From a virus (Duplodnaviria; Caudoviricetes), in IMG/VR virus record IMGVR_UViG_3300021976_000018, positions 1 through 55,086 of that record: a stretch of 55,086 nt of DNA; one strand, given 5' to 3'. Below, in pieces: positions 1-55,086 of this stretch. Positions within the stretch are counted from its first letter, which is position 1. The number at the start of each line of letters is the position of its first letter. The position numbers and the translations under genes were made by a program. The notes beneath the pieces were generated by a model. That model worked only from the letters and a program-made list of their open reading frames with translations. It was not told the DNA's origin and searched no databases.

Positions 1-317
1 TCCGCCGACCCCCTGGGGGGAGGGGTCACCGAGGTCAGCCCAGGGTGTGGTGGTGTCGGTCGGCGGCTGGGCGTGCGACGCGCGTGGCGAGTCCTGGCGG
101 CCTGGCGTCCGGTCTTCGTCCGATGGCAGGTTCCGCACGCTGCTTGGAGGTTCTCCGGGCTGTGGTCGTCGTGGTCGTCGATGTGGTCGACATCGGTTGC
201 CGTGCCCTCGCAGTGCGGGCCACGCAGCTGGCAGGCCCAGCCGTCGCGCTCGAGGATGGCGAGGCGCAGCTTGGCCCAGCCTGGCGGTAGTGGTGACCGT
301 CGCCAGGCCTGCGCCAT
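1..317 (-). CDS. Terminase-associated HNH endonuclease (HK97 gp74-like), runs off the left end
   Basis: Translated by hand from ATG 317 (not in the ORF track): MAQAWRRSPLPPGWAKLRLAILERDGWACQLRGPHCEGTATDVDHIDDHDDHSPENLQAACGTCHRTKT, with the RD..C..C..VDH..NLQ..C..CH..KT pattern. Confidence 0.88.
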   Translation of the reverse strand, partial: MAQAWRRSPLPPGWAKLRLAILERDGWACQLRGPHCEGTATDVDHIDDHDDHSPENLQAACGTCHRTKTGRQAARTRHARRTPSRRPTPPHPGLTSVTPPPRGSA

Positions 318-321
318 GTGG

Positions 322-801
322 TCAGCTGCCGAGGTTGCGTTGCTGGGCTGAGGCGGTGAGGCAGTCGGTCACCACCGAGACGTCGGGGCCGAACGGGTCG
401 GCGTCGGTCAGGTTGGCGGCGTCCGGTAGGGCTGAGTGCTCAACGGCACTGCTTGATGCTGCGTACGGCTGGCCCGTGGTGTCGAACACCCAGACGTCGG
501 CCGAGGTGAGCCTGCTGCCGTCAGCTGCATTCACGTTGGCCATCACGTACCGGTAGCCGTTCAGCTCGGTGGTGAAGGCATCGGTCAGCGTGTTGCCAGC
601 ACCTGCGAGGGCTTGCTCGATCGCTTGGATGTCCGCTGGTGTCGCTGGGGTGCACCAGGTCGGCATCGGGATGGGCTCGGGTGGTGTCACTTCGTCCCCT
701 GCAGCCTGACCGACCGGTGTCGCCTCAGCCTCACCTCCCCCACCTGAGCACGCCGACAGGGTGATGAGTGCAGCTGCTGCTGCGATGGTTGCCCGCCACA
801 T
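322..801 (-). CDS. Lipoprotein of unknown function
   Basis: From ATG 801: MWRATIAAAAALITLSAC, a signal peptide with lipobox LSAC. Confidence 0.75.
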   Translation of the reverse strand: MWRATIAAAAALITLSACSGGGGEAEATPVGQAAGDEVTPPEPIPMPTWCTPATPADIQAIEQALAGAGNTLTDAFTTELNGYRYVMANVNAADGSRLTSADVWVFDTTGQPYAASSSAVEHSALPDAANLTDADPFGPDVSVVTDCLTASAQQRNLGS

Positions 802-958
802 GGTCAGCGAGGGTAGGCGACCGGTGCCGTGGGTTGGGCGCAGAACCCTTGAACTAGTTCGTGAAGGTACCAGACCGCGGTGCGTAACTACCACCACCTG
901 CGGTGATGCGGGTGGGAACAGTGGGAACATCTGGCGAAGCTCCGGCTCGTTCCAACCA

Positions 959-1252
959 TCACTTCTTCAGTGCCTTCGGGTTGCCGACAACGTTGTACTC
1001 AGGGCAGTAGCGGCCGATCAGCTCCCTCTCCAGCATCCTCGCCACATCGCGATTGGACCATTCCTCCCATGTGAGACGTTCCATCCGTTGCCACCACGCG
1101 CTGCTTTGACGATGGGATGCCATGCGGCCGAAGAGGTCGTCGGTGATGCCCACGTAGAGGACCTTGTTGTTGATGTCGTAGGCGACGTACACAAAGGTGC
1201 CGGCGTTGGCGGTGTACTGTCCTCGGCCTTCTGGCTTCCACCTCCGGGTCAT
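959..1252 (-). CDS. GIY-YIG nuclease domain protein
   Basis: FVYVAYD...LYVGITDD...R...H...E..LI...P.YN motif. ATG 1252 overlaps the upstream stop (ATGA). Confidence 0.85.
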   Translation of the reverse strand: MTRRWKPEGRGQYTANAGTFVYVAYDINNKVLYVGITDDLFGRMASHRQSSAWWQRMERLTWEEWSNRDVARMLERELIGRYCPEYNVVGNPKALKK

Positions 1253-1869
1253 GTCCGCACCCCGGCGCGGCCGGTAGCGAGTTGGGCGGCGCGTTCGTCG
1301 GCTATCTCGCGGGCCCGGCGGGTTGCGTGACGCCAGTCGGCGACGGTGCCGTCCGTGTGGGTTTCTCGCCAGCGGACGAACCGCATCCAGCACTTGGGGG
1401 CGAGCCCGGACTTGAGGCGGTCGGAGGACCCGTTCTGGCGTGGGGCGCAGAACGTGCCGCACCAGAACGGGCTGTCAGGGTCGTCGCCTCCGCAGGTGCA
1501 GTAGCCGGTCCCACCTGGGATGTTGTCGGCGGTGGTGGCGTGGTGGAGGACCGTGTCGACCCCGGACTCGACGGTGAGGGCTGCGGTGTGCAGTGCGCTG
1601 AGGTCGGCGTGTAGGCGCCGGTCTGCGTCTTCCCACTCGCCGGGACGCCACGGGTCGTCGCGGTCCTTCGGAGCGTTGTGCAGGGCGGCACGTTCCGTGG
1701 ATGTCGTGGGGTCGCTGGACCGGGCGCCGTTGCCACCTGTCGATGCCGGGAACCCGCGGGCGGCGAGGACCTCGGCCATCTCCAACGCCCGGCCGCCGTG
1801 GGTGTCGAGCTTGTTGGCCAGGCGTCGCAGGTAGCCGGCGAGTTGCTTCGGGGACGGATGGCCCTTCAC
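1249..1869 (-). CDS. Hypothetical protein with C-terminal Cys cluster (possible late regulator, by position only)
   Basis: GTG 1869 is coupled to the upstream stop. C-terminus CTC...WC..FC...RLKSGL..KC. Confidence 0.6.
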   Translation of the reverse strand: MKGHPSPKQLAGYLRRLANKLDTHGGRALEMAEVLAARGFPASTGGNGARSSDPTTSTERAALHNAPKDRDDPWRPGEWEDADRRLHADLSALHTAALTVESGVDTVLHHATTADNIPGGTGYCTCGGDDPDSPFWCGTFCAPRQNGSSDRLKSGLAPKCWMRFVRWRETHTDGTVADWRHATRRAREIADERAAQLATGRAGVRT

Positions 1870-2027
1870 CCGGTCGTGGTGCCTTCGTCGATGATGTGCC
1901 GCTCCGGGAAGCGGTCCAGCTCCAGCACCGCGCGCAGGTCGCTTGCCTCTACGGCGATGGGTCCGTCGTTGCGGCTGTCGGCGGGCAAAGCGTCGTGAAG
2001 GTGGGTGAGGGATGAGGGGATGGTCAC
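1866..2027 (-). CDS. Hypothetical protein
   Basis: GTGA overlaps at both ends. Confidence 0.5.
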   Translation of the reverse strand: MTIPSSLTHLHDALPADSRNDGPIAVEASDLRAVLELDRFPERHIIDEGTTTG

Positions 2028-2419
2028 GGGGTGTCCTTGGGGTCGATGGTGCTGTAACGGTCGAGGAAGGCGCTGGCCCACTTGTGAGGGCAGTCGTCGG
2101 GGTGGACGCGACCCATCGGGGTGAGGCAGAACCAGCACTCGCCGTCCTGCGAGTCGTACGGGGAGCGCACCGCGGCGAGCGCACGGACGATGGCGAGCAG
2201 CTCGTCGCGCTCCTCGTTGGCGATGCGGTCCTCCTCGGCCGCCAGCTTCTTGCGCTCCTTCGCCAGGAGCAGCTGGTAGTCGAGCGCCCGCCACAGCATG
2301 CTGATGTCCCGGTAGCGCTGGCCCTCCTCGGTGGCCTCGGCTGACGTGTTGCCGTCGGTGACGTTGTCGACCAACCAGCGGCGGATGCGCTCCAGGTCTT
2401 CGTCGCTGATTCGGCTCAC
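2024..2419 (-). CDS. Hypothetical protein (coiled coil plus CxxC...H..C motif)
   Basis: GTG 2419; ECWFC...HPDDCPH. Confidence 0.6.
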   Translation of the reverse strand: MSRISDEDLERIRRWLVDNVTDGNTSAEATEEGQRYRDISMLWRALDYQLLLAKERKKLAAEEDRIANEERDELLAIVRALAAVRSPYDSQDGECWFCLTPMGRVHPDDCPHKWASAFLDRYSTIDPKDTP

Positions 2420-2578
2420 TGCTTGTCGTCTCCTGTTCGCGGGCAACCCCAGGAGGGCATGCACTGGAGGGTGGGGTCAGGCATCGGGGGCTCGCTCGTA
2501 GCGCTTGAAGGCACCCGGTCCACCGGCGGTCTCCATCGCTTTCGTGAACAAGGCGATGGATTCGTCGTCCACGCAGTC

Positions 2579-2767
2579 TCAGCCGTCCATCCAGTCGCCC
2601 ACCAGCTCGACCACATCGAACAGCGAGCCACCATCGACGGCCTTCTGGAACACCGCCATGCAGACGCTCTCGAAGCGCGTCTGCGCCTCCAGGTAGGAGC
2701 CGATCCACATCTGCGCCGCGGCTTCCGCCTTCCTGAGGGCTGCGTCGGGCTCTTCGGCGTCACCCAT
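2579..2767 (-). CDS. Hypothetical protein
   Basis: ORF track; GGAG upstream; fits the operon packing. Confidence 0.55.
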   Translation of the reverse strand: MGDAEEPDAALRKAEAAAQMWIGSYLEAQTRFESVCMAVFQKAVDGGSLFDVVELVGDWMDG

Positions 2768-2918
2768 CTGTGGTCTCCTTCGCTGCTTTGGCGTCGCGTA
2801 GGGCTTCGGTAGCTATGTCGGAGCGGGTACGGGCAGTACGGGAGGCTTCGGCTTCCAGCCACTCCCAGAGGGCTATCGGCAAGGTGAGGGACTCGCGGTG
2901 GTAGTCGAAGGCCGTCAC
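2760..2918 (-). CDS. Ribbon-helix-helix (CopG-like) DNA-binding protein
   Basis: SLTLP..LWEWLEAEA.RT.RTRSDIATEAL. Confidence 0.65.
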   Translation of the reverse strand: MTAFDYHRESLTLPIALWEWLEAEASRTARTRSDIATEALRDAKAAKETTDG

Positions 2919-3613
2919 GCCGGTGTCTTTCGTCGGTACATGTCGGCTGGTGGCTTCCCGTCGATGAGGCATTCGGCGAGACGCTGGGGGGTGATGTCGT
3001 ACTCGTGCCACCAGTGCTGGGCTTGTTCGAGGTGTTCGGTGCGTGCGTTCTTGCTGGTGGTGCGGCGCCAGCTGGATTCGTTGGTGACGGTGCCGGGCTT
3101 CTGGCGTTCGAGCTTGAGTTGGGCATAGCGCTGCCAGGTTGCGACAGGAATGTCGTCGTCCACAGGTTGTGGATTCGGTCGTGAGTTACCAGAAGACGAG
3201 AGAACAGAAGTAGTAGTCGGGGATGGGGACGATGCAGGCGACGTCACAGCGTCTGTCCCGTTGGTGTCACGGCGTGACGTCGCCCGTGACCGCCGTTTGC
3301 GCTCGGCTGCTGCTTCACGTTCAGCGATGACTTGCTGACGTGAGGGATTGAAGTCGAGGTAGTCCGGGACGTGATACCGGGCTCCATGGTCCACCCACAA
3401 CGCGACGTCGACGGCTGAGATGGTGTCAGCGATGCTTGGCTCGACACCTGCGAGCGCTGCGACTGTTGGCAGGGCACGCTTGTCGATGTAGCCGTCGGTG
3501 AGGTTGCGGGCGCACCAGCAGAGGCCGGCGATGTAGAGAGCGCGGCCATCCACGCCGGCGAGCACTGCTTTGTGGTTGGTGTGAAAGGCGTCATCGAGCT
3601 TCACCCATGCCAC
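2915..3613 (-). CDS. Phage replication initiator protein
   Basis: N-terminal MAWVKLDD.F..NHK...LY..GL.WC..NLTDG.I...DYLDFNPS...R...ERKRRSR, typical of actinophage initiators. Confidence 0.75.
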   Translation of the reverse strand: MAWVKLDDAFHTNHKAVLAGVDGRALYIAGLCWCARNLTDGYIDKRALPTVAALAGVEPSIADTISAVDVALWVDHGARYHVPDYLDFNPSRQQVIAEREAAAERKRRSRATSRRDTNGTDAVTSPASSPSPTTTSVLSSSGNSRPNPQPVDDDIPVATWQRYAQLKLERQKPGTVTNESSWRRTTSKNARTEHLEQAQHWWHEYDITPQRLAECLIDGKPPADMYRRKTPA

Positions 3614-4296
3614 GGGTCGTCCTCGGACTCGGGGTAGAGGTCTGTGCGCTCGTCTGTCTCTGCGTCCCAGACGCCGGGGCGAGTCGCCTGGCGTTCCTTG
3701 CGCGGTGGTCTGAGCCTGTCGGGCCAGGTACGAATCCGCTTACCGGCCTTGGCCAGAGCGGTCCACGGAACATGAGCGAAGAACGAGTTGCCGCTATAAC
3801 GGAGCCGGTCCTGCTCGAATAGACCGTTATCGGTAGCGAACGTCACCAGGTCGACCGTGTGGACCACGGCAACGCTGTTGAGAACCCCATCGGTCGTGTA
3901 GGCGTGGACATGTAGCGATGGACAGAACCAGCCTGGGTTGGCCAAGGCGTGTTGGAGCTTCTCCAACTCCGTTCTCGAGCCCTTCTGCCGGGTAACCCGG
4001 ATTGTGAACGTGTCCCATGGCCAGTGGCCATCGGGGCTGGGTCGCCATTGCACCCTTGCCCCGATGCCACGGACGCCCCGGCCGGCTGCTATGTGCAGGT
4101 AGTCGATGCTGCACCGGTAGTCGAGGTGGTTGGCGAGCCGACGGTCGTCTCGGCTGCACCGGTCGCATGGCGTGCCCTCCACCGAGATGATCAGATCCTT
4201 CGGGTCGCCGACGATCATCGGCCTGACGACCGGTAGGACTAGCTCCTCGAACTCCTGTCTCTGGCGCTCGAAGTCGGTGCGGGTGCGCTCATCCAC
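3601..4296 (-). CDS. Hypothetical protein, possible restriction-endonuclease-like partner of the upstream methyltransferase
   Basis: Overlaps the MTase stop. LD...IDY...GIGARVQ...TFTIR..R..G..TE..K pattern. The ORF is clear; the function is inferred. Confidence 0.55.
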   Translation of the reverse strand: MDERTRTDFERQRQEFEELVLPVVRPMIVGDPKDLIISVEGTPCDRCSRDDRRLANHLDYRCSIDYLHIAAGRGVRGIGARVQWRPSPDGHWPWDTFTIRVTRQKGSRTELEKLQHALANPGWFCPSLHVHAYTTDGVLNSVAVVHTVDLVTFATDNGLFEQDRLRYSGNSFFAHVPWTALAKAGKRIRTWPDRLRPPRKERQATRPGVWDAETDERTDLYPESEDDPWHG

Positions 4297-5425
4297 GGCG
4301 CACTTCGATCCCTCGGGCCGCACACAGAGCGAGCCTGCCCTCATCTATGTCGGCACCCAGGGCCTCCATGCCAGCTCGGTAGCCGGCGTCGATGAACGTC
4401 CCGGTGCCGGCGAAGGGGTCGAGGAGGACGCCGCCGGATGCCCCGGCGTGCGTGATGAGCTTGTCGGCCAGGTCGTCCGGCTTCTGCCACGGGTCCAGAC
4501 GGCCATCGTGCCGTCCGTCTGGTGCTGAGATGTCGAGCACTGAGAACCGGTCGACGAGGCCGTCGAACGTCGGGGGCGGGGTATCGGGGCCAACGATGTG
4601 CAGGACGGCCTGCCAGTTCGGTGAGTAGCCGTGGCCGTCGGGGCCGATGGTGTTGCGCCACGTCCACACGAGGACGTTCTCGAAGTGCCAATCCTCGCCG
4701 CTGAGCACGTTGAGGTAGGCGCGGAGCTCGGGAGGGTAGGCACCGATGCACACGTAGGCGCGGCCGTCAGGCTTCAGTCGGCTGAGCGCTACTGGCAGCC
4801 ACCACGCAGCGAACGAGTCGATGTCATCCACGTCGGTCGAGTACGGCGGATCGGTGAGCAGCAGATCGGCTCCACCCTCCGGCTGGTCCTTCAGCCACTC
4901 GACGGCATCCAGGTACCAGACGACACCGGCAGCTGCGCGGCCGGCGAGGTACTGCTGGCGCTTGCGCTCGCCGTTGCGCCGCCGAACTTCGGAGCGAAGC
5001 GCCTGTACAGACCACGGCGACGGCCGGTCTTCATCGCCCGTTACGGCCAACTCCAGCAGCTCGTCCTGCTCGGGCGGCTCCAGCGCTGCCACTGCGTAGT
5101 GATGGCCGAACGAGAGATCCGTATGACGTCGTACGGTTTCAGCGAACTTGTCGGCCACCCAAGCGGCTTGCCTGCATGTCTCACCCGAATAGCCGGTCGG
5201 AGCGGCCTGCGATGAGGCCTCGCCGTAGGACCGCTCGCCGTAGCGCCACCAGTCCCCCAGCCACCACATGATGCTGCCCTCCATCGAGCGCAGCACTTCA
5301 CCCACAGCAGCCCAGTCCTCAAAGGGGATGCCCTCCGGCAAGTCGAGGCCCCGTGGGTTGGCGTACTTGAACAACCCTGCCGAAGGGGCCAGGACTTCAC
5401 CCGTCTCCGAGTTGACGAGGCTCAC
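4289..5425 (-). CDS. Beta-class N6A/N4C DNA methyltransferase with N-terminal LmbU-like domain
   Basis: LLLTDPPY precedes PWQKP and LLDPFAGTGT. N-terminus WWLGDW..YGE..YG...AWVA..F...RR...LSF.HH..VAAL....QDELL...WSV..LR. Confidence 0.88.
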   Translation of the reverse strand: MSLVNSETGEVLAPSAGLFKYANPRGLDLPEGIPFEDWAAVGEVLRSMEGSIMWWLGDWWRYGERSYGEASSQAAPTGYSGETCRQAAWVADKFAETVRRHTDLSFGHHYAVAALEPPEQDELLELAVTGDEDRPSPWSVQALRSEVRRRNGERKRQQYLAGRAAAGVVWYLDAVEWLKDQPEGGADLLLTDPPYSTDVDDIDSFAAWWLPVALSRLKPDGRAYVCIGAYPPELRAYLNVLSGEDWHFENVLVWTWRNTIGPDGHGYSPNWQAVLHIVGPDTPPPTFDGLVDRFSVLDISAPDGRHDGRLDPWQKPDDLADKLITHAGASGGVLLDPFAGTGTFIDAGYRAGMEALGADIDEGRLALCAARGIEVRRG

Positions 5426-5588
5426 CCAGTCACCTCGCACATCAGCGAGGCCGTACCATCCAACATGTCAGCTCCTCTATGCAGGTTGCTGGCCAGCCGG
5501 CGGGTCGTTCTCAGCGACGCCGCCGGCACTACGTTTTCCCTGCTCAGCATACTTGCTGGGAACACCCGTTCCGGTACGGGAAAGGCCG

Positions 5589-5927
5589 TCACTGGTCGTC
5601 GTTCTCCTTCACTCGTTCGGTGATCGGTTCGACGCGGTCGGACTTGTGGGAGCGCATCGGCGGCAACGGCGCCGGCGGGTCCTCGCGGCGTTTCGTCGCC
5701 GCGTCCCGGTGCTTGCGCATCCGCTGCCACTCCAACTCGGTGCCGGCGAACAGCGTCCAGCACTGGCCGCACATGTACGGCCAGTCCGGGTGCGGTGAGC
5801 GTTCGGCCTGGTCGTGCAGGCCGCATGCTGGGCAGGTGAGCAGGGATGGCACACCCGGCCCGACGCGGCCGTTCACCGGTGGTTCGTCCGGCGTCTCGTA
5901 CACGCCTGCACCGAGGTCGGAACTCAC
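5589..5927 (-). CDS. Zinc-ribbon protein
   Basis: CPAC...CGQC; GTG 5927. Confidence 0.6.
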   Translation of the reverse strand: MSSDLGAGVYETPDEPPVNGRVGPGVPSLLTCPACGLHDQAERSPHPDWPYMCGQCWTLFAGTELEWQRMRKHRDAATKRREDPPAPLPPMRSHKSDRVEPITERVKENDDQ

Positions 5928-6115
5928 GACGCTTCCCGTTCGGCCATCGCTCGCAGCCGGCGGGTCTCGTGGAAGATGCGGGCCCGGAGCACCTCCGGCG
6001 ACGAGTCCAACGGCACCTGCGAGACCTTCGCCCCGTGGTCGAGCAGCTCGGACCACAGGCCCAGCAGCTCCCGGGCGAGCGTCGTGTCACCCGTGTCACC
6101 CGTGTCACCCGGCAC
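5924..6115 (-). CDS. Hypothetical protein with GDT x3 N-terminal repeat
   Basis: ORF track; 9-bp tandem repeat near 6083-6110. Confidence 0.5.
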   Translation of the reverse strand: MPGDTGDTGDTTLARELLGLWSELLDHGAKVSQVPLDSSPEVLRARIFHETRRLRAMAEREAS

Positions 6116-6395
6116 GTTGCGCCATCCTTCGGACCCGGCGCAGCATGCGGCGTTCCTTCTCGGTGGCGCCCCACACGCCGTGGTCGATGTTGCGCTCCAG
6201 GGCGTACTCGAGGCACTCGGTACGGACCGGGCAGCCGGTGCACCAGTGCTCGACTACCTGGCGTTGCTTGGCGTACTCGATGGGGAACAGGGCGCCCGGT
6301 TCAGCTGTCCGACAGGACGCTCGGCGCATCCACGTGGTCGCGTCGAGGTCCAGAAGACCGACGACGGCCCGACGACGGTCACGCGGGTCAGCCAC
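6105..6395 (-). CDS. whiB: WhiB-family transcriptional regulator
   Basis: W...A.C...LFP...C..CPVR.ECL.YAL.....GVWGA.E.ERR, with four Cys and the GVWG turn. Confidence 0.93.
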   Translation of the reverse strand: MADPRDRRRAVVGLLDLDATTWMRRASCRTAEPGALFPIEYAKQRQVVEHWCTGCPVRTECLEYALERNIDHGVWGATEKERRMLRRVRRMAQRAG

Positions 6396-6567
6396 TCGCA
6401 GCGCTCCTTGCTAGGCGCCGGAGCCGACGCCGCTCGCGTTCGCTCAAGCCCCAGCGCTCACCGTCGCGGCCTCGCACGATGGTGGCCTCGTAGTCCTGGT
6501 CCCAGCGGTCGCAGAGTTCCCATGCTTCGCGCAGGGTCAGCTTGCGGCGCGGGGTCTCGGCCGTCAT
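6388..6567 (-). CDS. Hypothetical protein (59 aa)
   Basis: Translated by hand: MTAETPRRKLTLREAWELCDRWDQDYEATIVRG...; GGAGG RBS upstream. Confidence 0.55.
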   Translation of the reverse strand: MTAETPRRKLTLREAWELCDRWDQDYEATIVRGRDGERWGLSERERRRLRRLARSAASG

Positions 6568-6743
6568 GGGGTGGCCTCCGTGTCGGCTGTGAGTTCCTCT
6601 GCGGCGGCGAGCGCTCGCATGACCCGCTCGGCGGTGCTCAGGTAGCTGCCGGCGCCTTCACGGCGCAGCACGCAGCGGTTGCGGACCTTGCCGTCGGCGT
6701 ACTCGGTGATGGTGAGGTCGACGATGACGCTGATGTCAGCCAT
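6564..6743 (-). CDS. Hypothetical protein
   Basis: GGAGG RBS, ATG 6743. Confidence 0.55.
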   Translation of the reverse strand: MADISVIVDLTITEYADGKVRNRCVLRREGAGSYLSTAERVMRALAAAEELTADTEATP

Positions 6744-7029
6744 GGGTGGCCTCCGTGTCGAGGTAGTCGAGGGCGAGCTGGCCGTGTGGGAGCAAGCGGC
6801 GTCCGGTGGTGGCCTCGTAGGCGACGGCACGCCAGTCGACGTAGAAGCGGTCGATGTCGCGGCCTTCGCCGTGGCTGGCGGAGAACGGGTGGGTGACGAG
6901 CTCGGGTGGGAACGGCACCCACACGTGGTCGTGCAGCGGGAGGCCGACGCAGTCGTAGCGGGTGCAGGGCGCCCAGTCGTCGCCTCGGATGCCTGTCGCT
7001 TTGTCGTCGGGGTCGTACAGGACCATCAC
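6736..7029 (-). CDS. Hypothetical protein
   Basis: GTGA overlap with the MTase stop. Confidence 0.55.
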   Translation of the reverse strand: MMVLYDPDDKATGIRGDDWAPCTRYDCVGLPLHDHVWVPFPPELVTHPFSASHGEGRDIDRFYVDWRAVAYEATTGRRLLPHGQLALDYLDTEATHG

Positions 7030-8498
7030 GCCGGGCTCCACAGGTCGAGCGGTGCGGCGGCGAGCCTGAGGGCGGCCTTCTCGGCCATCGCCTCGTCCGC
7101 TTCGATGCCGATGGCCTTGTAGCCGGCCTCGCGGGCAGCGACGAGCGTGGAGCAGGACCCAGCGAACGGGTCGAGGACCAGGCCTGGCCGTTCGCTGAGG
7201 GCTAGAGGGCCACCACAGTTCGGACACGACCCGAGACGCCGATCATGCCGTGGCAGTGCGGGCACTGGATCGGCTTCGGCGACGGCTTGGGGATGCGATC
7301 GTGCTCCCGTTTCGGTAAGACCTTCAGGTTCCCTGGCCGGTTGTCGTCCTTGATCTCGTTGAGGTGATGCACCACCTCGTCCGTCCGGAGCGGACGTCCC
7401 AGCACCTCGGCCATCACCAGTCGATGCTCGAAGACGTAGCCCGCCTTGGTCGCCATCGGGTGACCCGGCCGGTAGAGCATCACGTAGCCGGCTTGCGTTC
7501 GCAGCGATGGCTTCCGCTTGCCGCGGCCGATCGTCGGAATCGCGCAACGACGGGAGCAGAACCTGGTCGAGTTCGCCAGTGGTTGAAACGTCGCCCCGCA
7601 CTCCTCGCAGGACTTTGGCTTCAGACGCGCCGCTTGCGCTGCGCACTCCCGCGAGCATGTCCGCTGGGACGGTCGCCCCGTGTGGTTGCGGGCGTGGAAC
7701 TGGCGTCCACAGATCGGGCAGGTCGTCTCCGGCGTCGCTCGCTGGGACGCGCTCTTGCAAGCGTTGTTGCAGAACTTCCTGGGGCCCCGCTTGCCCAGTG
7801 CTGTCGGTAGCCCGCACCACTGGCACCCTCGGTCCTCGCTCACGTCCACAGTCTATGCACTCCAGGACCGACACCACAGGTGGGCAGGCGTAGCGGATGA
7901 GCGGGTCGAGCAGCGCTACCGGCTTTTCGGTGGGGGCGATGGCCCCGCGGCGCCACATGTTGGGGACCTCGAGCACCGAGGGTATGAGCCGGGTGCCGTC
8001 ATCGACCCAGGCGCCCTGGTCGCCGATCTTGCCCATGTGGCGGGCGTGGCCGGCGCCCTGCTTGATCGAGCGGTCGCGTTCCTTGATGCCGACGTGGGTC
8101 CGGGGGGTGTCGTGGTGGATGAGGTTCCAGGCGCCCCGGTACCAGTGCAGGACATGTTCATGCACCCGTCGGAAGCGGTCGGCGGCGAAGCCGGTGCCGT
8201 TCTGCTTGCGCCACACCACGTCCTGGGAGAGGTTCCAGTAGCGGTCGAACTCCGACCCGTGGCGGAGATACATGCGCATGCTGCCGAAGCACCACATGGA
8301 GCGGGTGACGTCCGCGACCAGTGGGAGCCAGCCGTCGGGCCAGACATCCCACAGCAGCGACGTCTCACCGTAAGGGGGGTCGGTGACGCAACAGTCGGGT
8401 TCGATACCGACCCCGGGCCGCCCGAGCTCGGGCAGCACCTCGCGCATGTCCCCCAGGTACAGGGTCACCTTGTCGTCGGTGTAGTACGGGACCGTCAC
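7026..8498 (-). CDS. Beta-class N6A/N4C DNA methyltransferase with an insertion of about 230 aa
   Basis: VTLYLGD, VTDPPY, VVWRK, HE, PTEKPV.LL..LIRYACPP, then an insertion, then GLVLDPFAGS.STLVAA...GYKAIGIE. Confidence 0.9.
   Translation of the reverse strand: MTVPYYTDDKVTLYLGDMREVLPELGRPGVGIEPDCCVTDPPYGETSLLWDVWPDGWLPLVADVTRSMWCFGSMRMYLRHGSEFDRYWNLSQDVVWRKQNGTGFAADRFRRVHEHVLHWYRGAWNLIHHDTPRTHVGIKERDRSIKQGAGHARHMGKIGDQGAWVDDGTRLIPSVLEVPNMWRRGAIAPTEKPVALLDPLIRYACPPVVSVLECIDCGRERGPRVPVVRATDSTGQAGPQEVLQQRLQERVPASDAGDDLPDLWTPVPRPQPHGATVPADMLAGVRSASGASEAKVLRGVRGDVSTTGELDQVLLPSLRDSDDRPRQAEAIAANASRLRDALPAGSPDGDQGGLRLRASTGDGRGAGTSAPDGRGGASPQRDQGRQPAREPEGLTETGARSHPQAVAEADPVPALPRHDRRLGSCPNCGGPLALSERPGLVLDPFAGSCSTLVAAREAGYKAIGIEADEAMAEKAALRLAAAPLDLWSPA
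7202..7849 (-). CDS. HNH endonuclease (HNH_3 type, N-terminal CxxC repeats) nested in the +1 frame of the methyltransferase
   Basis: GYV..Y.PGHP.A...GYVFEHRLVM...LGRPL..DEVVHHLN..KDDNRP.NL; three CxxC...C(S/N)xxC units. Start is GTG 7849 or 7843. Confidence 0.9.
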   Translation of the reverse strand: MDVSEDRGCQWCGLPTALGKRGPRKFCNNACKSASQRATPETTCPICGRQFHARNHTGRPSQRTCSRECAAQAARLKPKSCEECGATFQPLANSTRFCSRRCAIPTIGRGKRKPSLRTQAGYVMLYRPGHPMATKAGYVFEHRLVMAEVLGRPLRTDEVVHHLNEIKDDNRPGNLKVLPKREHDRIPKPSPKPIQCPHCHGMIGVSGRVRTVVAL

Positions 8499-8500
8499 CG

Positions 8501-8530
8501 TTGACTCCTGCGAACAGTTGTTCGTAACCT
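8501..8530 (+). promoter_or_regulatory. SigA-type promoter with a LexA (SOS) box in the spacer
   Basis: TTGACT (8501-8506), 18 nt, TAACCT (8525-8530), 6 nt, ATG. CGAAC-AGTT-GTTCG at 8511-8524. Confidence 0.8.
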
Positions 8531-8536
8531 CGGCTC

Positions 8537-8830
8537 ATGCTGCTGTGGGAGGAGGAGCATTGGGGCGGCTCGTGGCGGGGCCACGACGGCGGCTGGGTTG
8601 CCGCCCACGTGGTGCCGGCGTCGGATGGCAGGTGGCTGCCGGTGGTCCACAACGACCGGATCGGTGACGTCACGTACGGGACCCTCGACGGGGCGAAAGC
8701 TGCGGCCGAGGCCGCGCACGCTCTGCTCCCGCCGCCCGTCCCCTACAAAGCCCCGGAGCGCTACAAGCGGCCGGTGCCCAACGCACCCATCCGGGTACCG
8801 CACCCTGGGGCCACGAAGAGGCCGCAGTGA
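8537..8830 (+). CDS. Probably SOS-inducible small protein, candidate antirepressor
   Basis: 97-aa ORF with protein-like composition, opposite to the surrounding operon, directly behind the LexA-box promoter. Confidence 0.7.
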   Translation: MLLWEEEHWGGSWRGHDGGWVAAHVVPASDGRWLPVVHNDRIGDVTYGTLDGAKAAAEAAHALLPPPVPYKAPERYKRPVPNAPIRVPHPGATKRPQ

Positions 8831-8832
8831 GG

Positions 8833-9132
8833 TCAGCACGACACCCACCGGCCCTCGGTGATGAAGCCGTGGAGCCCGCAGTCAGGGCACAGGATCGAAG
8901 GGGTGACCGTCAGCGGATCCTCGGCAACGATCGTGTGGCCATCGGCGAGGCGGAGCGCGGGGGCGCAGATGATCTGCACGCCACCGATGACCTTGCACTT
9001 GTGCTCGATCCTGCACGTGCCGTCGTCGTAGAACAGCGCCCGGACCGACGATTCTCCGGGCCAGGGGCGGGTACAGATCGAGCGGCCCCACCCGGGCTCA
9101 ACGAGGAACGCGCTCTCATGCGGCTCACTCAC
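8833..9132 (-). CDS. DUF6527-like small Cys/His protein
   Basis: TVTPSILCPDCGLHGFITEGRW. Confidence 0.65.
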   Translation of the reverse strand: MSEPHESAFLVEPGWGRSICTRPWPGESSVRALFYDDGTCRIEHKCKVIGGVQIICAPALRLADGHTIVAEDPLTVTPSILCPDCGLHGFITEGRWVSC

Positions 9133-9394
9133 CGGTCGTCTCCGTGGTGGCTCCCCCAGCAGGGTTGGGCTCCTGGGCGACCTCGTACTCGGTCAGCACG
9201 AACATCACCCGGCGGCCGTTGGCGGACGTCACCGGCCCAACGCGGGCGACCTCGTAGGTAGGTGATTCGCCCAGCAGGGTCATCCACTCGACCACCCAGG
9301 TGTTCACGACCAGGTGGCGCACCTGGTCGGGCAGCCCGGGGGGCGTCATGCGCTCAACCAGCGCCCGCACCTGCTCACGGTCGACCGCGCTCAC
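9125..9394 (-). CDS. Hypothetical protein
   Basis: ORF track; GAGG RBS. Confidence 0.55.
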   Translation of the reverse strand: MSAVDREQVRALVERMTPPGLPDQVRHLVVNTWVVEWMTLLGESPTYEVARVGPVTSANGRRVMFVLTEYEVAQEPNPAGGATTETTGE

Positions 9395-9428
9395 GATGTC
9401 GACACCTCGGCTCTCCCCCAGCAGGCGG

Positions 9429-9893
9429 TCACGTAGGGGCCTGACCCGTCAGCTCGGGTGCGGTGTCGAAGAGGGTCGGCTCGACGGCGACCACCTCAGC
9501 GGGTTGGGCGGAAGTGTCGGGTGTCACTGCGTCGGGGAGCCATCCGTCGGTGGCGCCCGACCAGCACGGACCACCGGCGCCGGCGGCGTGGGCGAGGACC
9601 CGGCGTTCGTCGGCCCCACGTGCCCGGCCGAGGCGCTTGAGGTTGTGGTGAAGGCAGGAAGCGGCAGCGCTCCACAGGGTGCGGTACCGGTCTGCTTCGC
9701 GGACGGCCTCCGCGGTGCGGCGGGCCTCGGACTCCACCTTGATGGCATCGATGCCGTGTTGGGCGACCAGCCATGCCAGTAGGGCGACGGCGTCAGCGGG
9801 GGTGTTCGTCACCAGGTCGGCGGACCTGGTCCGCAACTCGTCGGTGGGCAGGCTCGTCCACTCGGCTGCCACAGCGGCGGCGAGGACCGTCAC
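9429..9893 (-). CDS. Hypothetical protein
   Basis: GTGA overlap with the upstream stop. Confidence 0.5.
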   Translation of the reverse strand: MTVLAAAVAAEWTSLPTDELRTRSADLVTNTPADAVALLAWLVAQHGIDAIKVESEARRTAEAVREADRYRTLWSAAASCLHHNLKRLGRARGADERRVLAHAAGAGGPCWSGATDGWLPDAVTPDTSAQPAEVVAVEPTLFDTAPELTGQAPT

Positions 9894-10114
9894 CGGTTGA
9901 CCTCGAAGCGGATAGGCCACACCCACGACAGGTAGCGGTTGCCGACCTTGAGCCAGCAGCCGATGATGTGCCGGCCCGATCGGCCGGGGCGGTCACCGAG
10001 ACGGTTGAGGTGCAGGCCGGCAGGCATCAGGCCGAACCGGTCCTGTCTGTAGCTGAATCGGCCCAGCGGGCGGGACCGGTGGCGCTGGCGGGGGGTGGCT
10101 AGCTGGACCCTCAC
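9890..10114 (-). CDS. Hypothetical protein
   Basis: GTGA overlaps at both ends. Confidence 0.45.
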   Translation of the reverse strand: MRVQLATPRQRHRSRPLGRFSYRQDRFGLMPAGLHLNRLGDRPGRSGRHIIGCWLKVGNRYLSWVWPIRFEVNR

Positions 10115-10521
10115 GTCGCACCATCCCGCGTGGTGGTGGTCTCCTTGCGTCGAACCCGGCGCGTCCCGCGCCGACGCTCGGTGTCGGTACGACACGCAGC
10201 GCACCGCCGGTACCGGTCACATGGACGCTGGCGCTCCTGGTCCGCCCACCGGTGCCCGTTGCCACAGGTCTCCTGGGCGCTATCCCAGTCAGGCCACAGC
10301 AGGGACGGGTGAATGCCGAGCCGAGTGGCGGCCGTGTCGGCGCTGGCCGGGCTCATCCGGCGGTTCCCGAGGCGCCACTGACTCACCGCCGGCTCCGTCG
10401 CACCGATCTTCTCGGCCATCTCCCGGCACGACGTGCCCGAGGGGAACATCGCCAGGACCGGGCCAGGATCGAACAGCGGGCCGCCTTGGCGCACCGGGCG
10501 GCGCCCGCTCCGGTCACCCAT
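10111..10521 (-). CDS. HTH DNA-binding protein with C-terminal zinc-binding motif
   Basis: SCREMAEKIGATEPAVSQWR...LGIHP..LWP; TCGNGH...RRCAAC. Confidence 0.7.
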   Translation of the reverse strand: MGDRSGRRPVRQGGPLFDPGPVLAMFPSGTSCREMAEKIGATEPAVSQWRLGNRRMSPASADTAATRLGIHPSLLWPDWDSAQETCGNGHRWADQERQRPCDRYRRCAACRTDTERRRGTRRVRRKETTTTRDGAT

Positions 10522-10867
10522 CGTTCTCGTCCTTGCGCGCGGTGGCTCCCCCAGCAGGGTCAGCGGCCTGGCGCTGGTTGAGTCGGGCCTCTAGGTGGTC
10601 GAGTCGCCTGACGATGGCGTTGAGCCGACCGGCCTGGTCCCCGAGTTCGTGAGCGATCGCGGTGACCGGGTGGGGTGCGGCGAGGAGCGCTGCGGCGAGT
10701 GACCGGTAGCTCACCGTCGTCGAGGCGGTCGACAACCCGGTGTCGCTATGTTCAATCGATTGCGACACCGCAGGACCGACAGAGGGACCAGCAGCAGCCT
10801 GTTCTGCTCGCTCGGCTGCGTAGGAGGTGTCGTCGCCCACCGGCGTGATGCCGTACTCGTCAGCCAT
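10514..10867 (-). CDS. Hypothetical protein
   Basis: AAGGAG RBS, ATG 10867. Confidence 0.55.
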   Translation of the reverse strand: MADEYGITPVGDDTSYAAERAEQAAAGPSVGPAVSQSIEHSDTGLSTASTTVSYRSLAAALLAAPHPVTAIAHELGDQAGRLNAIVRRLDHLEARLNQRQAADPAGGATARKDENDG

Positions 10868-11132
10868 CGGTGCTCTCCTTGGTGAGCCTGTACACGGGCC
10901 GCTCGGTCGCGTGCCCGATGCCATCCACACCGGACCACTGGGGACGTCCCTGGCTGGTGTCCCAGACGAACCCGACCCGCTCCAATCCGCCCGCCTCGAT
11001 GGCGAGCTCGGCGTGCAGGTCCCCGGTGAGGGCGTCGAGCACTTTGGCGGCTTGGGTGCTGTGTGGCTGGGTGGGGTCGAGACCGGCGAGCACGTCGCCC
11101 ACGACCCACAGAGCGTCCTCGTAGGCGGTCAC
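10860..11132 (-). CDS. Hypothetical protein
   Basis: ORF track; coupled overlaps. Confidence 0.55.
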   Translation of the reverse strand: MTAYEDALWVVGDVLAGLDPTQPHSTQAAKVLDALTGDLHAELAIEAGGLERVGFVWDTSQGRPQWSGVDGIGHATERPVYRLTKESTDG

Positions 11133-11344
11133 TCGGGGACCTCATCGACCGGTCGTAGGCGGACTTCCCATCGGCAGCCGAGGACGTGCGCCCAGTAGTC
11201 GAGCATCGGCAGACTGACCCCGGTGCGAGTGCCCAGAAACTGGTTGACGTGCTTGGTCGAAGCGCCGGTACGGCGGGCGAACTCGGCCTGCGACAGATCC
11301 TGGCTGGCCATTTCCTCTCCGATGAGGTGAGCGAAGACGCCCAT
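11129..11344 (-). CDS. XRE-family HTH protein
   Basis: LSQAEFARRTGASTKHVNQFL. Confidence 0.75.
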   Translation of the reverse strand: MGVFAHLIGEEMASQDLSQAEFARRTGASTKHVNQFLGTRTGVSLPMLDYWAHVLGCRWEVRLRPVDEVPE

Positions 11345-11361
11345 CAACGGCTCGTGGCGGC

Positions 11362-11754
11362 TCACTGGGTGCCTCCCGGCGGGTCCTCGGTGTCTGGTGG
11401 GGCGGTGTCCTCCACAACGACCACGGCGGTCTGGTGCGGCACATTGAACCGGGCCGTCAGCACCGAGTAGCCCTCGATGGGGACGTCGCCCGTGTTCGTC
11501 ATGTTGCGGTGCGTCGCCTGCATCGTGCGGCCCTTCCACAGCACCTTCGGTTGCGGGGCCTCGGCCTGTGCCTGCGCCAGTCGTTGTTCGTAGCGTGCGG
11601 TCAGCTGCTCCCGTAGTTCGCCCTCGGCGTCCAACTCGGCATCGCACAGGACGTCCATGACGGCGTCGGTGATGCCGTCGAGCGTCGGGACGATGTCGAG
11701 CTGGGAGCCGTACGCCTCCACGGCCGCTCGCACCTGGTCGCGGGTCGGGGTCAT
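11362..11754 (-). CDS. Hypothetical protein
   Basis: ATGA overlap with the upstream stop. Confidence 0.55.
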   Translation of the reverse strand: MTPTRDQVRAAVEAYGSQLDIVPTLDGITDAVMDVLCDAELDAEGELREQLTARYEQRLAQAQAEAPQPKVLWKGRTMQATHRNMTNTGDVPIEGYSVLTARFNVPHQTAVVVVEDTAPPDTEDPPGGTQ

Positions 11755-11945
11755 CGGTCGGCCCACTTCGCCTTGATTGCGTCGGCTTCGCCGTCACGCC
11801 ATGGACGGATGGTGCCGAGGTCGTTAACGTCGAACAGTGCTCCGGGTTCGTGCATCCCGGAGTGCTCCCAGGCGGGGCGCCCACACTCATCGCACGAGCT
11901 GAACGGCTGGCCCATCCACATGAAGCCGTGACTGGACACCGTCAC
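11751..11945 (-). CDS. Small Cys/His protein
   Basis: HGF...CDECGRPAWEH. Confidence 0.55.
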   Translation of the reverse strand: MTVSSHGFMWMGQPFSSCDECGRPAWEHSGMHEPGALFDVNDLGTIRPWRDGEADAIKAKWADR

Positions 11946-12397
11946 GCCGGCACCCCCTCAGCCAGTGCGGGTACCCGCCACTCCCCGAGGTACGCGGCCA
12001 TGTCGACTTCGGCGGTCTGGTCCGCCATCGCGGCGATGTCGCCGGGGGTCGGGTAGGCGAGGTCGGGGACGTCGTCGGGGAGTGGCTCCCACGCCCAAGC
12101 GGGTGGCGGTCCCGGGTTGAAGTTGGCCGGGGTGTCGAGTCCGAGGTGCTGTTCCGCCGTCAGCTGGGTGCCGACGAGCACGCTGTTCTCCCAGCGGAGC
12201 TGCATGAGCTCGCGGTCGCGGGCCCGTCCGTTGCGTTGTTCGGCTTGGAGGTCGATGCGGACCTGCCGGTACTTCGACCCCAAGCTGCTGTTGGCGACAG
12301 CGAGGGCGGCGCAGACGCCGATGGCGAGGACAGCGACCGTGTAGGCGTAGAGGGTCTCGATGTCGTTGTGGGTGATGAAGTCGATGGGGTCGCTCAT
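11942..12397 (-). CDS. Membrane-anchored hypothetical protein
   Basis: One hydrophobic helix followed by a coiled coil. Confidence 0.55.
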   Translation of the reverse strand: MSDPIDFITHNDIETLYAYTVAVLAIGVCAALAVANSSLGSKYRQVRIDLQAEQRNGRARDRELMQLRWENSVLVGTQLTAEQHLGLDTPANFNPGPPPAWAWEPLPDDVPDLAYPTPGDIAAMADQTAEVDMAAYLGEWRVPALAEGVPA

Positions 12398-12759
12398 CGT
12401 TCCGTTCCAGTGGTGGGGTCGTCGCTGGGCGATGGGTAGGAGGTGGCATCGGTATCGCTGGCCATCCACACGCCGAGGACGCAGATGACGCCGTTGCCTG
12501 CGAGCACCGCGACCCAGCCGATGTTCGGGTCACGGACGAGGCCGATGGTCGACAGCGCAGCGAGGACGCTGCCGCTGGCCATCAGCAGCCGGCCGAGCCA
12601 CAGCACCACAGCGGGTCCGTAGCGGTCGACCAGGTCCTGTGGCTGGTTGCACCACGGGCAGTGCTCGGCGCCTACGGACCCGTCGTCGGGGTCAGGACCG
12701 AAGTCGCCCCAGTCGAGGGTGCGGCCATGCGGGCACTCGGTCGGCAGGGTGCGACTCAT
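12394..12759 (-). CDS. Membrane protein with N-terminal Cys motif
   Basis: CPHG...CPWC followed by two hydrophobic helices. Confidence 0.55.
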   Translation of the reverse strand: MSRTLPTECPHGRTLDWGDFGPDPDDGSVGAEHCPWCNQPQDLVDRYGPAVVLWLGRLLMASGSVLAALSTIGLVRDPNIGWVAVLAGNGVICVLGVWMASDTDATSYPSPSDDPTTGTER

Positions 12760-12820
12760 CGCTTGCCGATGCCGGCGTGGCCGTGGTCGCACGTGAAGTG
12801 CCACAGCACAGGGACGCCGC

Positions 12821-13204
12821 TCACCACAACCTCCGCAGGTAGGTCGGGGGCTGGGGCAGCTCGGGGATGTCGTCCTCGGCTGCCCAGTCGTACTGCTCGA
12901 CGTCGCCCTCCGGGTGCTCACCAGAGATGCGCTGCTCCAGTTGCTGCGCCGAGAACGCCACGTCCATCGCGCCCTCCACGGCGGCGTCCTTGCGCTGGTA
13001 CACCAGCTCCAGGTCGGCGCGGCGGTCACCGAGGATGAGGCCGCACACGAACCCAACGACGAGCCCCACGCACACGGTCGTGGGCCACGGCCAAGTCATG
13101 AACGTCATCCACAGCACGGCGACCAGCAACAGGGCAGTGGCGCAGGCGGCAGCGACCACGAGCGTCTTCGTTGCCCTCGGTGGGGGTCTGCGGATGGCGG
13201 TCAT
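12821..13204 (-). CDS. Membrane protein
   Basis: Two hydrophobic helices; ATG 13204. Confidence 0.55.
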   Translation of the reverse strand: MTAIRRPPPRATKTLVVAAACATALLLVAVLWMTFMTWPWPTTVCVGLVVGFVCGLILGDRRADLELVYQRKDAAVEGAMDVAFSAQQLEQRISGEHPEGDVEQYDWAAEDDIPELPQPPTYLRRLW

Positions 13205-13371
13205 GTCTCGACCTGCCACAGCACCGTGAACCGGACGGGCACCGTCGCCGGGCCGATCTGTCCGAAGCCCTCGCAGTCCTCGGCTCGATGCGGGCCTTCG
13301 TGGTCGCTGTTCTGGACGCAGTACAACAGGGTGTCCTCGTCGTAGGTAAACGAATCGACGCACTGGGCCAT
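13201..13371 (-). CDS. Hypothetical protein (56 aa)
   Basis: Translated by hand: MAQCVDSFTYDEDTLLYCVQNSDHEGPH...; AAGGAG RBS. Confidence 0.5.
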   Translation of the reverse strand: MAQCVDSFTYDEDTLLYCVQNSDHEGPHRAEDCEGFGQIGPATVPVRFTVLWQVET

Positions 13372-13646
13372 CAGGCCAGCTCCTTGCCTTCGAGGTCGTG
13401 TTCAACAACGAACGGGCCGGGTCCGCCGTCGGGGTGCTGGCAGATGTTGACGATGTGCCCGCACACCTCACATCCGACGACGCCGGCGATGACGTCCTTC
13501 CGGGCCACCCGGCCGAGCGAGCCCGGGCAGCGGGTATCGAGACGCTGCAGCCGGGTGGATGGGCGCGGTGGGCGGCCGGTCACGAACTCGATGGCGAGAG
13601 CGCGGACGGTCGGCCAGTGGCGGCGCACCACAGTCGAGGCGGTCAC
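13371..13646 (-). CDS. Hypothetical protein
   Basis: GTGA overlap; CPGS...CEVCG. Confidence 0.5.
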   Translation of the reverse strand: MTASTVVRRHWPTVRALAIEFVTGRPPRPSTRLQRLDTRCPGSLGRVARKDVIAGVVGCEVCGHIVNICQHPDGGPGPFVVEHDLEGKELA

Positions 13647-14251
13647 GATGCACCTTCGAACAGGGTGGGTTCGTGGGCCCAGCGGAGCCAGCGCAGGAGT
13701 TGGGGGAGGTTGTGGTCCGGGCCGAAGGCGAGGAACGTGCCGTCGACGGAGTCGCAGCCGAGCGCAGCGGCGTAGCGGAGGCGGCGTAGCGAGTTGACGC
13801 GGCCCATGTGCACCCACAGTCCGCGGGCCTTGGCCTCAGCGACGAGAGCGCGTGCCTCAACCCCGAGCTTCCACGGGGTGTCGCCACCGATGAACACGGC
13901 CGAGCACGGGGGGAAGGAGGTGGCGCCGTTCTGGAGGACGTAGGCCGTGCGGTAGCCGCGGTTGCGGGCGGCGCCGTGCCAGCGTGCCCAGCGTTCGTTC
14001 GTGGCTTGGGCGTCGGCCACTACGTCGGGGACGACCACGAAGAGGCAGTCGGCGGCCAGGTGCTGATGGCGGTCGAGGGTGGCGAGCCAGCGTTCCGGGG
14101 TCCAGCGTGCGGCGAAGCAGCCGTTGTCGATCGCCCACCGGGTGCCGTCGACGACCCGGTTGCCGGCGTCGGGGGTAACCATCTGGCCGAGAAGTCCGGT
14201 GGCCATGGCGTCACGTACCTGCGGGCCGGAGGCTGTGGCGAGGTACAGCAC
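13643..14251 (-). CDS. Minimal tRNA-guanine-transglycosylase-fold (TGT/DpdA-like) protein
   Basis: Motifs DNGCF, PDVV, VLQ, IGG, VHMG and DSVDGT match the order of TGT/DpdA DSGGF, D, VQG, GG, HxLG and DSxD. It lies next to a VUT transporter. Confidence 0.65.
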   Translation of the reverse strand: MLYLATASGPQVRDAMATGLLGQMVTPDAGNRVVDGTRWAIDNGCFAARWTPERWLATLDRHQHLAADCLFVVVPDVVADAQATNERWARWHGAARNRGYRTAYVLQNGATSFPPCSAVFIGGDTPWKLGVEARALVAEAKARGLWVHMGRVNSLRRLRYAAALGCDSVDGTFLAFGPDHNLPQLLRWLRWAHEPTLFEGAS

Positions 14252-14753
14252 GACGTGCCCACCAGACGAGGGGCCAGGCGACGGCGACCATGACCACCTT
14301 GCCGACGACGTTGCCGGTCAGGTGGTCGAGGCTCCCGAAGGCCAGCGTGAGGAACAGGGCGGAATCGACGACCGCGCCGACCGTGTTGGACAGCGCAACG
14401 GCTGAAGGCCAGTGGCGGCGTCGGAGAGGCTCGTACACAGCAAGGTCGGCCAGTTCGCTGTCAGCGAACGCCAGGGCCGAGGCGACAGCGATCGGGGCGT
14501 GGCCGCCGGGGATGCGGTCGGCGTCCTCGATCACGTACGACAGCAGCGCCCCGGCGGCGATGCCGGCCAGCACCAGGCGTCGGCCACCCCGCTCATGCAG
14601 GGCGTCACGGAGACCGAACGCCAGCCCGGCGAAGTACACCCCAGCCGGGGCTTCCAGCCCGAAGCCGATGGGGACGATGCCGTAGCGGGCGAGCGCCCAG
14701 TTGGCGCCGGCCACCGTGGCGACAAACGCGGCGAACAGGATGAGGCGGGTCAC
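14211..14753 (-). CDS. VUT/YhhQ-family (queuosine precursor) transporter
   Basis: Hydrophobic; AN...G..F.LRD..HE..G...ASALAF..SEL.D..VY...SNTVG..VDS.LF..LAFG...GK. Confidence 0.85.
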   Translation of the reverse strand: MTRLILFAAFVATVAGANWALARYGIVPIGFGLEAPAGVYFAGLAFGLRDALHERGGRRLVLAGIAAGALLSYVIEDADRIPGGHAPIAVASALAFADSELADLAVYEPLRRRHWPSAVALSNTVGAVVDSALFLTLAFGSLDHLTGNVVGKVVMVAVAWPLVWWARRAVPRHSLRPAGT

Positions 14754-15262
14754 GACGCACCGGCCCTACGGAGGAACCCGCGCTCACGGGCCCAGGCACC
14801 GTGACGGTGGATGTGGCGATGGCAGCCGGTGCCGCAGACATCGAGCGTGTTCCACGCCTCGTCGCTGGACCCGGGCCCGCGGGGGATGATGTGGTGCCGG
14901 TCGGTCGGCCGTCCCTTACACACACCGGGGATGGCGGCTTCGCAGACGTCGGCCAGCGGCTCGTCGGGTCGGGCGCGGCCGGGGGCGTTCCACCGCTTGT
15001 TCGTCGGGGACGTCGGCCGCATCCGTTTGCGTCCCTGGCCTTCCGGTGGGGGCCAGGGGGTCAGCTCGCTACCCACCGGGGTGACCGTGACGAGGCCGTC
15101 AGCGAACGACGGGCCGGTCGTGCCGTGGCCGGGGCCGCGCTGGTAGTAGCTCGCCCCGGTGGAGTCCTTCGCCCGCCAGCCACGGGACTTCAACCAGCGC
15201 AGCGAGACGATGCGGTTGGCTGAACCGACCGACATGCCAACCTCGAGAACGGCGGTCACCAC
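14750..15262 (-). CDS. HNH-domain protein
   Basis: CE...C.G..TDRHH..PR..G...N.L.VC...CH..IH. Confidence 0.7.
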   Translation of the reverse strand: MVTAVLEVGMSVGSANRIVSLRWLKSRGWRAKDSTGASYYQRGPGHGTTGPSFADGLVTVTPVGSELTPWPPPEGQGRKRMRPTSPTNKRWNAPGRARPDEPLADVCEAAIPGVCKGRPTDRHHIIPRGPGSSDEAWNTLDVCGTGCHRHIHRHGAWARERGFLRRAGAS

Positions 15263-15504
15263 CCCACCCCCTTCGCCGCCAGCTGCTCGCCGTAGTCGCT
15301 TCGGCCGCCGAGGTGCGTGTACCGGTAGCGCTCACCGGCTGGCATCGGGTCGACCGGCAGGTTCAGCAGGAACCGGTAGAGGTCGATGGCGCAGCCGGGG
15401 CAGAAGTCGAGGCCGCGGCGCCGCTCCCACCGGTCGTCCGTCGAGTCCACGTAGCCGCAGCGGTCGCACGCGAACTCCCACGTCGGAATCTCGCGGGCAG
15501 TCAC
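15256..15504 (-). CDS. Zinc-finger protein
   Basis: CDRCG...DFCPGC. Confidence 0.6.
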   Translation of the reverse strand: MTAREIPTWEFACDRCGYVDSTDDRWERRRGLDFCPGCAIDLYRFLLNLPVDPMPAGERYRYTHLGGRSDYGEQLAAKGVGW

Positions 15505-15722
15505 GACCCGTCCAGGCTCTCGTCGACACCGGCTTTCAGCGCTTCCCACTCGGCCTCGGTCTTGTCGACGCCCGTCACACAGATGGGCTCCTCGTAGCAA
15601 CCGAAGGCGCAGATGCCGGCGGGGTCGTGGCCGGGCAGCTTGAACGACCGCCGGAAGTAGGGGCACGTGTCGTAGTCGGGGAACTCGACGTCGCCGTCTT
15701 CAATCCACCTCGGCTCGCTCAC
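15501..15722 (-). CDS. Hypothetical protein
   Basis: ORF track; coupled overlaps. Confidence 0.55.
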   Translation of the reverse strand: MSEPRWIEDGDVEFPDYDTCPYFRRSFKLPGHDPAGICAFGCYEEPICVTGVDKTEAEWEALKAGVDESLDGS

Positions 15723-16477
15723 TTCGCCCCCTTCTCTGCGTGGTCGGCCATGTACTTGGCCTCAGCGTCGAACCCTGTAGGCGCCGGGTCGGGGCCAGGA
15801 CCGGCGACGGTCGGCCCTGACCCGTCATCGGTGGCGGTCAGCTCCGCGAGGTAGGCGAGCGCGGCCTCGGCCTGCTTGGCGGTGAGACGGTCAGGCTCCG
15901 GGAGGTTCTGCTTCCTCGACCACTCCTGCAGCGGTGGCCACTGCTCGGCGGTCAGACCGGCGATGGCCTGCTTGACCGCGACGATCTGGGCCTTCGCTGC
16001 AGCGGGTTCGGCGCTACGGGCATCGGCCTCGTGCGTGGTGCCGTCGGCGTCGTCGACCGGGTCCGAGATCTGGAACGTCTGCAGCAGGGCGTACTTCATG
16101 GCCTGGGTGAGGCACTTGTTGCCGCCCTTGTCCGAGTTGTCCCGGCCGATAGCGAGGATGGGGCCGATGACGATCTTGTCCTCGATGCCGCCCGGGCCGT
16201 AGACGTCGTACTCGATCTCCTCGACGACGTCGGTCCACGGCTTGGCGTTGACCATCAACTCGCGCAGATCGAAGGAGATGACGCGGGGGGTGAACAGGAC
16301 GCCGTGGCGGGCGAACAGCTCCTGGGTGTGCGGGGTGATCTGGTCGATGCCCCGGTACCGGTAGCCGCCCTGCTTCGGGTCGGCCTGGCCGCCCTTCTCG
16401 ATCGACGGCAGGTCACGCATCACCCGGCACAGGGCCTCGATGACATGCGCCGCCTTCGGCTCTTCGGTGGCGCTCAC
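15719..16477 (-). CDS. ERF-family single-strand annealing (recombination) protein
   Basis: I.K.......Y.YRGID......F..HG...G.D.SDKG..K..T.A.KY.LLQ.F.I...DD.D. Confidence 0.88.
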   Translation of the reverse strand: MSATEEPKAAHVIEALCRVMRDLPSIEKGGQADPKQGGYRYRGIDQITPHTQELFARHGVLFTPRVISFDLRELMVNAKPWTDVVEEIEYDVYGPGGIEDKIVIGPILAIGRDNSDKGGNKCLTQAMKYALLQTFQISDPVDDADGTTHEADARSAEPAAAKAQIVAVKQAIAGLTAEQWPPLQEWSRKQNLPEPDRLTAKQAEAALAYLAELTATDDGSGPTVAGPGPDPAPTGFDAEAKYMADHAEKGAK

Positions 16478-16641
16478 GACTGCTCCCCTTGCGGCAGGAC
16501 GCCCTCAACCATGTGGTTGCGGTACGCCTCGGTGGCTTCGTCAAGGACCGGCGACGAGAACCAGGCCTTGCAGTAGCAGCGCACGAACCCTCCGTCGGGA
16601 TGACGCAGGCAGGCTTCGGCTACTCCGTGGAGGGCCATCAC
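16474..16641 (-). CDS. Hypothetical protein
   Basis: GTGA overlaps. Confidence 0.45.
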   Translation of the reverse strand: MMALHGVAEACLRHPDGGFVRCYCKAWFSSPVLDEATEAYRNHMVEGVLPQGEQS

Positions 16642-16859
16642 GACGTCACCTGACCGTCGGGCCACCACACGACGATTTCGTCGTCGCGGGCCTCGACCCT
16701 GCAGGCGTCGTCGTAGCTGCGCCGGCCCTCGGGCATGTCCAGCAAGGCCCAGTCGATGGCCTTCCGGACATCGGAGACGCACGCTCCCCGGTCGACTGGG
16801 GCCGGGACCACGTACTCGTGGCGGGTCGTGGTAACGGTGCGCTTCGAGACGGTGCTCAC
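16638..16859 (-). CDS. Hypothetical protein
   Basis: GTGA overlaps. Confidence 0.55.
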   Translation of the reverse strand: MSTVSKRTVTTTRHEYVVPAPVDRGACVSDVRKAIDWALLDMPEGRRSYDDACRVEARDDEIVVWWPDGQVTS

Positions 16860-17113
16860 AGCCCCGCCCCCCACCACGTCGGGTCGTAGCCGATGGGCAC
16901 GTCGTCCTCCATGAGCGGGTCGCGTTCGGACTCGTCGTCCTGCCACTCCCCTGCGGCGACGGTGTCGGGATGCAACGGGACCTCCGCGTCGTAGCGGGCC
17001 TTATCCGCGCGGCACTGCGCGTCCGTGGGCCGGCGTGGGCCGCGCTCCGTCATCCACGTGGCGTCCGCGAGCTCGGCCCGCAGGTTCGCCAGGTACTGGT
17101 CGTGGGCGGTCAC
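16856..17113 (-). CDS. Hypothetical protein
   Basis: ORF track; coupled overlaps. Confidence 0.55.
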   Translation of the reverse strand: MTAHDQYLANLRAELADATWMTERGPRRPTDAQCRADKARYDAEVPLHPDTVAAGEWQDDESERDPLMEDDVPIGYDPTWWGAGL

Positions 17114-17496
17114 GAGTCACCCCGCAGCCGGTGCAACTGGCGGAGCGTCTCGGCGGCGCTTGACTCGTCGTCGACGACGAACCAGCCGACGTCGCGGTCG
17201 TGGGCGTAGTTGCCGAGCGGAACCTCACCGAGGTCGATGACGATGCTCAGGGCGTCCTGCGTCTCCCGGTGCAGCTGGCTCGCCCGGTCCTGCTGCTCTC
17301 TCGTGAAGTGCAGGTCGCCGTCGGCATCTTTGAACAGGACCCACGCGAGGATGCGGGCGATGTCGCCTTCGACGTCGCTGTTGCCGTAGGGGCGCTTCGG
17401 GTCAATCTCGGGAGCGCCGTACTCGCAGTCGTTCCACCCCACGTAGGCCGCACGGAGCAGACGCAAGTGGTCGTGGGTGAGGGTGAAGCGCTTCAC
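17110..17496 (-). CDS. Phage hypothetical protein
   Basis: HLRLLR...W...E.GAP.IDPKRPYGNSDV..DI..IL. Confidence 0.7.
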   Translation of the reverse strand: MKRFTLTHDHLRLLRAAYVGWNDCEYGAPEIDPKRPYGNSDVEGDIARILAWVLFKDADGDLHFTREQQDRASQLHRETQDALSIVIDLGEVPLGNYAHDRDVGWFVVDDESSAAETLRQLHRLRGDS

Positions 17497-17801
17497 GTCG
17501 CACTCCCCCGGTCGACCGGCACGACAGTTCCATCGGCTTCGATGACGACCTCGAGCCCGCACCACATGCAGTCCCCCGTCAACCGGTCGGTATCGAGGGT
17601 CACAGCCCAGCGGAGGTTGAGCTGGTGACGGCAGTTCGACTGCTTCCACAGCTGGCCTTCGGCGTCGCCCTCAGCGACCAACTCGGCGAGCTGCACCGGA
17701 TCGAGGTAGACGACCATGGGCTCGTGGTCCGTGGGCAGGGTGAGCACGAACGGCTTGTCGGGGAACAGCAGCGTGGTGTCGAAGGAGAGGGTGGGCCTCA
17801 T
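17493..17801 (-). CDS. Hypothetical protein
   Basis: ATG 17801; C.H...CMWCG. Confidence 0.5.
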   Translation of the reverse strand: MRPTLSFDTTLLFPDKPFVLTLPTDHEPMVVYLDPVQLAELVAEGDAEGQLWKQSNCRHQLNLRWAVTLDTDRLTGDCMWCGLEVVIEADGTVVPVDRGSAT

Positions 17802-17907
17802 CGCGCCATCACCCAGAGGAAGGCGACGAAGCCGAAGACGAGCACGGCGGTCAGGGCGACGTCCGGCCATGTGATGCCCGACTCGGCAGCGGCGAACAAC
17901 AGGGCGG

Positions 17908-18234
17908 TCACGACTCACCGCCGACGTAGATGTCCTCGAAGCGGAAGGTGTGCGGGGAGCGGGCGAACGGCAGCGACTTGAGGCCGCACACCCTCTCGTC
18001 CTCGATGAGGGCGAGCACGGTACAGCCCTGCACCTTCTCCCAGCAGTCGACGTTGCACGCCTGCAAGACGCCTTCGATGAACCGGTAGCAGGACCGGCCA
18101 CCGCGCAGGTCGTAGCCGCCGGCGCCCTGGGCGCTGCCGCCATAGTCCAGATGGACCATCGCGGTGAAGATGCCGTGGTCCTCAGGACCGAGCTGGGTGG
18201 ACTCGATGCGAGCGATGCGTTCCTCGGTTGCCAT
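17908..18234 (-). CDS. Phage hypothetical protein
   Basis: ARIEST.LG.EDHGIFT....LDYGGS.QG.GGY.L; GAGG RBS. Confidence 0.7.
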   Translation of the reverse strand: MATEERIARIESTQLGPEDHGIFTAMVHLDYGGSAQGAGGYDLRGGRSCYRFIEGVLQACNVDCWEKVQGCTVLALIEDERVCGLKSLPFARSPHTFRFEDIYVGGES

Positions 18235-18254
18235 ACGATGTACCTCGTTCCGGG

Positions 18255-18749
18255 ACCCCGGCGACCTGCGCTCCACGCACTCGGTCGTCGGGGTTTCTTG
18301 TTGTCAGGTCAGGTCAGGTGCGGGCGTTCGGAGGCTGCGTCCATGACTTGCAGCACGTGCCGTCCCCCAAAGGGGGCGCCGTGTGGCTGGCACGTATGGA
18401 CTCCGGACGCCCTGCTCCCCGACCCGAGGGGCGCGGCGGGCGGACAGGACGCCTCCCCGGGTCGAGGGGCACGACGCCCCGATGAGGAAGAGCCCGCCGG
18501 CCCGGACCTCAGGGCGCCGTTACCGCCCCGGGTCTCGTCACGTCCCAGCCGAGTGGCGTCCCCTGGGTGCGTGCTACAGGCCAGCGGGTAGCCGACGACC
18601 ACAGCGGGTTGGGAACCCTGCAGTCGTCGGACATCGACGCTGGGCCCGGCCATGGCGGCAAGGCCGGACCCAGCTGCCCCGGCGGCGGAGTGGTGCCGCC
18701 GGGCGAAGGTGGCCGGGGAACAGGGCGGGCAACTCTGCGCCCCGGCCAC
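18255..18749. other. Dense array of at least seven adjacent inverted repeats, candidate structured RNA
   Basis: Stems read directly; coordinates are in the findings. Confidence 0.55.
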
Positions 18750-19019
18750 GAGCAGGAGACAGGACGACGACTCGCTGTCGCCCGACAGGACCGCGGCGAG
18801 GAGCACCGCGAGCACCACCACGACCGTGACGACGCTGATGACGTTCACCGCCCGGCGGTTGAACTCCTCCTGGCGTGGGTCAGGAGCCGTCACAGCCGAC
18901 CTCCCCGCACTGAGTAGGCGGGCAATCGGGGTCGCAAGGGTCGGGGTCATCGCAGCCCACGGCCAGTAGGGCCATCGCCGCGAACACGAGCGCCCAGAAG
19001 CGACGCACGAGGGAGGCCG

Positions 19020-19394
19020 TCATCCGTGGACCCGCCAGGTCGTCGGCCACTCGGGGACAGCGTCACGCATCCCGGTGAGCACCTTCACGAGCGTCTCGTA
19101 GCTACCCCACCCGTTCGCCGGGTTCATGGCGCTGTACCGCACGGGATTCGACTCAAGTTGTCGGATCAGAGCGTCTAGGAAGGCGGCGCCGGTGGGTCCG
19201 TCGCAGCCGTCGAGGCGCTTCCACCAGGGCGGGCCGATGGCCTTCCAGATCGGGTGGTCGTCGGGGGTCGCCTTGGCGTTGACGCAGCCGAGATCGGTGA
19301 GAGCCTCAGCGATCATGCCGTTGCAGTTGTGGGTGTAGTTCCAGTCGCCCTCGGTGTGGCCGCGGTCGTCGGTGAGGTAGGCGTCCCAGCTCAC
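19020..19394 (-). CDS. Phage hypothetical protein
   Basis: MSWDAYL...NYTHN...M...NP.NGWGSYE. Confidence 0.7.
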   Translation of the reverse strand: MSWDAYLTDDRGHTEGDWNYTHNCNGMIAEALTDLGCVNAKATPDDHPIWKAIGPPWWKRLDGCDGPTGAAFLDALIRQLESNPVRYSAMNPANGWGSYETLVKVLTGMRDAVPEWPTTWRVHG

Positions 19395-19672
19395 GGCGTC
19401 TCCTCCCACCACTGCGAGAACAGGACGAAGCCACCCCACGCGGCGCCTTCCTCGATGCCGGTCGTGTCGAACGACCGGGTGTACGTCAGCTCAGGTGCCG
19501 GCGTGAGGCTCAAGCCGCCGGCGGTGGCGAGGCACAGCGCCCACACGGCGCAGACCCGCAGGGTGCAGCGGCCCAGCAGCCACAGCACCGTGCCCGCCGT
19601 CGCGGTCACCGCGACAGCGACGACGTAGGCGGCCATGTCGGCGTAGGACATCGAGTCCAGGAGGGCGGTCAC
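19391..19672 (-). CDS. Membrane protein
   Basis: Hydrophobic helices; GTGA overlap with the next gene. Confidence 0.5.
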   Translation of the reverse strand: MTALLDSMSYADMAAYVVAVAVTATAGTVLWLLGRCTLRVCAVWALCLATAGGLSLTPAPELTYTRSFDTTGIEEGAAWGGFVLFSQWWEETP

Positions 19673-19807
19673 CACACACCTGCCTCGAGCTCGCGGGCCT
19701 CGTCGAGCTGCCGGTCCCACGCCGCCAGGAAGCGGCGCCACGTTGGGCGTCGGAGGGGCGCGGACGGGACGGCAGTCAGCTCCGCCGGCGTCCCTCCGAC
19801 AGTGGGC

Positions 19808-20011
19808 TCAGGCGAGGTCATCGAACTCTCCTGCCTTCACCCCGGCTACGAACGCCTGCCACTCGTCATGGTCGGCGTGGACCTGGTCACCGTTGGGGAA
19901 GCGGCTGTTGCGCAAGACGACGCCCGTCGCGCAATGACCGGGGCACGAGGCCACCTCGACGCACTGCTCGGTGACGTGGTCCGCACCGCAACGGCTGGAG
20001 CGGCGCCACAT
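19808..20011 (-). CDS. DUF397 (BldB-family) protein
   Basis: WRRSS.C.....CVEVA......V.LRNS..P.......EW.AFVAGVKAGEFD. Confidence 0.88.
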   Translation of the reverse strand: MWRRSSRCGADHVTEQCVEVASCPGHCATGVVLRNSRFPNGDQVHADHDEWQAFVAGVKAGEFDDLA

Positions 20012-20159
20012 CAGCTCGCCTCCTGCTTGCCGCGTCCACATGGACAGTCCTGCGGGCAACGGCAGCGGGCCCGGGCCATGCGGAAGACGCGGGCGGTGTC
20101 GGCGAGGACGACCGGGTCGCGGAAGCTCGCCGGGATGTCGCGCTCCTGGGTGTCGGCCA

Positions 20160-20564
20160 TCACGCACCCTTCCGGCGCAGGAGCGCGGCGTCATCGGAGG
20201 CGACGAGCCCGGCCTTGTAGCGGGCCCGGTGGAACACGCGGCTGGTCAGCCGGCGGCACCGCCAGTACTGGCGGTAGGCCCACAGAGCGGGGACGACGGG
20301 CTTGAAGCACAGCGGCTCGCCGGGGTTGTGGGGACCGGCGATCTGCGACGGCCGCTGCAGCGAGAGCCCGCAGGTCGGGCAGATACCCCAACGATTCGGG
20401 TCGTCGATGCACACGCGGACGAGGCGGTCGCGCAGTCCGTCGAGTGCTTCGGTCGTGTCGTCGACCGCGTCGATCAGGTCGTGGGCGCCATCGTGGTCGG
20501 TGGGGATATCGGCGTCGTTGGCGATGCCTGTGGTCACGTGGAGGAGGTCGGTGAGTCCGCTCAC
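20160..20564 (-). CDS. Hypothetical protein
   Basis: GTGA overlap with the Cro stop. Confidence 0.55.
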   Translation of the reverse strand: MSGLTDLLHVTTGIANDADIPTDHDGAHDLIDAVDDTTEALDGLRDRLVRVCIDDPNRWGICPTCGLSLQRPSQIAGPHNPGEPLCFKPVVPALWAYRQYWRCRRLTSRVFHRARYKAGLVASDDAALLRRKGA

Positions 20565-20773
20565 GACTCCCCCAGGAGGTTGATGCCGAGGGCGGCGGCG
20601 ATAGCGAGGAACGTGTCGAGGCTCCCGATGCCGCTCTCTGCTCTGCTGATGGTGGCCGCCGTGACCTTGGCCATCTCGGCGACGGTCGCCTGGTTCAGGT
20701 CACGGCGGGCACGCTCCATGCGGAGCTTCTCGGCCCACTTCTCCTGCACCTCGGCTGCGGTCTGATTCGGCAC
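20561..20773 (-). CDS. Cro-like XRE HTH protein, first gene of the lytic operon
   Basis: LRMERARRDLNQATVAEMAKVTAATISRAESG; divergent from the repressor. Confidence 0.85.
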   Translation of the reverse strand: MPNQTAAEVQEKWAEKLRMERARRDLNQATVAEMAKVTAATISRAESGIGSLDTFLAIAAALGINLLGES

Positions 20774-20871
20774 GAGCAGTACAGTATCCGCAATACTGGT
20801 TCGGCACAAGTGGTACTTGAATGACAATTGCATCTTGCGCACGACGTACGTTCCGTACGACAATCGCAAGC
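20774..20871. promoter_or_regulatory. Divergent lysis/lysogeny promoters with candidate operators
   Basis: Minus strand: TTGTGC-N17-TACTGT-N7-GTG(20773). Plus strand: TTGCGC-N18-GACAAT-N7-GTG(20872). Palindromes CAGTAT-ccgca-ATACTG (20782-20798) and CGTACG-ttc-CGTACG. Confidence 0.7.
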
Positions 20872-21225
20872 GTGCCCGACGCTGCGGACCTCACTGAGGC
20901 GTTCGCTGGCGCCGTCGCCGAGCTGGAGGACCGGGGTTACACCCGCGAGCAGATCGCCGAGCGACTCGGCGTGAAGGCACCGACGCTCAGTCGGTACGTC
21001 ACTGGCAAGGCCGGCGTCCAGGTGGAACACCTGCCGATCATCGACACCCTGCTGGGTGAACGCCTGGGCTACGTGTTGAGACTCGCCGGGTTCGTCGACC
21101 CCGAGACCGACACCCGCACGACGCTGCGTACCGACCGGGGACTAGAGCCGGACCAGCGCGGGATCCTCGTGAAGATCTACGACGGGTTCCTGGAGCTACT
21201 GGCGTCGCGCTCCGGCGGCAGCTGA
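20872..21225 (+). CDS. Immunity repressor (XRE HTH, no S24 peptidase domain)
   Basis: YTREQIAERLGVKAPTLSRYVTG; 117 aa; divergent from Cro. Confidence 0.82.
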   Translation: MPDAADLTEAFAGAVAELEDRGYTREQIAERLGVKAPTLSRYVTGKAGVQVEHLPIIDTLLGERLGYVLRLAGFVDPETDTRTTLRTDRGLEPDQRGILVKIYDGFLELLASRSGGS

Positions 21226-21375
21226 GCCGATCGCTCCAGCGGCTCCCTCTAGCACCAGGAGCATGGCGTCAAGCCGTCGCTCCAACGCCTCGACCCTGAC
21301 CGCGAGATCGCCACTCCCACTGTCGCTGCTTCCCCCCGCGTCGTTGCGGGTACCGCCTTCTGCCGGTCGTACCAT
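21196..21375 (-). CDS. Small coiled-coil protein (59 aa), convergent with the repressor
   Basis: GGGAGG RBS; translated by hand ...DLAVRVEALERRLDAMLLVLEG... Confidence 0.45.
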   Translation of the reverse strand: MVRPAEGGTRNDAGGSSDSGSGDLAVRVEALERRLDAMLLVLEGAAGAIGSAAAGARRQ

Positions 21376-21512
21376 CCGGATTTGCCTCCCTGATCATCCC
21401 CACCCCTGGGTCAGGTCTGCGGCGTTGTTCACATCACGTTAAGTCAAATACCTCACCACACGTGACGTAGGAAACACAAGGGTTCACCACCTATCACCGG
21501 GTGTTAACTCAG

Positions 21513-21558
21513 GTGGCCCCCCGCCCAGGGGCGGTGTTACATCCGGGCGGGGGACCAC
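21513..21558. terminator. GC-rich hairpin, probable terminator
   Basis: GTGG-CCCCCCGCCC ... GGGCGGGGG-A-CCAC, just past the stop at 21562. Confidence 0.5.
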
Positions 21559-21561
21559 GAT

Positions 21562-21804
21562 CTACTCGACTGCCTTGCCGTCGAACTCGGCGGCGGGGCA
21601 AGGGCAGAAGCCGGCGCCGTCGTCGTCAGCGACGACCCAGTCGCCGACCCGCACCGTGGCCCACGCCTTGGCCTTGTCGACCCACAGGCTGAGCTGCTCG
21701 CCTGGGACGTCTACCCGGATGCGGTCGGGGTCCGCGAAGTCGCAGACCGCCGGGAAGTTGACTCCAGTCCATTGAACGGCGATCACCGGCTTGCGGTCGC
21801 TCAT
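21562..21804 (-). CDS. Phage hypothetical protein
   Basis: RKPV.AVQWTG.N...V.DF...V.VGDWVV......F.PC....F. Confidence 0.7.
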   Translation of the reverse strand: MSDRKPVIAVQWTGVNFPAVCDFADPDRIRVDVPGEQLSLWVDKAKAWATVRVGDWVVADDDGAGFCPCPAAEFDGKAVE

Positions 21805-22034
21805 GCCCGCCCCCAGTACCGACGGGCCCAGCGCCACTGCGCCACCGCGGCTGCAAGGTGACAGGGCTTCCACCAACGGAACCGGTCGGCCCCGTCCGTG
21901 TAGGGCGGCTGCTCGATGCGGCGCCACACGAACCAGCGTCCCTCGTCCTGGTACATGCGCTGGCCCTTCACGACGTTGAGATGGCGGCGCATGCCGGGCG
22001 TGATGTTGAGCACGGGCCTGTCGTCGTCACTCAC
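21801..22034 (-). CDS. Hypothetical protein
   Basis: ORF track; coupled overlaps. Confidence 0.5.
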   Translation of the reverse strand: MSDDDRPVLNITPGMRRHLNVVKGQRMYQDEGRWFVWRRIEQPPYTDGADRFRWWKPCHLAAAVAQWRWARRYWGRA

Positions 22035-22173
22035 GGCGACGTCTCGATGTGGAAGACGAGCTGGTCGACGAGCTCGCGCAGCCGGTCGGGGTCGGCGGTG
22101 TGTCGGGCCTGGTCCTGGATCTCACGCACCCGGTCAGGTGTGAGCGGCGCCCGGTAGTCCTTCGGGGAGTCGG

Positions 22174-22386
22174 TCACCTCGTCATCTCCCGGTGGCGCTG
22201 GTGCCCGGCTGCGGTGAGCATGTCGTCGAGCACATCGGCGCAGCGTTGCCCGGCGGCGTAGACGTCACCTGTGGCGAACTCTGCCACCGTGGCGACGTCG
22301 ATGCGGTCCGCCATCTCGTGGAGCCGGCCGGCGAGCTGTGCCACCTCAGTGGGACTTGGCTGCTGGGTCCTTCTAGGCTCACCCAT
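22174..22386 (-). CDS. Hypothetical protein
   Basis: GAGGAGG RBS, ATG 22386. Confidence 0.55.
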   Translation of the reverse strand: MGEPRRTQQPSPTEVAQLAGRLHEMADRIDVATVAEFATGDVYAAGQRCADVLDDMLTAAGHQRHREMTR

Positions 22387-22559
22387 GGTTGTCAACCTCC
22401 TCGGGGTTGATTGCCACGGCCCGGGTGTCGTTACGGCGTCGCCCGGGCCACTTCGCGTGGTCACGAAGGTAGGCGACATTGTCGGCGATGTCCACGGTCT
22501 CACCATTGGCGACGATGTAAGACTCGCTCGCGATGGGCGCAATCGGTAGAACTCCCGCC

Positions 22560-22730
22560 GTGGGAAACGTGGTGGTGAAGATCGACGACGACCTCCACGC
22601 CCGCGCACGGGCACTGCAGGTCCGCAAGCCAGGCACCTGGGCCGAGTGGGTCGAGGCCGCCATCGCCGAGGCCGTCGAACGCCAAGAGGCGGAACGGGCC
22701 GAAGAGGACCGCAAGAAGCGCAGCCGTTAG
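22560..22730 (+). CDS. Ribbon-helix-helix regulator
   Basis: NVVVKIDDDLHARARAL.....TWAEWVEAAIAEAV. Confidence 0.65.
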   Translation: MGNVVVKIDDDLHARARALQVRKPGTWAEWVEAAIAEAVERQEAERAEEDRKKRSR

Positions 22731-22869
22731 CCGTAGGGCCAGCGGCGCTTGCCGTGCTGGTGGTCGCCGCGGTGCCGGGCGGGTAGCTCGCAGTTCACGG
22801 TCCCCCACCACACGTGGGTCCAGCCGGGGCATGGTTCCTGCAAGCCGAGGAGGCGGGCGATGGCACCCA

Positions 22870-23088
22870 TCACGCCTCCTTCGTTTCGGCTGCGAGCCTG
22901 AAACTGACGGAGCGGGAGAGCGCCCCGGCACCGGGCGTGGAGAGGACATCGGCGGTGATGACGTCGGCGACGATCTCGTAGCGTTCCTCGTCGGAGGTGG
23001 CGTTGCGATACTCCTTCACCGTCATCTCGTCGAGGTCGATCGTGCCCTGGGCGTCCCGGGTCTGGGTGAACTCGTAGTCGGCCTGCAT
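22870..23088 (-). CDS. Hypothetical protein
   Basis: AGGAG RBS; acidic 72-aa ORF. Confidence 0.6.
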   Translation of the reverse strand: MQADYEFTQTRDAQGTIDLDEMTVKEYRNATSDEERYEIVADVITADVLSTPGAGALSRSVSFRLAAETKEA

Positions 23089-23168
23089 GTGGTGCTCCTA
23101 TCTGGGGTGGCGCGCGGCGCTAACCCCTGTTTCGGCCGGTTTCGGCTCTCATCGGGGGTGGAGGGTCA

Positions 23169-23249
23169 GGGGATAGAGTGCAGGTCAGAGGCCCTGTCGG
23201 GTCTCATCGGGGGGGATAGGATCTGCGCGATAGGGGGATAGGGGGATAG
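23169..23249. repeat. 8-bp direct repeats GGGGATAG, clt-like transfer locus
   Basis: Perfect copies at 23169, 23212, 23234 and 23242, plus CGCGATAG at 23226, directly downstream of the FtsK/TraB stop. Confidence 0.7.
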
Positions 23250-23253
23250 GGCG

Positions 23254-25482
23254 TCAGTCGGTGGTTTCGGGGGGTGAATCGGGCACTTCGCCGGCCTTCT
23301 CGACCAACACGTCGAGGACCTGTTTCAGCTCGAAGCCCTTGCGGTTGCACTTCGCCCCGCCCTCGACGGGGGTGGCCCACGTCTGGTTGCCGGCGTCGAT
23401 CCCGAACCGGCCGAGGGCGGCGGCGAGGTCGCTCTGATCCCACGTCTCGTAGAGGCCCGGGTAGGTGCCAGTCAGGCGGGCGCACAGCACCGCGGAGTGG
23501 GCCTTGTCCTCGCCCTCGAACGCGGCGGCGACGTGGTTCAGGACCTGGTCCGAGAGGGCCTCGTCCTCCTCCCCCGCAGCGACACCGGTCAGGGTGCCTT
23601 CGCCTTCGCGTAGGGCACGGGCCCGGTTGGCGACCTTGGTGGCGGCGGGGAGGTCCATCAGGTGGGCGTGGACGGTCTGGCCGCCCTTGTCGACGAGAGC
23701 CCCGTCATCGGCGCCGAGCAGGATGCAGACGCCCTTGTCGGTGGCTCGGAACTTCGACGTGTTCAACCCGGCCCGGGAGCTGCCCGAACCGAGGATCATC
23801 TCGGAGGCTTCGTCGGTGATCATGCGCAGGGCGATGCGGGTGCCGAACAGGTCCCGGAAGTCGGTGTTCATGATCTTCGAGCTGGGCCGTTGCGTCGCCA
23901 GCGCCAGGATGATCCCGGCGCCTGACCCTCGTTGGGCGAGGATCGTGAGGGCCTCGAGGATCTTGGTGCCGTACGCCTTGTTCTGCAGGTAGACCTGGAA
24001 CTCGTCGATCGCCAGGAACGTGACCGGCATCTTGAGCTTCCGGTCCCTAGCGAGTGCCCTGGTCAGCTTGCCTTCGGGGCAGCGGTCGTCGGGGAGGCGG
24101 CTCATCTTCTTGTACCGCTCGTCCATGTCCCGGACCAGGTCCGTCGCGGTGGCGAGCAGGGCTTTCGCGACCTCGTCGGAGGCGCCGGCACCGAAGGCGT
24201 GGCACACCCGCTCGAACGGGGCGTGGTCCTTGCCGCCCTTGCCGTCCCACAGCAGGAGCTTCACGTACGGGTCCATGGCGGCGGCAGCGATCAGGAGCCG
24301 CAGCACGAACGTCTTGCCCATCCTCGGCAGGGCCCCGATCAGGACATTGGTCCACAGCATGAGGAACTCGACCAGCTGGTCCTTCTCGTCCTGCCCGAAC
24401 GGGACTTCCTGCCACACGTCGAACTTCGCTGCCTTGACCAGCGGGGAGGTGACCGCGGGCCCGGAGAGCGGGTCGTCATCGGCGATCCACAGCTTGACCT
24501 GACCGGCGTGACCTTGGGGTCCGGTGGCCTGTTCGATGAACAGGCGTCGCTCGCTGATCCGGAGGCCGGCGGCGATGTCGGTCTTGCGCTTGATCGCCAG
24601 CTTGGCGGTGAAGCCCAACGGCAGGTCCACGATGGCCCCGTAGCCGGCCTTCTCCCGGTAGACGCCGGGGGCCGCGAAGTCCGGGGCGTCAGGGCCGGTG
24701 ACTTCCTTGCACAGCTTGGCCCCGTAGAGGGCCATGACGATCATGTCGGGAGTGATCTTGCGGGCCTGTGGGGACGACGTGACGGCGGACTCGATGTAGG
24801 GCCGGTCCATCGGCCGGCCCCACCAGCCGAGACCGAAGACCACGGTCAGGACCGTGGGGGCCACAGTCTCCCACCGCGTGAGACCAACGACGACGAGGGC
24901 CACGGCCGCGGCGGTCCCGAGGACCGCGACGGGGACCCGGGAGCGGACCTGGTCCCGGCGTTCGCGGGCCACCCGCATGTAGGGCCCGTAGTCCCGGGTC
25001 GTGATCGCGTGTTCCGCCGCGGACCATTCGACGTCACGCGACTCGCGGACCCTCGCCCACCTGCCCACACTCACGGCGAGGCGGCCGAGGCCACGGGGCG
25101 ACCACAGCAGGTTGAGGCCCACGTACTTCGGCAGGCGGATCACGTGAAAGGCGGACACGTGGTAGGCGTGGTTGGCGGCGAACCGGATGGCGTCGGCGGG
25201 TTCGCGCAGGGCCTCGGGGACCAGCGGCCTCCGGTCCCGTTCGGTCCAGTGGTCCTCCGCGACGTAGGGCCGGGGTGGGACCACGGTCCGGGTGGGCCGG
25301 TCCCCGACCAGGCGGACCGTCTGGTCCTCGGGGCCGTCGTCGTCGTGGTCCCAGTTGGCCCCGCCGGACCCGGGGGTCCAGTCGTGGTCCCCGTTGGTCT
25401 CGGGCTGGTCCCGGCCGGCCCTACGTCGGAGCCAGCCGGGGGCCACGTCCCCGCGGTACAGGCGACGCCACAGCGGGTTCAT
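23254..25482 (-). CDS. FtsK/SpoIIIE-family DNA translocase of the Streptomyces TraB type
   Basis: N-terminal TM pair, Walker A GALPRMGKT, DGKG, Walker B FLAIDEFQ, ATQRP, and a C-terminal wHTH-like segment (L.ARL...YP.LY..W....LAAAL..FGI...NRKG). Confidence 0.88.
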   Translation of the reverse strand: MNPLWRRLYRGDVAPGWLRRRAGRDQPETNGDHDWTPGSGGANWDHDDDGPEDQTVRLVGDRPTRTVVPPRPYVAEDHWTERDRRPLVPEALREPADAIRFAANHAYHVSAFHVIRLPKYVGLNLLWSPRGLGRLAVSVGRWARVRESRDVEWSAAEHAITTRDYGPYMRVARERRDQVRSRVPVAVLGTAAAVALVVVGLTRWETVAPTVLTVVFGLGWWGRPMDRPYIESAVTSSPQARKITPDMIVMALYGAKLCKEVTGPDAPDFAAPGVYREKAGYGAIVDLPLGFTAKLAIKRKTDIAAGLRISERRLFIEQATGPQGHAGQVKLWIADDDPLSGPAVTSPLVKAAKFDVWQEVPFGQDEKDQLVEFLMLWTNVLIGALPRMGKTFVLRLLIAAAAMDPYVKLLLWDGKGGKDHAPFERVCHAFGAGASDEVAKALLATATDLVRDMDERYKKMSRLPDDRCPEGKLTRALARDRKLKMPVTFLAIDEFQVYLQNKAYGTKILEALTILAQRGSGAGIILALATQRPSSKIMNTDFRDLFGTRIALRMITDEASEMILGSGSSRAGLNTSKFRATDKGVCILLGADDGALVDKGGQTVHAHLMDLPAATKVANRARALREGEGTLTGVAAGEEDEALSDQVLNHVAAAFEGEDKAHSAVLCARLTGTYPGLYETWDQSDLAAALGRFGIDAGNQTWATPVEGGAKCNRKGFELKQVLDVLVEKAGEVPDSPPETTD

Positions 25483-26315
25483 GGGTAGCGGCCGGCGATC
25501 TCGGTGGCCTTCGTGGTCCCGATCGTGTGGCCCTCGGCCCGAACCTTCGCGGTGAGGGACCGGCGGGTGACACGCTGCCCGTTGTTGGCCATCTGCTGGG
25601 CGATCAACTCGGCTGCTGTCGTGTCGGCGTCCCCGTTGGAGCTCGCGGGCGGGGCCGTGAGGGCCGGTCGGTCGAGCTGGGCGGGGGCCAGGCGGCCGAG
25701 GCGGTACATGACCCGCTGGCGGCGCGGTGCCTTCCACCGGTACGCGACGGCGCCGTGTGCGTCCTGTAGGTCGCTGCGGGCCAGGAGACGGTCCTGCTCG
25801 CGGTCGAGGGCTTGCGGGTAGGAGCGCAGCTCCCACAGGACCATGCGGCGCCACAGCAGCAACGTGGGCAGCGGGGCGAGCAGCCACCGGGAGGGCCGGA
25901 TCCGGTCCATCCTCGGCGCACCCCTACCCGACAAGCCGGCGAGGGTGCGGACCACGTGGGCGCCGGCCTCGACGGCGACGACCCACAGCAACGGGAGCAC
26001 ACCGTGGGCGAGCTGGCCCACCAACGTGACCTCGCCGGCGACGTTGAGGTACACGGTCGTCCCCACCAGCGCCCAGGGGACGAGGCGCAGCCACCGGGTC
26101 CGCATCCCCATCCGGGCCATGAGCAGGTCCAGGCCGGTGAACGCGGCGATGCCGATGTCGATGCCGAGCGGGACCGTGGGGGCCAGGTCACCGAACGAGG
26201 GGCGGACCGCTTCGGCGACGTGCGTGAAGCTATTGACGGCGCCGATCAGGCCGAGCGCGGCCACGAGCCCCACCACCGCGTGGGTGGCGTAGCGCTCCCA
26301 CTCGTTGGTGTTCAC
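25479..26315 (-). CDS. DUF2637 (Spd-like) membrane protein
   Basis: IG.VNSF..V...VPLGID.GI...T.YLNV...HGVLP.LWV..VE...RMDRIR.SRWLLAP..T..LWRRM.LWE.RSY; four TM helices. Confidence 0.8.
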   Translation of the reverse strand: MNTNEWERYATHAVVGLVAALGLIGAVNSFTHVAEAVRPSFGDLAPTVPLGIDIGIAAFTGLDLLMARMGMRTRWLRLVPWALVGTTVYLNVAGEVTLVGQLAHGVLPLLWVVAVEAGAHVVRTLAGLSGRGAPRMDRIRPSRWLLAPLPTLLLWRRMVLWELRSYPQALDREQDRLLARSDLQDAHGAVAYRWKAPRRQRVMYRLGRLAPAQLDRPALTAPPASSNGDADTTAAELIAQQMANNGQRVTRRSLTAKVRAEGHTIGTTKATEIAGRYP

Positions 26316-26452
26316 CAGCCCTTCCCCCCGGACGCGACCGCCCACGTCAGGAGCAGGGTGATCGTCAACCCGCGGTGACGGCGGGCGAACGCGACGGCGG
26401 CACGGGTGAGGCCGTACACGCACCTCACGAGGAGGACCGGTGCGACCATCAC
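26312..26452 (-). CDS. Small membrane protein of the transfer operon
   Basis: GTGA overlaps at both ends; hydrophobic. Confidence 0.5.
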   Translation of the reverse strand: MMVAPVLLVRCVYGLTRAAVAFARRHRGLTITLLLTWAVASGGKGW

Positions 26453-26664
26453 GCGATGTTCCCCTGGCCCAGCCCGGAGGCGACCGCGTTGATGATCGAC
26501 GTGAAGATCTCGAGGCTCTCGGCGGCGAGGGTGTCGACCATGCTGCCCGGCTCGGAGGCCTTGAGCAGCAGCATCCCGAGCAGGACGTGGGGGAGCTGGA
26601 CGCCCTTCATCTTCCAGGCGGCCAGTACGACGATCAGGAGGAGGAGGCCGAGCGAGACCGTCAT
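26449..26664 (-). CDS. Small membrane protein of the transfer operon
   Basis: MTVSLGLLLLIVVLAAWK...HVLLGMLL. Confidence 0.65.
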   Translation of the reverse strand: MTVSLGLLLLIVVLAAWKMKGVQLPHVLLGMLLLKASEPGSMVDTLAAESLEIFTSIINAVASGLGQGNIA

Positions 26665-26693
26665 GGCGTCCGCGCCTTGGTCTTAGTGGACAT

Positions 26694-26792
26694 GAACGGC
26701 ACGGTAGCACGGGCGTAACGCCCATCCCGCTCTTCCCGCCTGTTACGCTTGGTGTTCCATCCGGGATGACCGGGACGCGCTAGACGTAGGGG
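26694..26792. promoter_or_regulatory. Divergent promoter region between the transfer operon and an RHH gene
   Basis: Minus-strand extended -10 TGcTACCGT (26701-26709); inverted repeat GCGTAAC (26713-26719) / GTTACGC (26742-26748). Confidence 0.5.
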
Positions 26793-26951
26793 ATGAGTGT
26801 GCTGAAGATCGAGAACTTTCCAGGCGACCTACACAAGAAGCTGAAGGGCCTGGCGGTCGACTCGGAGGAGACCCTGCGAGAAATCATCATCAGGGCTGCA
26901 GCCACCGAGGCGGAGCGCATGGAGGCCGAGCGTCAGGCCAGCGGCCAGTGA
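26793..26951 (+). CDS. Ribbon-helix-helix regulator (52 aa, in a Kor-like position)
   Basis: Translated by hand: MSVLKIENFPGDLHKKLKGLAVDSEETLREIIIRAA... Confidence 0.7.
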   Translation: MSVLKIENFPGDLHKKLKGLAVDSEETLREIIIRAAATEAERMEAERQASGQ

Positions 26952-27361
26952 GCGCTCCGCTGTTCGCAGCGCCGCGGCCGTGCAACACCTGCCCGTACCG
27001 GCGCGACACCCCGCCGGGCGTCTGGCACCCGGACGAGTACGCCAAGCTCGCCACCTTCGACGACCAGCACGACGGGTCGCTGCCCAACCTCGCAGTGTTC
27101 CGCTGCCACCAGCAGACCGCCACCAACGTGCCGACCGTGTGCCGTGGCTGGCTGTCGGTCCACGCCCACACGCCCGCGATCCGTATGGCCGTCATCACAG
27201 GGCAGGTCACGGTCGACCAGGTGTTCGCCGAGGTCGATGTGGAGCTCTACGAGACAGGCGCCGAGGCGTGCGCCGCCGGCATGGCCGGTGTCGAACGGGT
27301 GAGCTCTCAAGCGTCACGAGCCATCGACAAGCTGCAGCGCCGCGGCGTGGGGGTGGAGTGA
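26948..27361 (+). CDS. DUF6283-like Cys-rich protein
   Basis: PCNTCPYRRD.P.GVW...EY.KL..FD...F.CHQ......CRGWL. Confidence 0.7.
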   Translation: MSAPLFAAPRPCNTCPYRRDTPPGVWHPDEYAKLATFDDQHDGSLPNLAVFRCHQQTATNVPTVCRGWLSVHAHTPAIRMAVITGQVTVDQVFAEVDVELYETGAEACAAGMAGVERVSSQASRAIDKLQRRGVGVE

Positions 27362-27846
27362 TGGCCAAGGTCCGCACCCACACCCGCGTAGTGAAGGGCC
27401 GCACCCAGAAGGTCAAGGCGCACAGCCGGAAGCTGCAGCCCGCCCGGGCCCGCGCCAACATCCGCCGGGCAGCCCGCCACGGACGACGCAAGCAGTACGG
27501 CGCCGCCGCGATCGTCGGGTGCGCGGCCGCGGCCGAGATCGGAGGCTGGGTCCTCGGCCGCGGCGTCGGGGTCGCGCTCGTCACGATCGGCATCGCCGCG
27601 CTCGGTACCGGGGTAGCCCTCCGCCGCGCCACGCCATCCACCCCGCGCCCGACCCGTCGTGCGCCGGGGACCGTGCGCCCCGTCCCGTCCCGCGGGCCGT
27701 CCCTCTACGAGCAAGGCCGACAGGCCAGGGCAGCCGACAAGCGCAGCAGCCGCGGCTACGACCACAACACCCCGACACCCAAGTTCCGTGGTGAAGACGA
27801 CCCCGGCCGCGCCGAGTGGAACCGCGGCTACGAGGGCGGCGAGTGA
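27361..27846 (+). CDS. Basic membrane protein
   Basis: ATG 27361 overlaps the upstream stop; K/R-rich N-terminus and two hydrophobic helices. Confidence 0.55.
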   Translation: MAKVRTHTRVVKGRTQKVKAHSRKLQPARARANIRRAARHGRRKQYGAAAIVGCAAAAEIGGWVLGRGVGVALVTIGIAALGTGVALRRATPSTPRPTRRAPGTVRPVPSRGPSLYEQGRQARAADKRSSRGYDHNTPTPKFRGEDDPGRAEWNRGYEGGE

Positions 27847-27944
27847 CCGGTTTGGTACCGCTTCCACCCTCCGCCTCGGTTTGGGTGCAGATGAGTACCG
27901 CTCCGTTCAAGCATCACCACTAACGCTGCGAAAGGACCCCCAAA

Positions 27945-28565
27945 GTGCCCGCGCCCGCGCCCCCGACGAACAAGGGCCAGAAGTTCCCACCCGAACCACT
28001 CACCGCCGACGAGGTCCACCGCCTGCTGAAAGCAGCATCGAACCGATCGTCGTCCGGGATCCGGGTCCGGGCGCTCATCGCAGTCATGTACGGCGCCGGT
28101 CTCCGCATCGCCGAGACCATCGACCTCTACCCGCGGGACGCCGACACAGAGGCCGGGACCGTGAGGGTGCGCCGTGGGAAGAACTCGAAGTGGCGGTTCG
28201 TCGGCCTCGACCCCTTCGCTTGCGGACTGGTCGACCGCTGGCTCACCCGTCGCAACGACCTAGGACTGAACGGCCGGCACCCCATCTTCACCACGTACTC
28301 CGAGGGGAACATGGGCACTCCACTCAGTCAGCGCTACATCCGCACCGCCCTCAGCCGGCTCGCCGAGCGGGGCGGCATCGAGAAGCGCGTCCACCCGCAC
28401 GGCCTACGGCACTCGTTCGCGTTCGACCTCGCCCAGCGTGGCATCCCCATCCACCAGATCCAAGCGCAACTCGGTCACGAGTCCCTGTCGGGGACGGAGC
28501 GGTACATCTCCCACCTCGCACCCATGGACGTCGTCGCGATGATGCGCAACCGGGACTGGAGCTAG
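27945..28565 (+). CDS. Short tyrosine recombinase (catalytic domain only, FimB-like size)
   Basis: GLRIAE (R), RRGKNSK (K), HGLRH, LGH and TERY (Y); AAAGGA RBS. Confidence 0.92.
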   Translation: MPAPAPPTNKGQKFPPEPLTADEVHRLLKAASNRSSSGIRVRALIAVMYGAGLRIAETIDLYPRDADTEAGTVRVRRGKNSKWRFVGLDPFACGLVDRWLTRRNDLGLNGRHPIFTTYSEGNMGTPLSQRYIRTALSRLAERGGIEKRVHPHGLRHSFAFDLAQRGIPIHQIQAQLGHESLSGTERYISHLAPMDVVAMMRNRDWS

Positions 28566-28576
28566 GAGCCGACCCT

Positions 28577-30115
28577 CTAGCGCCACTCGATCACGACGCG
28601 CCCTGGGTCGAACCGTTGGATGCCGGGCGTGGGACGGCCGATGACGATGCGGGTGATGTGGTTGCCGATGACGTGCCGACGTTCGTTGTCGTCCATGAGC
28701 GCCCAGTCGGCGACGATCGCTGTCGGGTCGATGTCGGCTCGTGGGGTGGGGAGAGCCGCGAGCTCGGCGGTGAGCGTGGACTTGCGGTGGTCGAGCCCGG
28801 CACGGGCGGCGTCCCACTCGTCGTCGTTCAGCTCGCCGGCTCCCCACTGGCGGGCCCGTTGCACCCGACTGTCGTCGAGGTCGGTGATGGCCGCCGCCAG
28901 TTCCTCGCGCCGTTCGGCGACACCGTCGGCGCTAGCGGCGCCGGCGAGGAACTCGGGGGACTGCAGGTAGGTGAGCAGCTCGTCGTAGACGTGGTCCTCG
29001 AGGGCCTGGGCGACGATGGTCGTGTGCCCGCATCCGGTGGGCGTCGTGTCGCTGACGGCGATACAGGCGTAGCGTCGCTGCCATCCGCTGGGGTTCTGGC
29101 GGCCCTTGCCGTTCAGTCGCCACTTGCACGCCGCGCAGTAGAGGTAGCCGGTGAGCGGGTAGCCCCGCGACGGGACCCGGGGCTTGCCGGTGATGTAGGG
29201 CTTGCCGTCGTTGCCGACGACCTTGCGGGGCTTCTCCAGGAGGGCGCACACGCGGCGCCAGGTGACCTCGTCGAGGATCGGTTCCCAAGTGCCGTCCGTG
29301 TGGTCCTCACCCATGTGGACACGGCGCCCGGCGACCCCCGGTTTGGTGACGACCGCGGTCACCTTCTGCGGCACCCACAGCAGGGAGACGTAGCCGATGA
29401 TCACGTCGTTCTTGAGGCGCGGTCGACCGGCGCGTTTCGGCAGGCAGGCGGGGAGCCCGAACGCGAGACGCATCGCGTTGAACTGGTTCAGCCGTCGGGC
29501 GATCTGCGCCCGGGCCCAACCGGAGAGCAGCGCCGTCGCCATCCACCGGACCACCTCGGCTTCGACCCGGTTGACGACGAGCGTCTTGCGGCCGTCCTCA
29601 TCGACACCGTGGTCGTAGCCGTAGACGGCACCGGAGCGAGGGCGGCCTTTGTCGGCGAGGTCCTGCATCGTGTCCTTGAGCCTCTCCCTCAGGCGTTTAC
29701 GTTCCCGGTAGGCGAACACGTTCTTGACGTCGGCGACCTCGTCGAGGGTGACGATGCCTTCCCGGTTGGTGTGGACTTCGGTGATGCCGACGTCGTCGAG
29801 GTCGATGGTCAGGTCGACCCAGCGCCGCCGGTTGGCTTCGAGGCGGGTCATCTCGACCGTCCAGATGTGCCCCACCTCACCCGCGAGGATGGCGGCACGG
29901 AGGTCGTCGTAGCCGGGACGTTGGACGTTCTCGTCGAAGGCCGTCAGGTTGTTGTCGGGGAACACCCGCACCGCGACGCCGGGCCAGTGCTCGGCCGCGT
30001 AGGCCCGGCCCCATTCCTCTTGGCGTTCGACGCCCTCGCCGCGGCCGGACTTGTCGACGGATATCCGCACGTAGATGGCCACGTAGCGCTCGGTCAAGGG
30101 AGCCAGCGTCGTCAT
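28577..30115 (-). CDS. int: Large serine integrase
   Basis: AIYVRISVD (catalytic Ser), RPGY, TRL.., YGY recombinase domain, CAAC...YAC...C zinc ribbon, coiled coil. Confidence 0.95.
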   Translation of the reverse strand: MTTLAPLTERYVAIYVRISVDKSGRGEGVERQEEWGRAYAAEHWPGVAVRVFPDNNLTAFDENVQRPGYDDLRAAILAGEVGHIWTVEMTRLEANRRRWVDLTIDLDDVGITEVHTNREGIVTLDEVADVKNVFAYRERKRLRERLKDTMQDLADKGRPRSGAVYGYDHGVDEDGRKTLVVNRVEAEVVRWMATALLSGWARAQIARRLNQFNAMRLAFGLPACLPKRAGRPRLKNDVIIGYVSLLWVPQKVTAVVTKPGVAGRRVHMGEDHTDGTWEPILDEVTWRRVCALLEKPRKVVGNDGKPYITGKPRVPSRGYPLTGYLYCAACKWRLNGKGRQNPSGWQRRYACIAVSDTTPTGCGHTTIVAQALEDHVYDELLTYLQSPEFLAGAASADGVAERREELAAAITDLDDSRVQRARQWGAGELNDDEWDAARAGLDHRKSTLTAELAALPTPRADIDPTAIVADWALMDDNERRHVIGNHITRIVIGRPTPGIQRFDPGRVVIEWR

Positions 30116-30240
30116 AATCCCGGAAGGGTACTAGACACAACCCCTAGAACCTGTCATTGTCCTAGGTGCACCTCTTCGGGTGTGCATCCGGGGTGTGTCG
30201 AGCACCACCGGACGCCGGACACACCCCCACTAAGGAGGGC
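30116..30240. other. Intergenic region with inverted repeats, candidate attP and divergent promoters
   Basis: Imperfect repeat CTAG..ACAA...TTGT.CTAG near 30131-30165; perfect stem GGGGTGTGTC (30190-30199) / GACACACCCC (30218-30227). Confidence 0.4.
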
Positions 30241-30247
30241 GCATCCA

Positions 30248-30451
30248 ATGAACGACGCTACCGAGGACGTCAACACCACGCCGGACTTCACCAACTCCGC
30301 CTACCACGTGCAGACCGGGGACGGTTGGAGCGAGCCCATGAGCTACGACCAGGTCCGGGCGCTCCAACCCAAGCTCACCGAGGCCGAGTGGCAGCGTATC
30401 GAGGCGCTGGAGGCCACCGTGGGCCGGGCCCATGAGGGGGACATGCCGTGA
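30248..30451 (+). CDS. Hypothetical protein
   Basis: TAAGGAGG RBS, ATG 30248. Confidence 0.65.
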   Translation: MNDATEDVNTTPDFTNSAYHVQTGDGWSEPMSYDQVRALQPKLTEAEWQRIEALEATVGRAHEGDMP

Positions 30452-30675
30452 CCTCCACCACCGAAGTGCCGAAGGTGGTGCGCCAGTTGCGCGGCGCGCA
30501 GCAGCTCGCAGCGACCCTGACCGCCGTCTATCCAAGCGAGACGCTCACAGTCGCCCGCGAGCTGCCACCCGAGGGCTGGGCCTTCACCGCCCAGTACGTC
30601 GGCATCGACCCGCCGCCCGACGACACCGTGGCGCTCACCCTCGAGCTGCTCCGACAGAACGGCGAGGGCTCGTGA
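30448..30675 (+). CDS. Hypothetical protein
   Basis: GTGA overlap. Confidence 0.55.
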   Translation: MTSTTEVPKVVRQLRGAQQLAATLTAVYPSETLTVARELPPEGWAFTAQYVGIDPPPDDTVALTLELLRQNGEGS

Positions 30676-30902
30676 TGGGCGAGCACCGCTGTAAGCCGGG
30701 CCGCAAGACTGTGGACCGTCGATGCACTTGGCACTCCGAGCACTTCTGGTGCAAGGACTGCGAGGGCTACTACGGGGTCGCCCACGACGGGGAATGCCAC
30801 ACGGCCCGAAAGGGACGGGGTGGCGTCATCAACGGCCACCCGTCACCTGCCTGCGCCTGTCGCTGGTGTGTCGAGCGCTACCGCACCGCCAAGGAGGCAT
30901 GA
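30675..30902 (+). CDS. Cys/His-rich small protein
   Basis: HRC...C..H...CKDC...H...CH...CACRWC. Confidence 0.55.
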   Translation: MGEHRCKPGRKTVDRRCTWHSEHFWCKDCEGYYGVAHDGECHTARKGRGGVINGHPSPACACRWCVERYRTAKEA

Positions 30903-30903
30903 C

Positions 30904-31047
30904 GTGCGCACCCTCTACAAGCTGCTGTCCATCCTCGGGACGTTGAAGGCCGCGAAGCGTGGCCCGGCAGCGCTCGGACGCAGGCAGGTGCGACGTGTCG
31001 CCAACCGCGAGTTCAACCGTCGGCTGCGACGATGGGTGAAGGTGTAG
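30904..31047 (+). CDS. Small basic protein
   Basis: AAGGAGG RBS; RTLYKLLSILG.LKAAKRGP.A..RR.VRR. Confidence 0.55.
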   Translation: MRTLYKLLSILGTLKAAKRGPAALGRRQVRRVANREFNRRLRRWVKV

Positions 31048-31301
31048 TGGCGAGCGACGCAGAGAGAGCGAGGGAGACCAAGGCTCGGCTCTCCAGTCCC
31101 GGAGGCTGGGGCCAGGTCGGCAGCGCGACCGAGCACCAGCGGTACGCCAAGCAGGTCGGCAGTCGAAGCCGGCGTCGTTGCCCGTGGTGCCCGAAGGGTC
31201 AGCGGCCGCGGGCCACGCACGTTGGCATGGCCAACGGTGTCGCACTCACCTCCGGCTGCGAGTGGCACGTGGCTATGTGGGTGCGAGGCAAGGAGGACTA
31301 G
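31047..31301 (+). CDS. Hypothetical protein with Cys motif
   Basis: RRRCPWC...RATHVGMANGVALTSGCEWH. Confidence 0.6.
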   Translation: MASDAERARETKARLSSPGGWGQVGSATEHQRYAKQVGSRSRRRCPWCPKGQRPRATHVGMANGVALTSGCEWHVAMWVRGKED

Positions 31302-31303
31302 CC

Positions 31304-31507
31304 ATGACCCCCGACACCCCGACGCTGACCGAGGTGGGCGACTTCACCGCCGACCTGCGCGACCTGTCCCGGCGGCTGATGCGCTTCGAGGACATCCCGG
31401 CCGGCGAGCTCGCGGACTTCCACACCCGGAAGCAGGCGCTGCTCGAACGCATCGAACCCGCAAGTACCGTGAGCGACACCCGGCTGTGGCGGCCGGACCG
31501 GAGCTAG
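31304..31507 (+). CDS. Hypothetical protein
   Basis: AAGGAGG RBS. Confidence 0.55.
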   Translation: MTPDTPTLTEVGDFTADLRDLSRRLMRFEDIPAGELADFHTRKQALLERIEPASTVSDTRLWRPDRS

Positions 31508-31518
31508 GAGAAGGCGAG

Positions 31519-31863
31519 ATGGCGAAGTACACCGGCTCGGTCAGAGAAGCGCTCAACCGGTGGCGGAAGCCCCACATCCACAGCATCGACACCGAGGCCC
31601 ACAGCACCAACGGGTTGCAAGGTGCGTCGGTGTCGATTCGCTCGGCGACCGGTGAGGTGACGCTCATTGTGACCAGCGTCGCCGTTGAGTCTGGCGCCGG
31701 GCAGCTCGATGAGGTCTACCGATCCTTCGAGCTGCTGACGCATGCACCAAGCGACGCTGCGATGCTCGCCTCAGAGGTAGAGCGCCTGACGGCGCAGGTC
31801 GCAGACCTCAAGATCGCTTCTGGCCCCTCCCCTCCCGGTACTACCGGAGATGGAGGCGAGTAA
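31519..31863 (+). CDS. Hypothetical protein
   Basis: AGGAG RBS, ATG 31519. Confidence 0.55.
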   Translation: MAKYTGSVREALNRWRKPHIHSIDTEAHSTNGLQGASVSIRSATGEVTLIVTSVAVESGAGQLDEVYRSFELLTHAPSDAAMLASEVERLTAQVADLKIASGPSPPGTTGDGGE

Positions 31864-32102
31864 TGGGCGATGGCCTGTTCTGCGACACGTGTGGCAAACC
31901 GATCACCGGTGTCGCCAACACGCGAGCCATCTGGGACGGAGCCGAGACCTCGGACAGCTGGGCATGGCATCCGACCTGCAACCCGCCGCCGTTCCCCCAA
32001 GATGGACCTGCCGAACGGGTCGGACCCGGCGAATGGGTCGACATCACCGACCACGTCGTCGATGCAACCGTCAGCCCCGGTCGGCCTCCCGGTACTACCG
32101 GA
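31831..32102. repeat. 18-bp direct repeat CCTCCCGGTACTACCGGA with palindromic core CCGGTA-C-TACCGG, at 31831-31848 and 32085-32102
   Basis: Read directly; each copy is followed by GGAGGCGAG and a start codon. Confidence 0.8.
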
Positions 32103-32135
32103 CAGGGGCGGGACACAGAAGGAGGCGAGGGGTGA
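31863..32135 (+). CDS. Hypothetical protein
   Basis: GGAGG RBS; CDTCGKPI...HPTC. Confidence 0.55.
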   Translation: MGDGLFCDTCGKPITGVANTRAIWDGAETSDSWAWHPTCNPPPFPQDGPAERVGPGEWVDITDHVVDATVSPGRPPGTTGQGRDTEGGEG

Positions 32136-32911
32136 GCGAGCCGCAGCGACGATGGTGGTGCGTCAAGATGAACCTGCTCGGCGACCCACCCGTCGAGGAC
32201 ACGTCCGGCATCACCTGCGGTCCGGACCAGCAGTGCACCGGGGGACGCCGGGAAGGCGCGGCCTGCGGGTGGTATCTGCTCGTGCCGGAACCTTACGGCG
32301 ACGAGCCTGACGAAAACGCGGAGCCCTGCGACTGGGGAGGCGTCATGCGCGGCCGACTGGGTGCCGGCGGTGACGTGGCGCCAGTACACAGTCGGCTTCG
32401 GGCGGGACAGCGAAGACGGAGGCGAGAAGTGATGGGCGTCGATGTCGTGTTCAAGGCCAGGCCGTTCACCGTCATCTCGTCGGACGCCTATCGAGAGTTG
32501 CGTCAGGCATTCCATGAGACGTTCCCGGACGACATGCCGGAGGAGTCCCACCGCTACCCGGACCTGCTGTGGGACGAGTACGAGCGGGTGCCGACCATCG
32601 AGGTCCGGTCACTCAGCCGCTACTACGGGCCCGGTTATGAGCGGGGGCAGTGGCCCAACATCAAGACGATGGGATCGCGGGTACGGCTGATGGGCCACAA
32701 GCCGTGGGACCTGCCGTGGCGTCGAGCCGAGAGACGCCGAGGCAAGCGGGAGTGGCGCATCGAGGTCTGGCCCGATGAACTCGATGGCGGATTCGGTGCC
32801 GAATGCGTGGACCTGCCCGGCTGCATCAGCCAAGGCGACACCGAAGTCGAAGCCAGAGCGAACCTGGATGACGCCATCGACGAATGGCTGGCAGCCGCCG
32901 ACCGCGACTGA
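32132..32911 (+). CDS. Mosaic ORF ending in a HicB-like antitoxin domain, with a probable internal start at 32432
   Basis: C-terminal IEVWPDELDGGFGAECVDLPGCISQGDT.VEARANL.DAI.EWL; second GGAGG RBS before ATG 32432. Confidence 0.65.
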   Translation: MSEPQRRWWCVKMNLLGDPPVEDTSGITCGPDQQCTGGRREGAACGWYLLVPEPYGDEPDENAEPCDWGGVMRGRLGAGGDVAPVHSRLRAGQRRRRREVMGVDVVFKARPFTVISSDAYRELRQAFHETFPDDMPEESHRYPDLLWDEYERVPTIEVRSLSRYYGPGYERGQWPNIKTMGSRVRLMGHKPWDLPWRRAERRRGKREWRIEVWPDELDGGFGAECVDLPGCISQGDTEVEARANLDDAIDEWLAAADRD

Positions 32912-32924
32912 CCCGGACGCGCAA

Positions 32925-32956
32925 CAGCCCCCCGACCCGGAGGCCGAGGGGGGCTG
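32925..32956. terminator. Hairpin terminator between convergent operons
   Basis: CAGCCCCCC / GGGGGGCTG stem. Confidence 0.65.
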
Positions 32957-33122
32957 CAACGTGGTGCCGCTACGAACCGACAGGTTCACGCTTGACGCAC
33001 CGCAATGGGAGGCGGCAGCCAAGGGCGCCAGCGACCACCTCCGAGTTGAGAAGTGCCACCCTCGCATCGGTTCGACCCGAGCACAGCTGCCTTTGGGGGC
33101 GGCGTGGGTACCCCGCAGCTCG

Positions 33123-33197
33123 TGGCAGCGATGGGATTTGAACCCACGACCTCAGGGTTATGAGCCCTGCGAGCTGACCGGACTGCTCCACGCTGCT
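33123..33197 (-). tRNA. tRNA-Met(CAT), initiator (fMet) type, CCA not encoded
   Basis: AGCAGCG acceptor arm with an A1:C72 mismatch, anticodon arm CAGGG-CTCATAA-CCCTG with three G-C pairs, T arm GTGGG-TTCAAAT-CCCAT. Confidence 0.93.
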
Positions 33198-33287
33198 GGC
33201 CCTCAGCGTAGCCCGGAAGCGGCACTGCCCCCACCAGCCGAAAGCCAGTGGGGGCAGTTGGTTGTTGCAGAGCTTCGTAACCCGGCC

Positions 33288-33635
33288 TCAGCGTACGTCG
33301 ATGACCTCGGGCCGGTTTGGCACGGCCCAGACGCCGGCAGCCACAGCGGCGGCGATGGCGACGTTCAGCCACAGGGCGTTGGTCATGTGTTCCCCGTTGG
33401 CGAGGTAGCCGCCCAGCAGACCGAGCCCGGCGAGCGCACCCGCGGTGACGGCCTTGGCCTTGTCCCACAGCGGCAGGCCGACGTTGGCGGTGACGAACAC
33501 GGCGAACGCGGCGACGCCGGCCGTGGCGACCTGCACCCACTCGGGGTGCGTGATGGTGTCGTCGGTCATCGCGGCGGCGACCGCCATCACGACGGCGCCG
33601 ATCACTGCGGTGATGGACTTTGCGTAGGCACTCAC
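33288..33635 (-). CDS. Holin
   Basis: Four TM helices in a duplicated YAKSITA / KAKAVTA ... VTAN / VWAVPN unit; lies in the lysis cassette. Confidence 0.8.
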   Translation of the reverse strand: MSAYAKSITAVIGAVVMAVAAAMTDDTITHPEWVQVATAGVAAFAVFVTANVGLPLWDKAKAVTAGALAGLGLLGGYLANGEHMTNALWLNVAIAAAVAAGVWAVPNRPEVIDVR

Positions 33636-33851
33636 CGGAGACTCCTGGCTCCGCCGGCACGGTTGAAGGCCCGGCGGATCTCAGCCGCCAGATCCTCCGG
33701 GGCTTTGCCCGTGAAGTGGATCTTCACCTCGATCGATGGAGTCGGGCAGCCATCGCTAACGGGAACGCAGCACATTCTGTCCTCCTTGTTGGATTCGGGC
33801 GCGACGGTCTGGGACCTCGCGCACACGCCGAGGGGTCGTGGTAGGTGATGA

Positions 33852-34301
33852 TCACGGCGTGGTCTCGACGTCGACGCAGACACCGGCGCCCGGGTCCCAG
33901 CGGCGGTCGGGTAGCTCGTTCACGATCTGCTCGAGGGCAGGGGTCAGCTGCTCGGTGAGATGCGCCCGGTAGGCGGCGATGTCTTCGGGGGAGGCGGCGG
34001 TCACGGTGAGGATCAGAGCCTCCCCGCCCGCGGTCCCTGACGCGACGCCGCCATCGAGGACCATGTCGCGGAGGATGCGGCGGGTCTCGGCGGCGTCGTC
34101 GCATGACCGCTCGGCGGCTGCGAGGCGGGTGGCTTCGATGGTGGCGTCCTGGCGTTCCTGCCGGTCGTTGAACGTCTCCTGGCGGATGAACCCCCACACC
34201 GATGCGCCGCCGAGGACGACGAAGCCGAGGAGGACCCCGGCGAGCGACTGGCGGACCGACACGGCCCGGCCGTCACCGACCGTGTCGTCGGTGGCTTTCA
34301 C
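33852..34301 (-). CDS. Lysis-cassette membrane protein
   Basis: One TM helix followed by a helical domain with two Cys; GTG 34301. Confidence 0.6.
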   Translation of the reverse strand: MKATDDTVGDGRAVSVRQSLAGVLLGFVVLGGASVWGFIRQETFNDRQERQDATIEATRLAAAERSCDDAAETRRILRDMVLDGGVASGTAGGEALILTVTAASPEDIAAYRAHLTEQLTPALEQIVNELPDRRWDPGAGVCVDVETTP

Positions 34302-34389
34302 TGGGCTGCGTCCAGCCACCAGGCCACGACCGCACCCACGGCGAGGGCGATGAGGGCGAGCCGATCCCGGTAGATGAACAGCAGCCGCA

Positions 34390-34611
34390 TCACACCTCGG
34401 CTCCCGGGTCCGGGACCAGCGGCGGAGGAGGAGGCCCGGTGCGCACCTTCCCATACAGACGCGCCGCCTCCGTGCTGCCAAGCGCCGCGCCAATGAACGC
34501 CAACGCCGCCGGCCGTGCCCCCCAGAACGCCAGCTCGCAGGTCCCCCACCCGAGGGCCACCACGAACTTCGCTGACCGCTCGAACTGCTCGGAGACGAGG
34601 CGCCTCCACAC
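34390..34611 (-). CDS. Small membrane protein of the lysis cassette
   Basis: Two hydrophobic stretches, downstream of the endolysin. Confidence 0.5.
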   Translation of the reverse strand: MWRRLVSEQFERSAKFVVALGWGTCELAFWGARPAALAFIGAALGSTEAARLYGKVRTGPPPPPLVPDPGAEV

Positions 34612-34639
34612 GCGCTACCTCACCCTCGGGTAGGTCACG

Positions 34640-35440
34640 TCAGCCGTCGACGCGCAGGGTGTTGAGGTAGTCGAACTTGGCCTTGCTGACACCCCACACC
34701 AGCGCGCCCTCAGGCGGGCCCCAGCTCTCGCCGTCGACCTTCATCGTGACGAGCGGCCGTTCCGGGTCGTGGGTGGGGAGCAGGTGCAGCACCGCTCCGG
34801 TGTCCTTCTGGCGTGCGAACCACATCGGGTCTTCCTCCAAGGGTTCAGGGGTGGGCTCGGGGACGGGGGCCTGCGGGCGCAGGTCGGCGGTCAGGTGCTC
34901 GTAGTGGGCGAGGAACTGCGGCCACGGGAACGAGCGGCCGGGGTCCGTACGGCGGGCGGGGTCGCGTTCGGCGTGCGAGATGAACCCGGGGATACGCATC
35001 TCGGACTCCACCCGGTTGATGCGCCGCGCCGGAATGAGAATCCCCCGCCGGTCACGCAGCCAGCGGGCGTACCGGGCCGCTGCTGCTGCCGCTTGGTGGA
35101 CGGCGCCGTCACGCCACGCCTTCGGAGCCAGCGGCCACACGTCCGCTCGAGTCGCGACGGACACGCCGTAGCTGTGCCGGTTGCTGCCGGTGCCGTCGTG
35201 GTACGCCTCGCAGTCGTAGGCCACGAGGTTGATGCAGCTGTCGGAGTCGACGAGGTCGTGGTACGAACCCGGGTCGCTACGGGTGCGGACGAAGTTGGCG
35301 ACCGCCTCCGCCCCGCCGTCGAATGCCACGAAGTCCGGAGTGTTCTCCGCAGTGTGAACACAGACCACGCCGCTCGGGGCTTCCCGCCTCGGGCGACGGA
35401 ACTGCGAGCTCGCGGGCGGGTGGGTGTCGAGCCAAGCCAT
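34640..35440 (-). CDS. Endolysin, N-acetylmuramoyl-L-alanine amidase (Amidase_2)
   Basis: VCVHTAE, SYH.LVD, AYH...N..S.GV, ISHA..DP..RTDPG..FPW. Confidence 0.9.
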   Translation of the reverse strand: MAWLDTHPPASSQFRRPRREAPSGVVCVHTAENTPDFVAFDGGAEAVANFVRTRSDPGSYHDLVDSDSCINLVAYDCEAYHDGTGSNRHSYGVSVATRADVWPLAPKAWRDGAVHQAAAAAARYARWLRDRRGILIPARRINRVESEMRIPGFISHAERDPARRTDPGRSFPWPQFLAHYEHLTADLRPQAPVPEPTPEPLEEDPMWFARQKDTGAVLHLLPTHDPERPLVTMKVDGESWGPPEGALVWGVSKAKFDYLNTLRVDG

Positions 35441-35451
35441 GGTACATCTCC

Positions 35452-35745
35452 TCAGCGGTGCTGGACGTAGAGCTGCATGGTGCGGTCGTCGACGCGGCCC
35501 TGCGTAGTGGTGATCCGGGCGGTGAGCTGGACGAAGGTGTCGGCGGTCCCGCCTGACACCCAGGCGACGACCTCCGTACCGTCGTGCTCGACGTCATCGA
35601 TCTCCACGGTGTCGCCCTCGGCCTTGGTGACATCGACGGACGCGATCGTGTCGCCCGCTGGCAGCCACGATGCCCATTTCCACTTGTAGTCGAGGACGGC
35701 GTCGGGGTCGTGTGGATACGTGGGTGGGGGCGCGATGTCTGTCAT
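35452..35745 (-). CDS. Tail fibre adaptor-like virion protein
   Basis: HDPDAVLDY.W.W..WL..GDTI...WVSGG......T.RITT..GR.DDRT. Confidence 0.7.
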   Translation of the reverse strand: MTDIAPPPTYPHDPDAVLDYKWKWASWLPAGDTIASVDVTKAEGDTVEIDDVEHDGTEVVAWVSGGTADTFVQLTARITTTQGRVDDRTMQLYVQHR

Positions 35746-37154
35746 GTGACCACCAGCGTCCTTGTCTCGGAGGGGACGGTGAGCGTGCGGGTCTCGGCTT
35801 CGACGGTCATGGTGCGCTCGGGCGGGGTCGGGGCGATGGTCCCGGTGACGCCGCCGCTGGCGCTGAGCACGCCACCACCGACGAGTACGCCGGAGCCGGA
35901 GACCCGACGGGTTCCGGACGCCAGGAGCACACCTCCACCCTCAAGTACGGCGGAGCCTGTGATGGTGCCGGCAACGACGCCGGCTGCAGTGAGCTGACCG
36001 CCGCCGGCCAGGAGCCCAGCACCGTGCACGGTGCGAGACCCCACAGCGGCGAGCGTGCCGCCGCCATCGAGTGAGCCCTGCCCGTTGACTCGCCGGGCAC
36101 CGGCGGCAGTGAGCTGTCCTCCCCCACCGAGTGCTGCGATACCGGCAACCACTCGATGGCCGGAGGCCGCGAGCGTCCCGCCTCCCGTGAGGGCAGCCAC
36201 CCCGTGGACGATGCGCTCACCGACTGCAGAGAGAACGCCTCCGCCGGCGAGAACACCAGCACCCGTGACCGTGGGCGACGCCTCGCCGGACGCCAGGAGC
36301 ACGCCCCCGCCAGCCAGGGCTGCGGCGCCGTGCACTCGGCGGGTACCGATGGCCGACAGCACGCCCGCCCCGGTGAGCGCACCGGCCCCGTAGACGGTCC
36401 GTCGCCCGGTTCCTGCGAGGGTGCCGCCGCCCGTCAGTGAGCCAGCGCCGTCGACGACCCGGTGCCCCGAGGCGACGAGTGCGCCGCCACCCTCCAGGAC
36501 GCCGGAGCCTTCGACGGTCTCCCCGCCGGCGACCGCTCCGCGCACCGCCCACGTGATCACTGTGCGGCCGGACGCCTCCGCCCCGCCGGCCTGCCATGCG
36601 GCCGGGTTGATGCTCGACGCCGTCACGGTGTTGGTACACGAGTCGAGCCGGGTGGCGGTCGAAGAGATCGACTGCTGGCTGTTGGGCAGCGGGTCGGTTG
36701 GGCTCGGGAAGGGGTCCTCGTTGGAGGCGTAGGTGGTGCCGACCAGTGTCTCTTCGCTGCCCCACGGGAAGTTGAGGTTGGGTGGGTCCGGCGAGTTGGA
36801 GGTGAACGCGACGGCTGGGGGTGTCGCCGGGTCGTGGCCGGACAGGCGTCGGGCGACGGCACTGAACCGGCAGGTGTTGACGGTCGTGACCGTGATCGAC
36901 GCCGGTGGCGTGGCGGCGAAGTCGATGTAGGCGTACGACGCGGTGACGCCGGTGCCTTCGGTCGCGGTGCTGTCGGCGAGCTCGGTCCACCCGGCGGGGA
37001 ACGTCGTGCCCGGCGAGAGGTTGTTCTTGCCGGTCGCCATCTCGATCAAGACCCGGCTGCCGATGACCGTGCCTGACGGCATCGTCACGACATGGGACGT
37101 CGCCAGCGTGTCACGGAAGCTGGTCTGGACCGCTTCGACGACCGGAGCGGCCAT
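35742..37154 (-). CDS. Minor tail/fibre protein with Gly-rich repeats of about 22 aa
   Basis: Repeated VxGxGxLxGGGxLxAxGxR units after a beta-rich N-terminal domain. Confidence 0.75.
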   Translation of the reverse strand: MAAPVVEAVQTSFRDTLATSHVVTMPSGTVIGSRVLIEMATGKNNLSPGTTFPAGWTELADSTATEGTGVTASYAYIDFAATPPASITVTTVNTCRFSAVARRLSGHDPATPPAVAFTSNSPDPPNLNFPWGSEETLVGTTYASNEDPFPSPTDPLPNSQQSISSTATRLDSCTNTVTASSINPAAWQAGGAEASGRTVITWAVRGAVAGGETVEGSGVLEGGGALVASGHRVVDGAGSLTGGGTLAGTGRRTVYGAGALTGAGVLSAIGTRRVHGAAALAGGGVLLASGEASPTVTGAGVLAGGGVLSAVGERIVHGVAALTGGGTLAASGHRVVAGIAALGGGGQLTAAGARRVNGQGSLDGGGTLAAVGSRTVHGAGLLAGGGQLTAAGVVAGTITGSAVLEGGGVLLASGTRRVSGSGVLVGGGVLSASGGVTGTIAPTPPERTMTVEAETRTLTVPSETRTLVVT

Positions 37155-37158
37155 GGGT

Positions 37159-37560
37159 TCAGGTCGCCAGGAGGAGGTTGACCTCGATGTCCCCGGCCGG
37201 GATCACGAAGTCGTCGCCGACCAGCAACGCGTTGGCGGTCATCAACCCGTCGCCGAGGAACGTCCCGGCCGTCACGAGCGTCCACGCCGACCAGTGCGTG
37301 TAGTCCTCGGCGGCGGCGACGTCGACCCACGTGATGTCGGTGTCGTTGAGGATCCGGCGGGTCGCGGCGTTCGTCGCTGGAGAGCCGAACGAGGCCTGCG
37401 TGCGGGTCGTGTTGTCGGCGATGTTCGCCGTGCCGGCCGAGCCGGGGTCGCCGTCGTGGAGCTGGATCCACACCGCAGTGGGGGCGGTCCAGTTGGCGGC
37501 GTTGCCGAAGCCGTTCAGGATGCTGTCGGCGATCGACTGCGAGAAACCGAGGGTGGTCAT
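37159..37560 (-). CDS. Minor tail protein
   Basis: WIQLH.GDPG.AGTAN...R....F...THW..W...TAGTFL; AGGAG RBS. Confidence 0.75.
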   Translation of the reverse strand: MTTLGFSQSIADSILNGFGNAANWTAPTAVWIQLHDGDPGSAGTANIADNTTRTQASFGSPATNAATRRILNDTDITWVDVAAAEDYTHWSAWTLVTAGTFLGDGLMTANALLVGDDFVIPAGDIEVNLLLAT

Positions 37561-37587
37561 GGGTCTCCTTGCGAGGTCAGGTGGTGG

Positions 37588-40056
37588 TCAGGCCGGCGAT
37601 AATTGCCAGGTGGTTTCCCACAGGCAGCCACCCTCTGACCACTTGTGGCCGATGGACTCGATGAACTCGTTGTCGTCGATGCCGAGCCCGGTGCTGCCGT
37701 TGGCGGTGAGGTGGATCATGTGCCCGACCCGGCGGCGGATCGCCTGGGCACGGTAGGCGGCGGACTTCGACGCGTAGAACGAGATCGACACGGGCGGTCG
37801 TTGGTCGCCGGAGGCGGCGAGGAGGGCGTCGCCGTACGCTTCGGCGTCGGCTTCGGTGGCGTGGAGGTTGGAGGGGCTGCGGTGCGGGAGGATGGCGTTG
37901 TGGTCGTCTTGAGAGGCGATGTCGTCGACGGTCACGAACCGGCCGTCGCCGCCGGTGGTGTTGGGGTTCTGGAGGGTGGCTTTGGTGTGGGGGCCGTTGT
38001 AGCCCCGGACCGCGAAGACGACGGACTCGTTGATGGTCCCGCCGTCGAAGCCATGGAAGATCGTCGGGTCTTCGGACTCGGTGCAGTCGACCTTGTAGGC
38101 GTGAGCGACACCGGCTTGGAAGGCGGCGGTCCCACCGGCGACGATCCCGCTGATGAACCCGTAGCCATCAGGTGGATCAAAGTCGTCCGAAAACGAGATG
38201 CCGGCGACGCTGGCGATCGCCGTAGAGGCAACGATGAACAACGTTGGGACCCGACCCCAGCCGTGCACGAGCGCTCCGGGATCGAACCCGGACACGGGGT
38301 CGCCCATGGCGATCCCCCGGGTCGACTGGTACCAGTCCTCGATGCGGAATATCGCGGCTGCGAACAACCCGGGAGCCACCCCAGCGTTGTCGTAGAACTC
38401 GACGGTCGTGCCGCCTTCGGTGCCGTTGCACCAATGGCTGTAGACCCTCATGCCGAGCGCGACGCCACCGTCGCGGTGTGCGGTCCACCACAGGGGGTTG
38501 AGCCAACGTTCCCCGGCGGTGTTCGCCGAGGAGGCGATGAAGATGACGAGTATGTCGCCGTTGCTGACGGTGGGGAGCGTGATGTCGACGTTCCCGGACC
38601 CGACAACCTCTGTGACGGTGACCCCCGAGGGGGCGTCGGCGGCGACACCGGCGGTCACCTGGTTGACGACGTTGGACCGCTCGTCGAGCGGGGTGATGTC
38701 GTGGTAGCCGAACTGGCCGCCGATGTCGGAGAACCAGGCTGACGGGGTGGTCGCGGCCCGGGCCGCGGCGTCAGCGTACGCGATCGGGCCCTCGTTGGTC
38801 TCGTACAGGAACCCGCGCTCGGTCTCTTCGACGAGGCGGGCCAGGTCGAGGGCCTGGCCGTCCTCGGCCCCGACCGGGCCGGTGGTGATCGTGCCTTCGT
38901 CGATGCGTGCCGGGGGGTTGAGGAGCCCGGCCCGGCTGAGGATGTCACCGACGACGAGCCCGGTCGGCGCCCCGGCGACTGCGAGTCGTGGCGACGCGAT
39001 GCCGGCCTTGGCCGCGTCGGTCAGGCTGCCCTCACCGACGATCGTCGCGACCTTCGCCCCGTCGACCGGTGTGTCGGAGCGGACGTCGATCACCTTCCCG
39101 GTCCACAGGATGCCTTCGACCTCTCCGGCGATGTGGTCCCAGACGTGGAAGTCGCCAATCTCCGGCGGTCGGCCGGAGAACTCGTTGTGGTAGCCGAATA
39201 GACCGACGAGGCTGGACGACGGCGCCGATGTCACGCCGGACGTGACCGCGACACCTCCCACGTACGCGGTGATCGTGCCGCCCAGGACATCGGCGCCGAT
39301 GGTCATGCCCTCCCACGCCTCCAGCGGATAGTCGGTGGCCATCACCGTGAGCACCCCGCCGACGACCTGCCAGATCCGCACCTCCCTGTCGACGGACTGG
39401 AAGTGCACGAACACGTAGTTGTTCGGATCGGTCCAGGACACCACCAGTCCGGCGGTGTGGATGCGGTCGGAGGCCTGTACCTGCCGGATCGTGCACTGCG
39501 CGTAGTAGTCGTCGACTCCGACGTCGATCGTCGACACGATGTCAGCCTCGAAGAGCTGGCCGGCCTGAGCGACGTTGCCCACAACCGAGAAGCTGCCCTG
39601 GCGGTTGGTCCACGCCTGGCCGGTTTCGGTGGTGCCGAGCGGGCCGTCTGGCCGGTCGAACCGGTCGCGGGCCAACAGCACCGGGTCATTGGGCACCGAT
39701 TCGACGGTCCGTACCCGGATCTTGCGGCCCGGCTGCAACGAGAACGGCGCCGTGTTGAACGGCGAGGCCGTGTTGTAGCGGGAGAACTGGTCGCCGTCGT
39801 TGCGGAGCTGCGCACGGAGCATGCCAGGCACCGCGACCCCGGACACCGGCGACGGCCGGTCGCGGCCCGACAGCGACTCGCCGGAGAGCAGGAACCGAGT
39901 GAAGTTCTCCTCCGGCTCATCGAAGTCGCCGTCGTTGTCGAGGTCCACCTCCAAGACGATCTCGGACAGCTGCGGGTCCGAGCCCTGGACGACCGACAGC
40001 GTCGCTTCGCCGCCGACCTGGACGCCGCCGGCGATGTGCGCGTCGACGACGGTCAC
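37588..40056 (-). CDS. Large minor tail protein (tail tip/hub)
   Basis: 822 aa, beta-rich; GR......PG.L...L.N....FS..N..SP pattern; downstream of the tape measure gene. Confidence 0.75.
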   Translation of the reverse strand: MTVVDAHIAGGVQVGGEATLSVVQGSDPQLSEIVLEVDLDNDGDFDEPEENFTRFLLSGESLSGRDRPSPVSGVAVPGMLRAQLRNDGDQFSRYNTASPFNTAPFSLQPGRKIRVRTVESVPNDPVLLARDRFDRPDGPLGTTETGQAWTNRQGSFSVVGNVAQAGQLFEADIVSTIDVGVDDYYAQCTIRQVQASDRIHTAGLVVSWTDPNNYVFVHFQSVDREVRIWQVVGGVLTVMATDYPLEAWEGMTIGADVLGGTITAYVGGVAVTSGVTSAPSSSLVGLFGYHNEFSGRPPEIGDFHVWDHIAGEVEGILWTGKVIDVRSDTPVDGAKVATIVGEGSLTDAAKAGIASPRLAVAGAPTGLVVGDILSRAGLLNPPARIDEGTITTGPVGAEDGQALDLARLVEETERGFLYETNEGPIAYADAAARAATTPSAWFSDIGGQFGYHDITPLDERSNVVNQVTAGVAADAPSGVTVTEVVGSGNVDITLPTVSNGDILVIFIASSANTAGERWLNPLWWTAHRDGGVALGMRVYSHWCNGTEGGTTVEFYDNAGVAPGLFAAAIFRIEDWYQSTRGIAMGDPVSGFDPGALVHGWGRVPTLFIVASTAIASVAGISFSDDFDPPDGYGFISGIVAGGTAAFQAGVAHAYKVDCTESEDPTIFHGFDGGTINESVVFAVRGYNGPHTKATLQNPNTTGGDGRFVTVDDIASQDDHNAILPHRSPSNLHATEADAEAYGDALLAASGDQRPPVSISFYASKSAAYRAQAIRRRVGHMIHLTANGSTGLGIDDNEFIESIGHKWSEGGCLWETTWQLSPA

Positions 40057-40958
40057 GAAGCCACAATTTCGAAGTTGACGACTTGGAAGGGTGGGTTGCC
40101 GGTGTCGGAGCTGCCGCCGAGCGCGGTGCCCAGGGTGTTGGCGACGACCGCGCCACCGACTCCGGCGATGTCGCCTTCGTGTGTCGAGTTCCAGGAGGTG
40201 ACGGTCTTGCGCTGGATCCAGTGGTTGTTCGACGACCCGGCGCCGTCGTTGACCCTGGCGTGCGACGTGGCCGAGTCGAGCGGGTGGACGTGGTCGACGT
40301 TGCCACCGGTACCGCCCAACGTCGCGCCGGTGCCCGAGGTCGCCTTGCCCAACGGGAAGCGCTGCTGCAGGTTGGGGACGTTGAACGTCGTCGACCCGTT
40401 ACCGACCCCGTACGCGGTGCCGATCGCCGCGAACAGCGCCGCGAACGTGGAGCGCGAGACCGCCTGACCCTGGCACAGCAGTCGCCCGGGCGCAGCCGTG
40501 GCGCGGGCCGTGGGGATGATGTCGCCGACTTCCAAGCCGTTGCCCTCCTCATCGTCGAGGGTGATCCGGGGTGTGACACGGATCGCGTCGCCGTTGAACT
40601 CGACGCTGACCGGGGCAGGGAACTGCTCGAACCAGCGCAACGCCCCCCCGCTGGTGAGCGTCACGTAGTAGCCGTAGACCAGCTGCGCTGTCCCTGTGCT
40701 GGACCGGGTGAACGTCTGCTGCGCATACACGCCGGTCGACGGGTTGGCCTGCGTCGTCACCCACGACCCGCCTGTGAGCGCCTTCGACGTGTACCCGGCG
40801 AAGTTCGCTTCGGTGAACGCCGCCGCGGTCAGAGCATCCACCTGGGGGGGTGTGAGCCCTGTCGTGGCGTCGTTGCGGAACAGGCGCAGCGTGTAGTTGG
40901 CGGCGAGGATCAGGTCGAGGAACGCCTCCTCGCCCGCGTCCACCACGATCAGGCTCAC
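40053..40958 (-). CDS. Tail protein with tail-collar domain
   Basis: VGDIIP......PG.LLC.GQAVSR.TFA.LFAAIGT.YG.GNGSTTFNVPNL..RFP.G. Confidence 0.85.
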   Translation of the reverse strand: MSLIVVDAGEEAFLDLILAANYTLRLFRNDATTGLTPPQVDALTAAAFTEANFAGYTSKALTGGSWVTTQANPSTGVYAQQTFTRSSTGTAQLVYGYYVTLTSGGALRWFEQFPAPVSVEFNGDAIRVTPRITLDDEEGNGLEVGDIIPTARATAAPGRLLCQGQAVSRSTFAALFAAIGTAYGVGNGSTTFNVPNLQQRFPLGKATSGTGATLGGTGGNVDHVHPLDSATSHARVNDGAGSSNNHWIQRKTVTSWNSTHEGDIAGVGGAVVANTLGTALGGSSDTGNPPFQVVNFEIVAS

Positions 40959-43588
40959 GCCGACCCCCTGATCTCGCCGCGGTCGATGGCGTCCTGCATG
41001 AGCCGGATCAGGTCACGCTCCGAGTAGAGGCTGCCGGCGTTGTTCATGATCACGGTGGTGCCGCCACCGCCCTCGCCGGCCGAGCGCACGCCGGTGGGGT
41101 TGGGGATGTCGGCCATGTTCCGCATGTTGCGGGGGCTGTTGCGGGAAAGGACTTCCTCGCCGCCCTGGAGGATGCGGAGGACCTCGGTGCCACTGCCGCC
41201 GGGGATCATCTCGCCGCTGTGGGCCTTGCCGATGCCCTTCGCACCCCCGGAGGAGCCGCCGGGGACGGCGACGTTCGGTACGGCGGGGATGGAGTTGTAG
41301 GCGCGGATCAGCCGACGGATCTGCTCCCACACCGCGTCGACGATCCGGGACAGGTTGCCCATGATCCCGTCCCACAGTCCCGACGCCGCCGAGCCGATGC
41401 GGCCCGGCAACCCGGTGATGAACCCGACCAGATCCTCGAAGCGGCCGAAGATCCAGTCCTTCACGGCGGTGGCCCCGGCCTTGATCGTGTCCCAGTTCTT
41501 CACGATCGCCAGCACCGCCAGCCCGAACGGTCCCGTCAGGATCGCGAGGAGGAGCGGCCAGTTGTCCTTCACCCAGTTGAAGACGTTGCTGATCCACCGC
41601 TTGATCGTGTCGAAGTGGATGACGACCATCGCCGCCACCAGCGCAATCCCGGCGATCACCAGGGCGATCGGCCAGATCGAGATCAGCCACGCAGCGGCGA
41701 TCACGGCGGCGCCGGCCATCGCAGCGACCCCGGAGGCGATCCAGCCCGCGACCACGATGGCGAACGTGACCGCGTAGGAGATGCCGGTAGCCACCGCGCC
41801 CGCGGCCGCCATCACCCAGCCGGCGACGTGCTTCGCTCCGCCAACCAGCGCCGCAGCTCCCGACACCACCCAGCCCGCAACGACCTTCGCGGCGGCGATC
41901 GTGTGCTGCGCCCCGGCCCAGACCGCCTTCGCGCCGGTGAGCGCCCAGCTCGCCACCACCCGAGCCGCCTCCACGGCTGCCTTCGCGCCGAGGAACACCC
42001 AGCGTCCGACCATGTAGGCGACCTTCGCCCCGTGCACGACCGCGGTGACGGTGGCGCCGACAGCCATGGCGGCGTAGTGCAGCACGATGGCACCCAGCAC
42101 TGCGACCGCGGTGACCTTCAACGCCTTGAGCGCCGTCTCGTTGCCCTTGAGGACACCGACGACGCTCTTGACGTGGCCCGACGCCGTCTTGAACCCGCGC
42201 CCCAGGTCGTCGCCGTAGGTCGCGGCGAGCTGCACCGCGGCCGGGATCACCGAGCCGCCGATGAACTCGACCAGCCCACCGAGCGCCTTGCGCTTGAACG
42301 ACTCGATGTTCGCCGCCGCGTTGGTGTTCAGGGTCGCGCCGAAATCCTCGGCCGTACCGGAGACGTCGCCGAGCCCGGTGTCCATGGAGACCAGCGACTG
42401 CAGGAACGCCGGGATCTCCGTCACCGACAGATCCTCGAGCGGGGTACCGAACAGACCGATCGCGGCGTTCGCCCGCTTGGTCGGGTCCTCGATGCCGAGC
42501 AGGCCGTCGACGAGCTCGGACAACGCGCCCCGTGCCTGGTCGCCGCCGGTGAGGAACTTGGCGGCCATCTCCTCGGCGTTGAGCCCGGCAGCCTTGAACG
42601 AGTCGACCGACAGGGTCGACATGTCCGTCGCCCTGATGCTCAGCTCCTTGATGGCGTCACCGGTCTTGTCGATGGCGAACATGCCGTCGTGCGACGCCGC
42701 AGCCAGGAGCCCGAAGGCCTCTTCGCCGGTGAAGCCCATGTTGTGCAGGAACCCGCCGTACTCCTCGATGGCGGGGAACAGCTCCTCGCGCATGCCGGCG
42801 GGCATCTTCTGCATCGACGCGATGATCAGATCGAAGGCCTGGTCGGCATCCTTGGCGAGCCCGTGACGGATCGACACGCCCGCCAATCCGACGCCTTGGA
42901 CGACGTCGAACCCGAAGCCGGTCGCGAGGTCGAGGGCCTTCGCGGTCGTCGCCTCGATCGCGGAGTCGCCGGCACCGAGCATCCCTGGCAGGGTCGACAT
43001 GACGGCGTCGACCGCGGAGCCGACCTCCTCCATGGATTCGCCGTAGGCGCCGGCGAACAGCTTGCCGGAGACCCGACCGACCCGGGCCGAGGCGTCGGGG
43101 CTGAGACCCAGCCGGGCCGCGACGGCGTCGGTGCCGGCCTCACGTTCGAACACCTCGTTGAGGCCCATCATGAACGTGGCCCCAGCCGCCGCCCCGCCCG
43201 CCAGGGCTGGGCCCTTCAGCTTGTCGAACGCGCTCCCGGCCGCCGACGACACCTTGGAGTCGAGGCCGGACAGCCCGGACGTCACGCCACGGACGAACCC
43301 GTCGCCCGTCTGCTTCCCGGCGCCCTCGACCTGGGAGGCGGCCTTGTCGGCGTCGGTGCCGATGCCCTTCAGCGCAGTGCCGGCCTTCGACGCTGCGCCG
43401 TCGAGCCCGTCGAACGACTTGGCCGCCTTCGCCCCGGCCTTGTCGATGGACGCGCTCGCCTTGTCGGCGTCACCCTCGATCTTGTCGAGCGACTTCTCGA
43501 CCGTCTTCACGCCGGCGTCCATGCCGGAGTCCAGTGCGTCGAGGTCCGCTCCCACCTTGACCATGAGGTCAGCGATCGTCGTCCCCAC
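40955..43588 (-). CDS. Tape measure protein
   Basis: 877 aa, Ala/Gly-rich helical; EY..F...G...DKTGDAIKE motif; Trp-periodic C-terminal half. Confidence 0.93.
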   Translation of the reverse strand: MGTTIADLMVKVGADLDALDSGMDAGVKTVEKSLDKIEGDADKASASIDKAGAKAAKSFDGLDGAASKAGTALKGIGTDADKAASQVEGAGKQTGDGFVRGVTSGLSGLDSKVSSAAGSAFDKLKGPALAGGAAAGATFMMGLNEVFEREAGTDAVAARLGLSPDASARVGRVSGKLFAGAYGESMEEVGSAVDAVMSTLPGMLGAGDSAIEATTAKALDLATGFGFDVVQGVGLAGVSIRHGLAKDADQAFDLIIASMQKMPAGMREELFPAIEEYGGFLHNMGFTGEEAFGLLAAASHDGMFAIDKTGDAIKELSIRATDMSTLSVDSFKAAGLNAEEMAAKFLTGGDQARGALSELVDGLLGIEDPTKRANAAIGLFGTPLEDLSVTEIPAFLQSLVSMDTGLGDVSGTAEDFGATLNTNAAANIESFKRKALGGLVEFIGGSVIPAAVQLAATYGDDLGRGFKTASGHVKSVVGVLKGNETALKALKVTAVAVLGAIVLHYAAMAVGATVTAVVHGAKVAYMVGRWVFLGAKAAVEAARVVASWALTGAKAVWAGAQHTIAAAKVVAGWVVSGAAALVGGAKHVAGWVMAAAGAVATGISYAVTFAIVVAGWIASGVAAMAGAAVIAAAWLISIWPIALVIAGIALVAAMVVIHFDTIKRWISNVFNWVKDNWPLLLAILTGPFGLAVLAIVKNWDTIKAGATAVKDWIFGRFEDLVGFITGLPGRIGSAASGLWDGIMGNLSRIVDAVWEQIRRLIRAYNSIPAVPNVAVPGGSSGGAKGIGKAHSGEMIPGGSGTEVLRILQGGEEVLSRNSPRNMRNMADIPNPTGVRSAGEGGGGTTVIMNNAGSLYSERDLIRLMQDAIDRGEIRGSA

Positions 43589-44219
43589 GGCTGACCTCCT
43601 CGCGCTTGTGGATCGACCCGCCGAAACGGCGGGTCAACGACTTGAGCATCGTCGCCATCTGGTTGGGGCTATGGGTCCGGGGGCGGCCCCACTCGGGCAT
43701 GAAGTCCGAGGGCTTGAGCCGCTTGCCCTTCTTGCCCTTCATCGCGTTGGCGATCGTCGCCGACACGATCCCGGCGAGGACATCGGCCCGGTAGCCGGCG
43801 TCGAGCGGGCCGACCTCTTCCTCGTACACCGCCCACTCGGTCAGCTCCCGGGAGCTGGTGCGCGCCAGCAGCTCCTCGACGGTCATGTGGAGATGGCCAG
43901 CTAGCCGAAACAGGAACTTTCGCTGCGGGTCAAGCCCTTCGGTGATCCGCTTCCTCGACGCCTCAGTGAGGCCACTCAGGTCGAGGATGGCGTCGCTCAC
44001 CCGCCTCAGTGCAACCGTCGACTTCTCGCCTACCTGGTCCTGATCGTCATCCGAGAAGACCCGCTCGCCGTGGTCGTCGACGACGCAACGAACCACGATC
44101 CACGCAGTGCTTGGATCGGCGCCAACGCTTCGGAGTTCGTCGCAGTCGAGGCCCGACAGGCCTCGGACACGCACCTGGGTCGACCATTCGGGCACATCGA
44201 CGGTTGTGTGGCGGGGCAC
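43569..44219 (-). CDS. Tail assembly chaperone, G-T type encoded as one ORF
   Basis: N-terminal half is paralogous to the upstream chaperone. C-terminal half FLFRLA.HL.MTVEELL.R.SS.ELTEW...R.D..AG...TIAN...DFMP.W. Confidence 0.8.
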   Translation of the reverse strand: MPRHTTVDVPEWSTQVRVRGLSGLDCDELRSVGADPSTAWIVVRCVVDDHGERVFSDDDQDQVGEKSTVALRRVSDAILDLSGLTEASRKRITEGLDPQRKFLFRLAGHLHMTVEELLARTSSRELTEWAVYEEEVGPLDAGYRADVLAGIVSATIANAMKGKKGKRLKPSDFMPEWGRPRTHSPNQMATMLKSLTRRFGGSIHKREEVSRGDDDR

Positions 44220-44279
44220 TAGACCCCCAGTGCTCGGGCCTCGTCCTTGCGCCGGTTGTTCTCGGCCGCCGTCACCGGC

Positions 44280-44654
44280 TCAACCATCCTCGGCCTCGTC
44301 GTCCGTGTCCGATTCGTCGTCGACGAGGGCTGACAGCCGGTTGGCGATGTCGAACAGCCGCTCGATCACCCGTGCGGCCTTCGCTCCGAGCTGCGCCGTC
44401 TCGTTGTCACCGAAGATCCGTTCACCGGTCTCCGGGTCGTAGAGGCACTTGACGACCAGCCGGGACCGGAAGTTCGCGAGACGCAACTCGATGTCCTGGC
44501 CGCCCCTCCTGAGGGCGACAGACTTGGCCTCGTAGGCGTCCCGGTCAGTGCCGGTCAACCCGCGCACCCGGACCTTGACACCCCACTCGGGGACGTCGAG
44601 GTCCTCGAACGGGAGGTCGTCGGCGGCGAGGATCAGTCCCCTGAGGTCGGTCAC
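44280..44654 (-). CDS. Tail assembly chaperone (gpG-like)
   Basis: LR..IL.ADD...E..DVPEWG..VRVRGLTG..RD.YE...GER.F; follows the major tail gene. Confidence 0.85.
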   Translation of the reverse strand: MTDLRGLILAADDLPFEDLDVPEWGVKVRVRGLTGTDRDAYEAKSVALRRGGQDIELRLANFRSRLVVKCLYDPETGERIFGDNETAQLGAKAARVIERLFDIANRLSALVDDESDTDDEAEDG

Positions 44655-45076
44655 GAGCCCTCCGTGAACACCGGAGCGCCGCTGATCTTGAACGTGAAGT
44701 CGGCGCTCATCTTGTCGTCGTGGGGGTACTCGTGGCCCATCCCGGTGATGAACGCCGAGAACGCCCAGTCGCCGCCGGGCGGGTCCGGGAGCACGATCAT
44801 GTAGTTGCGGGGCGCCGGGTCCTGGAAGTCGTCGACCAGCCCGACGTGGATCGCCGGGTCCCAGTTGACCTCGAACGTCACCTCGCCGGGGTCGATGAGC
44901 CCGCCGACGTACTCGCGGAACCGGTCCACGGAGTCGTGCGACGACACGTCGATGACGTCCCGGTCGAGGCCGGGACCGGTGATGTTGGTGGCTTCCCCGA
45001 TCGTGGTGAAGACCTCGGTGGGCGTACCACCGTCGCCTCTCTGGAACTGGGCTCCGAAAGCCGAATATCCGGCCAT
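44651..45076 (-). CDS. Major tail (tube) protein
   Basis: E.FT.IG....I.GP...RD.IDV.SHDS...RE..GGL.DPGEV.F..NW.P...K.SG.P. Confidence 0.92.
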   Translation of the reverse strand: MAGYSAFGAQFQRGDGGTPTEVFTTIGEATNITGPGLDRDVIDVSSHDSVDRFREYVGGLIDPGEVTFEVNWDPAIHVGLVDDFQDPAPRNYMIVLPDPPGGDWAFSAFITGMGHEYPHDDKMSADFTFKISGAPVFTEGS

Positions 45077-45091
45077 TTCTGTACCTCCTGG

Positions 45092-45514
45092 TTAGTCCTG
45101 TTCGGTGCTGAAGCGGTACGTGACCGCGGTATGTCGGGTGTCACCCGGCGGTTCCGGGTCGATGAGGGACAGCCGCGACTCGAACTTCGCCATGACGACG
45201 GTGTGCCCCGTGACCAAGGCGTCGAGGGCGACGTGCTGGTGGTCGAGCAGCTCCCGGATACGGGCTTCGATCTGGAGGCCGGTGAGGTGCCCGCGGGCCT
45301 TCGTCCACACCCGCAGCGTCCACAAGGTGACGGACCCGAACCCACCATGCGTGTTGTCCGGGGTCTCCGCCGACTCGTCGATCGTGACGTAGTCGCCGTC
45401 GGCGTCCTCCGGGACACCGTCGAACACACCGACGATGAGGGCCATCAGCGTGGAGTCGCTGGTGAGCCGGGTGTAGATGCCGGCCTGCAGCGGCACCGCC
45501 GGTGACAGGCTCAC
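45092..45514 (-). CDS. Tail terminator (DUF3168-like)
   Basis: LQ.GIY.RL..D..L..L..GVFD.VP.....YVTI; position in the neck module. Confidence 0.82.
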   Translation of the reverse strand: MSLSPAVPLQAGIYTRLTSDSTLMALIVGVFDGVPEDADGDYVTIDESAETPDNTHGGFGSVTLWTLRVWTKARGHLTGLQIEARIRELLDHQHVALDALVTGHTVVMAKFESRLSLIDPEPPGDTRHTAVTYRFSTEQD

Positions 45515-45882
45515 TCGATGGCCTCCCGGACGTCGTCGGCGAGCCGTTTCGGGAACCGGCGGCGGGCCGTCTCGGCCGCGGGGCCGGCGAACGGTTGCGC
45601 CGGATGGGACTTGGTGCCGTGCTCCACAATCCCGGCGTGACGGGCCTTCGCCTTCGCGGTCCCGTTGAGCCCGCTGTGTGTGGCTTCGATCGAGTCGCCG
45701 AGCGGCGGCTTCCCCCGCTTCCCCCTACTGGAGTCGCCGACCGGGGCACGGTGGCGCATGTCCTTCGCGACCGCTTTCGTCTCGTCGGCCACAGCCTTCG
45801 TGGCGCCACGTCGGGCCGCCGCCACGGTGGCTGCCATGGCGCCACGAAGATCGCCGTCGAAGCTGACCTTCACACCCATCAA
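45511..45882 (-). CDS. HK97 gp10-like neck/tail completion protein
   Basis: APV...L.DSI...A..VEHGT..HPAQPF..PA. Confidence 0.85.
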   Translation of the reverse strand: MMGVKVSFDGDLRGAMAATVAAARRGATKAVADETKAVAKDMRHRAPVGDSSRGKRGKPPLGDSIEATHSGLNGTAKAKARHAGIVEHGTKSHPAQPFAGPAAETARRRFPKRLADDVREAIE

Positions 45883-46229
45883 GCGCCCTCCGCTTGGGTC
45901 GTCTCGGCTTCGATGCGTAGATAGGTGGTGCGGCTGTTGGAGACCGCCGAGATGACACGCAGCCGGCGGCCGGCGGGGACATCGGTCGGGAGGTCGCCGC
46001 CGAGCTCGTCGCCCTTCCGGACGTCAGCCCCGGCGACGGTGTGGAGGATGTGAGTGAGGTTCGCCTCGGCCTGCTGCGCCAGCATCCGTTCCTCCGGCGT
46101 CGGCTGGTTCACCTGCGCCCGGATCTGACCGACCTGGCTGTAGGTGACGGTCGTGCCACCGATGCCGTCAGCGACGGTCGACGGACGGTGCACCGTCAGC
46201 GCGGTGACGCACAAGTGCCCGATCGTCAT
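45879..46229 (-). CDS. Head closure (stopper) protein
   Basis: V.R...V.DG.GG.......ER..A.Q......TH......DVR.GD. Confidence 0.8.
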   Translation of the reverse strand: MTIGHLCVTALTVHRPSTVADGIGGTTVTYSQVGQIRAQVNQPTPEERMLAQQAEANLTHILHTVAGADVRKGDELGGDLPTDVPAGRRLRVISAVSNSRTTYLRIEAETTQAEGA

Positions 46230-46651
46230 GAGCCGGTGAGGTCTTCGCTCGAGGTGCCGTAGTAGGCGTCGGAGGGCTGCTCGGGCAGATCGACGGTCAG
46301 GTCGAGACTCCCGACGGAGGGCGCACCGGCGGCACGGCGGACGATCTTCCGCTCCCGGGCCGTCAGGTAGAGGGAGGCGACGCCACCCGTCGTCCCAGCG
46401 GTGTAGGCGTAGTCGCCGAGGTTCTCGGACTGGTGGCCCATCGGGTTGGAGAACCCGCGGCGGATCATGGCGACCACGACGGCGACGATCGCCGGATGTG
46501 TGTCCGGCGACTCGACGGCATCGAGCAGCGGATCAGCGGCGAGGCGGGCGAGCGCGGAGGCGTCGTCGATCAGGGACTGCGCCTGAACGGAGTCGAGGTT
46601 CTCGAACCCTGGCCGCGCGGCCAGGTCAGCGACCGTGATCAGGCCAGCCAT
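46226..46651 (-). CDS. Head-to-tail adaptor
   Basis: TV.DL..R...A..LI.DAS...V...M.RR..SNP.G...E..G.Y.YT.......LYLT..E. Confidence 0.85.
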   Translation of the reverse strand: MAGLITVADLAARPGFENLDSVQAQSLIDDASALARLAADPLLDAVESPDTHPAIVAVVVAMIRRGFSNPMGHQSENLGDYAYTAGTTGGVASLYLTARERKIVRRAAGAPSVGSLDLTVDLPEQPSDAYYGTSSEDLTGS

Positions 46652-46655
46652 CGGG

Positions 46656-47750
46656 TCACCACTCGGTCACCTGGTGAGCGGCCTGGTACTGCTCGACCAC
46701 CGCTGCAGGGATCGGGCCGCTCGCCGGGACGTCGACGCCGGCGTCCTTCGCCCACGCCCGCACGTCCTTCGCCGGCGGCTTCGGGGCGGACGGCTCGAGG
46801 TCGGCTTCCACGACCGGGGCAGGTGGCTCCGGGTCGGGCTCCGCGGGGGCAGGCGGAGCGGCGTCGGCGGCGGTGAAGTCGAGGCGTACGGGGCGCCACA
46901 GCTGCGGGCGGCTCTTGGCGATCCAGCTGTCGGCGTGGGCGAGCGTGCGGCCACGGATGATCCGCACCCGGCGTCCGTCGACAGTGACGGAGCCGTTGTC
47001 TCGGGCGACCAGCACCTCTCCGCTCACGGTGACTACAGGGCCAGGGGGCATGGGGTCTCTCCTTCGAGGTGACGGCTGACGTGGGGTCCCGTAGCCGCGT
47101 AGGGAGTCGACGTGCAGCACGCGGCCGGACCCGTCGAAGTCGAGGGCCGACCGGTCGGCGCCGAGGAACCGGTGCGCTACACGGCCGAGGGTCTTGCCGT
47201 GACCGGGGAGCAGCGACGGGGCGTCGCGGTGGTCGACGAGCGACGGCCAGCTGTACCAGGTCGTCATGTGGCGGGCGGCGAGCCAGGCGCTGATGCGTCT
47301 GTCGTACTTGAGGCCGCCGTTGCGGTCGCCCCACGCCACCATCGCCGGGATCACCGGGACCGGCAGGACGACGCCGACACCCCAATGCAGACCACGGACA
47401 GCGAGCCAGGAGGCCGACTCACGGTCGGCGTCGGCGGCGAGGAGGGTGGTGTTGTTGCGCATCGGGGTCCAGCGCCCGAAGTACAGGGAGACGGCGGCTT
47501 GGTCGGAGACGTGGGTGAGCGCCTTCTCGACCCCGGCGATGAGGTCGGCGGGGATGACGGCGTCGTCTTGGAGAACGAGGTGGTGTGTGCAGGCGGGGTC
47601 GTGGGCAAGCCAGGCACGACGACCGGTGTCCCACTCGATGCCCTTCTCGTCCCAGACCAGAGCTGCCGGTAGGTCGAGGCGGGCCTGTAGGTCGTCGACC
47701 ATCTGCGCTCGGGCCGGATGCGCCATCACAGCAAACGAGACGGAGGTCAC
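46656..47750 (-). CDS. Glycosyltransferase-like domain fused in frame to a domain ending in an Lsr2-type DNA-binding motif, with an internal start at 47051
   Basis: HHLVLQDDA and PSLVDH in the GT part; KDVRAWAKDAGVDVPASGPIP..VVEQY at the C-terminus; AAGGAG RBS before in-frame ATG 47051. Confidence 0.72.
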   Translation of the reverse strand: MTSVSFAVMAHPARAQMVDDLQARLDLPAALVWDEKGIEWDTGRRAWLAHDPACTHHLVLQDDAVIPADLIAGVEKALTHVSDQAAVSLYFGRWTPMRNNTTLLAADADRESASWLAVRGLHWGVGVVLPVPVIPAMVAWGDRNGGLKYDRRISAWLAARHMTTWYSWPSLVDHRDAPSLLPGHGKTLGRVAHRFLGADRSALDFDGSGRVLHVDSLRGYGTPRQPSPRRRDPMPPGPVVTVSGEVLVARDNGSVTVDGRRVRIIRGRTLAHADSWIAKSRPQLWRPVRLDFTAADAAPPAPAEPDPEPPAPVVEADLEPSAPKPPAKDVRAWAKDAGVDVPASGPIPAAVVEQYQAAHQVTEW

Positions 47751-48373
47751 CGGTGGTCGGACCGCTGCCGGTTCAGGGCTTGGCGTTGGGTGTCGTTGAG
47801 CCACGACCCCCGGTAGTGGTGGCGGACGAACACCCACGGGCCCGGCTGGTCGTAGAGCCCGTCGAGACGCAGGTAGTGGTCGGGGTAGAACGCCCCCGGT
47901 GGGAGCACGAGCACGTCGTCGCGGCCCGGGAGGATGCCGGTGAACACGCCGGGCCCGGACTCCCACGGGCCGCGTCGGATCTCACGCACGGCCCGCTGCA
48001 TCATGGCTTCGACCGCCGGATGGCCGGGGTGGGCGCCGAAGCAGGCGTCGGGGATGGTGTGCTCGTCCTCCCACGCAGCGAACATCGGCACCGTCAGCAG
48101 CGGGTCGAACGCCCGGAACGGCTCCATGTCGGAATCGACGTAGACGCCGCCGCGCAGCGAGATGTCTTCGAGTCGGATCAGCCCGGCACGTTGCGCACCT
48201 GAACTGCACCGCGACCAGTACGGGGAGGTGAACGGGAACAGGCCAGGGTCGATCGGGTCGCGGTGGGTGACCAGTTCCCAGTCGGGGTGCAGGGCCCGGA
48301 ACCGCACCCACCAGCGTTCGACCTCAGGGGTGGTGGCAGCCGGCACGGTGCGCACCAGCCGTCTCGGGATCAT
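47747..48373 (-). CDS. GT32 / Gly_transf_sug glycosyltransferase
   Basis: MIPR.L......F..LHPDWE...LIRL.....GGVYVDSD...A.PGHP...GPG..T...FYP....HH..GSW. Confidence 0.88.
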   Translation of the reverse strand: MIPRRLVRTVPAATTPEVERWWVRFRALHPDWELVTHRDPIDPGLFPFTSPYWSRCSSGAQRAGLIRLEDISLRGGVYVDSDMEPFRAFDPLLTVPMFAAWEDEHTIPDACFGAHPGHPAVEAMMQRAVREIRRGPWESGPGVFTGILPGRDDVLVLPPGAFYPDHYLRLDGLYDQPGPWVFVRHHYRGSWLNDTQRQALNRQRSDHR

Positions 48374-49035
48374 CGGGCGACGAGCTGGCGCATGGCGTCC
48401 GGGCTGCCGTTCGCCGCCCGGTACATCCGGTGACGCAGCTGGTTGGCCCGCAGCGTCCGGGAACCGCGATGAGAGTCGCGGGCCACCGGATGCCACAGAT
48501 GCCACAACGTGCCGGGGATGCGGCGGGTGCGTTGCCCGGAGAGGGTCTCGGTCGCGTGCTTGAACGCCACGTCCTCCCACCCCCACCCGACGAACCGCTC
48601 ATCGAACCCTCCGGCCAGGTCCCACACATCCCGCCGGACGACGTTGGCCGACGAGCAGGCGTCACGCTTCACCGACTCCTGGCCCCGAGACCAGTCGCCC
48701 CGGTAGCCGTCGAGGACCCGGTCGGTCATCTCCTCACCGAGGTGGACCCGCACCGTGTAGGCGATCGCCGGGCCACCCGTCGCAGTGGCGTGAGCGACAG
48801 CGACATCGACCAGCCCGCGGTCACAGACCACGTCCCCGTCGATCACCACCGCCACATCCCAGTCACCGGCCGCTGCAGCGGCCTGGTTGAGGGCGGCCGA
48901 CCGGTTGAACGGGCCGCCCTCGTGGTGACCCTCGACGACATCGCCGAAGGGTTCCCACGAGGGGCGCAGCCAGTTCCACACGCGGTCCCGTTGCCCGCCG
49001 TCGGAGCGGCGCGGGACCAGGACCACCGTCCTCAC
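48370..49035 (-). CDS. GT2/GT7-type glycosyltransferase
   Basis: VLVP.R, PFNRS..LN, DGD, GGFDERFVGWGWED, HLWH. Confidence 0.9.
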   Translation of the reverse strand: MRTVVLVPRRSDGGQRDRVWNWLRPSWEPFGDVVEGHHEGGPFNRSAALNQAAAAAGDWDVAVVIDGDVVCDRGLVDVAVAHATATGGPAIAYTVRVHLGEEMTDRVLDGYRGDWSRGQESVKRDACSSANVVRRDVWDLAGGFDERFVGWGWEDVAFKHATETLSGQRTRRIPGTLWHLWHPVARDSHRGSRTLRANQLRHRMYRAANGSPDAMRQLVAR

Positions 49036-49042
49036 CAGAGTG

Positions 49043-49921
49043 TCAGCTCGTCTCGAGGGCGAGCTTCACGAACCGCTGGTTGTCGAGGCCGGAGTCGTCC
49101 TCGTACACCGCGGCGGCGCCGGCGAAGGTCGACAGGACGCTGGCCTCGCTGAGGCGCTCGGGGATGTAGTCCAGGATGCTGCGCATCCCGACGCCGCCGG
49201 CGGTGGTCGACGCCGAGTCGGTGGCGCCACGGGGAGCGACGGGGACACGGTTGCCCCACACGAACCCCGACCGGTGGTAGGCGATCGCCGAGCCGGCCTC
49301 GAGGCCGTTGGACTCCACGACCGTGAACCCGCGGTAGCGGCCCACGATCGCCTCGCGCAGCGCGCTGTCCGACGCGGCGGCGTCAGCGAAGCTCAGGTTC
49401 TCCAGGCCGAGCAGCAGCTCGATGAAGTCCGGGGACCCGGCGAGGAACCGGTCCGACGCCGGGGCGTTGGCGTTGCCGAGCATCGTGCGGGCCGTCAGGA
49501 TGTCGGCGGCGACGCTGGTCTGGTCGACGTCGGTGATGTCGGCCGCGAGGGCGTTCATCACGTCGGAGATCTGCTCCTCGGCAGCGGTGGCCACCGCGGC
49601 GACCTGCACGCGGGTGATCTGGCGGGCGAAGTCCTCCAGCTGCATGCTGGCCTCTTCGTCGGTGATCAGCTTGCCGTTGTAGAGGTGCGCCAGCGTGACG
49701 TCGACGGGGATCTCGTTGACGTCATCGAAGGTGATCGTGGCACCGGGGGTGGTCTGCTCGCGGGCAGTGCCCGGCTGGGGGACCCGGACGGTGATCGTGT
49801 CACCGTTGCTGCCGGCGAACTCTTCGCCGGGGATGCGGGTGATCGTCATCGGCAGGACCAGGGTGCGGGTCAGCAGCTCGATGGCGACGCTGCTGATCCC
49901 CTGTGCGGTAAGGACCGCCAT
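49043..49921 (-). CDS. Major capsid protein
   Basis: GDTITVRVP, R.L..SP, LREA.VGR..GF.V.ESN; AAAGGAG RBS; follows the scaffold gene. Confidence 0.88.
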   Translation of the reverse strand: MAVLTAQGISSVAIELLTRTLVLPMTITRIPGEEFAGSNGDTITVRVPQPGTAREQTTPGATITFDDVNEIPVDVTLAHLYNGKLITDEEASMQLEDFARQITRVQVAAVATAAEEQISDVMNALAADITDVDQTSVAADILTARTMLGNANAPASDRFLAGSPDFIELLLGLENLSFADAAASDSALREAIVGRYRGFTVVESNGLEAGSAIAYHRSGFVWGNRVPVAPRGATDSASTTAGGVGMRSILDYIPERLSEASVLSTFAGAAAVYEDDSGLDNQRFVKLALETS

Positions 49922-49971
49922 GGTTGTTTCTCCTTTGGTTCAACCGCAGCAGCCCGAATGGCAGTGCGGGG

Positions 49972-50568
49972 TCAGAACGGCGAGTCGAGGATCGACTTCG
50001 CCAACTTGGCGGGGTCGACCGGGGTCTCTGTGTCTGGGGGGGACGCTCCGCCGCGGAGCTTCTCCTTGGGTCGGCCGACCGACGGCGGCTTGGCGCCGTC
50101 GGTGCCGTTGGGCTTGTCGCCGGACTCGTCGGCGTCACCCGTCGCGGGCTCGTCACCGTCAGGCTTCGGCTTGGGCTTGGTCTTCACGCCGAACGTCTCG
50201 ACCAGCTCCTCGGCGTCGGCCACCAGCTCGTCGCGAGTGGTGCCCTGCAGCCGACGGGCCTGCGCCGGGGTGAGATCCTTCTCGGCGGCAATGTCGGCGA
50301 TGAGCGCCTTGCGCTCGGCCTCGACTGCCCGGCTCTCCAAGCCGTCGACCTTGGCCAGCAGCTTCTCGATGTCGGACTTCGAGGCGTCCTCGGCGGCCTG
50401 GACCTTGGCCAGCTCCTCGCGGGCTGTCCGCAGGTCGGTCTCCGCCTTGCGCCGGGCGTCGCGCTCGGCCTTCAGGGCACGTTCACCGCCGTCTCCCAGC
50501 GGCTTGTCGTCACCCTTCTCCTTGGTGTCGTCGTCGCCCTTCGCGGGCTTGTCCTTCTCGTCAGCCAT
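49972..50568 (-). CDS. Capsid scaffolding protein
   Basis: Acidic coiled coil; LG..GERALKAER.AR...RLQG.TR.EL.ADA..L...RPKE.LRGG. Confidence 0.85.
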   Translation of the reverse strand: MADEKDKPAKGDDDTKEKGDDKPLGDGGERALKAERDARRKAETDLRTAREELAKVQAAEDASKSDIEKLLAKVDGLESRAVEAERKALIADIAAEKDLTPAQARRLQGTTRDELVADAEELVETFGVKTKPKPKPDGDEPATGDADESGDKPNGTDGAKPPSVGRPKEKLRGGASPPDTETPVDPAKLAKSILDSPF

Positions 50569-51349
50569 CGCGGCTTCCTTCTCTCAGGCCTGCCGTCGCG
50601 GCAGGGGTTACTCGGTCCTCTCGCAGCCTTCGGAAGGCGTTGAGAGCGTCGTTCTTGGTGCCCTCGACTCCGGGCAGCACCTCGCGCTGGGCTCGTGCCC
50701 ATTCGTCGCGGAACTGCTGCGACGTAGCGGGCAGACGGGAGCCCTCGTAGACCGGCTCGGCGTCGCAGTTGCAGCCCACGTGCTTCTTGAACGCCCGCTC
50801 GTCGAACACCGGGCCCCGGCTGGCCTGCATGGCGCACCAGGCGCAGGCGCCGGAAGATGCGACCCGCTGGTACTTCCCCGTCGATGCCCGATCGGACAGG
50901 GTGGCTTCGATCACGACCTGTCGGCCGCCGTCGAGGGTGAGGTTCATCGCTGACCCCGCCACCCGGGTGAACCCGTTCCGGGCTGCCGCCTGCGGTGAGA
51001 ACCCTCGCTGCCGGGCCCGGATGATGCCGGAGAGGCCGGCGCCTCGCACCAGCCCCGACACCACAGCCGCTACCGGTGGTTCACCGGCCACGATCGTCGC
51101 CGCACCGCGTACACCCTCGGCCTGACGGAAGTCCCCGAAGTAGCGGGTGGCTGCTGTGGCCGAGTCCCGGTTCCGGGCCCGCACGACCACCGCGGCGGTG
51201 GTGGCGAACGCACCGATGGTGCCGGCCAGGTTGAGCGGATCGACCGTGTCCCACAGGCCGAGCAGGTCGCTGACCGTCGCGGCGCCGATCGCCACCTGCA
51301 GCAGCCGGTGCTCCTGTGTGAGTTCCGCACCCTCCTCAGTGCGGGCCAC
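50561..51349 (-). CDS. Capsid maturation (MuF-like) minor head protein
   Basis: YQRV....ACAWC.MQASRG.V......H.GCNC...P. Confidence 0.8.
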   Translation of the reverse strand: MARTEEGAELTQEHRLLQVAIGAATVSDLLGLWDTVDPLNLAGTIGAFATTAAVVVRARNRDSATAATRYFGDFRQAEGVRGAATIVAGEPPVAAVVSGLVRGAGLSGIIRARQRGFSPQAAARNGFTRVAGSAMNLTLDGGRQVVIEATLSDRASTGKYQRVASSGACAWCAMQASRGPVFDERAFKKHVGCNCDAEPVYEGSRLPATSQQFRDEWARAQREVLPGVEGTKNDALNAFRRLREDRVTPAATAGLREGSRDG

Positions 51350-52872
51350 TACGCCTGCTCCAGCTCCCGGGCGTCAGCCGCAGCGGGTCGCAGCGACACC
51401 GGGATCGCCCCGGTGAACTTCACGCCTTCGAGCCCCAGACGGCGGGCAGCGTCGTCGGGGTCGACGCCGGAACGGATCGCCACACCGAGAGCATCGAAGC
51501 GCTGCTTCAGGTCGGCGGCATCACCCGGCGTGCCGCTGCCGCCCGCGGCCGGGGTTGTGGCACGGTCGAGTGCCGCGGTCAGATCCATGAACGGGTCGGC
51601 CTCGTCGGCGAGCGCCTCCCACTGGTCGGTCTCATGCTGCGGGACACCGGGGATGCGCTGCCACAAAGCGCGGGGCGGCACCCCGAGCTTCTCCACCAGC
51701 GTGCCCAACGCCTGCGCCGCGTCGTTCAGGGACCGGACTCGCGTGTCCCGCCACATCACCGACGCAGCCGGGTCCGGCTTGATGCCCATGTACTCGCCGG
51801 ACAGGTTGAGGGTCTGCTCGTGGGACTCGCCGCACACAGTGCGGTTCTCCTCGATGGCGGCGTAGTGGCTCGCCTTCGCAGCCTCCAGAGCCTCAGCGGA
51901 GAGGTTGACGAATTGACCGGACAGCTCATGCACCGCTGTCTGCGACACCACCGCCATGTGGCGGACCGAGGCCTCCCGGGACTCGATGTAGCCCCGCAGG
52001 TCGGTCTGCTGGCTCTCCCAGATCTGGATCTCGCCGGGCGAGTCCTCGAACGTCCACAGGCTCGACGCCCCAGCCTTGAGCTTCTCCTCTTCGTCTTTGG
52101 CCAGCCATCCGATGATCGCCCGCTTCCGGAACGCTCCGTAGTGCTGGGCGACCTGCAGTCCGAACGAGGTGACGTTGATCTGGTCCTGGAGCGGGATGTG
52201 TGGCTGCACGATCCCGCGCACCGGGTCATCGAGGTCATCGGTGTCGCGGTAACGGACCGCCGGGCAGACCGGATCGCCGTTGTAGGTCGCCCCGTGCGGC
52301 TCCCCATCGCCGGTCAGGGTCAGGGTGTCGCCTTCGGCGCCGGCGAGGACGTAGATGGCTTCCCGGTCGAGTAGCCACCAGCGGCCGTCCCGGCGCTGCC
52401 ACAGCACCGCGGTCGGCCACTCGTCATCCGCGCCGTACGCGGCAGTCAACTGGCGGGGACTCGCACCACGCAGCACCGGCACCGGATCACCGGGCAGCAC
52501 GACCACGTAGCCAGCGCCGTAGGACATCGCAGCCCGATGCACACCGATCTGACGGGCATCGAACCGGTTCCGCTGCCACACATCCCACTGGGCCAGGTTG
52601 TCCCCGCTCGTCGGGGTCTGGAACCCGTCCACGTACATGGCCTGCACCCGCGCGTTGACGAGGTACTTCAACACATTGACCCGGGAGATCCGGGCCAGGC
52701 GGGTGACCTCATCCGGCGTCCCCGAAGGGAGACCGCCCAGCGGGCGTTTCTTGTCCGGGTCATCGATCAGGTAGTCGTGGATGAGGTCGAGTCGCGGCTT
52801 CTCGCCTTGGCGGATCTCCATCAGTTCCCGGGCCAAAGCCTCGGTTGCCTTGCGCGACAGCGGCATCGTCAC
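51349..52872 (-). CDS. Portal protein (SPP1 gp6-like)
   Basis: W..N.FD..Q..VHR.A..YG..Y, NLSAEAL, DA...L...GVP...LW..IPG; follows the terminase. Confidence 0.92.
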   Translation of the reverse strand: MTMPLSRKATEALARELMEIRQGEKPRLDLIHDYLIDDPDKKRPLGGLPSGTPDEVTRLARISRVNVLKYLVNARVQAMYVDGFQTPTSGDNLAQWDVWQRNRFDARQIGVHRAAMSYGAGYVVVLPGDPVPVLRGASPRQLTAAYGADDEWPTAVLWQRRDGRWWLLDREAIYVLAGAEGDTLTLTGDGEPHGATYNGDPVCPAVRYRDTDDLDDPVRGIVQPHIPLQDQINVTSFGLQVAQHYGAFRKRAIIGWLAKDEEEKLKAGASSLWTFEDSPGEIQIWESQQTDLRGYIESREASVRHMAVVSQTAVHELSGQFVNLSAEALEAAKASHYAAIEENRTVCGESHEQTLNLSGEYMGIKPDPAASVMWRDTRVRSLNDAAQALGTLVEKLGVPPRALWQRIPGVPQHETDQWEALADEADPFMDLTAALDRATTPAAGGSGTPGDAADLKQRFDALGVAIRSGVDPDDAARRLGLEGVKFTGAIPVSLRPAAADARELEQA

Positions 52873-52882
52873 CTCCTCCCGT

Positions 52883-54643
52883 TCAGAACACGGCCCGGCC
52901 GGTCTTCTTGCGCGGCAACTTCCCGGAGTTCAGCGCCAGACGGCGGCCCATCCGGGCCCCGACCATGCACACCGCCAAGTCCACGAGCTTCCCGGAACCC
53001 CGACTGATCTTCCCCAACGACGTCCCCCACGGGTTCGGGCGCCGCCGGGCGTTGTGCACATGCATCCGCAGCGCCGGGTTCCCGTCGTGGGTGAGGGTGC
53101 CGTCCTCGTCGATCTCCTGGGCGCACTGCATCGCCGCCTCGGTGAACAGACGGTTCCGTTCCGTCGACCCCAAGGTCTTGATTCGCATGTCGAACAGCAC
53201 CGAATGCCCCTTCGCACCCGGCGTCGCCCAGATGGGGAGCTTCTTACCGAAATCGCGATGCCAGCCGTCGCAGATGCCCCGCCAGTACAGGTGCTCGTCC
53301 TCGTCATCCCGTGCCGGCGACGGATCGATCCCGCACCACACCACCTGGTACCGGTCGAACGCCGCCCGGCCGGTCGCGTCCACCTCGTGCCTCGGCGCCA
53401 ACCAGCCCTTGCCCCGCTCCCCATGCGGCTTCTGCCAGAAACCAAGCACGAACACGTGGCCGTCGCTGATCCTTGACGCCACCAGGCCCGTCGAGTCCGA
53501 CGACTTCGAGCAGTCCAGGAACATCGCGATCTGCTCACGGTCCGCCACCACCATGGCGGCCCGGGCGCAATCATCGAACCGTCTCGGGTCAACCCACGCG
53601 TCCTCGGCCGTCGCGAGCCCGTTGAGGTAGTAGCGGATGCTGTCGGCGACGCTGGTGCGAGGCTCGAGCACCTCGTCGGCCAGGCGCTCCAGATCGGCCC
53701 AATCGGCATCCGCGTACGCCGCCTCGAGGCCGACCCGCAGGGACTCCTCGTCGTACAGGTCGGTGTCCGGCGGGGCTTCGATGCTGTCGTAGAGGATGTC
53801 GTGCCGCTTCGCTTTGCCGGCGACCTGCAACTGCCACGCCTCGTAGGACTGCTCGCCGGTCGAGTCGTCGCCCTGGCGGTGAGCGTTCGTCATCTCGCAC
53901 AGGCGGGCTTGGAGCTCGGCCGGCGACTTGCCCACGTTGCGGCGGGCCACCGCGGCGACCTTGTGACCGCCCGACGACTCGGTCATGTGGTGCGACTCGT
54001 TCAGCAGGATGAACGTCGCCGGGTCACCCTCGACCGTCTTCTCCGAAGCCGTCAGAATCTCCGACCGGCCGCCGGTGTCCTTCAAGATCGTGCGGGTCTC
54101 CCCGCAGTCGATCCCGTAGTAGTCCCGTGCCTCGGCCCCCAGCAGGGCGTTCGCGATGCGCAGGACGTCTTTCGACTGGGCTTCGGAGTTGCTGGCCACC
54201 TGGACCAGCGGCATCCGGTGCCGCTCGCCGACCCAACGCCCGCCCCTGTGCACCAGATGCGCCGGGCCGACCAGCTCGATGTCGCACAGCGCTGCACCGA
54301 ACGGGTCCTTGCCCGTCCCCTTCGCTCCTCGCCGCACACCTGACCGGAACAGCCACCGCCCCGTCATCGGATCGAAGGCGTACCAGAGGATCAGGAACCG
54401 CTTCTGACCAGGGGTGAAGCGCCACTGAGCGCCGGTCAGGTAGTGGGTGAGGCCCGGCTCGTCGGTCCGCCACTCCGCCCAGTCGATCACTTGCGGGCCC
54501 AGCGAGTTCTCCAACAGGCGCCGCTTCTCCGCCGGGTCGTCCGGCCACGGCAACGTCACCCACGCTGCGGTACCGAACCACGGGTCCAGCCGGTACCCAG
54601 GCGGCAGCTCAAGATCGGCGTCAGAGATCGCGGTAGTCGTCAA
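52883..54643 (-). CDS. terL: Terminase large subunit
   Basis: Walker A RRGAKGTGKD, LNESH, TNA; nuclease DCSKS.DST.L and K.VD.AVC. Confidence 0.93.
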   Translation of the reverse strand: MTTTAISDADLELPPGYRLDPWFGTAAWVTLPWPDDPAEKRRLLENSLGPQVIDWAEWRTDEPGLTHYLTGAQWRFTPGQKRFLILWYAFDPMTGRWLFRSGVRRGAKGTGKDPFGAALCDIELVGPAHLVHRGGRWVGERHRMPLVQVASNSEAQSKDVLRIANALLGAEARDYYGIDCGETRTILKDTGGRSEILTASEKTVEGDPATFILLNESHHMTESSGGHKVAAVARRNVGKSPAELQARLCEMTNAHRQGDDSTGEQSYEAWQLQVAGKAKRHDILYDSIEAPPDTDLYDEESLRVGLEAAYADADWADLERLADEVLEPRTSVADSIRYYLNGLATAEDAWVDPRRFDDCARAAMVVADREQIAMFLDCSKSSDSTGLVASRISDGHVFVLGFWQKPHGERGKGWLAPRHEVDATGRAAFDRYQVVWCGIDPSPARDDEDEHLYWRGICDGWHRDFGKKLPIWATPGAKGHSVLFDMRIKTLGSTERNRLFTEAAMQCAQEIDEDGTLTHDGNPALRMHVHNARRRPNPWGTSLGKISRGSGKLVDLAVCMVGARMGRRLALNSGKLPRKKTGRAVF

Positions 54644-55034
54644 GGCGGGTCACCCCCGAGCCGTCGTCCACCTCCCCCGGTGCCTCGACGTAGCGGATAC
54701 GCAGGTCACGGCGGGCGTCCATCGTGGTGCCCAGCACCTTCTCCCGCTGCCGCAGCTCCGTCGCCGCCCGTACGCCGCCCTCATGGAACTCGGCAGCGAT
54801 CAGCGCAGTGTCCAGAGCGAACTGCCAGTCCGCCGGAGCCCACAGCGCACAGTGCGGCATCGCCGACACGGTCTCCCACCACCGCTTCGTGAACGCCGGC
54901 CAACCGCCCTTGCGGCGGGGAAGCTTCGGGCCGGCCTCGAACGGGACGTTCGGGACCTCGATCCAGTCGTACGTCGGCTTGTTGCGGTTCCGGGCGTGAC
55001 CCTGAGGCTTCGGCTTCCGGCCAGTCACCGGCAT
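54621..55034 (-). CDS. terS: Terminase small subunit
   Basis: GRKPKP...RN...W...T.RWW.....P....W..ADW..ALDTA...ELR.RE..LG.T...R..LR. Confidence 0.88.
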   Translation of the reverse strand: MPVTGRKPKPQGHARNRNKPTYDWIEVPNVPFEAGPKLPRRKGGWPAFTKRWWETVSAMPHCALWAPADWQFALDTALIAAEFHEGGVRAATELRQREKVLGTTMDARRDLRIRYVEAPGEVDDGSGVTRLDDYRDL

Positions 55035-55086
55035 GGCACATCACCTCTTGAGAACCGTTCCCGTTTCCTACAGTGGCTGACTCGCT

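Follow-up and report, generated by a model that had tools for sequence, protein, structure and literature searches.

How can a complete endonuclease gene lie inside a conserved DNA methyltransferase gene when it is read in another frame and the host frame crosses it without a stop? To our knowledge, homing endonuclease genes in conserved genes have been thought to survive only by means of introns, inteins, or the splitting of the invaded gene. A splicing-free form was proposed in 2025 for a few mycobacteriophage methylases, with no mechanism (PMC11855218). The locus considered here belongs to a viral sequence of 55,086 nucleotides (Caudoviricetes; IMG/VR record IMGVR_UViG_3300021976_000018), which is referred to over its full length as the window. 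A sequence-only reading of this DNA had proposed a splicing-free homing element that is looped out of the methylase by a four-Cys site, and the argument turns on the following features.

7026..8498, minus strand: host ORF of 490 amino acids (aa), a beta-class N6/N4 DNA methyltransferase (PF01555) whose frame crosses the insert unbroken
7878..8498, minus strand: methylase N part, aa 1–207, with the DPPY motif IV, the PTEKP motif, and the helix ending in YACPP
7185..7877, minus strand: insert, aa 208–438 of the host frame, 231 codons
7026..7184, minus strand: methylase C part, aa 439–490 plus the stop, with the beta-1 strand GLVLD and the SAM-binding motif I DPFAGS
7839..7877, minus strand: 5' junction peptide VVSVLECIDCGRE, aa 208–220, read in the host frame and holding the first CxxC (C214 and C217)
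7185..7235, minus strand: 3' junction peptide LGSCPNCGGPLALSERP, aa 422–438, read in the host frame and holding the second knuckle, CPxCG (C425 and C428)
7202..7849, minus strand: HNH_3 homing endonuclease ORF of 215 aa in the +1 frame (PF13392), starting at GTG 7849 or 7843 and stopping at TAG 7202–7204
7850..7863, minus strand: candidate HNH start signals, TAGACT at 7850–7855 and GGAG at 7860–7863
7024..7029, minus strand: GTGATG, where the methylase stop TGA (7026–7028) overlaps the start of the next gene (GTG 7029 or ATG 7026)

Pfam assigns N6_N4_Mtase (PF01555) to the 490-aa protein in two stretches (E 1.5e-18; 68.1 bits against a gathering cut-off of 26.7), the better of which spans aa 35–207 and profile positions 2–181 of 221, and the order of motifs is that of the beta class, with DPPY (aa 40–43) preceding DPFAGS (aa 443–448). 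In PHROGs, the DNA methyltransferase family phrog_67 falls on aa 1–207 and several methyltransferase phrogs fall on aa 435–475; the fold neighbours of the 490-aa ORF are M.MboIIA, M.BceJIV, CcrM, and M.RsrI, and CcrM (6pbd) is matched in the C part at 7.3e-6. As had been described, the methylase frame is stop-free from DPPY to DPFAGS within an ORF of 490 aa at 7026–8498, and the roughly 230 residues said to part YACPP from GLVLDPFAGS measure 231 codons (aa 208–438). Megablast against GenBank phages found no near DNA relative, and tblastn of the 490-aa protein against phages returned 7 records, which match the N part only. The ORF of the gene after the methylase goes on as MVLYDPDD... and is without a Pfam family. 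Given the overlap of stop and start at 7024..7029, read-through in the host frame to the methylase end may also aid translational coupling with this next gene.

The two parts of the methylase adjoin in relatives devoid of the insert. Among 160 related loci from IMG/VR and JGI, none carries the insert, and the N- and C-part matches are adjacent in 152; the other 8 have no C-part match at E 1e-3 (contig ends, tandem genes, or a weak C part). The ORF of one such locus (L022) runs from CPPGG straight into TVLDIFAGSG, the insert-free junction DNA reads ..TGC CCN CCN GGC GGC CTS GTC CTC GAC.., and the insert is also missing from more than 100 related proteins. The flanking motifs are normally adjacent in such enzymes, and insert-free neighbours indeed run YACPP directly into GGLVLDPF. 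A protein of 334 aa that holds the N part only (P0096) was considered as a broken insert-bearer and rejected, being a frameshifted insert-free methylase. Degenerate DNA patterns for the HNH tail gave 0 matches in the genome and viral contigs, a pattern for the 5' junction DNA gave 25 matches in viral contigs, all of them chance, and the joined (insert-free) form was not seen in the reads of 2 DNA runs from one sample, a blank that carries no weight. No RNA run was among the sequencing runs listed for this DNA.

Within the insert, the coding signal changes frame. GC contents at the three methylase-frame codon positions are.67/.47/.91 in the N part and.72/.58/.88 in the C part, compared with.83/.62/.55 in the insert, where host position 1, equivalent to HNH position 3, has a GC of 0.83 and host-frame GC3 is 0.55; because of this pattern, the insert is coding-like in the HNH frame only. 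The offset between the two ORFs (8498 − 7849 = 649) places HNH codon position 1 on methylase codon position 2. By profile and by its His and Asn residues, the ORF at 7202..7849 is an HNH_3 endonuclease: PF13392 matches the 215-aa protein at 3.9e-9 (36.5 bits, gathering score 24.8) and the HNH endonuclease family phrog_20891 matches it at 2.7e-24, in agreement with the complete 215-aa HNH_3 that had been claimed for the +1 frame. Three CxxCG..FCSxxC zinc-finger-like modules precede the HNH core, H142, H162, N164, N170, N174, and H183 are among the columns invariant across 17 HNH relatives, and the window HNH has all 33 family-invariant residues. Relatives called as genes of their own number 273, with at least 50% identity in 29 of the 120 listed; a scan of IMG/VR with the HNH alignment yielded distant HNHs only, and a PDB sequence search with the HNH profile gave no match. 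The window's own HNH is missing among the called proteins.

In three close relatives (P0002–P0004, 49–57% identical), the insert is retained with its open frame and its two Cys pairs. Their +1 frame could encode the residues of the window HNH at 87, 64, and 65% of positions, against 23% in a control, and the family-invariant HNH residues at 33/33, 33/33, and 31/33. In a tree of methylases the four close insert-bearers are scattered, which takes 4 changes, at least 2 of them forced by strong branches; an AU test does not reject a single clade for the four (p 0.169). The family extends much further: phmmer with the host-frame insert as query, run against 1.84 billion representatives at a cut-off of E<=1e-3, retrieved 61 representative proteins. 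These insert-bearing methylases are very diverse in length and sequence, PF01555 is present in all 20 members that were scanned, and the insert ends just before profile positions ~178–183. As established by encodability from protein sequences, they also harbour the hidden HNH, the HNH-invariant residues being encodable in the +1 frame at 1294 of 1372 positions (a shifted control gives 284 of 1384) and at least 80% of them being encodable in 56 of 58 family proteins. In P0002–P0004 and in 58 of 60 further proteins, no stop interrupts the host frame between the 5' knuckle and the C part; the libraries searched contain called ORFs only, and stop-bearing alleles would appear in them as HNH genes or small fragments. 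Two of the 60 members start inside the insert and 1 ends just past it, maybe at contig ends or through broken frames, and a word-index search found no shorter proteins holding the host-frame insert.

The Cys pairs lie at the two ends of the insert. CIDCG had been noted to overlap the HNH start and CPNCGG to lie just before its stop, and both observations hold: CIDCG is aa 214–218, with C214 encoded at 7857–7859 and C217 at 7848–7850, over GTG 7849, and CPNCGG is aa 425–430, with C425 at 7224–7226 and C428 at 7215–7217, followed by the TAG at 7202–7204. When the CxxC pairs and the open frame were compared across insert-bearing methylases, all four host-frame Cys were found in aligned columns in 56 of 60 rows (C214 in 58, C217 in 57, C425 in 59, and C428 in 60), a degree of conservation equal to that of D443 and G447 (60/60) and F445 (58/60) in the SAM motif; P426 and G429 of the second knuckle recur in 43 and 51 of the 60. 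A CxxC occurs within 32 aa ahead of the C part in 60 of 61 proteins, and the 10886 residues between the knuckles in the family alignment contain 1.06% Cys and 6 CxxC motifs. Judged from the protein alignments, the family thus conserves the open host frame, the four Cys, and the hidden HNH together. Among the four close members, 7 of 13 columns are invariant in the 5' junction and 30 of 196 in the insert core. The 3' junction peptide overprints the HNH tail SGRVRTVVAL and its stop, and for both 3' Cys codons to arise, the HNH codons CGT and ACT must end in T, a synonymous choice in the HNH frame. These two codons account for 10.8% of Arg and 3.5% of Thr codons, respectively, and T is rare at third positions here (5.9%); for the relatives, T at the synonymous sites under the Cys was deduced from their protein sequences. 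AlphaFold2, run with two different alignments, gave pLDDT values of 86–94 for the junction blocks and 31–48 for the insert core. The 5' junction (86–89) is predicted to form a strand at 208–214 and the 3' junction (88–94) a strand at 431–438, with pLDDT < 50 across aa 223–320 and 343–412, so that the predicted structure of the 490-aa protein, a check proposed with the first reading, is confident within the insert only at the two junction peptides. At the level of sequence, two conserved CxxC, the second as CPxCG, present the pattern of a Cys4 knuckle pair of the zinc-ribbon or rubredoxin type, and the two knuckles most likely share a single zinc ion and hold the loop together at its base.

For the start of the endonuclease, the two candidate signals can be read directly where they had been reported, TAGACT 6 nt ahead of GTG 7843 and GGAG 10 nt ahead of GTG 7849, and the isoleucine codon ATA, to which the TAGACT had been attributed, is indeed rare (3 of 385 Ile codons in 40 confident genes). 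The claim that the TAGACT spacing is a leaderless spacing used elsewhere in this genome was not confirmed as stated. TANNNT stands 4–9 nt before the start of an ORF of at least 50 codons at only 7 sites, including 7843 and 8537 on the plus strand; among 40 crude first starts, 1 has TANNNT at such a spacing and 19 have a Shine–Dalgarno (SD)-like word, and TANNNT is scarce in the window (0.41 per kb per strand). A consensus promoter and terminator scan of 6800–8800 found none. Going by their proteins, the three close relatives could encode TAnnnT at the place of TAGACT, and P0004 shows H-E in place of the window's R-E, so that ATG could stand at the position of GTG 7843. Access to the HNH by a +1 frameshift from the methylase frame was considered and rejected, as a TAG at 7853–7855 lies two codons before the HNH start and no slippery site was seen. 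Separate translation of the C part as the main route was likewise rejected, the N part being without a stop at its end; the only nearby in-frame start for the C part, GTG at V412, has no SD-like word.

Taken as a whole, the explanation that we regard as probable is a splicing-free HNH insertion with a selected open frame and a Cys4 zinc clasp. An HNH homing endonuclease gene would have inserted into a phage DNA adenine/cytosine-N methyltransferase gene, at the turn that connects the motif-X helix (..LIRYACPP) with the opening strand of the SAM fold (GLVLDPFAGS). The endonuclease would be translated from its own internal start in the +1 frame, and ribosomes translating the methylase would cross the insert without splicing, in a host frame kept stop-free by selection, to produce a 490-aa and presumably active methylase bearing a ~200-residue passenger peptide that is predicted to be disordered. 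The ends of the insert would encode, in the host frame, the CxxC and CPxCG knuckles with short flanking strands; by binding one zinc, these would clasp the loop base and allow the methylase halves to meet as in insert-free enzymes. The ends would be dual-coding, with selection acting on the host frame at the junctions and, in the core, on the HNH frame. Presumably, the endonuclease cleaves the conserved site of insert-free alleles and spreads through repair (homing). Sequence comparisons and structural models thus favour the core idea of the sequence-only reading, a splicing-free homing element looped out by a four-Cys site, in that every comparison run agrees with it.

The host frame might be translated and its Cys pairs selected for a role other than that of a loop clasp, for example as a DNA-binding zinc ribbon that changes methylase specificity or as a sensor or regulatory site, or their codons might be preserved as a DNA or RNA signal of the endonuclease gene (start region, -10 element); we judge all of these unlikely. 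C217 overlaps both the candidate GTG 7849 and the final T of TAGACT, whose first T comes from I/V215, and all four close members would allow TnnnnT there, as deduced from their proteins; the residue after the second Cys varies, however (G 25, Y 12, D 6 of 60), so a start codon at this position is not general in the family, and for the 3' knuckle a start signal is not to be expected, given its place at the HNH ORF's end. Nothing structural beyond pLDDT links the two knuckles, a complex prediction for the junction peptides (aa 198–240 and 404–446) with Zn and a 4-row alignment having scored 0.11 against a mark of 0.32. Against a role other than a clasp stand the positions of the knuckles at fixed distances from the methylase fold, the first 20–22 aa past the KP motif and the second, in most cases, 9 or 11 aa ahead of the C part, a spacing that fits a structural role at the insertion point.

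We consider it very unlikely that GC-rich codon usage merely happened to leave the frame open and that the invaded methylase is dead or dispensable. The first base of each methylase codon comes from an HNH third position, which is seldom T, and at this frame offset the window's genes show 0.0115 stops per codon, which translates into a ~7% chance that 228 codons stay open; when the HNH's own codons were permuted synonymously, the host frame was open in 2.4% of 20000 trials. In the window taken alone, chance could thus account for the open frame (2.4–7%), and long spurious ORFs are common there. It is the relatives that speak against this explanation, as three diverged close relatives share the open frame, for which a neutral model gives probabilities of about 0.22, 0.08, and 0.08 of still being open, and about 56 further cluster representatives share it too, with the four Cys kept (56/60) while the remaining insert varies freely. 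A GC by-product would also leave the rare T-ending HNH codons under the Cys unexplained, and the retention of D443 and G447 in 60/60 insert-bearers argues against a dead methylase. Dispensability would be in keeping with a ShiLan-type methylase that is not essential (PMC11855218). In KilKor, a related methylase persists though split by an antisense endonuclease gene; since such split methylases persist, an open frame is not the sole viable state.

Group I intron HNHs such as I-HmuI have DNA-binding modules and target conserved sites in phage genes, and intron-encoded HNHs need a ribozyme of at least 200 nt. The insert holds 28 nt ahead of the HNH ORF and 17 nt after it, GC3 is coding-like along its whole length, and Rfam yields no intron family across 6500–9000 at E<=10; neither the P3–P9 core of a group I ribozyme nor room for it was found. 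Pfam detects no Hint/intein or other extra domain in the 490-aa protein at E<=0.1, and the insert begins with V and ends in ..ER followed by P/G, unlike an intein with its first-residue Cys/Ser/Ala and its His-Asn plus Cys/Ser/Thr end. These results bear out the earlier statement that there is no room for a ribozyme and no intein motif; moreover, a spliced insert would need neither an open frame nor the 3' CPxCG knuckle. Unrecognised splicing, by an odd intron overlapping the ORF or by atypical Cys-based protein splicing or cleavage, is for our part rated highly improbable, even though a Cys lies near the insert's start and this start (GTG GTG TCG GTC CTG GAG) resembles the post-site sequence (GGC GGC CTS GTC CTC GAC), such that VVSVLE in the 5' junction could pass for a degenerate copy of GGLVLD, the sequence just beyond the insertion site. 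The same trait has been discussed as a possible intron signature for the ShiLan domain (PMC11855218), and inteins with out-of-frame endonuclease genes are reported to exist (bioRxiv 10.1101/2025.01.02.630785). Two compensating sequencing or assembly frameshifts concealing an in-frame HNH fusion are scarcely credible, for nothing beyond the odd arrangement itself suggests them, the same frame relation recurs in four independent assemblies and about 56 clusters (JGI, ENA, Logan), the HNH frame has a TAG two codons before its start and its own end stop, and Logan contigs match 6900–8600 with 0 differences and no indel, though their sample is possibly the window's own source and not independent.

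The splicing-free arrangement is not categorically new, as its kind was published in 2025 under the name 'ShiLan domain / hidden HNH' of mycobacteriophage methylases (Arsenault, Gosselin, Gogarten, PMC11855218; earlier PMC9957025). In both cases a PF01555 phage methylase contains an insert occupied by an out-of-frame HNH ORF on the same strand, the host frame is stop-free, no intron or intein signature was found, the insert start resembles the post-site sequence, and predictions make the host-frame peptide a loop with little order. Homology also links the HNHs, as tblastn places matches of the window HNH inside the annotated methylases of Mantra, Bipolar, and ShiLan (38–42% identity over aa 80–214, E 1e-13), and the open-frame chance that we computed for the published hidden HNHs is also low (0.017–0.053). 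The two differ in site, the ShiLan insert lying between duplicated EPVVVARKP motifs upstream of motif X and the present one after the motif-X helix and before DPFxGSG; in frame, the ShiLan HNH occupying the third frame and this one the +1 frame; and in the host-frame CxxC pairs, which flank the window element but not the Mantra insert. The host-frame peptide of ShiLan had 9 BLASTP hits (PMC11855218 Table 1), as against the 61 representatives found here. The text of that paper contains neither 'selection' nor 'GC content', and its 'cysteine' and 'zinc' refer to intein splicing residues and to the HNH's own zinc-finger motifs. It also describes Pacc40 gp60, a second, independent hidden endonuclease ORF in another methylase and at another position, which indicates that the arrangement recurs; as known from this description, gp60 is a helicase-methylase fusion whose 160-aa ORF is less surely an HNH and has 4 host-frame hits. 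No description of the present insert family was found in the literature, and the supplement of PMC11855218 may list more inserts, possibly of this family.

Other known systems share some of these traits. I-HmuI, named as a structural match in Table 1 of PMC11855218, relies on a ribozyme, for which the window element has no room and no Rfam signal. The inteins with out-of-frame or antisense endonuclease genes reportedly also keep a frame open across a region that codes otherwise, but they excise the insert through a Hint domain, and the window element has neither a Hint domain nor intein end residues (bioRxiv 10.1101/2025.01.02.630785). In nrdA of Aeromonas phage Aeh1, an endonuclease gene is reported to have invaded a conserved gene without an intron or intein, as here, and mobile-element sequence is reported to help the host protein to assemble (PMC3045599). 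The invaded gene of the Aeh1 and KilKor type is cut into two polypeptides that are translated separately, whereas the window encodes one polypeptide whose halves would be held together by the proposed element-encoded clasp.

The present element goes beyond the form proposed in 2025 in three respects. Its family is far larger and occupies a second site, which is precisely conserved; there is statistical evidence for selection, as opposed to an accident of GC content, behind the open host frame; and a concrete structural mechanism is offered by a conserved candidate zinc clasp, which the element's own ends encode in the host frame. For annotation, it means that gene callers report one long 'DNA methylase' and miss the endonuclease. 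We lean, if only slightly, toward regarding the window as the type case of a family of at least 56 clusters (at 50% identity) that would have found a third, splicing-free way to live in genes, with a dual-coding Cys4 clasp pushing out the off-frame passenger peptide as a loop and restoring the methylase fold. Such elements would offer a clean natural example of dual coding, with selection passing from one frame to the other within a single stretch of DNA.

An HNH endonuclease gene hidden within an open methylase frame was confirmed in the window, where the following features were mapped.

7026-8498, minus strand: methylase ORF, 490 aa (PF01555 N6_N4_Mtase, 1.5e-18)
7202-7849, minus strand: HNH endonuclease ORF, 215 aa, +1 frame (HNH_3, 3.9e-9; phrog_20891, 2.7e-24)
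7024-7029: GTGATG, methylase stop overlapping the start of the next gene
6105-6395, minus strand: WhiB-family transcription factor gene (PF02467, 1.7e-17)
8537-8830, plus strand: 97-aa ORF divergent from the methylase (GC3 0.89)

PF01555 and the PHROG methyltransferase families cover only residues 1-207 and 435-475 of the 490-aa protein. Methylase-frame GC at codon positions 1, 2 and 3 is.67/.47/.91 in the N part (residues 1-207) and.72/.58/.88 in the C part (439-490); in the insert (208-438) it is.83/.62/.55, so that the third-position signal across the whole insert is that of the HNH frame. The insert is thus a single coding gene read in the HNH frame, with 28 nt preceding and 17 nt following. 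The details first noticed in the sequence are all present: CIDCG (C214, C217) over the HNH start, CPNCGG (C425, C428) ahead of its stop, TAGACT 6 nt upstream of GTG 7843, GGAG 10 nt upstream of GTG 7849, and the rarity of ATA (3 of 385 Ile codons in 40 confident genes).

The 55,086-bp IMG/VR virus record has a G+C content of 68%, and the nearby WhiB gene points to an actinobacterial host and hence to an actinobacterial phage or prophage. The GTGATG overlap suggests that the methylase and the next gene are translationally coupled. The 97-aa ORF, for which no Pfam family was found, has TAACCT 6 nt upstream of its ATG and is a candidate leaderless gene, since this spacing matches that of TAGACT before GTG 7843.

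Three further open-frame methylases with the insert (P0002-P0004) were found by protein search at 49-57% identity, together with more than 100 insert-free relatives of about 270 aa. The insert always lies at the same position (..YACPP, insert, GGLVLDPF..), and it was absent from all 160 related loci (0/160) in IMG/VR and JGI metagenomes. Insert-free junction DNA reads TGC CCN CCN GGC GGC CTS GTC CTC GAC. In the window, the insert opens with 18 nt, GTG GTG TCG GTC CTG GAG, that resemble a decayed copy of the sequence downstream of the insertion site. An AU test did not reject a single origin of the insert among the four close members. Two oddities were seen in passing: the insert-free P0096 goes out of frame directly after YACPGGG, by frameshift or sequencing error, and the N part of P0002 carries an additional 9-aa insert, AVGEFEIDT.

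The HNH in relatives was assessed as encodability from their host-frame protein sequences. Window HNH residues are encodable in the +1 frame of P0002-P0004 at 87, 64 and 65% of positions (controls, 23%), and family-invariant HNH residues at 33/33, 33/33 and 31/33. Among the close members, 7 out of 13 host-frame columns are invariant at either junction, compared with 30 out of 196 within the core of the insert and 75 out of 191 in the N part of the methylase.

Could the host frame be open by chance? As had been proposed, this frame is poor in stops (0.0115 per codon in the HNH-offset frame of the 40 confident genes), because its codons begin with the base that occupies the third position of the HNH codons, where T is uncommon. 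At this rate a frame of 228 codons would be open with a probability of roughly 7%, and when the HNH codons were shuffled synonymously, no host-frame stop arose in 2.4% of 20000 trials, making the window's open frame by itself suggestive only as evidence against chance. The three insert lineages are deep (37-43% host-frame identity), and under a neutral model the probability that the host frame is still open is ~0.22, 0.08 and 0.08 at the divergence of P0002-P0004. The protein libraries hold called ORFs only, and alleles with a broken host frame would not show there; numerous HNH relatives appear in them as individually called genes. No sign of splicing was found, in line with the sequence-only reading: coding runs the whole insert, so that a ribozyme would not fit, an Rfam search at E<=10 gave no intron, Pfam gave no Hint domain in the methylase ORF, and intein end residues are missing, since the insert starts with V and finishes ..ER before P-G.

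A phmmer search of 1.84 billion representatives with the 231-aa host-frame insert matched 61 proteins at E<=1e-3 (13 at <=1e-10). All 20 scanned are PF01555 methylases (369-1164 aa), in each of which the insert-like stretch ends directly ahead of profile positions ~178-183, the same site as in the window; members looked up are metagenomic only and, where named, 'DNA modification methylase'. HNH invariant residues are encodable at 1294/1372 positions in this wider family vs 284/1384 in a shifted register, and at >=80% in 56 of 58 proteins; P0281 and P0286 look spurious. Of 64 proteins surveyed for CxxC (60 from the search plus the four close members), 61 have the methylase C part; a CxxC lies <=32 aa upstream of it in 60 and 15-30 aa past the KP of the motif-X helix in 38, most of the remainder having a single CxxC at 150-260 aa upstream. 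The two knuckles are 147-314 residues apart (median 204). In a 60-row alignment (mean identity 11%), C214 is kept in 58, C217 in 57, C425 in 59, C428 in 60 and all four in 56, on a par with SAM-site D443, F445 and G447; the 10,886 residues between the knuckles there contain 1.06% Cys and six CxxC motifs. The predicted conservation of the Cys pairs thus held in homologues, as did the open frame in P0002-P0004.

The 3' pair overprints the HNH tail SGRVRTVVAL*, each Cys codon requiring T at a synonymous third position; the HNH codons concerned, CGT and ACT, account for 10.8% of Arg and 3.5% of Thr codons, and only 5.9% of third positions are T. The 5' pair lies upstream of, or at, the HNH start. 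The HNH tail is conserved through its last residue in nested-type relatives; free-standing phage HNHs align to residues 5-182 only. On these grounds we take the Cys pairs to be more than a by-product and the host frame to be probably the selected one at the element's ends.

AlphaFold2 was run twice on the 490-aa protein (119 rows, mostly insert-free; 60 rows, insert-bearing). Both runs gave a confident methylase core, pLDDT 86-94 at residues 201-220 and 421-440 with strands at 208-214 and 431-438, and pLDDT 31-48 over most of the insert core between these junctions. Fold neighbours of the methylase are the beta-class MboIIA, BceJIV, CcrM and RsrI.

The methylase family also persists split by an antisense endonuclease gene, as in Mycobacterium phage KilKor.

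KilKor locus (L245) 2408-3205, minus strand: unannotated 265-aa antisense ORF in the space that separates gp53 (methylase N part) from gp54/gp55 (C fragment)

This ORF shares CxxCG..FCSxxC modules with the window HNH, and its C-terminal part is presumably Vsr/DUF559-like. The split falls directly ahead of ..KPLALMRWLVRLVTPPNGVVLDPF, and Rfam gave no match in the locus. P0301, P0303 and P0306 (335-343 aa) fall in the same 90% cluster as the 645-aa insert-bearing methylase P0241 and end in ..LRLRDDLTPEQVDQVTARLREAGINVA, which is also how KilKor gp53 ends. Two states, a hidden HNH and a split gene, thus occur within a single methylase lineage. The shared, conserved tail might be an assembly domain. 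In relatives of the HNH (P0121-P0141), DNA-binding modules of the form CxxCG-x(8-20)-FCSxxC, varying in number from 3 to 4, make up the N-terminal region, and P0132 has a junk-like N-terminal extension of 130 aa, which looks as though its HNH frame ran on without a stop across the upstream host gene.

The closest known system is the ShiLan domain, an out-of-frame HNH in methylases of cluster A1, E, F1 and J mycobacteriophages, for which the paper describes a host frame free of stops, no recognisable intron or intein, a predicted loop, an insert start likewise resembling the sequence after the site, and a second case, Pacc40 gp60 (Arsenault, Gosselin and Gogarten 2025, PMC11855218). The window HNH matches Mantra, Bipolar and ShiLan within annotated methylase genes in another frame, and the open-frame chance for these mycobacteriophage HNHs is 0.017-0.053.

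Mantra locus (L001; gp64), about 1080-1500, after DPPY: in-frame LAGLIDADG block (..WLAGLIDGEGCF..)

This block lacks an intein N-terminal domain, and EPVVVARKP is duplicated in gp64, one copy on each side of the ShiLan insert; both features are already known from PMC11855218 and PMC9957025. Compared with ShiLan, the window element occupies another site at another frame offset; it is flanked by Cys pairs, whereas the Mantra insert has none; and it has 61 representatives against the BLASTP hits given in PMC11855218, 9 for ShiLan and 4 for Pacc40. The text of that paper contains neither 'selection' nor 'GC content', and cysteine and zinc come up there only in connection with the splicing residues of inteins and with zinc-finger motifs of the HNH itself. 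A literature search found no description of the window element's family or of a host-frame clasp.

The interpretation as a putative splicing-free, open-frame element with a Cys clasp is supported by the sequence comparisons. The kind of arrangement is already known; the window element is a new, much larger variant whose proposed mechanism is plausible and open to experimental testing.

Follow-up and report, generated by a model that had tools for sequence, protein, structure and literature searches.

A candidate plasmid-type DNA transfer module in the lysogeny region of a tailed actinomycete phage

Main finding

The lysogeny region of a temperate phage genome contains a putative double-stranded DNA pump, candidate membrane helpers and candidate docking repeats arranged as in Streptomyces plasmids. 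On the sequence evidence, we lean towards the view that they form a one-protein transfer system of the Streptomyces plasmid/AICE type that moves the phage genome. A phage carrying such a plasmid-type pump, with helpers and docking repeats, may also spread without particles. If so, one phage genome would have two routes of spread, virions and cell contact. The original prediction had described a Streptomyces-type conjugal module in a tailed phage; the TraB type of the pump, the position of the repeats and the phage setting stood up to analysis. The host, however, is probably not Streptomyces, and the DUF2637 protein has no detectable similarity to SpdB2.

Phage genome and position of the module

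The window (the whole 55,086-base stretch analysed) is probably the complete genome of a siphovirus-like temperate phage; for the record, a metagenome assembly of type 'linear', CheckV estimates 71% completeness. The phage probably came from soil and from an uncultured high-GC actinomycete. This host, which may be non-mycelial, is judged from the sequence to be probably other than Streptomyces, and the nearest named TraB relatives (39-41% identity) belong to Pseudonocardiales, Lentzea, Micromonospora and Actinoplanes.

The tra module sits between the integrase and repressor genes and has phage genes on both flanks, with the terminase-to-endolysin genes on one side and the repressor, Erf and replication initiator on the other (Table 1). 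The structural and lysis set is full by PHROGs and Pfam, as expected of the intact tailed phage that had been proposed. The absence of an AICE-type Rep was likewise upheld, with no Prim-Pol match in the window and no match to Rep families among the window ORFs scanned; the replication initiator that was found is phage-type.

Logan contigs of two runs tile 18000-37000 with 0 mismatches at depth 7-11 and bridge both module junctions, and those spanning 19272-26072, 26045-32450 and 25478-37000 show no differences and even depth; both runs represent one sample, possibly the source of the record itself. The tra stretch was not found in any RNA run.

Table 1. Positions of the module and of the phage genes around it
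Feature	Position	Strand	Basis or remark
Early-gene arm	322..20773	-	
Replication initiation protein (phage-type)	2915-3613	-	early-gene arm
Two N6/N4 DNA methylases	4289-5440 and 7026-8498	-	early-gene arm
Erf recombinase	15719-16477	-	early-gene arm
HTH_3 (Cro/CI-type) repressor candidate	20821..21225	+	Pfam PF01381, 1.6e-7
Three small genes past repeats: 72 aa and 48 aa (-), 65-aa RHH/HicB-like (+)	22533..23088		
clt-like non-coding region directly 3' of traB stop	23089..23253	-	
traB-like gene, 742-aa FtsK/SpoIIIE-type dsDNA translocase, membrane-anchored	23254..25482	-	Pfam PF01580
DUF2637 membrane protein, candidate Spd-type partner	25479..26315 (26345 with upstream start)	-	Pfam PF10935
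orf46, 46-aa ORF overlapping both neighbours	26312..26452	-	
orf71, 71-aa protein, N-terminal hydrophobic helix, first operon gene	26449..26664	-	
Divergent control region with inverted repeat	26665..26792	.	
52-aa regulator candidate, divergent	26793..26951	+	ribbon-helix-helix-like by sequence pattern only
DUF6283 protein	26948..27361	+	Pfam PF19800 at 4e-29; phrog_18249
~161-aa basic protein, hydrophobic core segment	27361..27846	+	ORF list
Short Xer-like tyrosine recombinase, 206 aa, catalytic domain only	27945..28565	+	Pfam PF00589 at 8.6e-38
Large serine integrase, 512 aa	28577..30115	-	Pfam Resolvase, Recombinase, Zn_ribbon_recom
Virion and lysis module	33288..55034	-	PHROGs, Pfam
Amidase endolysin	34640-35440	-	PHROGs/Pfam
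Tail proteins	40053-40958 and 37588-40056	-	PHROGs/Pfam
Tape measure	40955-43588	-	PHROGs/Pfam
Tail completion	45092-45514	-	PHROGs/Pfam
Major head	49043-49921	-	PHROGs/Pfam
VG15-like	50561-51349	-	PHROGs/Pfam
Portal	51349-52872	-	PHROGs/Pfam
Large terminase	52883-54643	-	PHROGs/Pfam
Small terminase	54621-55034	-	PHROGs/Pfam

The TraB-like ATPase

The 742-aa product, predicted earlier as a membrane-anchored FtsK/SpoIIIE ATPase with intact Walker motifs, matches FtsK_SpoIIIE at E 1.6e-8 and phrog_1358 at 5e-32, and both motifs can be read in its translation (Walker A GALPRMGKT, Walker B FLAIDEF). The hydrophobic segment at 183-201 is the only one above the script threshold; a second, read by eye at ~205-222, coincides with model helix H204-222. 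The top Foldseek match of the AF2 model (pLDDT 79) is an FtsK motor (E 1e-15). Residues 646-730 are predicted as H-E-H-H-E-E-H with pLDDT 80-90, a predicted winged-helix topology that agrees with the wHTH-like C-terminal segment noticed before.

In BLASTP the ATPase is 31% identical to pSVH1 TraB over 355 aa (E 7e-43), whereas its best match among solved FtsK chains reaches only E 4.5e-6. The phylogeny called for in the original prediction places it with pSVH1 TraB in a clade of 148 sequences (support 0.971), which excludes pIJ101 Tra, the FtsK-like protein of phage Gilgamesh and four chromosomal FtsK from genomes also carrying TraB homologues; since ingroup sequences were selected for their similarity to the query, only the placements of these named sequences and of pSVH1 TraB are informative. 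Within the tree, TraB sequences carried by phages are intermingled with those carried by AICEs or plasmids. Assignment of the ATPase to the TraB type, and not to chromosomal FtsK, is supported by these comparisons.

Operon, partner proteins and control region

The tra operon consists of four overlapping minus-strand genes encoding proteins of 71 aa and 46 aa, the DUF2637 protein and the ATPase. Their junctions read GTGATG, GTGA and ATGA, and neighbouring genes therefore overlap by 1-4 bases; spd genes are described as overlapping one another too (PMC4447253). The translational coupling proposed for this operon fits these overlaps, whereas only one of its two supposed small membrane proteins could be recognised as such. 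The product of orf71 (GC3 = 0.97) has a hydrophobic helix and homologues in two other loci (L002 and L061, 61-62% identical). In orf46, no segment exceeded a simple hydrophobicity threshold, profile searches gave no family match, and tblastn against all fetched loci gave 0 matches.

The DUF2637 protein (Pfam E 7.7e-18) had been described as a four-TM protein, and its model (pLDDT 83) agrees: four long helices, as would suit a bundle crossing the membrane four times, are followed by a linker and a C-terminal bundle of three helices predicted with confidence. The protein is 40.6% identical to gp24 of Streptomyces phage VWB (E 2e-15) and 43.6% identical to Gilgamesh gp79; similarity to pSVH1 SpdB2 was undetectable, and none to pIJ101 SpdB was found. 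Genes of this family adjoin TraB-like genes in three plasmids (L141, L228 and L234), one of them AICE-like and one linear, and they flank TraB genes in 20 of 50 IMG/VR records.

The spacer upstream of the operon contains the inverted repeat noticed before, a perfect 7-nt repeat (GCGTAAC-N22-GTTACGC) at 26713-26748. At the aligned place, IMG/VR record G001 has TGCGTA-N24-TACGCA, and a CTGCTACCGT..CATGT..ACT stretch adjoining the repeat is conserved between the two genomes. The divergent small gene beyond the spacer has a 75% identical homologue at the matching place in G001. Its reading as a ribbon-helix-helix gene remains tentative: Pfam, NCBIfam and PHROGs profiles gave 0 matches, and the best solved-structure match is the CopG-family RHH 9kkd at E 0.26.

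Repeats behind traB

The 8-bp repeats reported behind the ATPase gene are confirmed, and they are the only copies in the window. The word GGGGATAG (coding strand CTATCCCC) occurs four times in the 55,086 bases, with plus-strand starts at 23169, 23212, 23234 and 23242; all copies lie at 23169-23249, within 81 bases, and the cluster begins 5 bases past the traB stop codon. The whole-window expectation is 0.65, and 2 of 100 shuffles reached four copies, counted anywhere in the window and irrespective of clustering. A fifth CTATC (23229-23233), an inverted copy (23098-23102) and a TGACCTG element are also present in the clt-like region, and five of the window's ten GATAG words fall in a span of 78 bases there.

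In G001, four copies of GGGGATAG stand at matching offsets and none elsewhere in its 33,957 bases. The clt-like region is 84.3% identical between both genomes (140/166), whereas the tra block as a whole reaches 74%. Within the ATPase, identity to G001 TraB is 81% in the winged-helix part, 73% in the motor and 43% in the N-terminal domain; the DNA-reading end and the repeat region are thus the best conserved parts relative to this nearest relative. More widely, CTA[G/T]C clusters (at least 3 copies in 160 bases) follow traB at 74 of 176 unique loci, compared with 117 of 17,600 random windows, and the same script finds GACCCGGA-type repeats at the matching position of the pSVH1 locus. Known clt regions adjoin or overlap the tra gene and contain direct repeats to which TraB binds through helix alpha-3 of its winged helix, according to passages of two papers (PMC4447253, PMC3583192).

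Recurrence and neighbouring genes

The search for this operon in other genomes, also proposed originally, showed that the arrangement recurs. G001, a separately numbered record, repeats the module architecture; its contig opens with the terminase, and traB lies at about 29 kb. Its TraB is 64% identical to that of the window, and the tra blocks agree at 74-82% of nucleotides, with no detectable nucleotide similarity between the head genes. The window and G001 each keep the four operon genes intact, and 21 TraB relatives (49-77% identity) are full length. Among 50 IMG/VR records that hold a TraB relative, 29 also encode the large terminase (phrog_9), and 5 of the 7 records with terminal repeats belong to these 29; in 34 of the 50 cultured genomes that carry a TraB relative, it was not found anywhere. 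Judging from the full-length relatives, the records with a terminase and pPaSha2 (below), the module appears to be kept by selection.

A similar module was found in pPaSha2 (CP052773.1), a 41,938-bp circular 'plasmid' of the cultured strain Pseudonocardia alni Shahu. This circle is a phage genome: it encodes a terminase, portal, prohead protease, major capsid, holin, Bet and HTH regulator. As in the window, a short integrase (33% over 89 aa) is followed by small ORFs, the DUF2637 gene and a TraB relative that is annotated as FtsK and matches at 31.7% identity and 88% coverage. It differs in being deposited as a plasmid and in having no CTA[G/T]C cluster in the 160 bases after traB, where an ORF follows directly. 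The name pPaSha is absent from the strain's paper, passages of which mention no native plasmid (PMC8928166).

Among the neighbouring genes, the short recombinase is the best conserved between the window and G001 (93% aa, 90% nt); XerC/XerD models match it only over their own positions ~95-275. The G001 homologue of the serine integrase (50% identity) sits on the opposite side of the tra operon. The ORF for the ~161-aa basic protein, missed by the gene caller, has 75% nucleotide identity to G001 25490-25778 and no Pfam family. The DUF6283 gene has no match in G001, and the 65-aa ORF past the repeats resembles phrog_9151 (HicB-like, 1.7e-4).

Proposed function and alternatives

In the proposed mechanism, the small regulator would keep the tra operon shut. 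Upon expression, the substrate would be free phage DNA, whether an excised or replicating circle or freshly injected. Once the TraB winged helices had docked on the CTATCCCC repeats, a membrane hexamer of TraB would assemble where hyphae touch or at a septal cross-wall and, powered by ATP hydrolysis, drive the double-stranded phage DNA into the adjoining compartment or cell. By analogy with the role of Spd proteins in plasmid spreading, the DUF2637 and small proteins may form the passage through membrane and cell wall; after entry, establishment of the DNA would fall to the integrase and replication initiator that the phage itself encodes. Contact-dependent pumping would give the genome a contact route beside the particle route.

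Lytic Streptomyces phages carry FtsK-like genes too, and therefore transfer is not the sole possible role. The strongest alternative, though an unlikely one, is that the module acts only within one mycelium, spreading phage DNA across septal cross-walls or partitioning or clearing it into spore compartments; a larger burst size or lysogenic spore share would then be expected, without transfer to other individuals. The resemblance of the DUF2637 protein to VWB gp24, in a phage without a TraB-like match, is consistent with this, and Luthe et al. 2023 (PMC10117723) name ftsK as one of the genes through which phages may manipulate development. Against it, TraB and clt, which pSVH1 requires for transfer between mycelia, are both present in candidate form and co-conserved here. 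The sequence does not separate intramycelial from intermycelial use.

Less probable still is that the tra genes, repeats and Xer-like recombinase are a cassette derived from an AICE or plasmid, selfish or decaying and of no service to the phage. The recombinase and tra block are indeed the best conserved stretches relative to G001, where the head genes are dissimilar in nucleotides and the serine integrase is differently placed; the interleaved TraB tree and the 34 cultured genomes lacking the terminase point the same way. However, no att-like flanking direct repeats were found in 20000-31500, the searches described above gave no Rep match, none of the four genes is broken in either genome, 21 relatives are full length, and the arrangement is retained in records with terminal repeats.

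We give little credence to an ATPase that serves something other than the phage genome, such as keeping out or hindering incoming plasmids, AICEs or phages, mobilising host DNA, or defence in the manner of an FtsK/HerA ATPase. Partial P-loop hits to SspH (4.7e-18), mad8 and HerA came up in PADLOC, and in PHROGs the FtsK-like phage proteins carry the class 'moron, auxiliary metabolic gene and host takeover', with their role unassigned there; yet the PADLOC matches are limited to the ATPase core (~360-566), the neighbouring genes match no defence family, and co-conservation of a cis site with the DNA-reading domain suits a pump that acts upon the replicon encoding it. Finally, the joining of an AICE contig to a phage contig, conceivable in a metagenome assembly rated 'linear' and at 71% completeness and the subject of an original check, is most improbable in view of the bridging Logan contigs, the like order in G001 and the like combination in the closed circle of pPaSha2.

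Comparison with known systems

The preferred reading, transfer of the phage genome by a TraB-type pump, is modelled on pSVH1 of Streptomyces venezuelae, whose TraB/clt/Spd system was described by Reuther 2006 and Vogelmann 2011 (as cited in PMC3583192) and Thoma 2015 (PMC4447253); passages of the last state that transfer between mycelia requires TraB together with clt. Both loci run from small genes through a four-helix membrane protein and traB to 8-bp direct repeats just past traB, with overlapping, translationally coupled genes, a divergent regulator gene, and a TraB with an N-terminal membrane anchor and C-terminal winged helix. In contrast, pSVH1 is a 12.6-kb rolling-circle plasmid and the window a 55-kb tailed-phage genome with integrases; the membrane partner is SpdB2 in the former and the dissimilar DUF2637 protein in the latter; and the repeat word is GACCCGGA in pSVH1 and CTATCCCC here. 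The regulators also differ, GntR-type TraR (with KorA, the type of Streptomyces plasmids) standing against the 52-aa RHH-like protein.

AICEs, defined by Int, Rep and Tra, share with the window an integrase, an FtsK/SpoIIIE-type Tra protein and prophage-like maintenance, and the AICE-like plasmid NZ_CP107792 carries DUF2637 with a TraB relative (32% identity). The window differs in having no AICE-type Rep match and a full virion and lysis module.

Among phages, a tblastn search of 50,697 records with the window TraB gave no match, VWB included, except Gilgamesh (28%, E 4e-8). Gene 10 of that phage is annotated 'FtsK-like DNA translocase'; its product falls outside the TraB clade, and the DUF2637 gene lies ~67 kb from it. 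In the literature searched, pump, partners and repeats as a full set are not reported for phiC31, VWB or the lytic FtsK-carrying Streptomyces phages.

One described precedent for such plasmid/phage hybrids is pZL12, reportedly a 90-kb autonomous plasmid prophage with repA. By its description, it resembles the window in uniting virion production and a tra locus in one replicon; the window, at 55 kb, differs in its serine integrase and in having no ParA (AAA_31), ParB_N or Prim-Pol match. The Streptomyces plasmid-phage pZL12/phiZL12 (Zhong et al. 2010, J Bacteriol 192:3747, as cited in PMC3583192) is described as making virions and as possessing a conjugal locus in which further genes adjoin a major tra gene, and SpdB2 homologues are stated to occur on the temperate Streptomyces phages phiC31 and VWB (Thoma 2015, PMC4447253). 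Because of these cases, the idea of a phage equipped with plasmid-type transfer genes is not without precedent.

Phage genome around the module

The module lies within a tailed phage genome, as had been predicted, with the terminase-to-endolysin genes on one side and the replication and Erf arm on the other. The window is a complete IMG/VR record of 55,086 bases, classed as linear with a completeness of 71% (CheckV). Its GC content is about 0.69, nearly all genes are carried on the minus strand, and 52 bases separate the start of the small terminase gene from the end of the record. Temperate siphovirus-like actinophages usually show this layout in the virion or replicative permutation, whereas an integrated prophage would carry its integrase at an end.

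Main features of the window and their positions
Feature	Position	Strand	Content
Virion and lysis set	right end inward	-	small terminase, large terminase, SPP1-type portal, VG15-like protein, major head protein
Virion and lysis set, continued	further inward	-	tail completion protein, tape measure, tail proteins, amidase endolysin
Large terminase	52883-54643	-	
Lsr2-domain protein	46656-47729	-	357 aa, in the head-tail block
HicB/UPF0150-like ORF	31850-32911	+	353 aa
Short tyrosine recombinase	27945-28565	+	206 aa, catalytic domain alone
Direct repeats	23169-23249		GGGGATAG, four copies
RHH-like ORF	22533-22730	+	65 aa, adjoining the tra module
Vut_1 ORF	14211-14753	-	early arm
Window centre			tRNA-Met, large serine integrase, short tyrosine recombinase, tra module, Cro/CI-type HTH gene
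Left 20 kb			replication initiation protein, two DNA methylases, Erf recombinase

The large terminase gene shares 74-76% nucleotide identity with Tsukamurella phage TPA4 and 15 Gordonia phages; among 50,697 phage records, neither the rest of the 22-kb structural arm nor the tra module had a megablast match. Several other genes of the window deserve mention. The 357-aa protein ends in an Lsr2 DNA-binding domain (PF23359, 1.2e-10), a xenogeneic-silencer-like domain carried here by a phage and in an unusual position. The early-arm ORF matches Vut_1, a putative vitamin or queuosine-precursor transporter family (PF02592, 2.3e-9). HicB/UPF0150-like antitoxin signatures were found at the C-terminus of the 353-aa ORF, below the Pfam cut-off, and in the 65-aa ORF (phrog_9151, 1.7e-4).

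Assembly of unrelated sequences into a chimera was checked against Logan contigs. Contigs of two runs tile positions 18000-37000 with no differences and an even depth of 7-11, and single contigs span 19272-26072, 26045-32450 and 25478-37000; the two runs are from a single sample, possibly the one from which the record derives. Two further sequencing runs (X3 and X4) contain only small shares of the window; X3 has 90-95% pieces that match traB, the repeat region and the endolysin, and no bridging contig.

The nearest relative with available DNA is a separately numbered IMG/VR record, G001, which has the same gene order, with the large terminase at its start (186-1616) and traB at about 28.7-30.9 kb. 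Comparison of the window with G001 gives identities of 71% for the tail genes, 74-82% for the tra block and 90% for the short recombinase; the head genes have no detectable nucleotide similarity, and the serine integrase lies on opposite sides of the operon in the two genomes. The module thus moves through a mosaic phage lineage, in which it is conserved at least as well as the virion genes. The same mosaic pattern is compatible with a selfish tra cassette that rides in phages. Against such a cassette stand the lack of attachment-site-like direct repeats flanking the module (20000-31500) and the lack of a match to Prim-Pol or another Rep family among those searched, the RepAM search being uninformative.

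The tra operon and its ATPase

The coupled operon of the original prediction is present: on the minus strand, orf71, orf46, the DUF2637 gene and the 742-aa FtsK/SpoIIIE gene (Pfam) overlap by 1-4 bases, at the junctions GTGATG, GTGA and ATGA. The ATPase matches PF01580 (FtsK_SpoIIIE) at 1.6e-8 and has, as claimed, intact Walker motifs (Walker A, GALPRMGKT; Walker B, FLAIDEF). The expected membrane anchor was likewise recovered as a hydrophobic segment at 183-201 above the script threshold, with a second segment at about 205-222 judged by eye from the translation. In the AlphaFold model (27-row alignment, pLDDT 79), long helices occupy 166-202 and 204-222, the latter coinciding with the second segment. 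The C-terminal unit at 646-718 (H-E-H-H-E-E, pLDDT 80-90) is predicted to be compatible with a winged helix and has no FtsK_gamma profile match.

Foldseek placed the FtsK motor domains (E about 1e-15) as the top solved structures for this model, followed by the coupling protein TcpA. In sequence searches of 72,556 plasmid records, 105 records were found at E values of 1e-5 or below, 63 of them from Streptomyces, and pSVH1, the Streptomyces venezuelae plasmid whose TraB has been studied biochemically (PMC4447253), was among them. BLASTP aligned the ATPase to pSVH1 TraB with 31% identity over 355 residues (E 7e-43); the top solved FtsK chain, that of E. coli, reached only 4.5e-6. The ATPase is thus nearer to the characterised TraB than to chromosomal FtsK. 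The NCBIfam model plasmid_TraB proved unusable as a family test, with pSVH1 TraB itself scoring 41 bits against a cut-off of 800.

A tree of 169 unique sequences was built with FastTree (LG) from 393 motor-region columns. It drew on the window, 28 metagenome proteins, those IMG/VR and genome loci whose ORFs reach 450 aa or more, five reference proteins from plasmids or phages and five chromosomal ftsK loci found through the gamma domain; metagenome loci L060-L139 and five exact duplicates were omitted. The window falls inside a clade of 148 sequences (support 0.971), in which pSVH1 TraB is the first branch. Outside it are four chromosomal FtsK proteins, pIJ101 Tra, the FtsK-like protein of Streptomyces phage Gilgamesh and 13 non-actinobacterial hits, with which the fifth "chromosomal" ORF also clusters; this last ORF may have been wrongly picked. 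Because the ingroup was collected by similarity to the query, the tree is informative only as to where the reference proteins fall. Their placement gives the answer sought from a phylogeny of TraB against chromosomal FtsK: the window ATPase groups with pSVH1 TraB, and chromosomal FtsK stands apart. Phage-context sequences are scattered over many subclades, interleaved with plasmid and genome copies.

For a defence-type role of the ATPase, P-loop similarity is the only basis.

Repeats as a candidate docking site

Published clt sites are short direct repeats that adjoin or overlap the end of the tra gene, and the Tra protein binds them with helix alpha-3 of the winged helix, according to passages of PMC3583192 and PMC4447253. 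The 8-bp repeats predicted after the ATPase gene were confirmed. All four copies of GGGGATAG in the window fall within 23169-23249, and the first begins five bases past the traB stop codon. To compare this position across the family, the 160-200 bases following the stop codon were taken from every fetched TraB relative. In pSVH1, which served as positive control for the position, repeats of the GACCCGGA type are found there. G001 (locus L002), whose TraB is 64% identical, carries four copies of CTATCCCC at the same offsets as in the window and none elsewhere in 33,957 bases. Beside traB, the window thus has short direct repeats of the pSVH1 kind, a candidate clt. No motif array was found within the DUF2637 gene of the window.

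Over the 166-base non-coding stretch the window and G001 share 84.3% identity, as compared with 74% across the tra block as a whole. Of the TraB segments, the winged-helix part is the best conserved (81%), followed by the motor (73%) and residues 86-240 (43%). The repeat and the winged helix form a pair suited to a simple binding assay.

Distant relatives have CTAG-containing words in the post-traB position, with a mean of 3.18 CTAG per 160 bases against 0.14 expected (172 loci). In 73 of the 172 loci, five to eight CTAG were counted over the 160 bases that follow traB, although the tetramer is rare in these genomes (about 0.14 per 160 bases), and paired words recur about a central TGACC-like element in L142-L203 and in many metagenome loci. 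This pattern looks like a family-wide clt architecture. Clusters of at least three CTA[G/T]C follow traB in 74 of 176 unique loci, as compared with 117 of 17,600 random windows from the same loci; by source, they occur in 49 of 62 genome loci and 5 of 51 IMG/VR loci, and the counts shift by at most 2 when loci L143 and L145, whose genomes are flagged as unpublished, are left out. The word TGACCTG is enriched after traB (34 of 176 loci, about 6.6 expected) and is far from universal. Matched repeat words over more than 70 loci provide a data set on the co-variation of TraB heads and their sites.

Membrane partner and control region

The four transmembrane segments claimed for the DUF2637 protein correspond to four long helices in its model (36 rows, pLDDT 83), which are followed by a disordered linker and a very confident C-terminal three-helix bundle. 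The best Foldseek match of this model in the PDB had an E value of 1.8, and the protein is therefore without a solved relative. As a four-helix membrane protein whose gene overlaps an operon with traB, it has the features by which Spd proteins are recognized. Homology to SpdB2 of pSVH1 or SpdB of the reference plasmid pIJ101 was not apparent from the comparisons made: BLASTP against SpdB2 gave E 2.9, SpdB2 has no DUF2637 match, and in tblastn over 182 loci SpdB2 found 2 matches and pIJ101 SpdB none. With gp24 of VWB, a temperate Streptomyces phage, the protein shares 40.6% identity. An indirect link to SpdB2 follows if gp24 is assumed to be the SpdB2 homologue meant in PMC4447253.

None of the 336 database relatives of the protein has a name other than "DUF2637"; the closest named relatives come from Actinomadura, Nonomuraea, Spirillospora and Thermomonospora. 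A DUF2637 gene stands beside the TraB-like gene in 20 of 50 IMG/VR records, in an AICE-like plasmid with Prim-Pol and integrase, in a linear plasmid of 90 kb where a GntR regulator gene comes first, and in pPaSha2, deposited as a plasmid of Pseudonocardia alni. A complex prediction of TraB residues 85-262 with the DUF2637 protein gave no verdict (score 0.00).

The divergent regulator was upheld in part. A perfect inverted repeat (GCGTAAC-N22-GTTACGC) is present in the spacer; the RHH label of the 52-aa protein is putative. G001 has a 75% identical gene in the same position and, at the aligned site, the inverted repeat TGCGTA-N24-TACGCA. The core GCGTA/TACGC is common to both genomes, and the sequence between the arms has diverged. 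The 52-aa gene is followed on the plus strand by a DUF6283 gene, a basic membrane protein gene missed by the caller and the short Xer-like recombinase gene. A consensus scan of 22400-28000 gave no promoter-like site and one terminator-like site, which lies within traB on the wrong strand. No RNA run containing this stretch of the window was listed.

Distribution and a cultured counterpart

The 21 closest proteins (49-77% identity) are all metagenomic, several of them on contigs of 40-61 kb. A single-protein scan of IMG/VR found no relative, and an alignment-based scan found 58 loci. From these, 50 records were queried, and a phrog_9 large terminase was present in 29, among them 12 of the 18 records with a completeness of 90% or more and 5 of the 7 that have terminal repeats; a PF10145 tape-measure match was found in 11 of the 50. 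In cultured genomes with a TraB relative, the phrog_9 terminase was absent from 34 of 50, and in the two cases that could be placed the terminase lies more than 100 kb from the TraB locus. Many genomic TraB copies are therefore probably AICE-borne. The search for the module in other phage genomes thus shows that phage-context copies recur, both in IMG/VR records with a terminase and in pPaSha2.

The best plasmid match to the window TraB is pPaSha2, a closed circle of 41,938 bp from cultured Pseudonocardia alni Shahu. It carries terminase, portal, prohead protease, major capsid, holin, Bet and HTH regulator genes, and with them a short integrase, DUF2637 and the TraB relative. This record (CP052773.1; L228, L230) was deposited as a plasmid; by annotation it is a complete phage-like genome, kept by the strain as a 42-kb circle. 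PLSDB types both pPaSha2 and pSVH1 as "non-mobilizable". Conjugation-based genetics has been published for the strain (PMC8928166); the name pPaSha does not occur in that paper, and the passages covered mention no native plasmid of the strain.

The short tyrosine recombinase of the window matches the XerC/XerD models from about model position 95 on. No other gene is as well conserved between the two genomes, the window and G001 (93% amino acid, 90% nucleotide identity), and pPaSha2 likewise has a short integrase ahead of its tra module (L228, 6282-6836). In 7 of 182 loci, BLAST located a relative of the short recombinase upstream of traB, at a distance of no more than 5 kb. That this recombinase is linked in function to the FtsK-like pump, as XerCD is to FtsK, is speculation.

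Two possible routes of spread

The sequence features of the original prediction were confirmed in almost every detail, and the explanation that fits best is that the TraB-like pump would act on the replicon bearing its own docking site, namely the phage genome. The main rival is that the pump would serve spreading within one mycelium rather than transfer to other individuals; the sequence fits either use, or the two together.

Extended to the group, transfer of the phage genome by its own pump would mean that widespread integrating tailed actinophages are "conjugative phages", whose Xer-like recombinase acts with the pump; we offer this as a tentative proposal in which our confidence is low. 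The genome could leave either packed in virions or as naked double-stranded DNA pumped through a TraB pore docked on the phage-borne clt. Spread by contact would not depend on phage receptors and could reach hosts that lie outside the range of particles. Working with the FtsK-like pump in the way that XerCD works with FtsK, the Xer-like recombinase might resolve replicating or concatemeric phage DNA to monomers, either before transfer or after it.

Parts of this picture are already in print. Spd homologues in phages phiC31 and VWB are mentioned in PMC4447253, ftsK-like genes in actinophages appear in passages of PMC10117723, and PHROGs has a family for phage ftsK-like proteins. In the literature search, with supplements and subscription papers outside its range, no description of TraB with clt in an integrating tailed phage was found. 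The window adds an integrating 55-kb phage with a full pSVH1-type set, the joint conservation of repeat and reading head, the recurrent short Xer-like recombinase, and a cultured counterpart, pPaSha2, that allows a test.

Should the pump indeed move the phage genome, a second route of spread, with neither particle nor receptor, would be open to temperate actinophages. Host range, the spread of lysogens in soil mycelia and gene flow in antibiotic-producing actinomycetes would then have to be remodelled, and the boundary between prophage and AICE would be blurred. A TraB-type pump in a phage would escape surveys in which conjugation is scored from relaxase and type IV secretion genes.

Comparison with AICEs and plasmid-phages

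Like an AICE, the window has an integrase and Tra. The earlier claim that no AICE-type Rep is visible agrees with the searches, which covered Prim-Pol and RepAM of the three AICE-type Rep classes (RepSA, RepAM and Prim-Pol): no Prim-Pol match was found in the window, and the RepAM (PF12307)/DUF3631 profile also gave no match, in a search whose control matched nowhere. Where an AICE would have Rep, the window has the phage-type initiator phrog_2447. AICEs lack virion genes, whereas the window holds a full terminase-to-endolysin set, and so it would not be classed as an AICE.

Another point of comparison is the Streptomyces plasmid-phage pZL12, for which a characterised transfer locus is described in passages of PMC3583192. 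A 90-kb plasmid considered as a look-alike of pZL12, NZ_CP108519, turned out to be an ordinary linear plasmid with GntR, TraB-like, DUF2637 and ParAB genes. The window differs from the pZL12 type in its maintenance: no match to AAA_31 (ParA) or ParB_N, the two partition families searched, was found in it, and in place of autonomous rep/par maintenance it has a serine integrase. It shares with the pZL12 type the combination of virion genes and a tra locus on one replicon.
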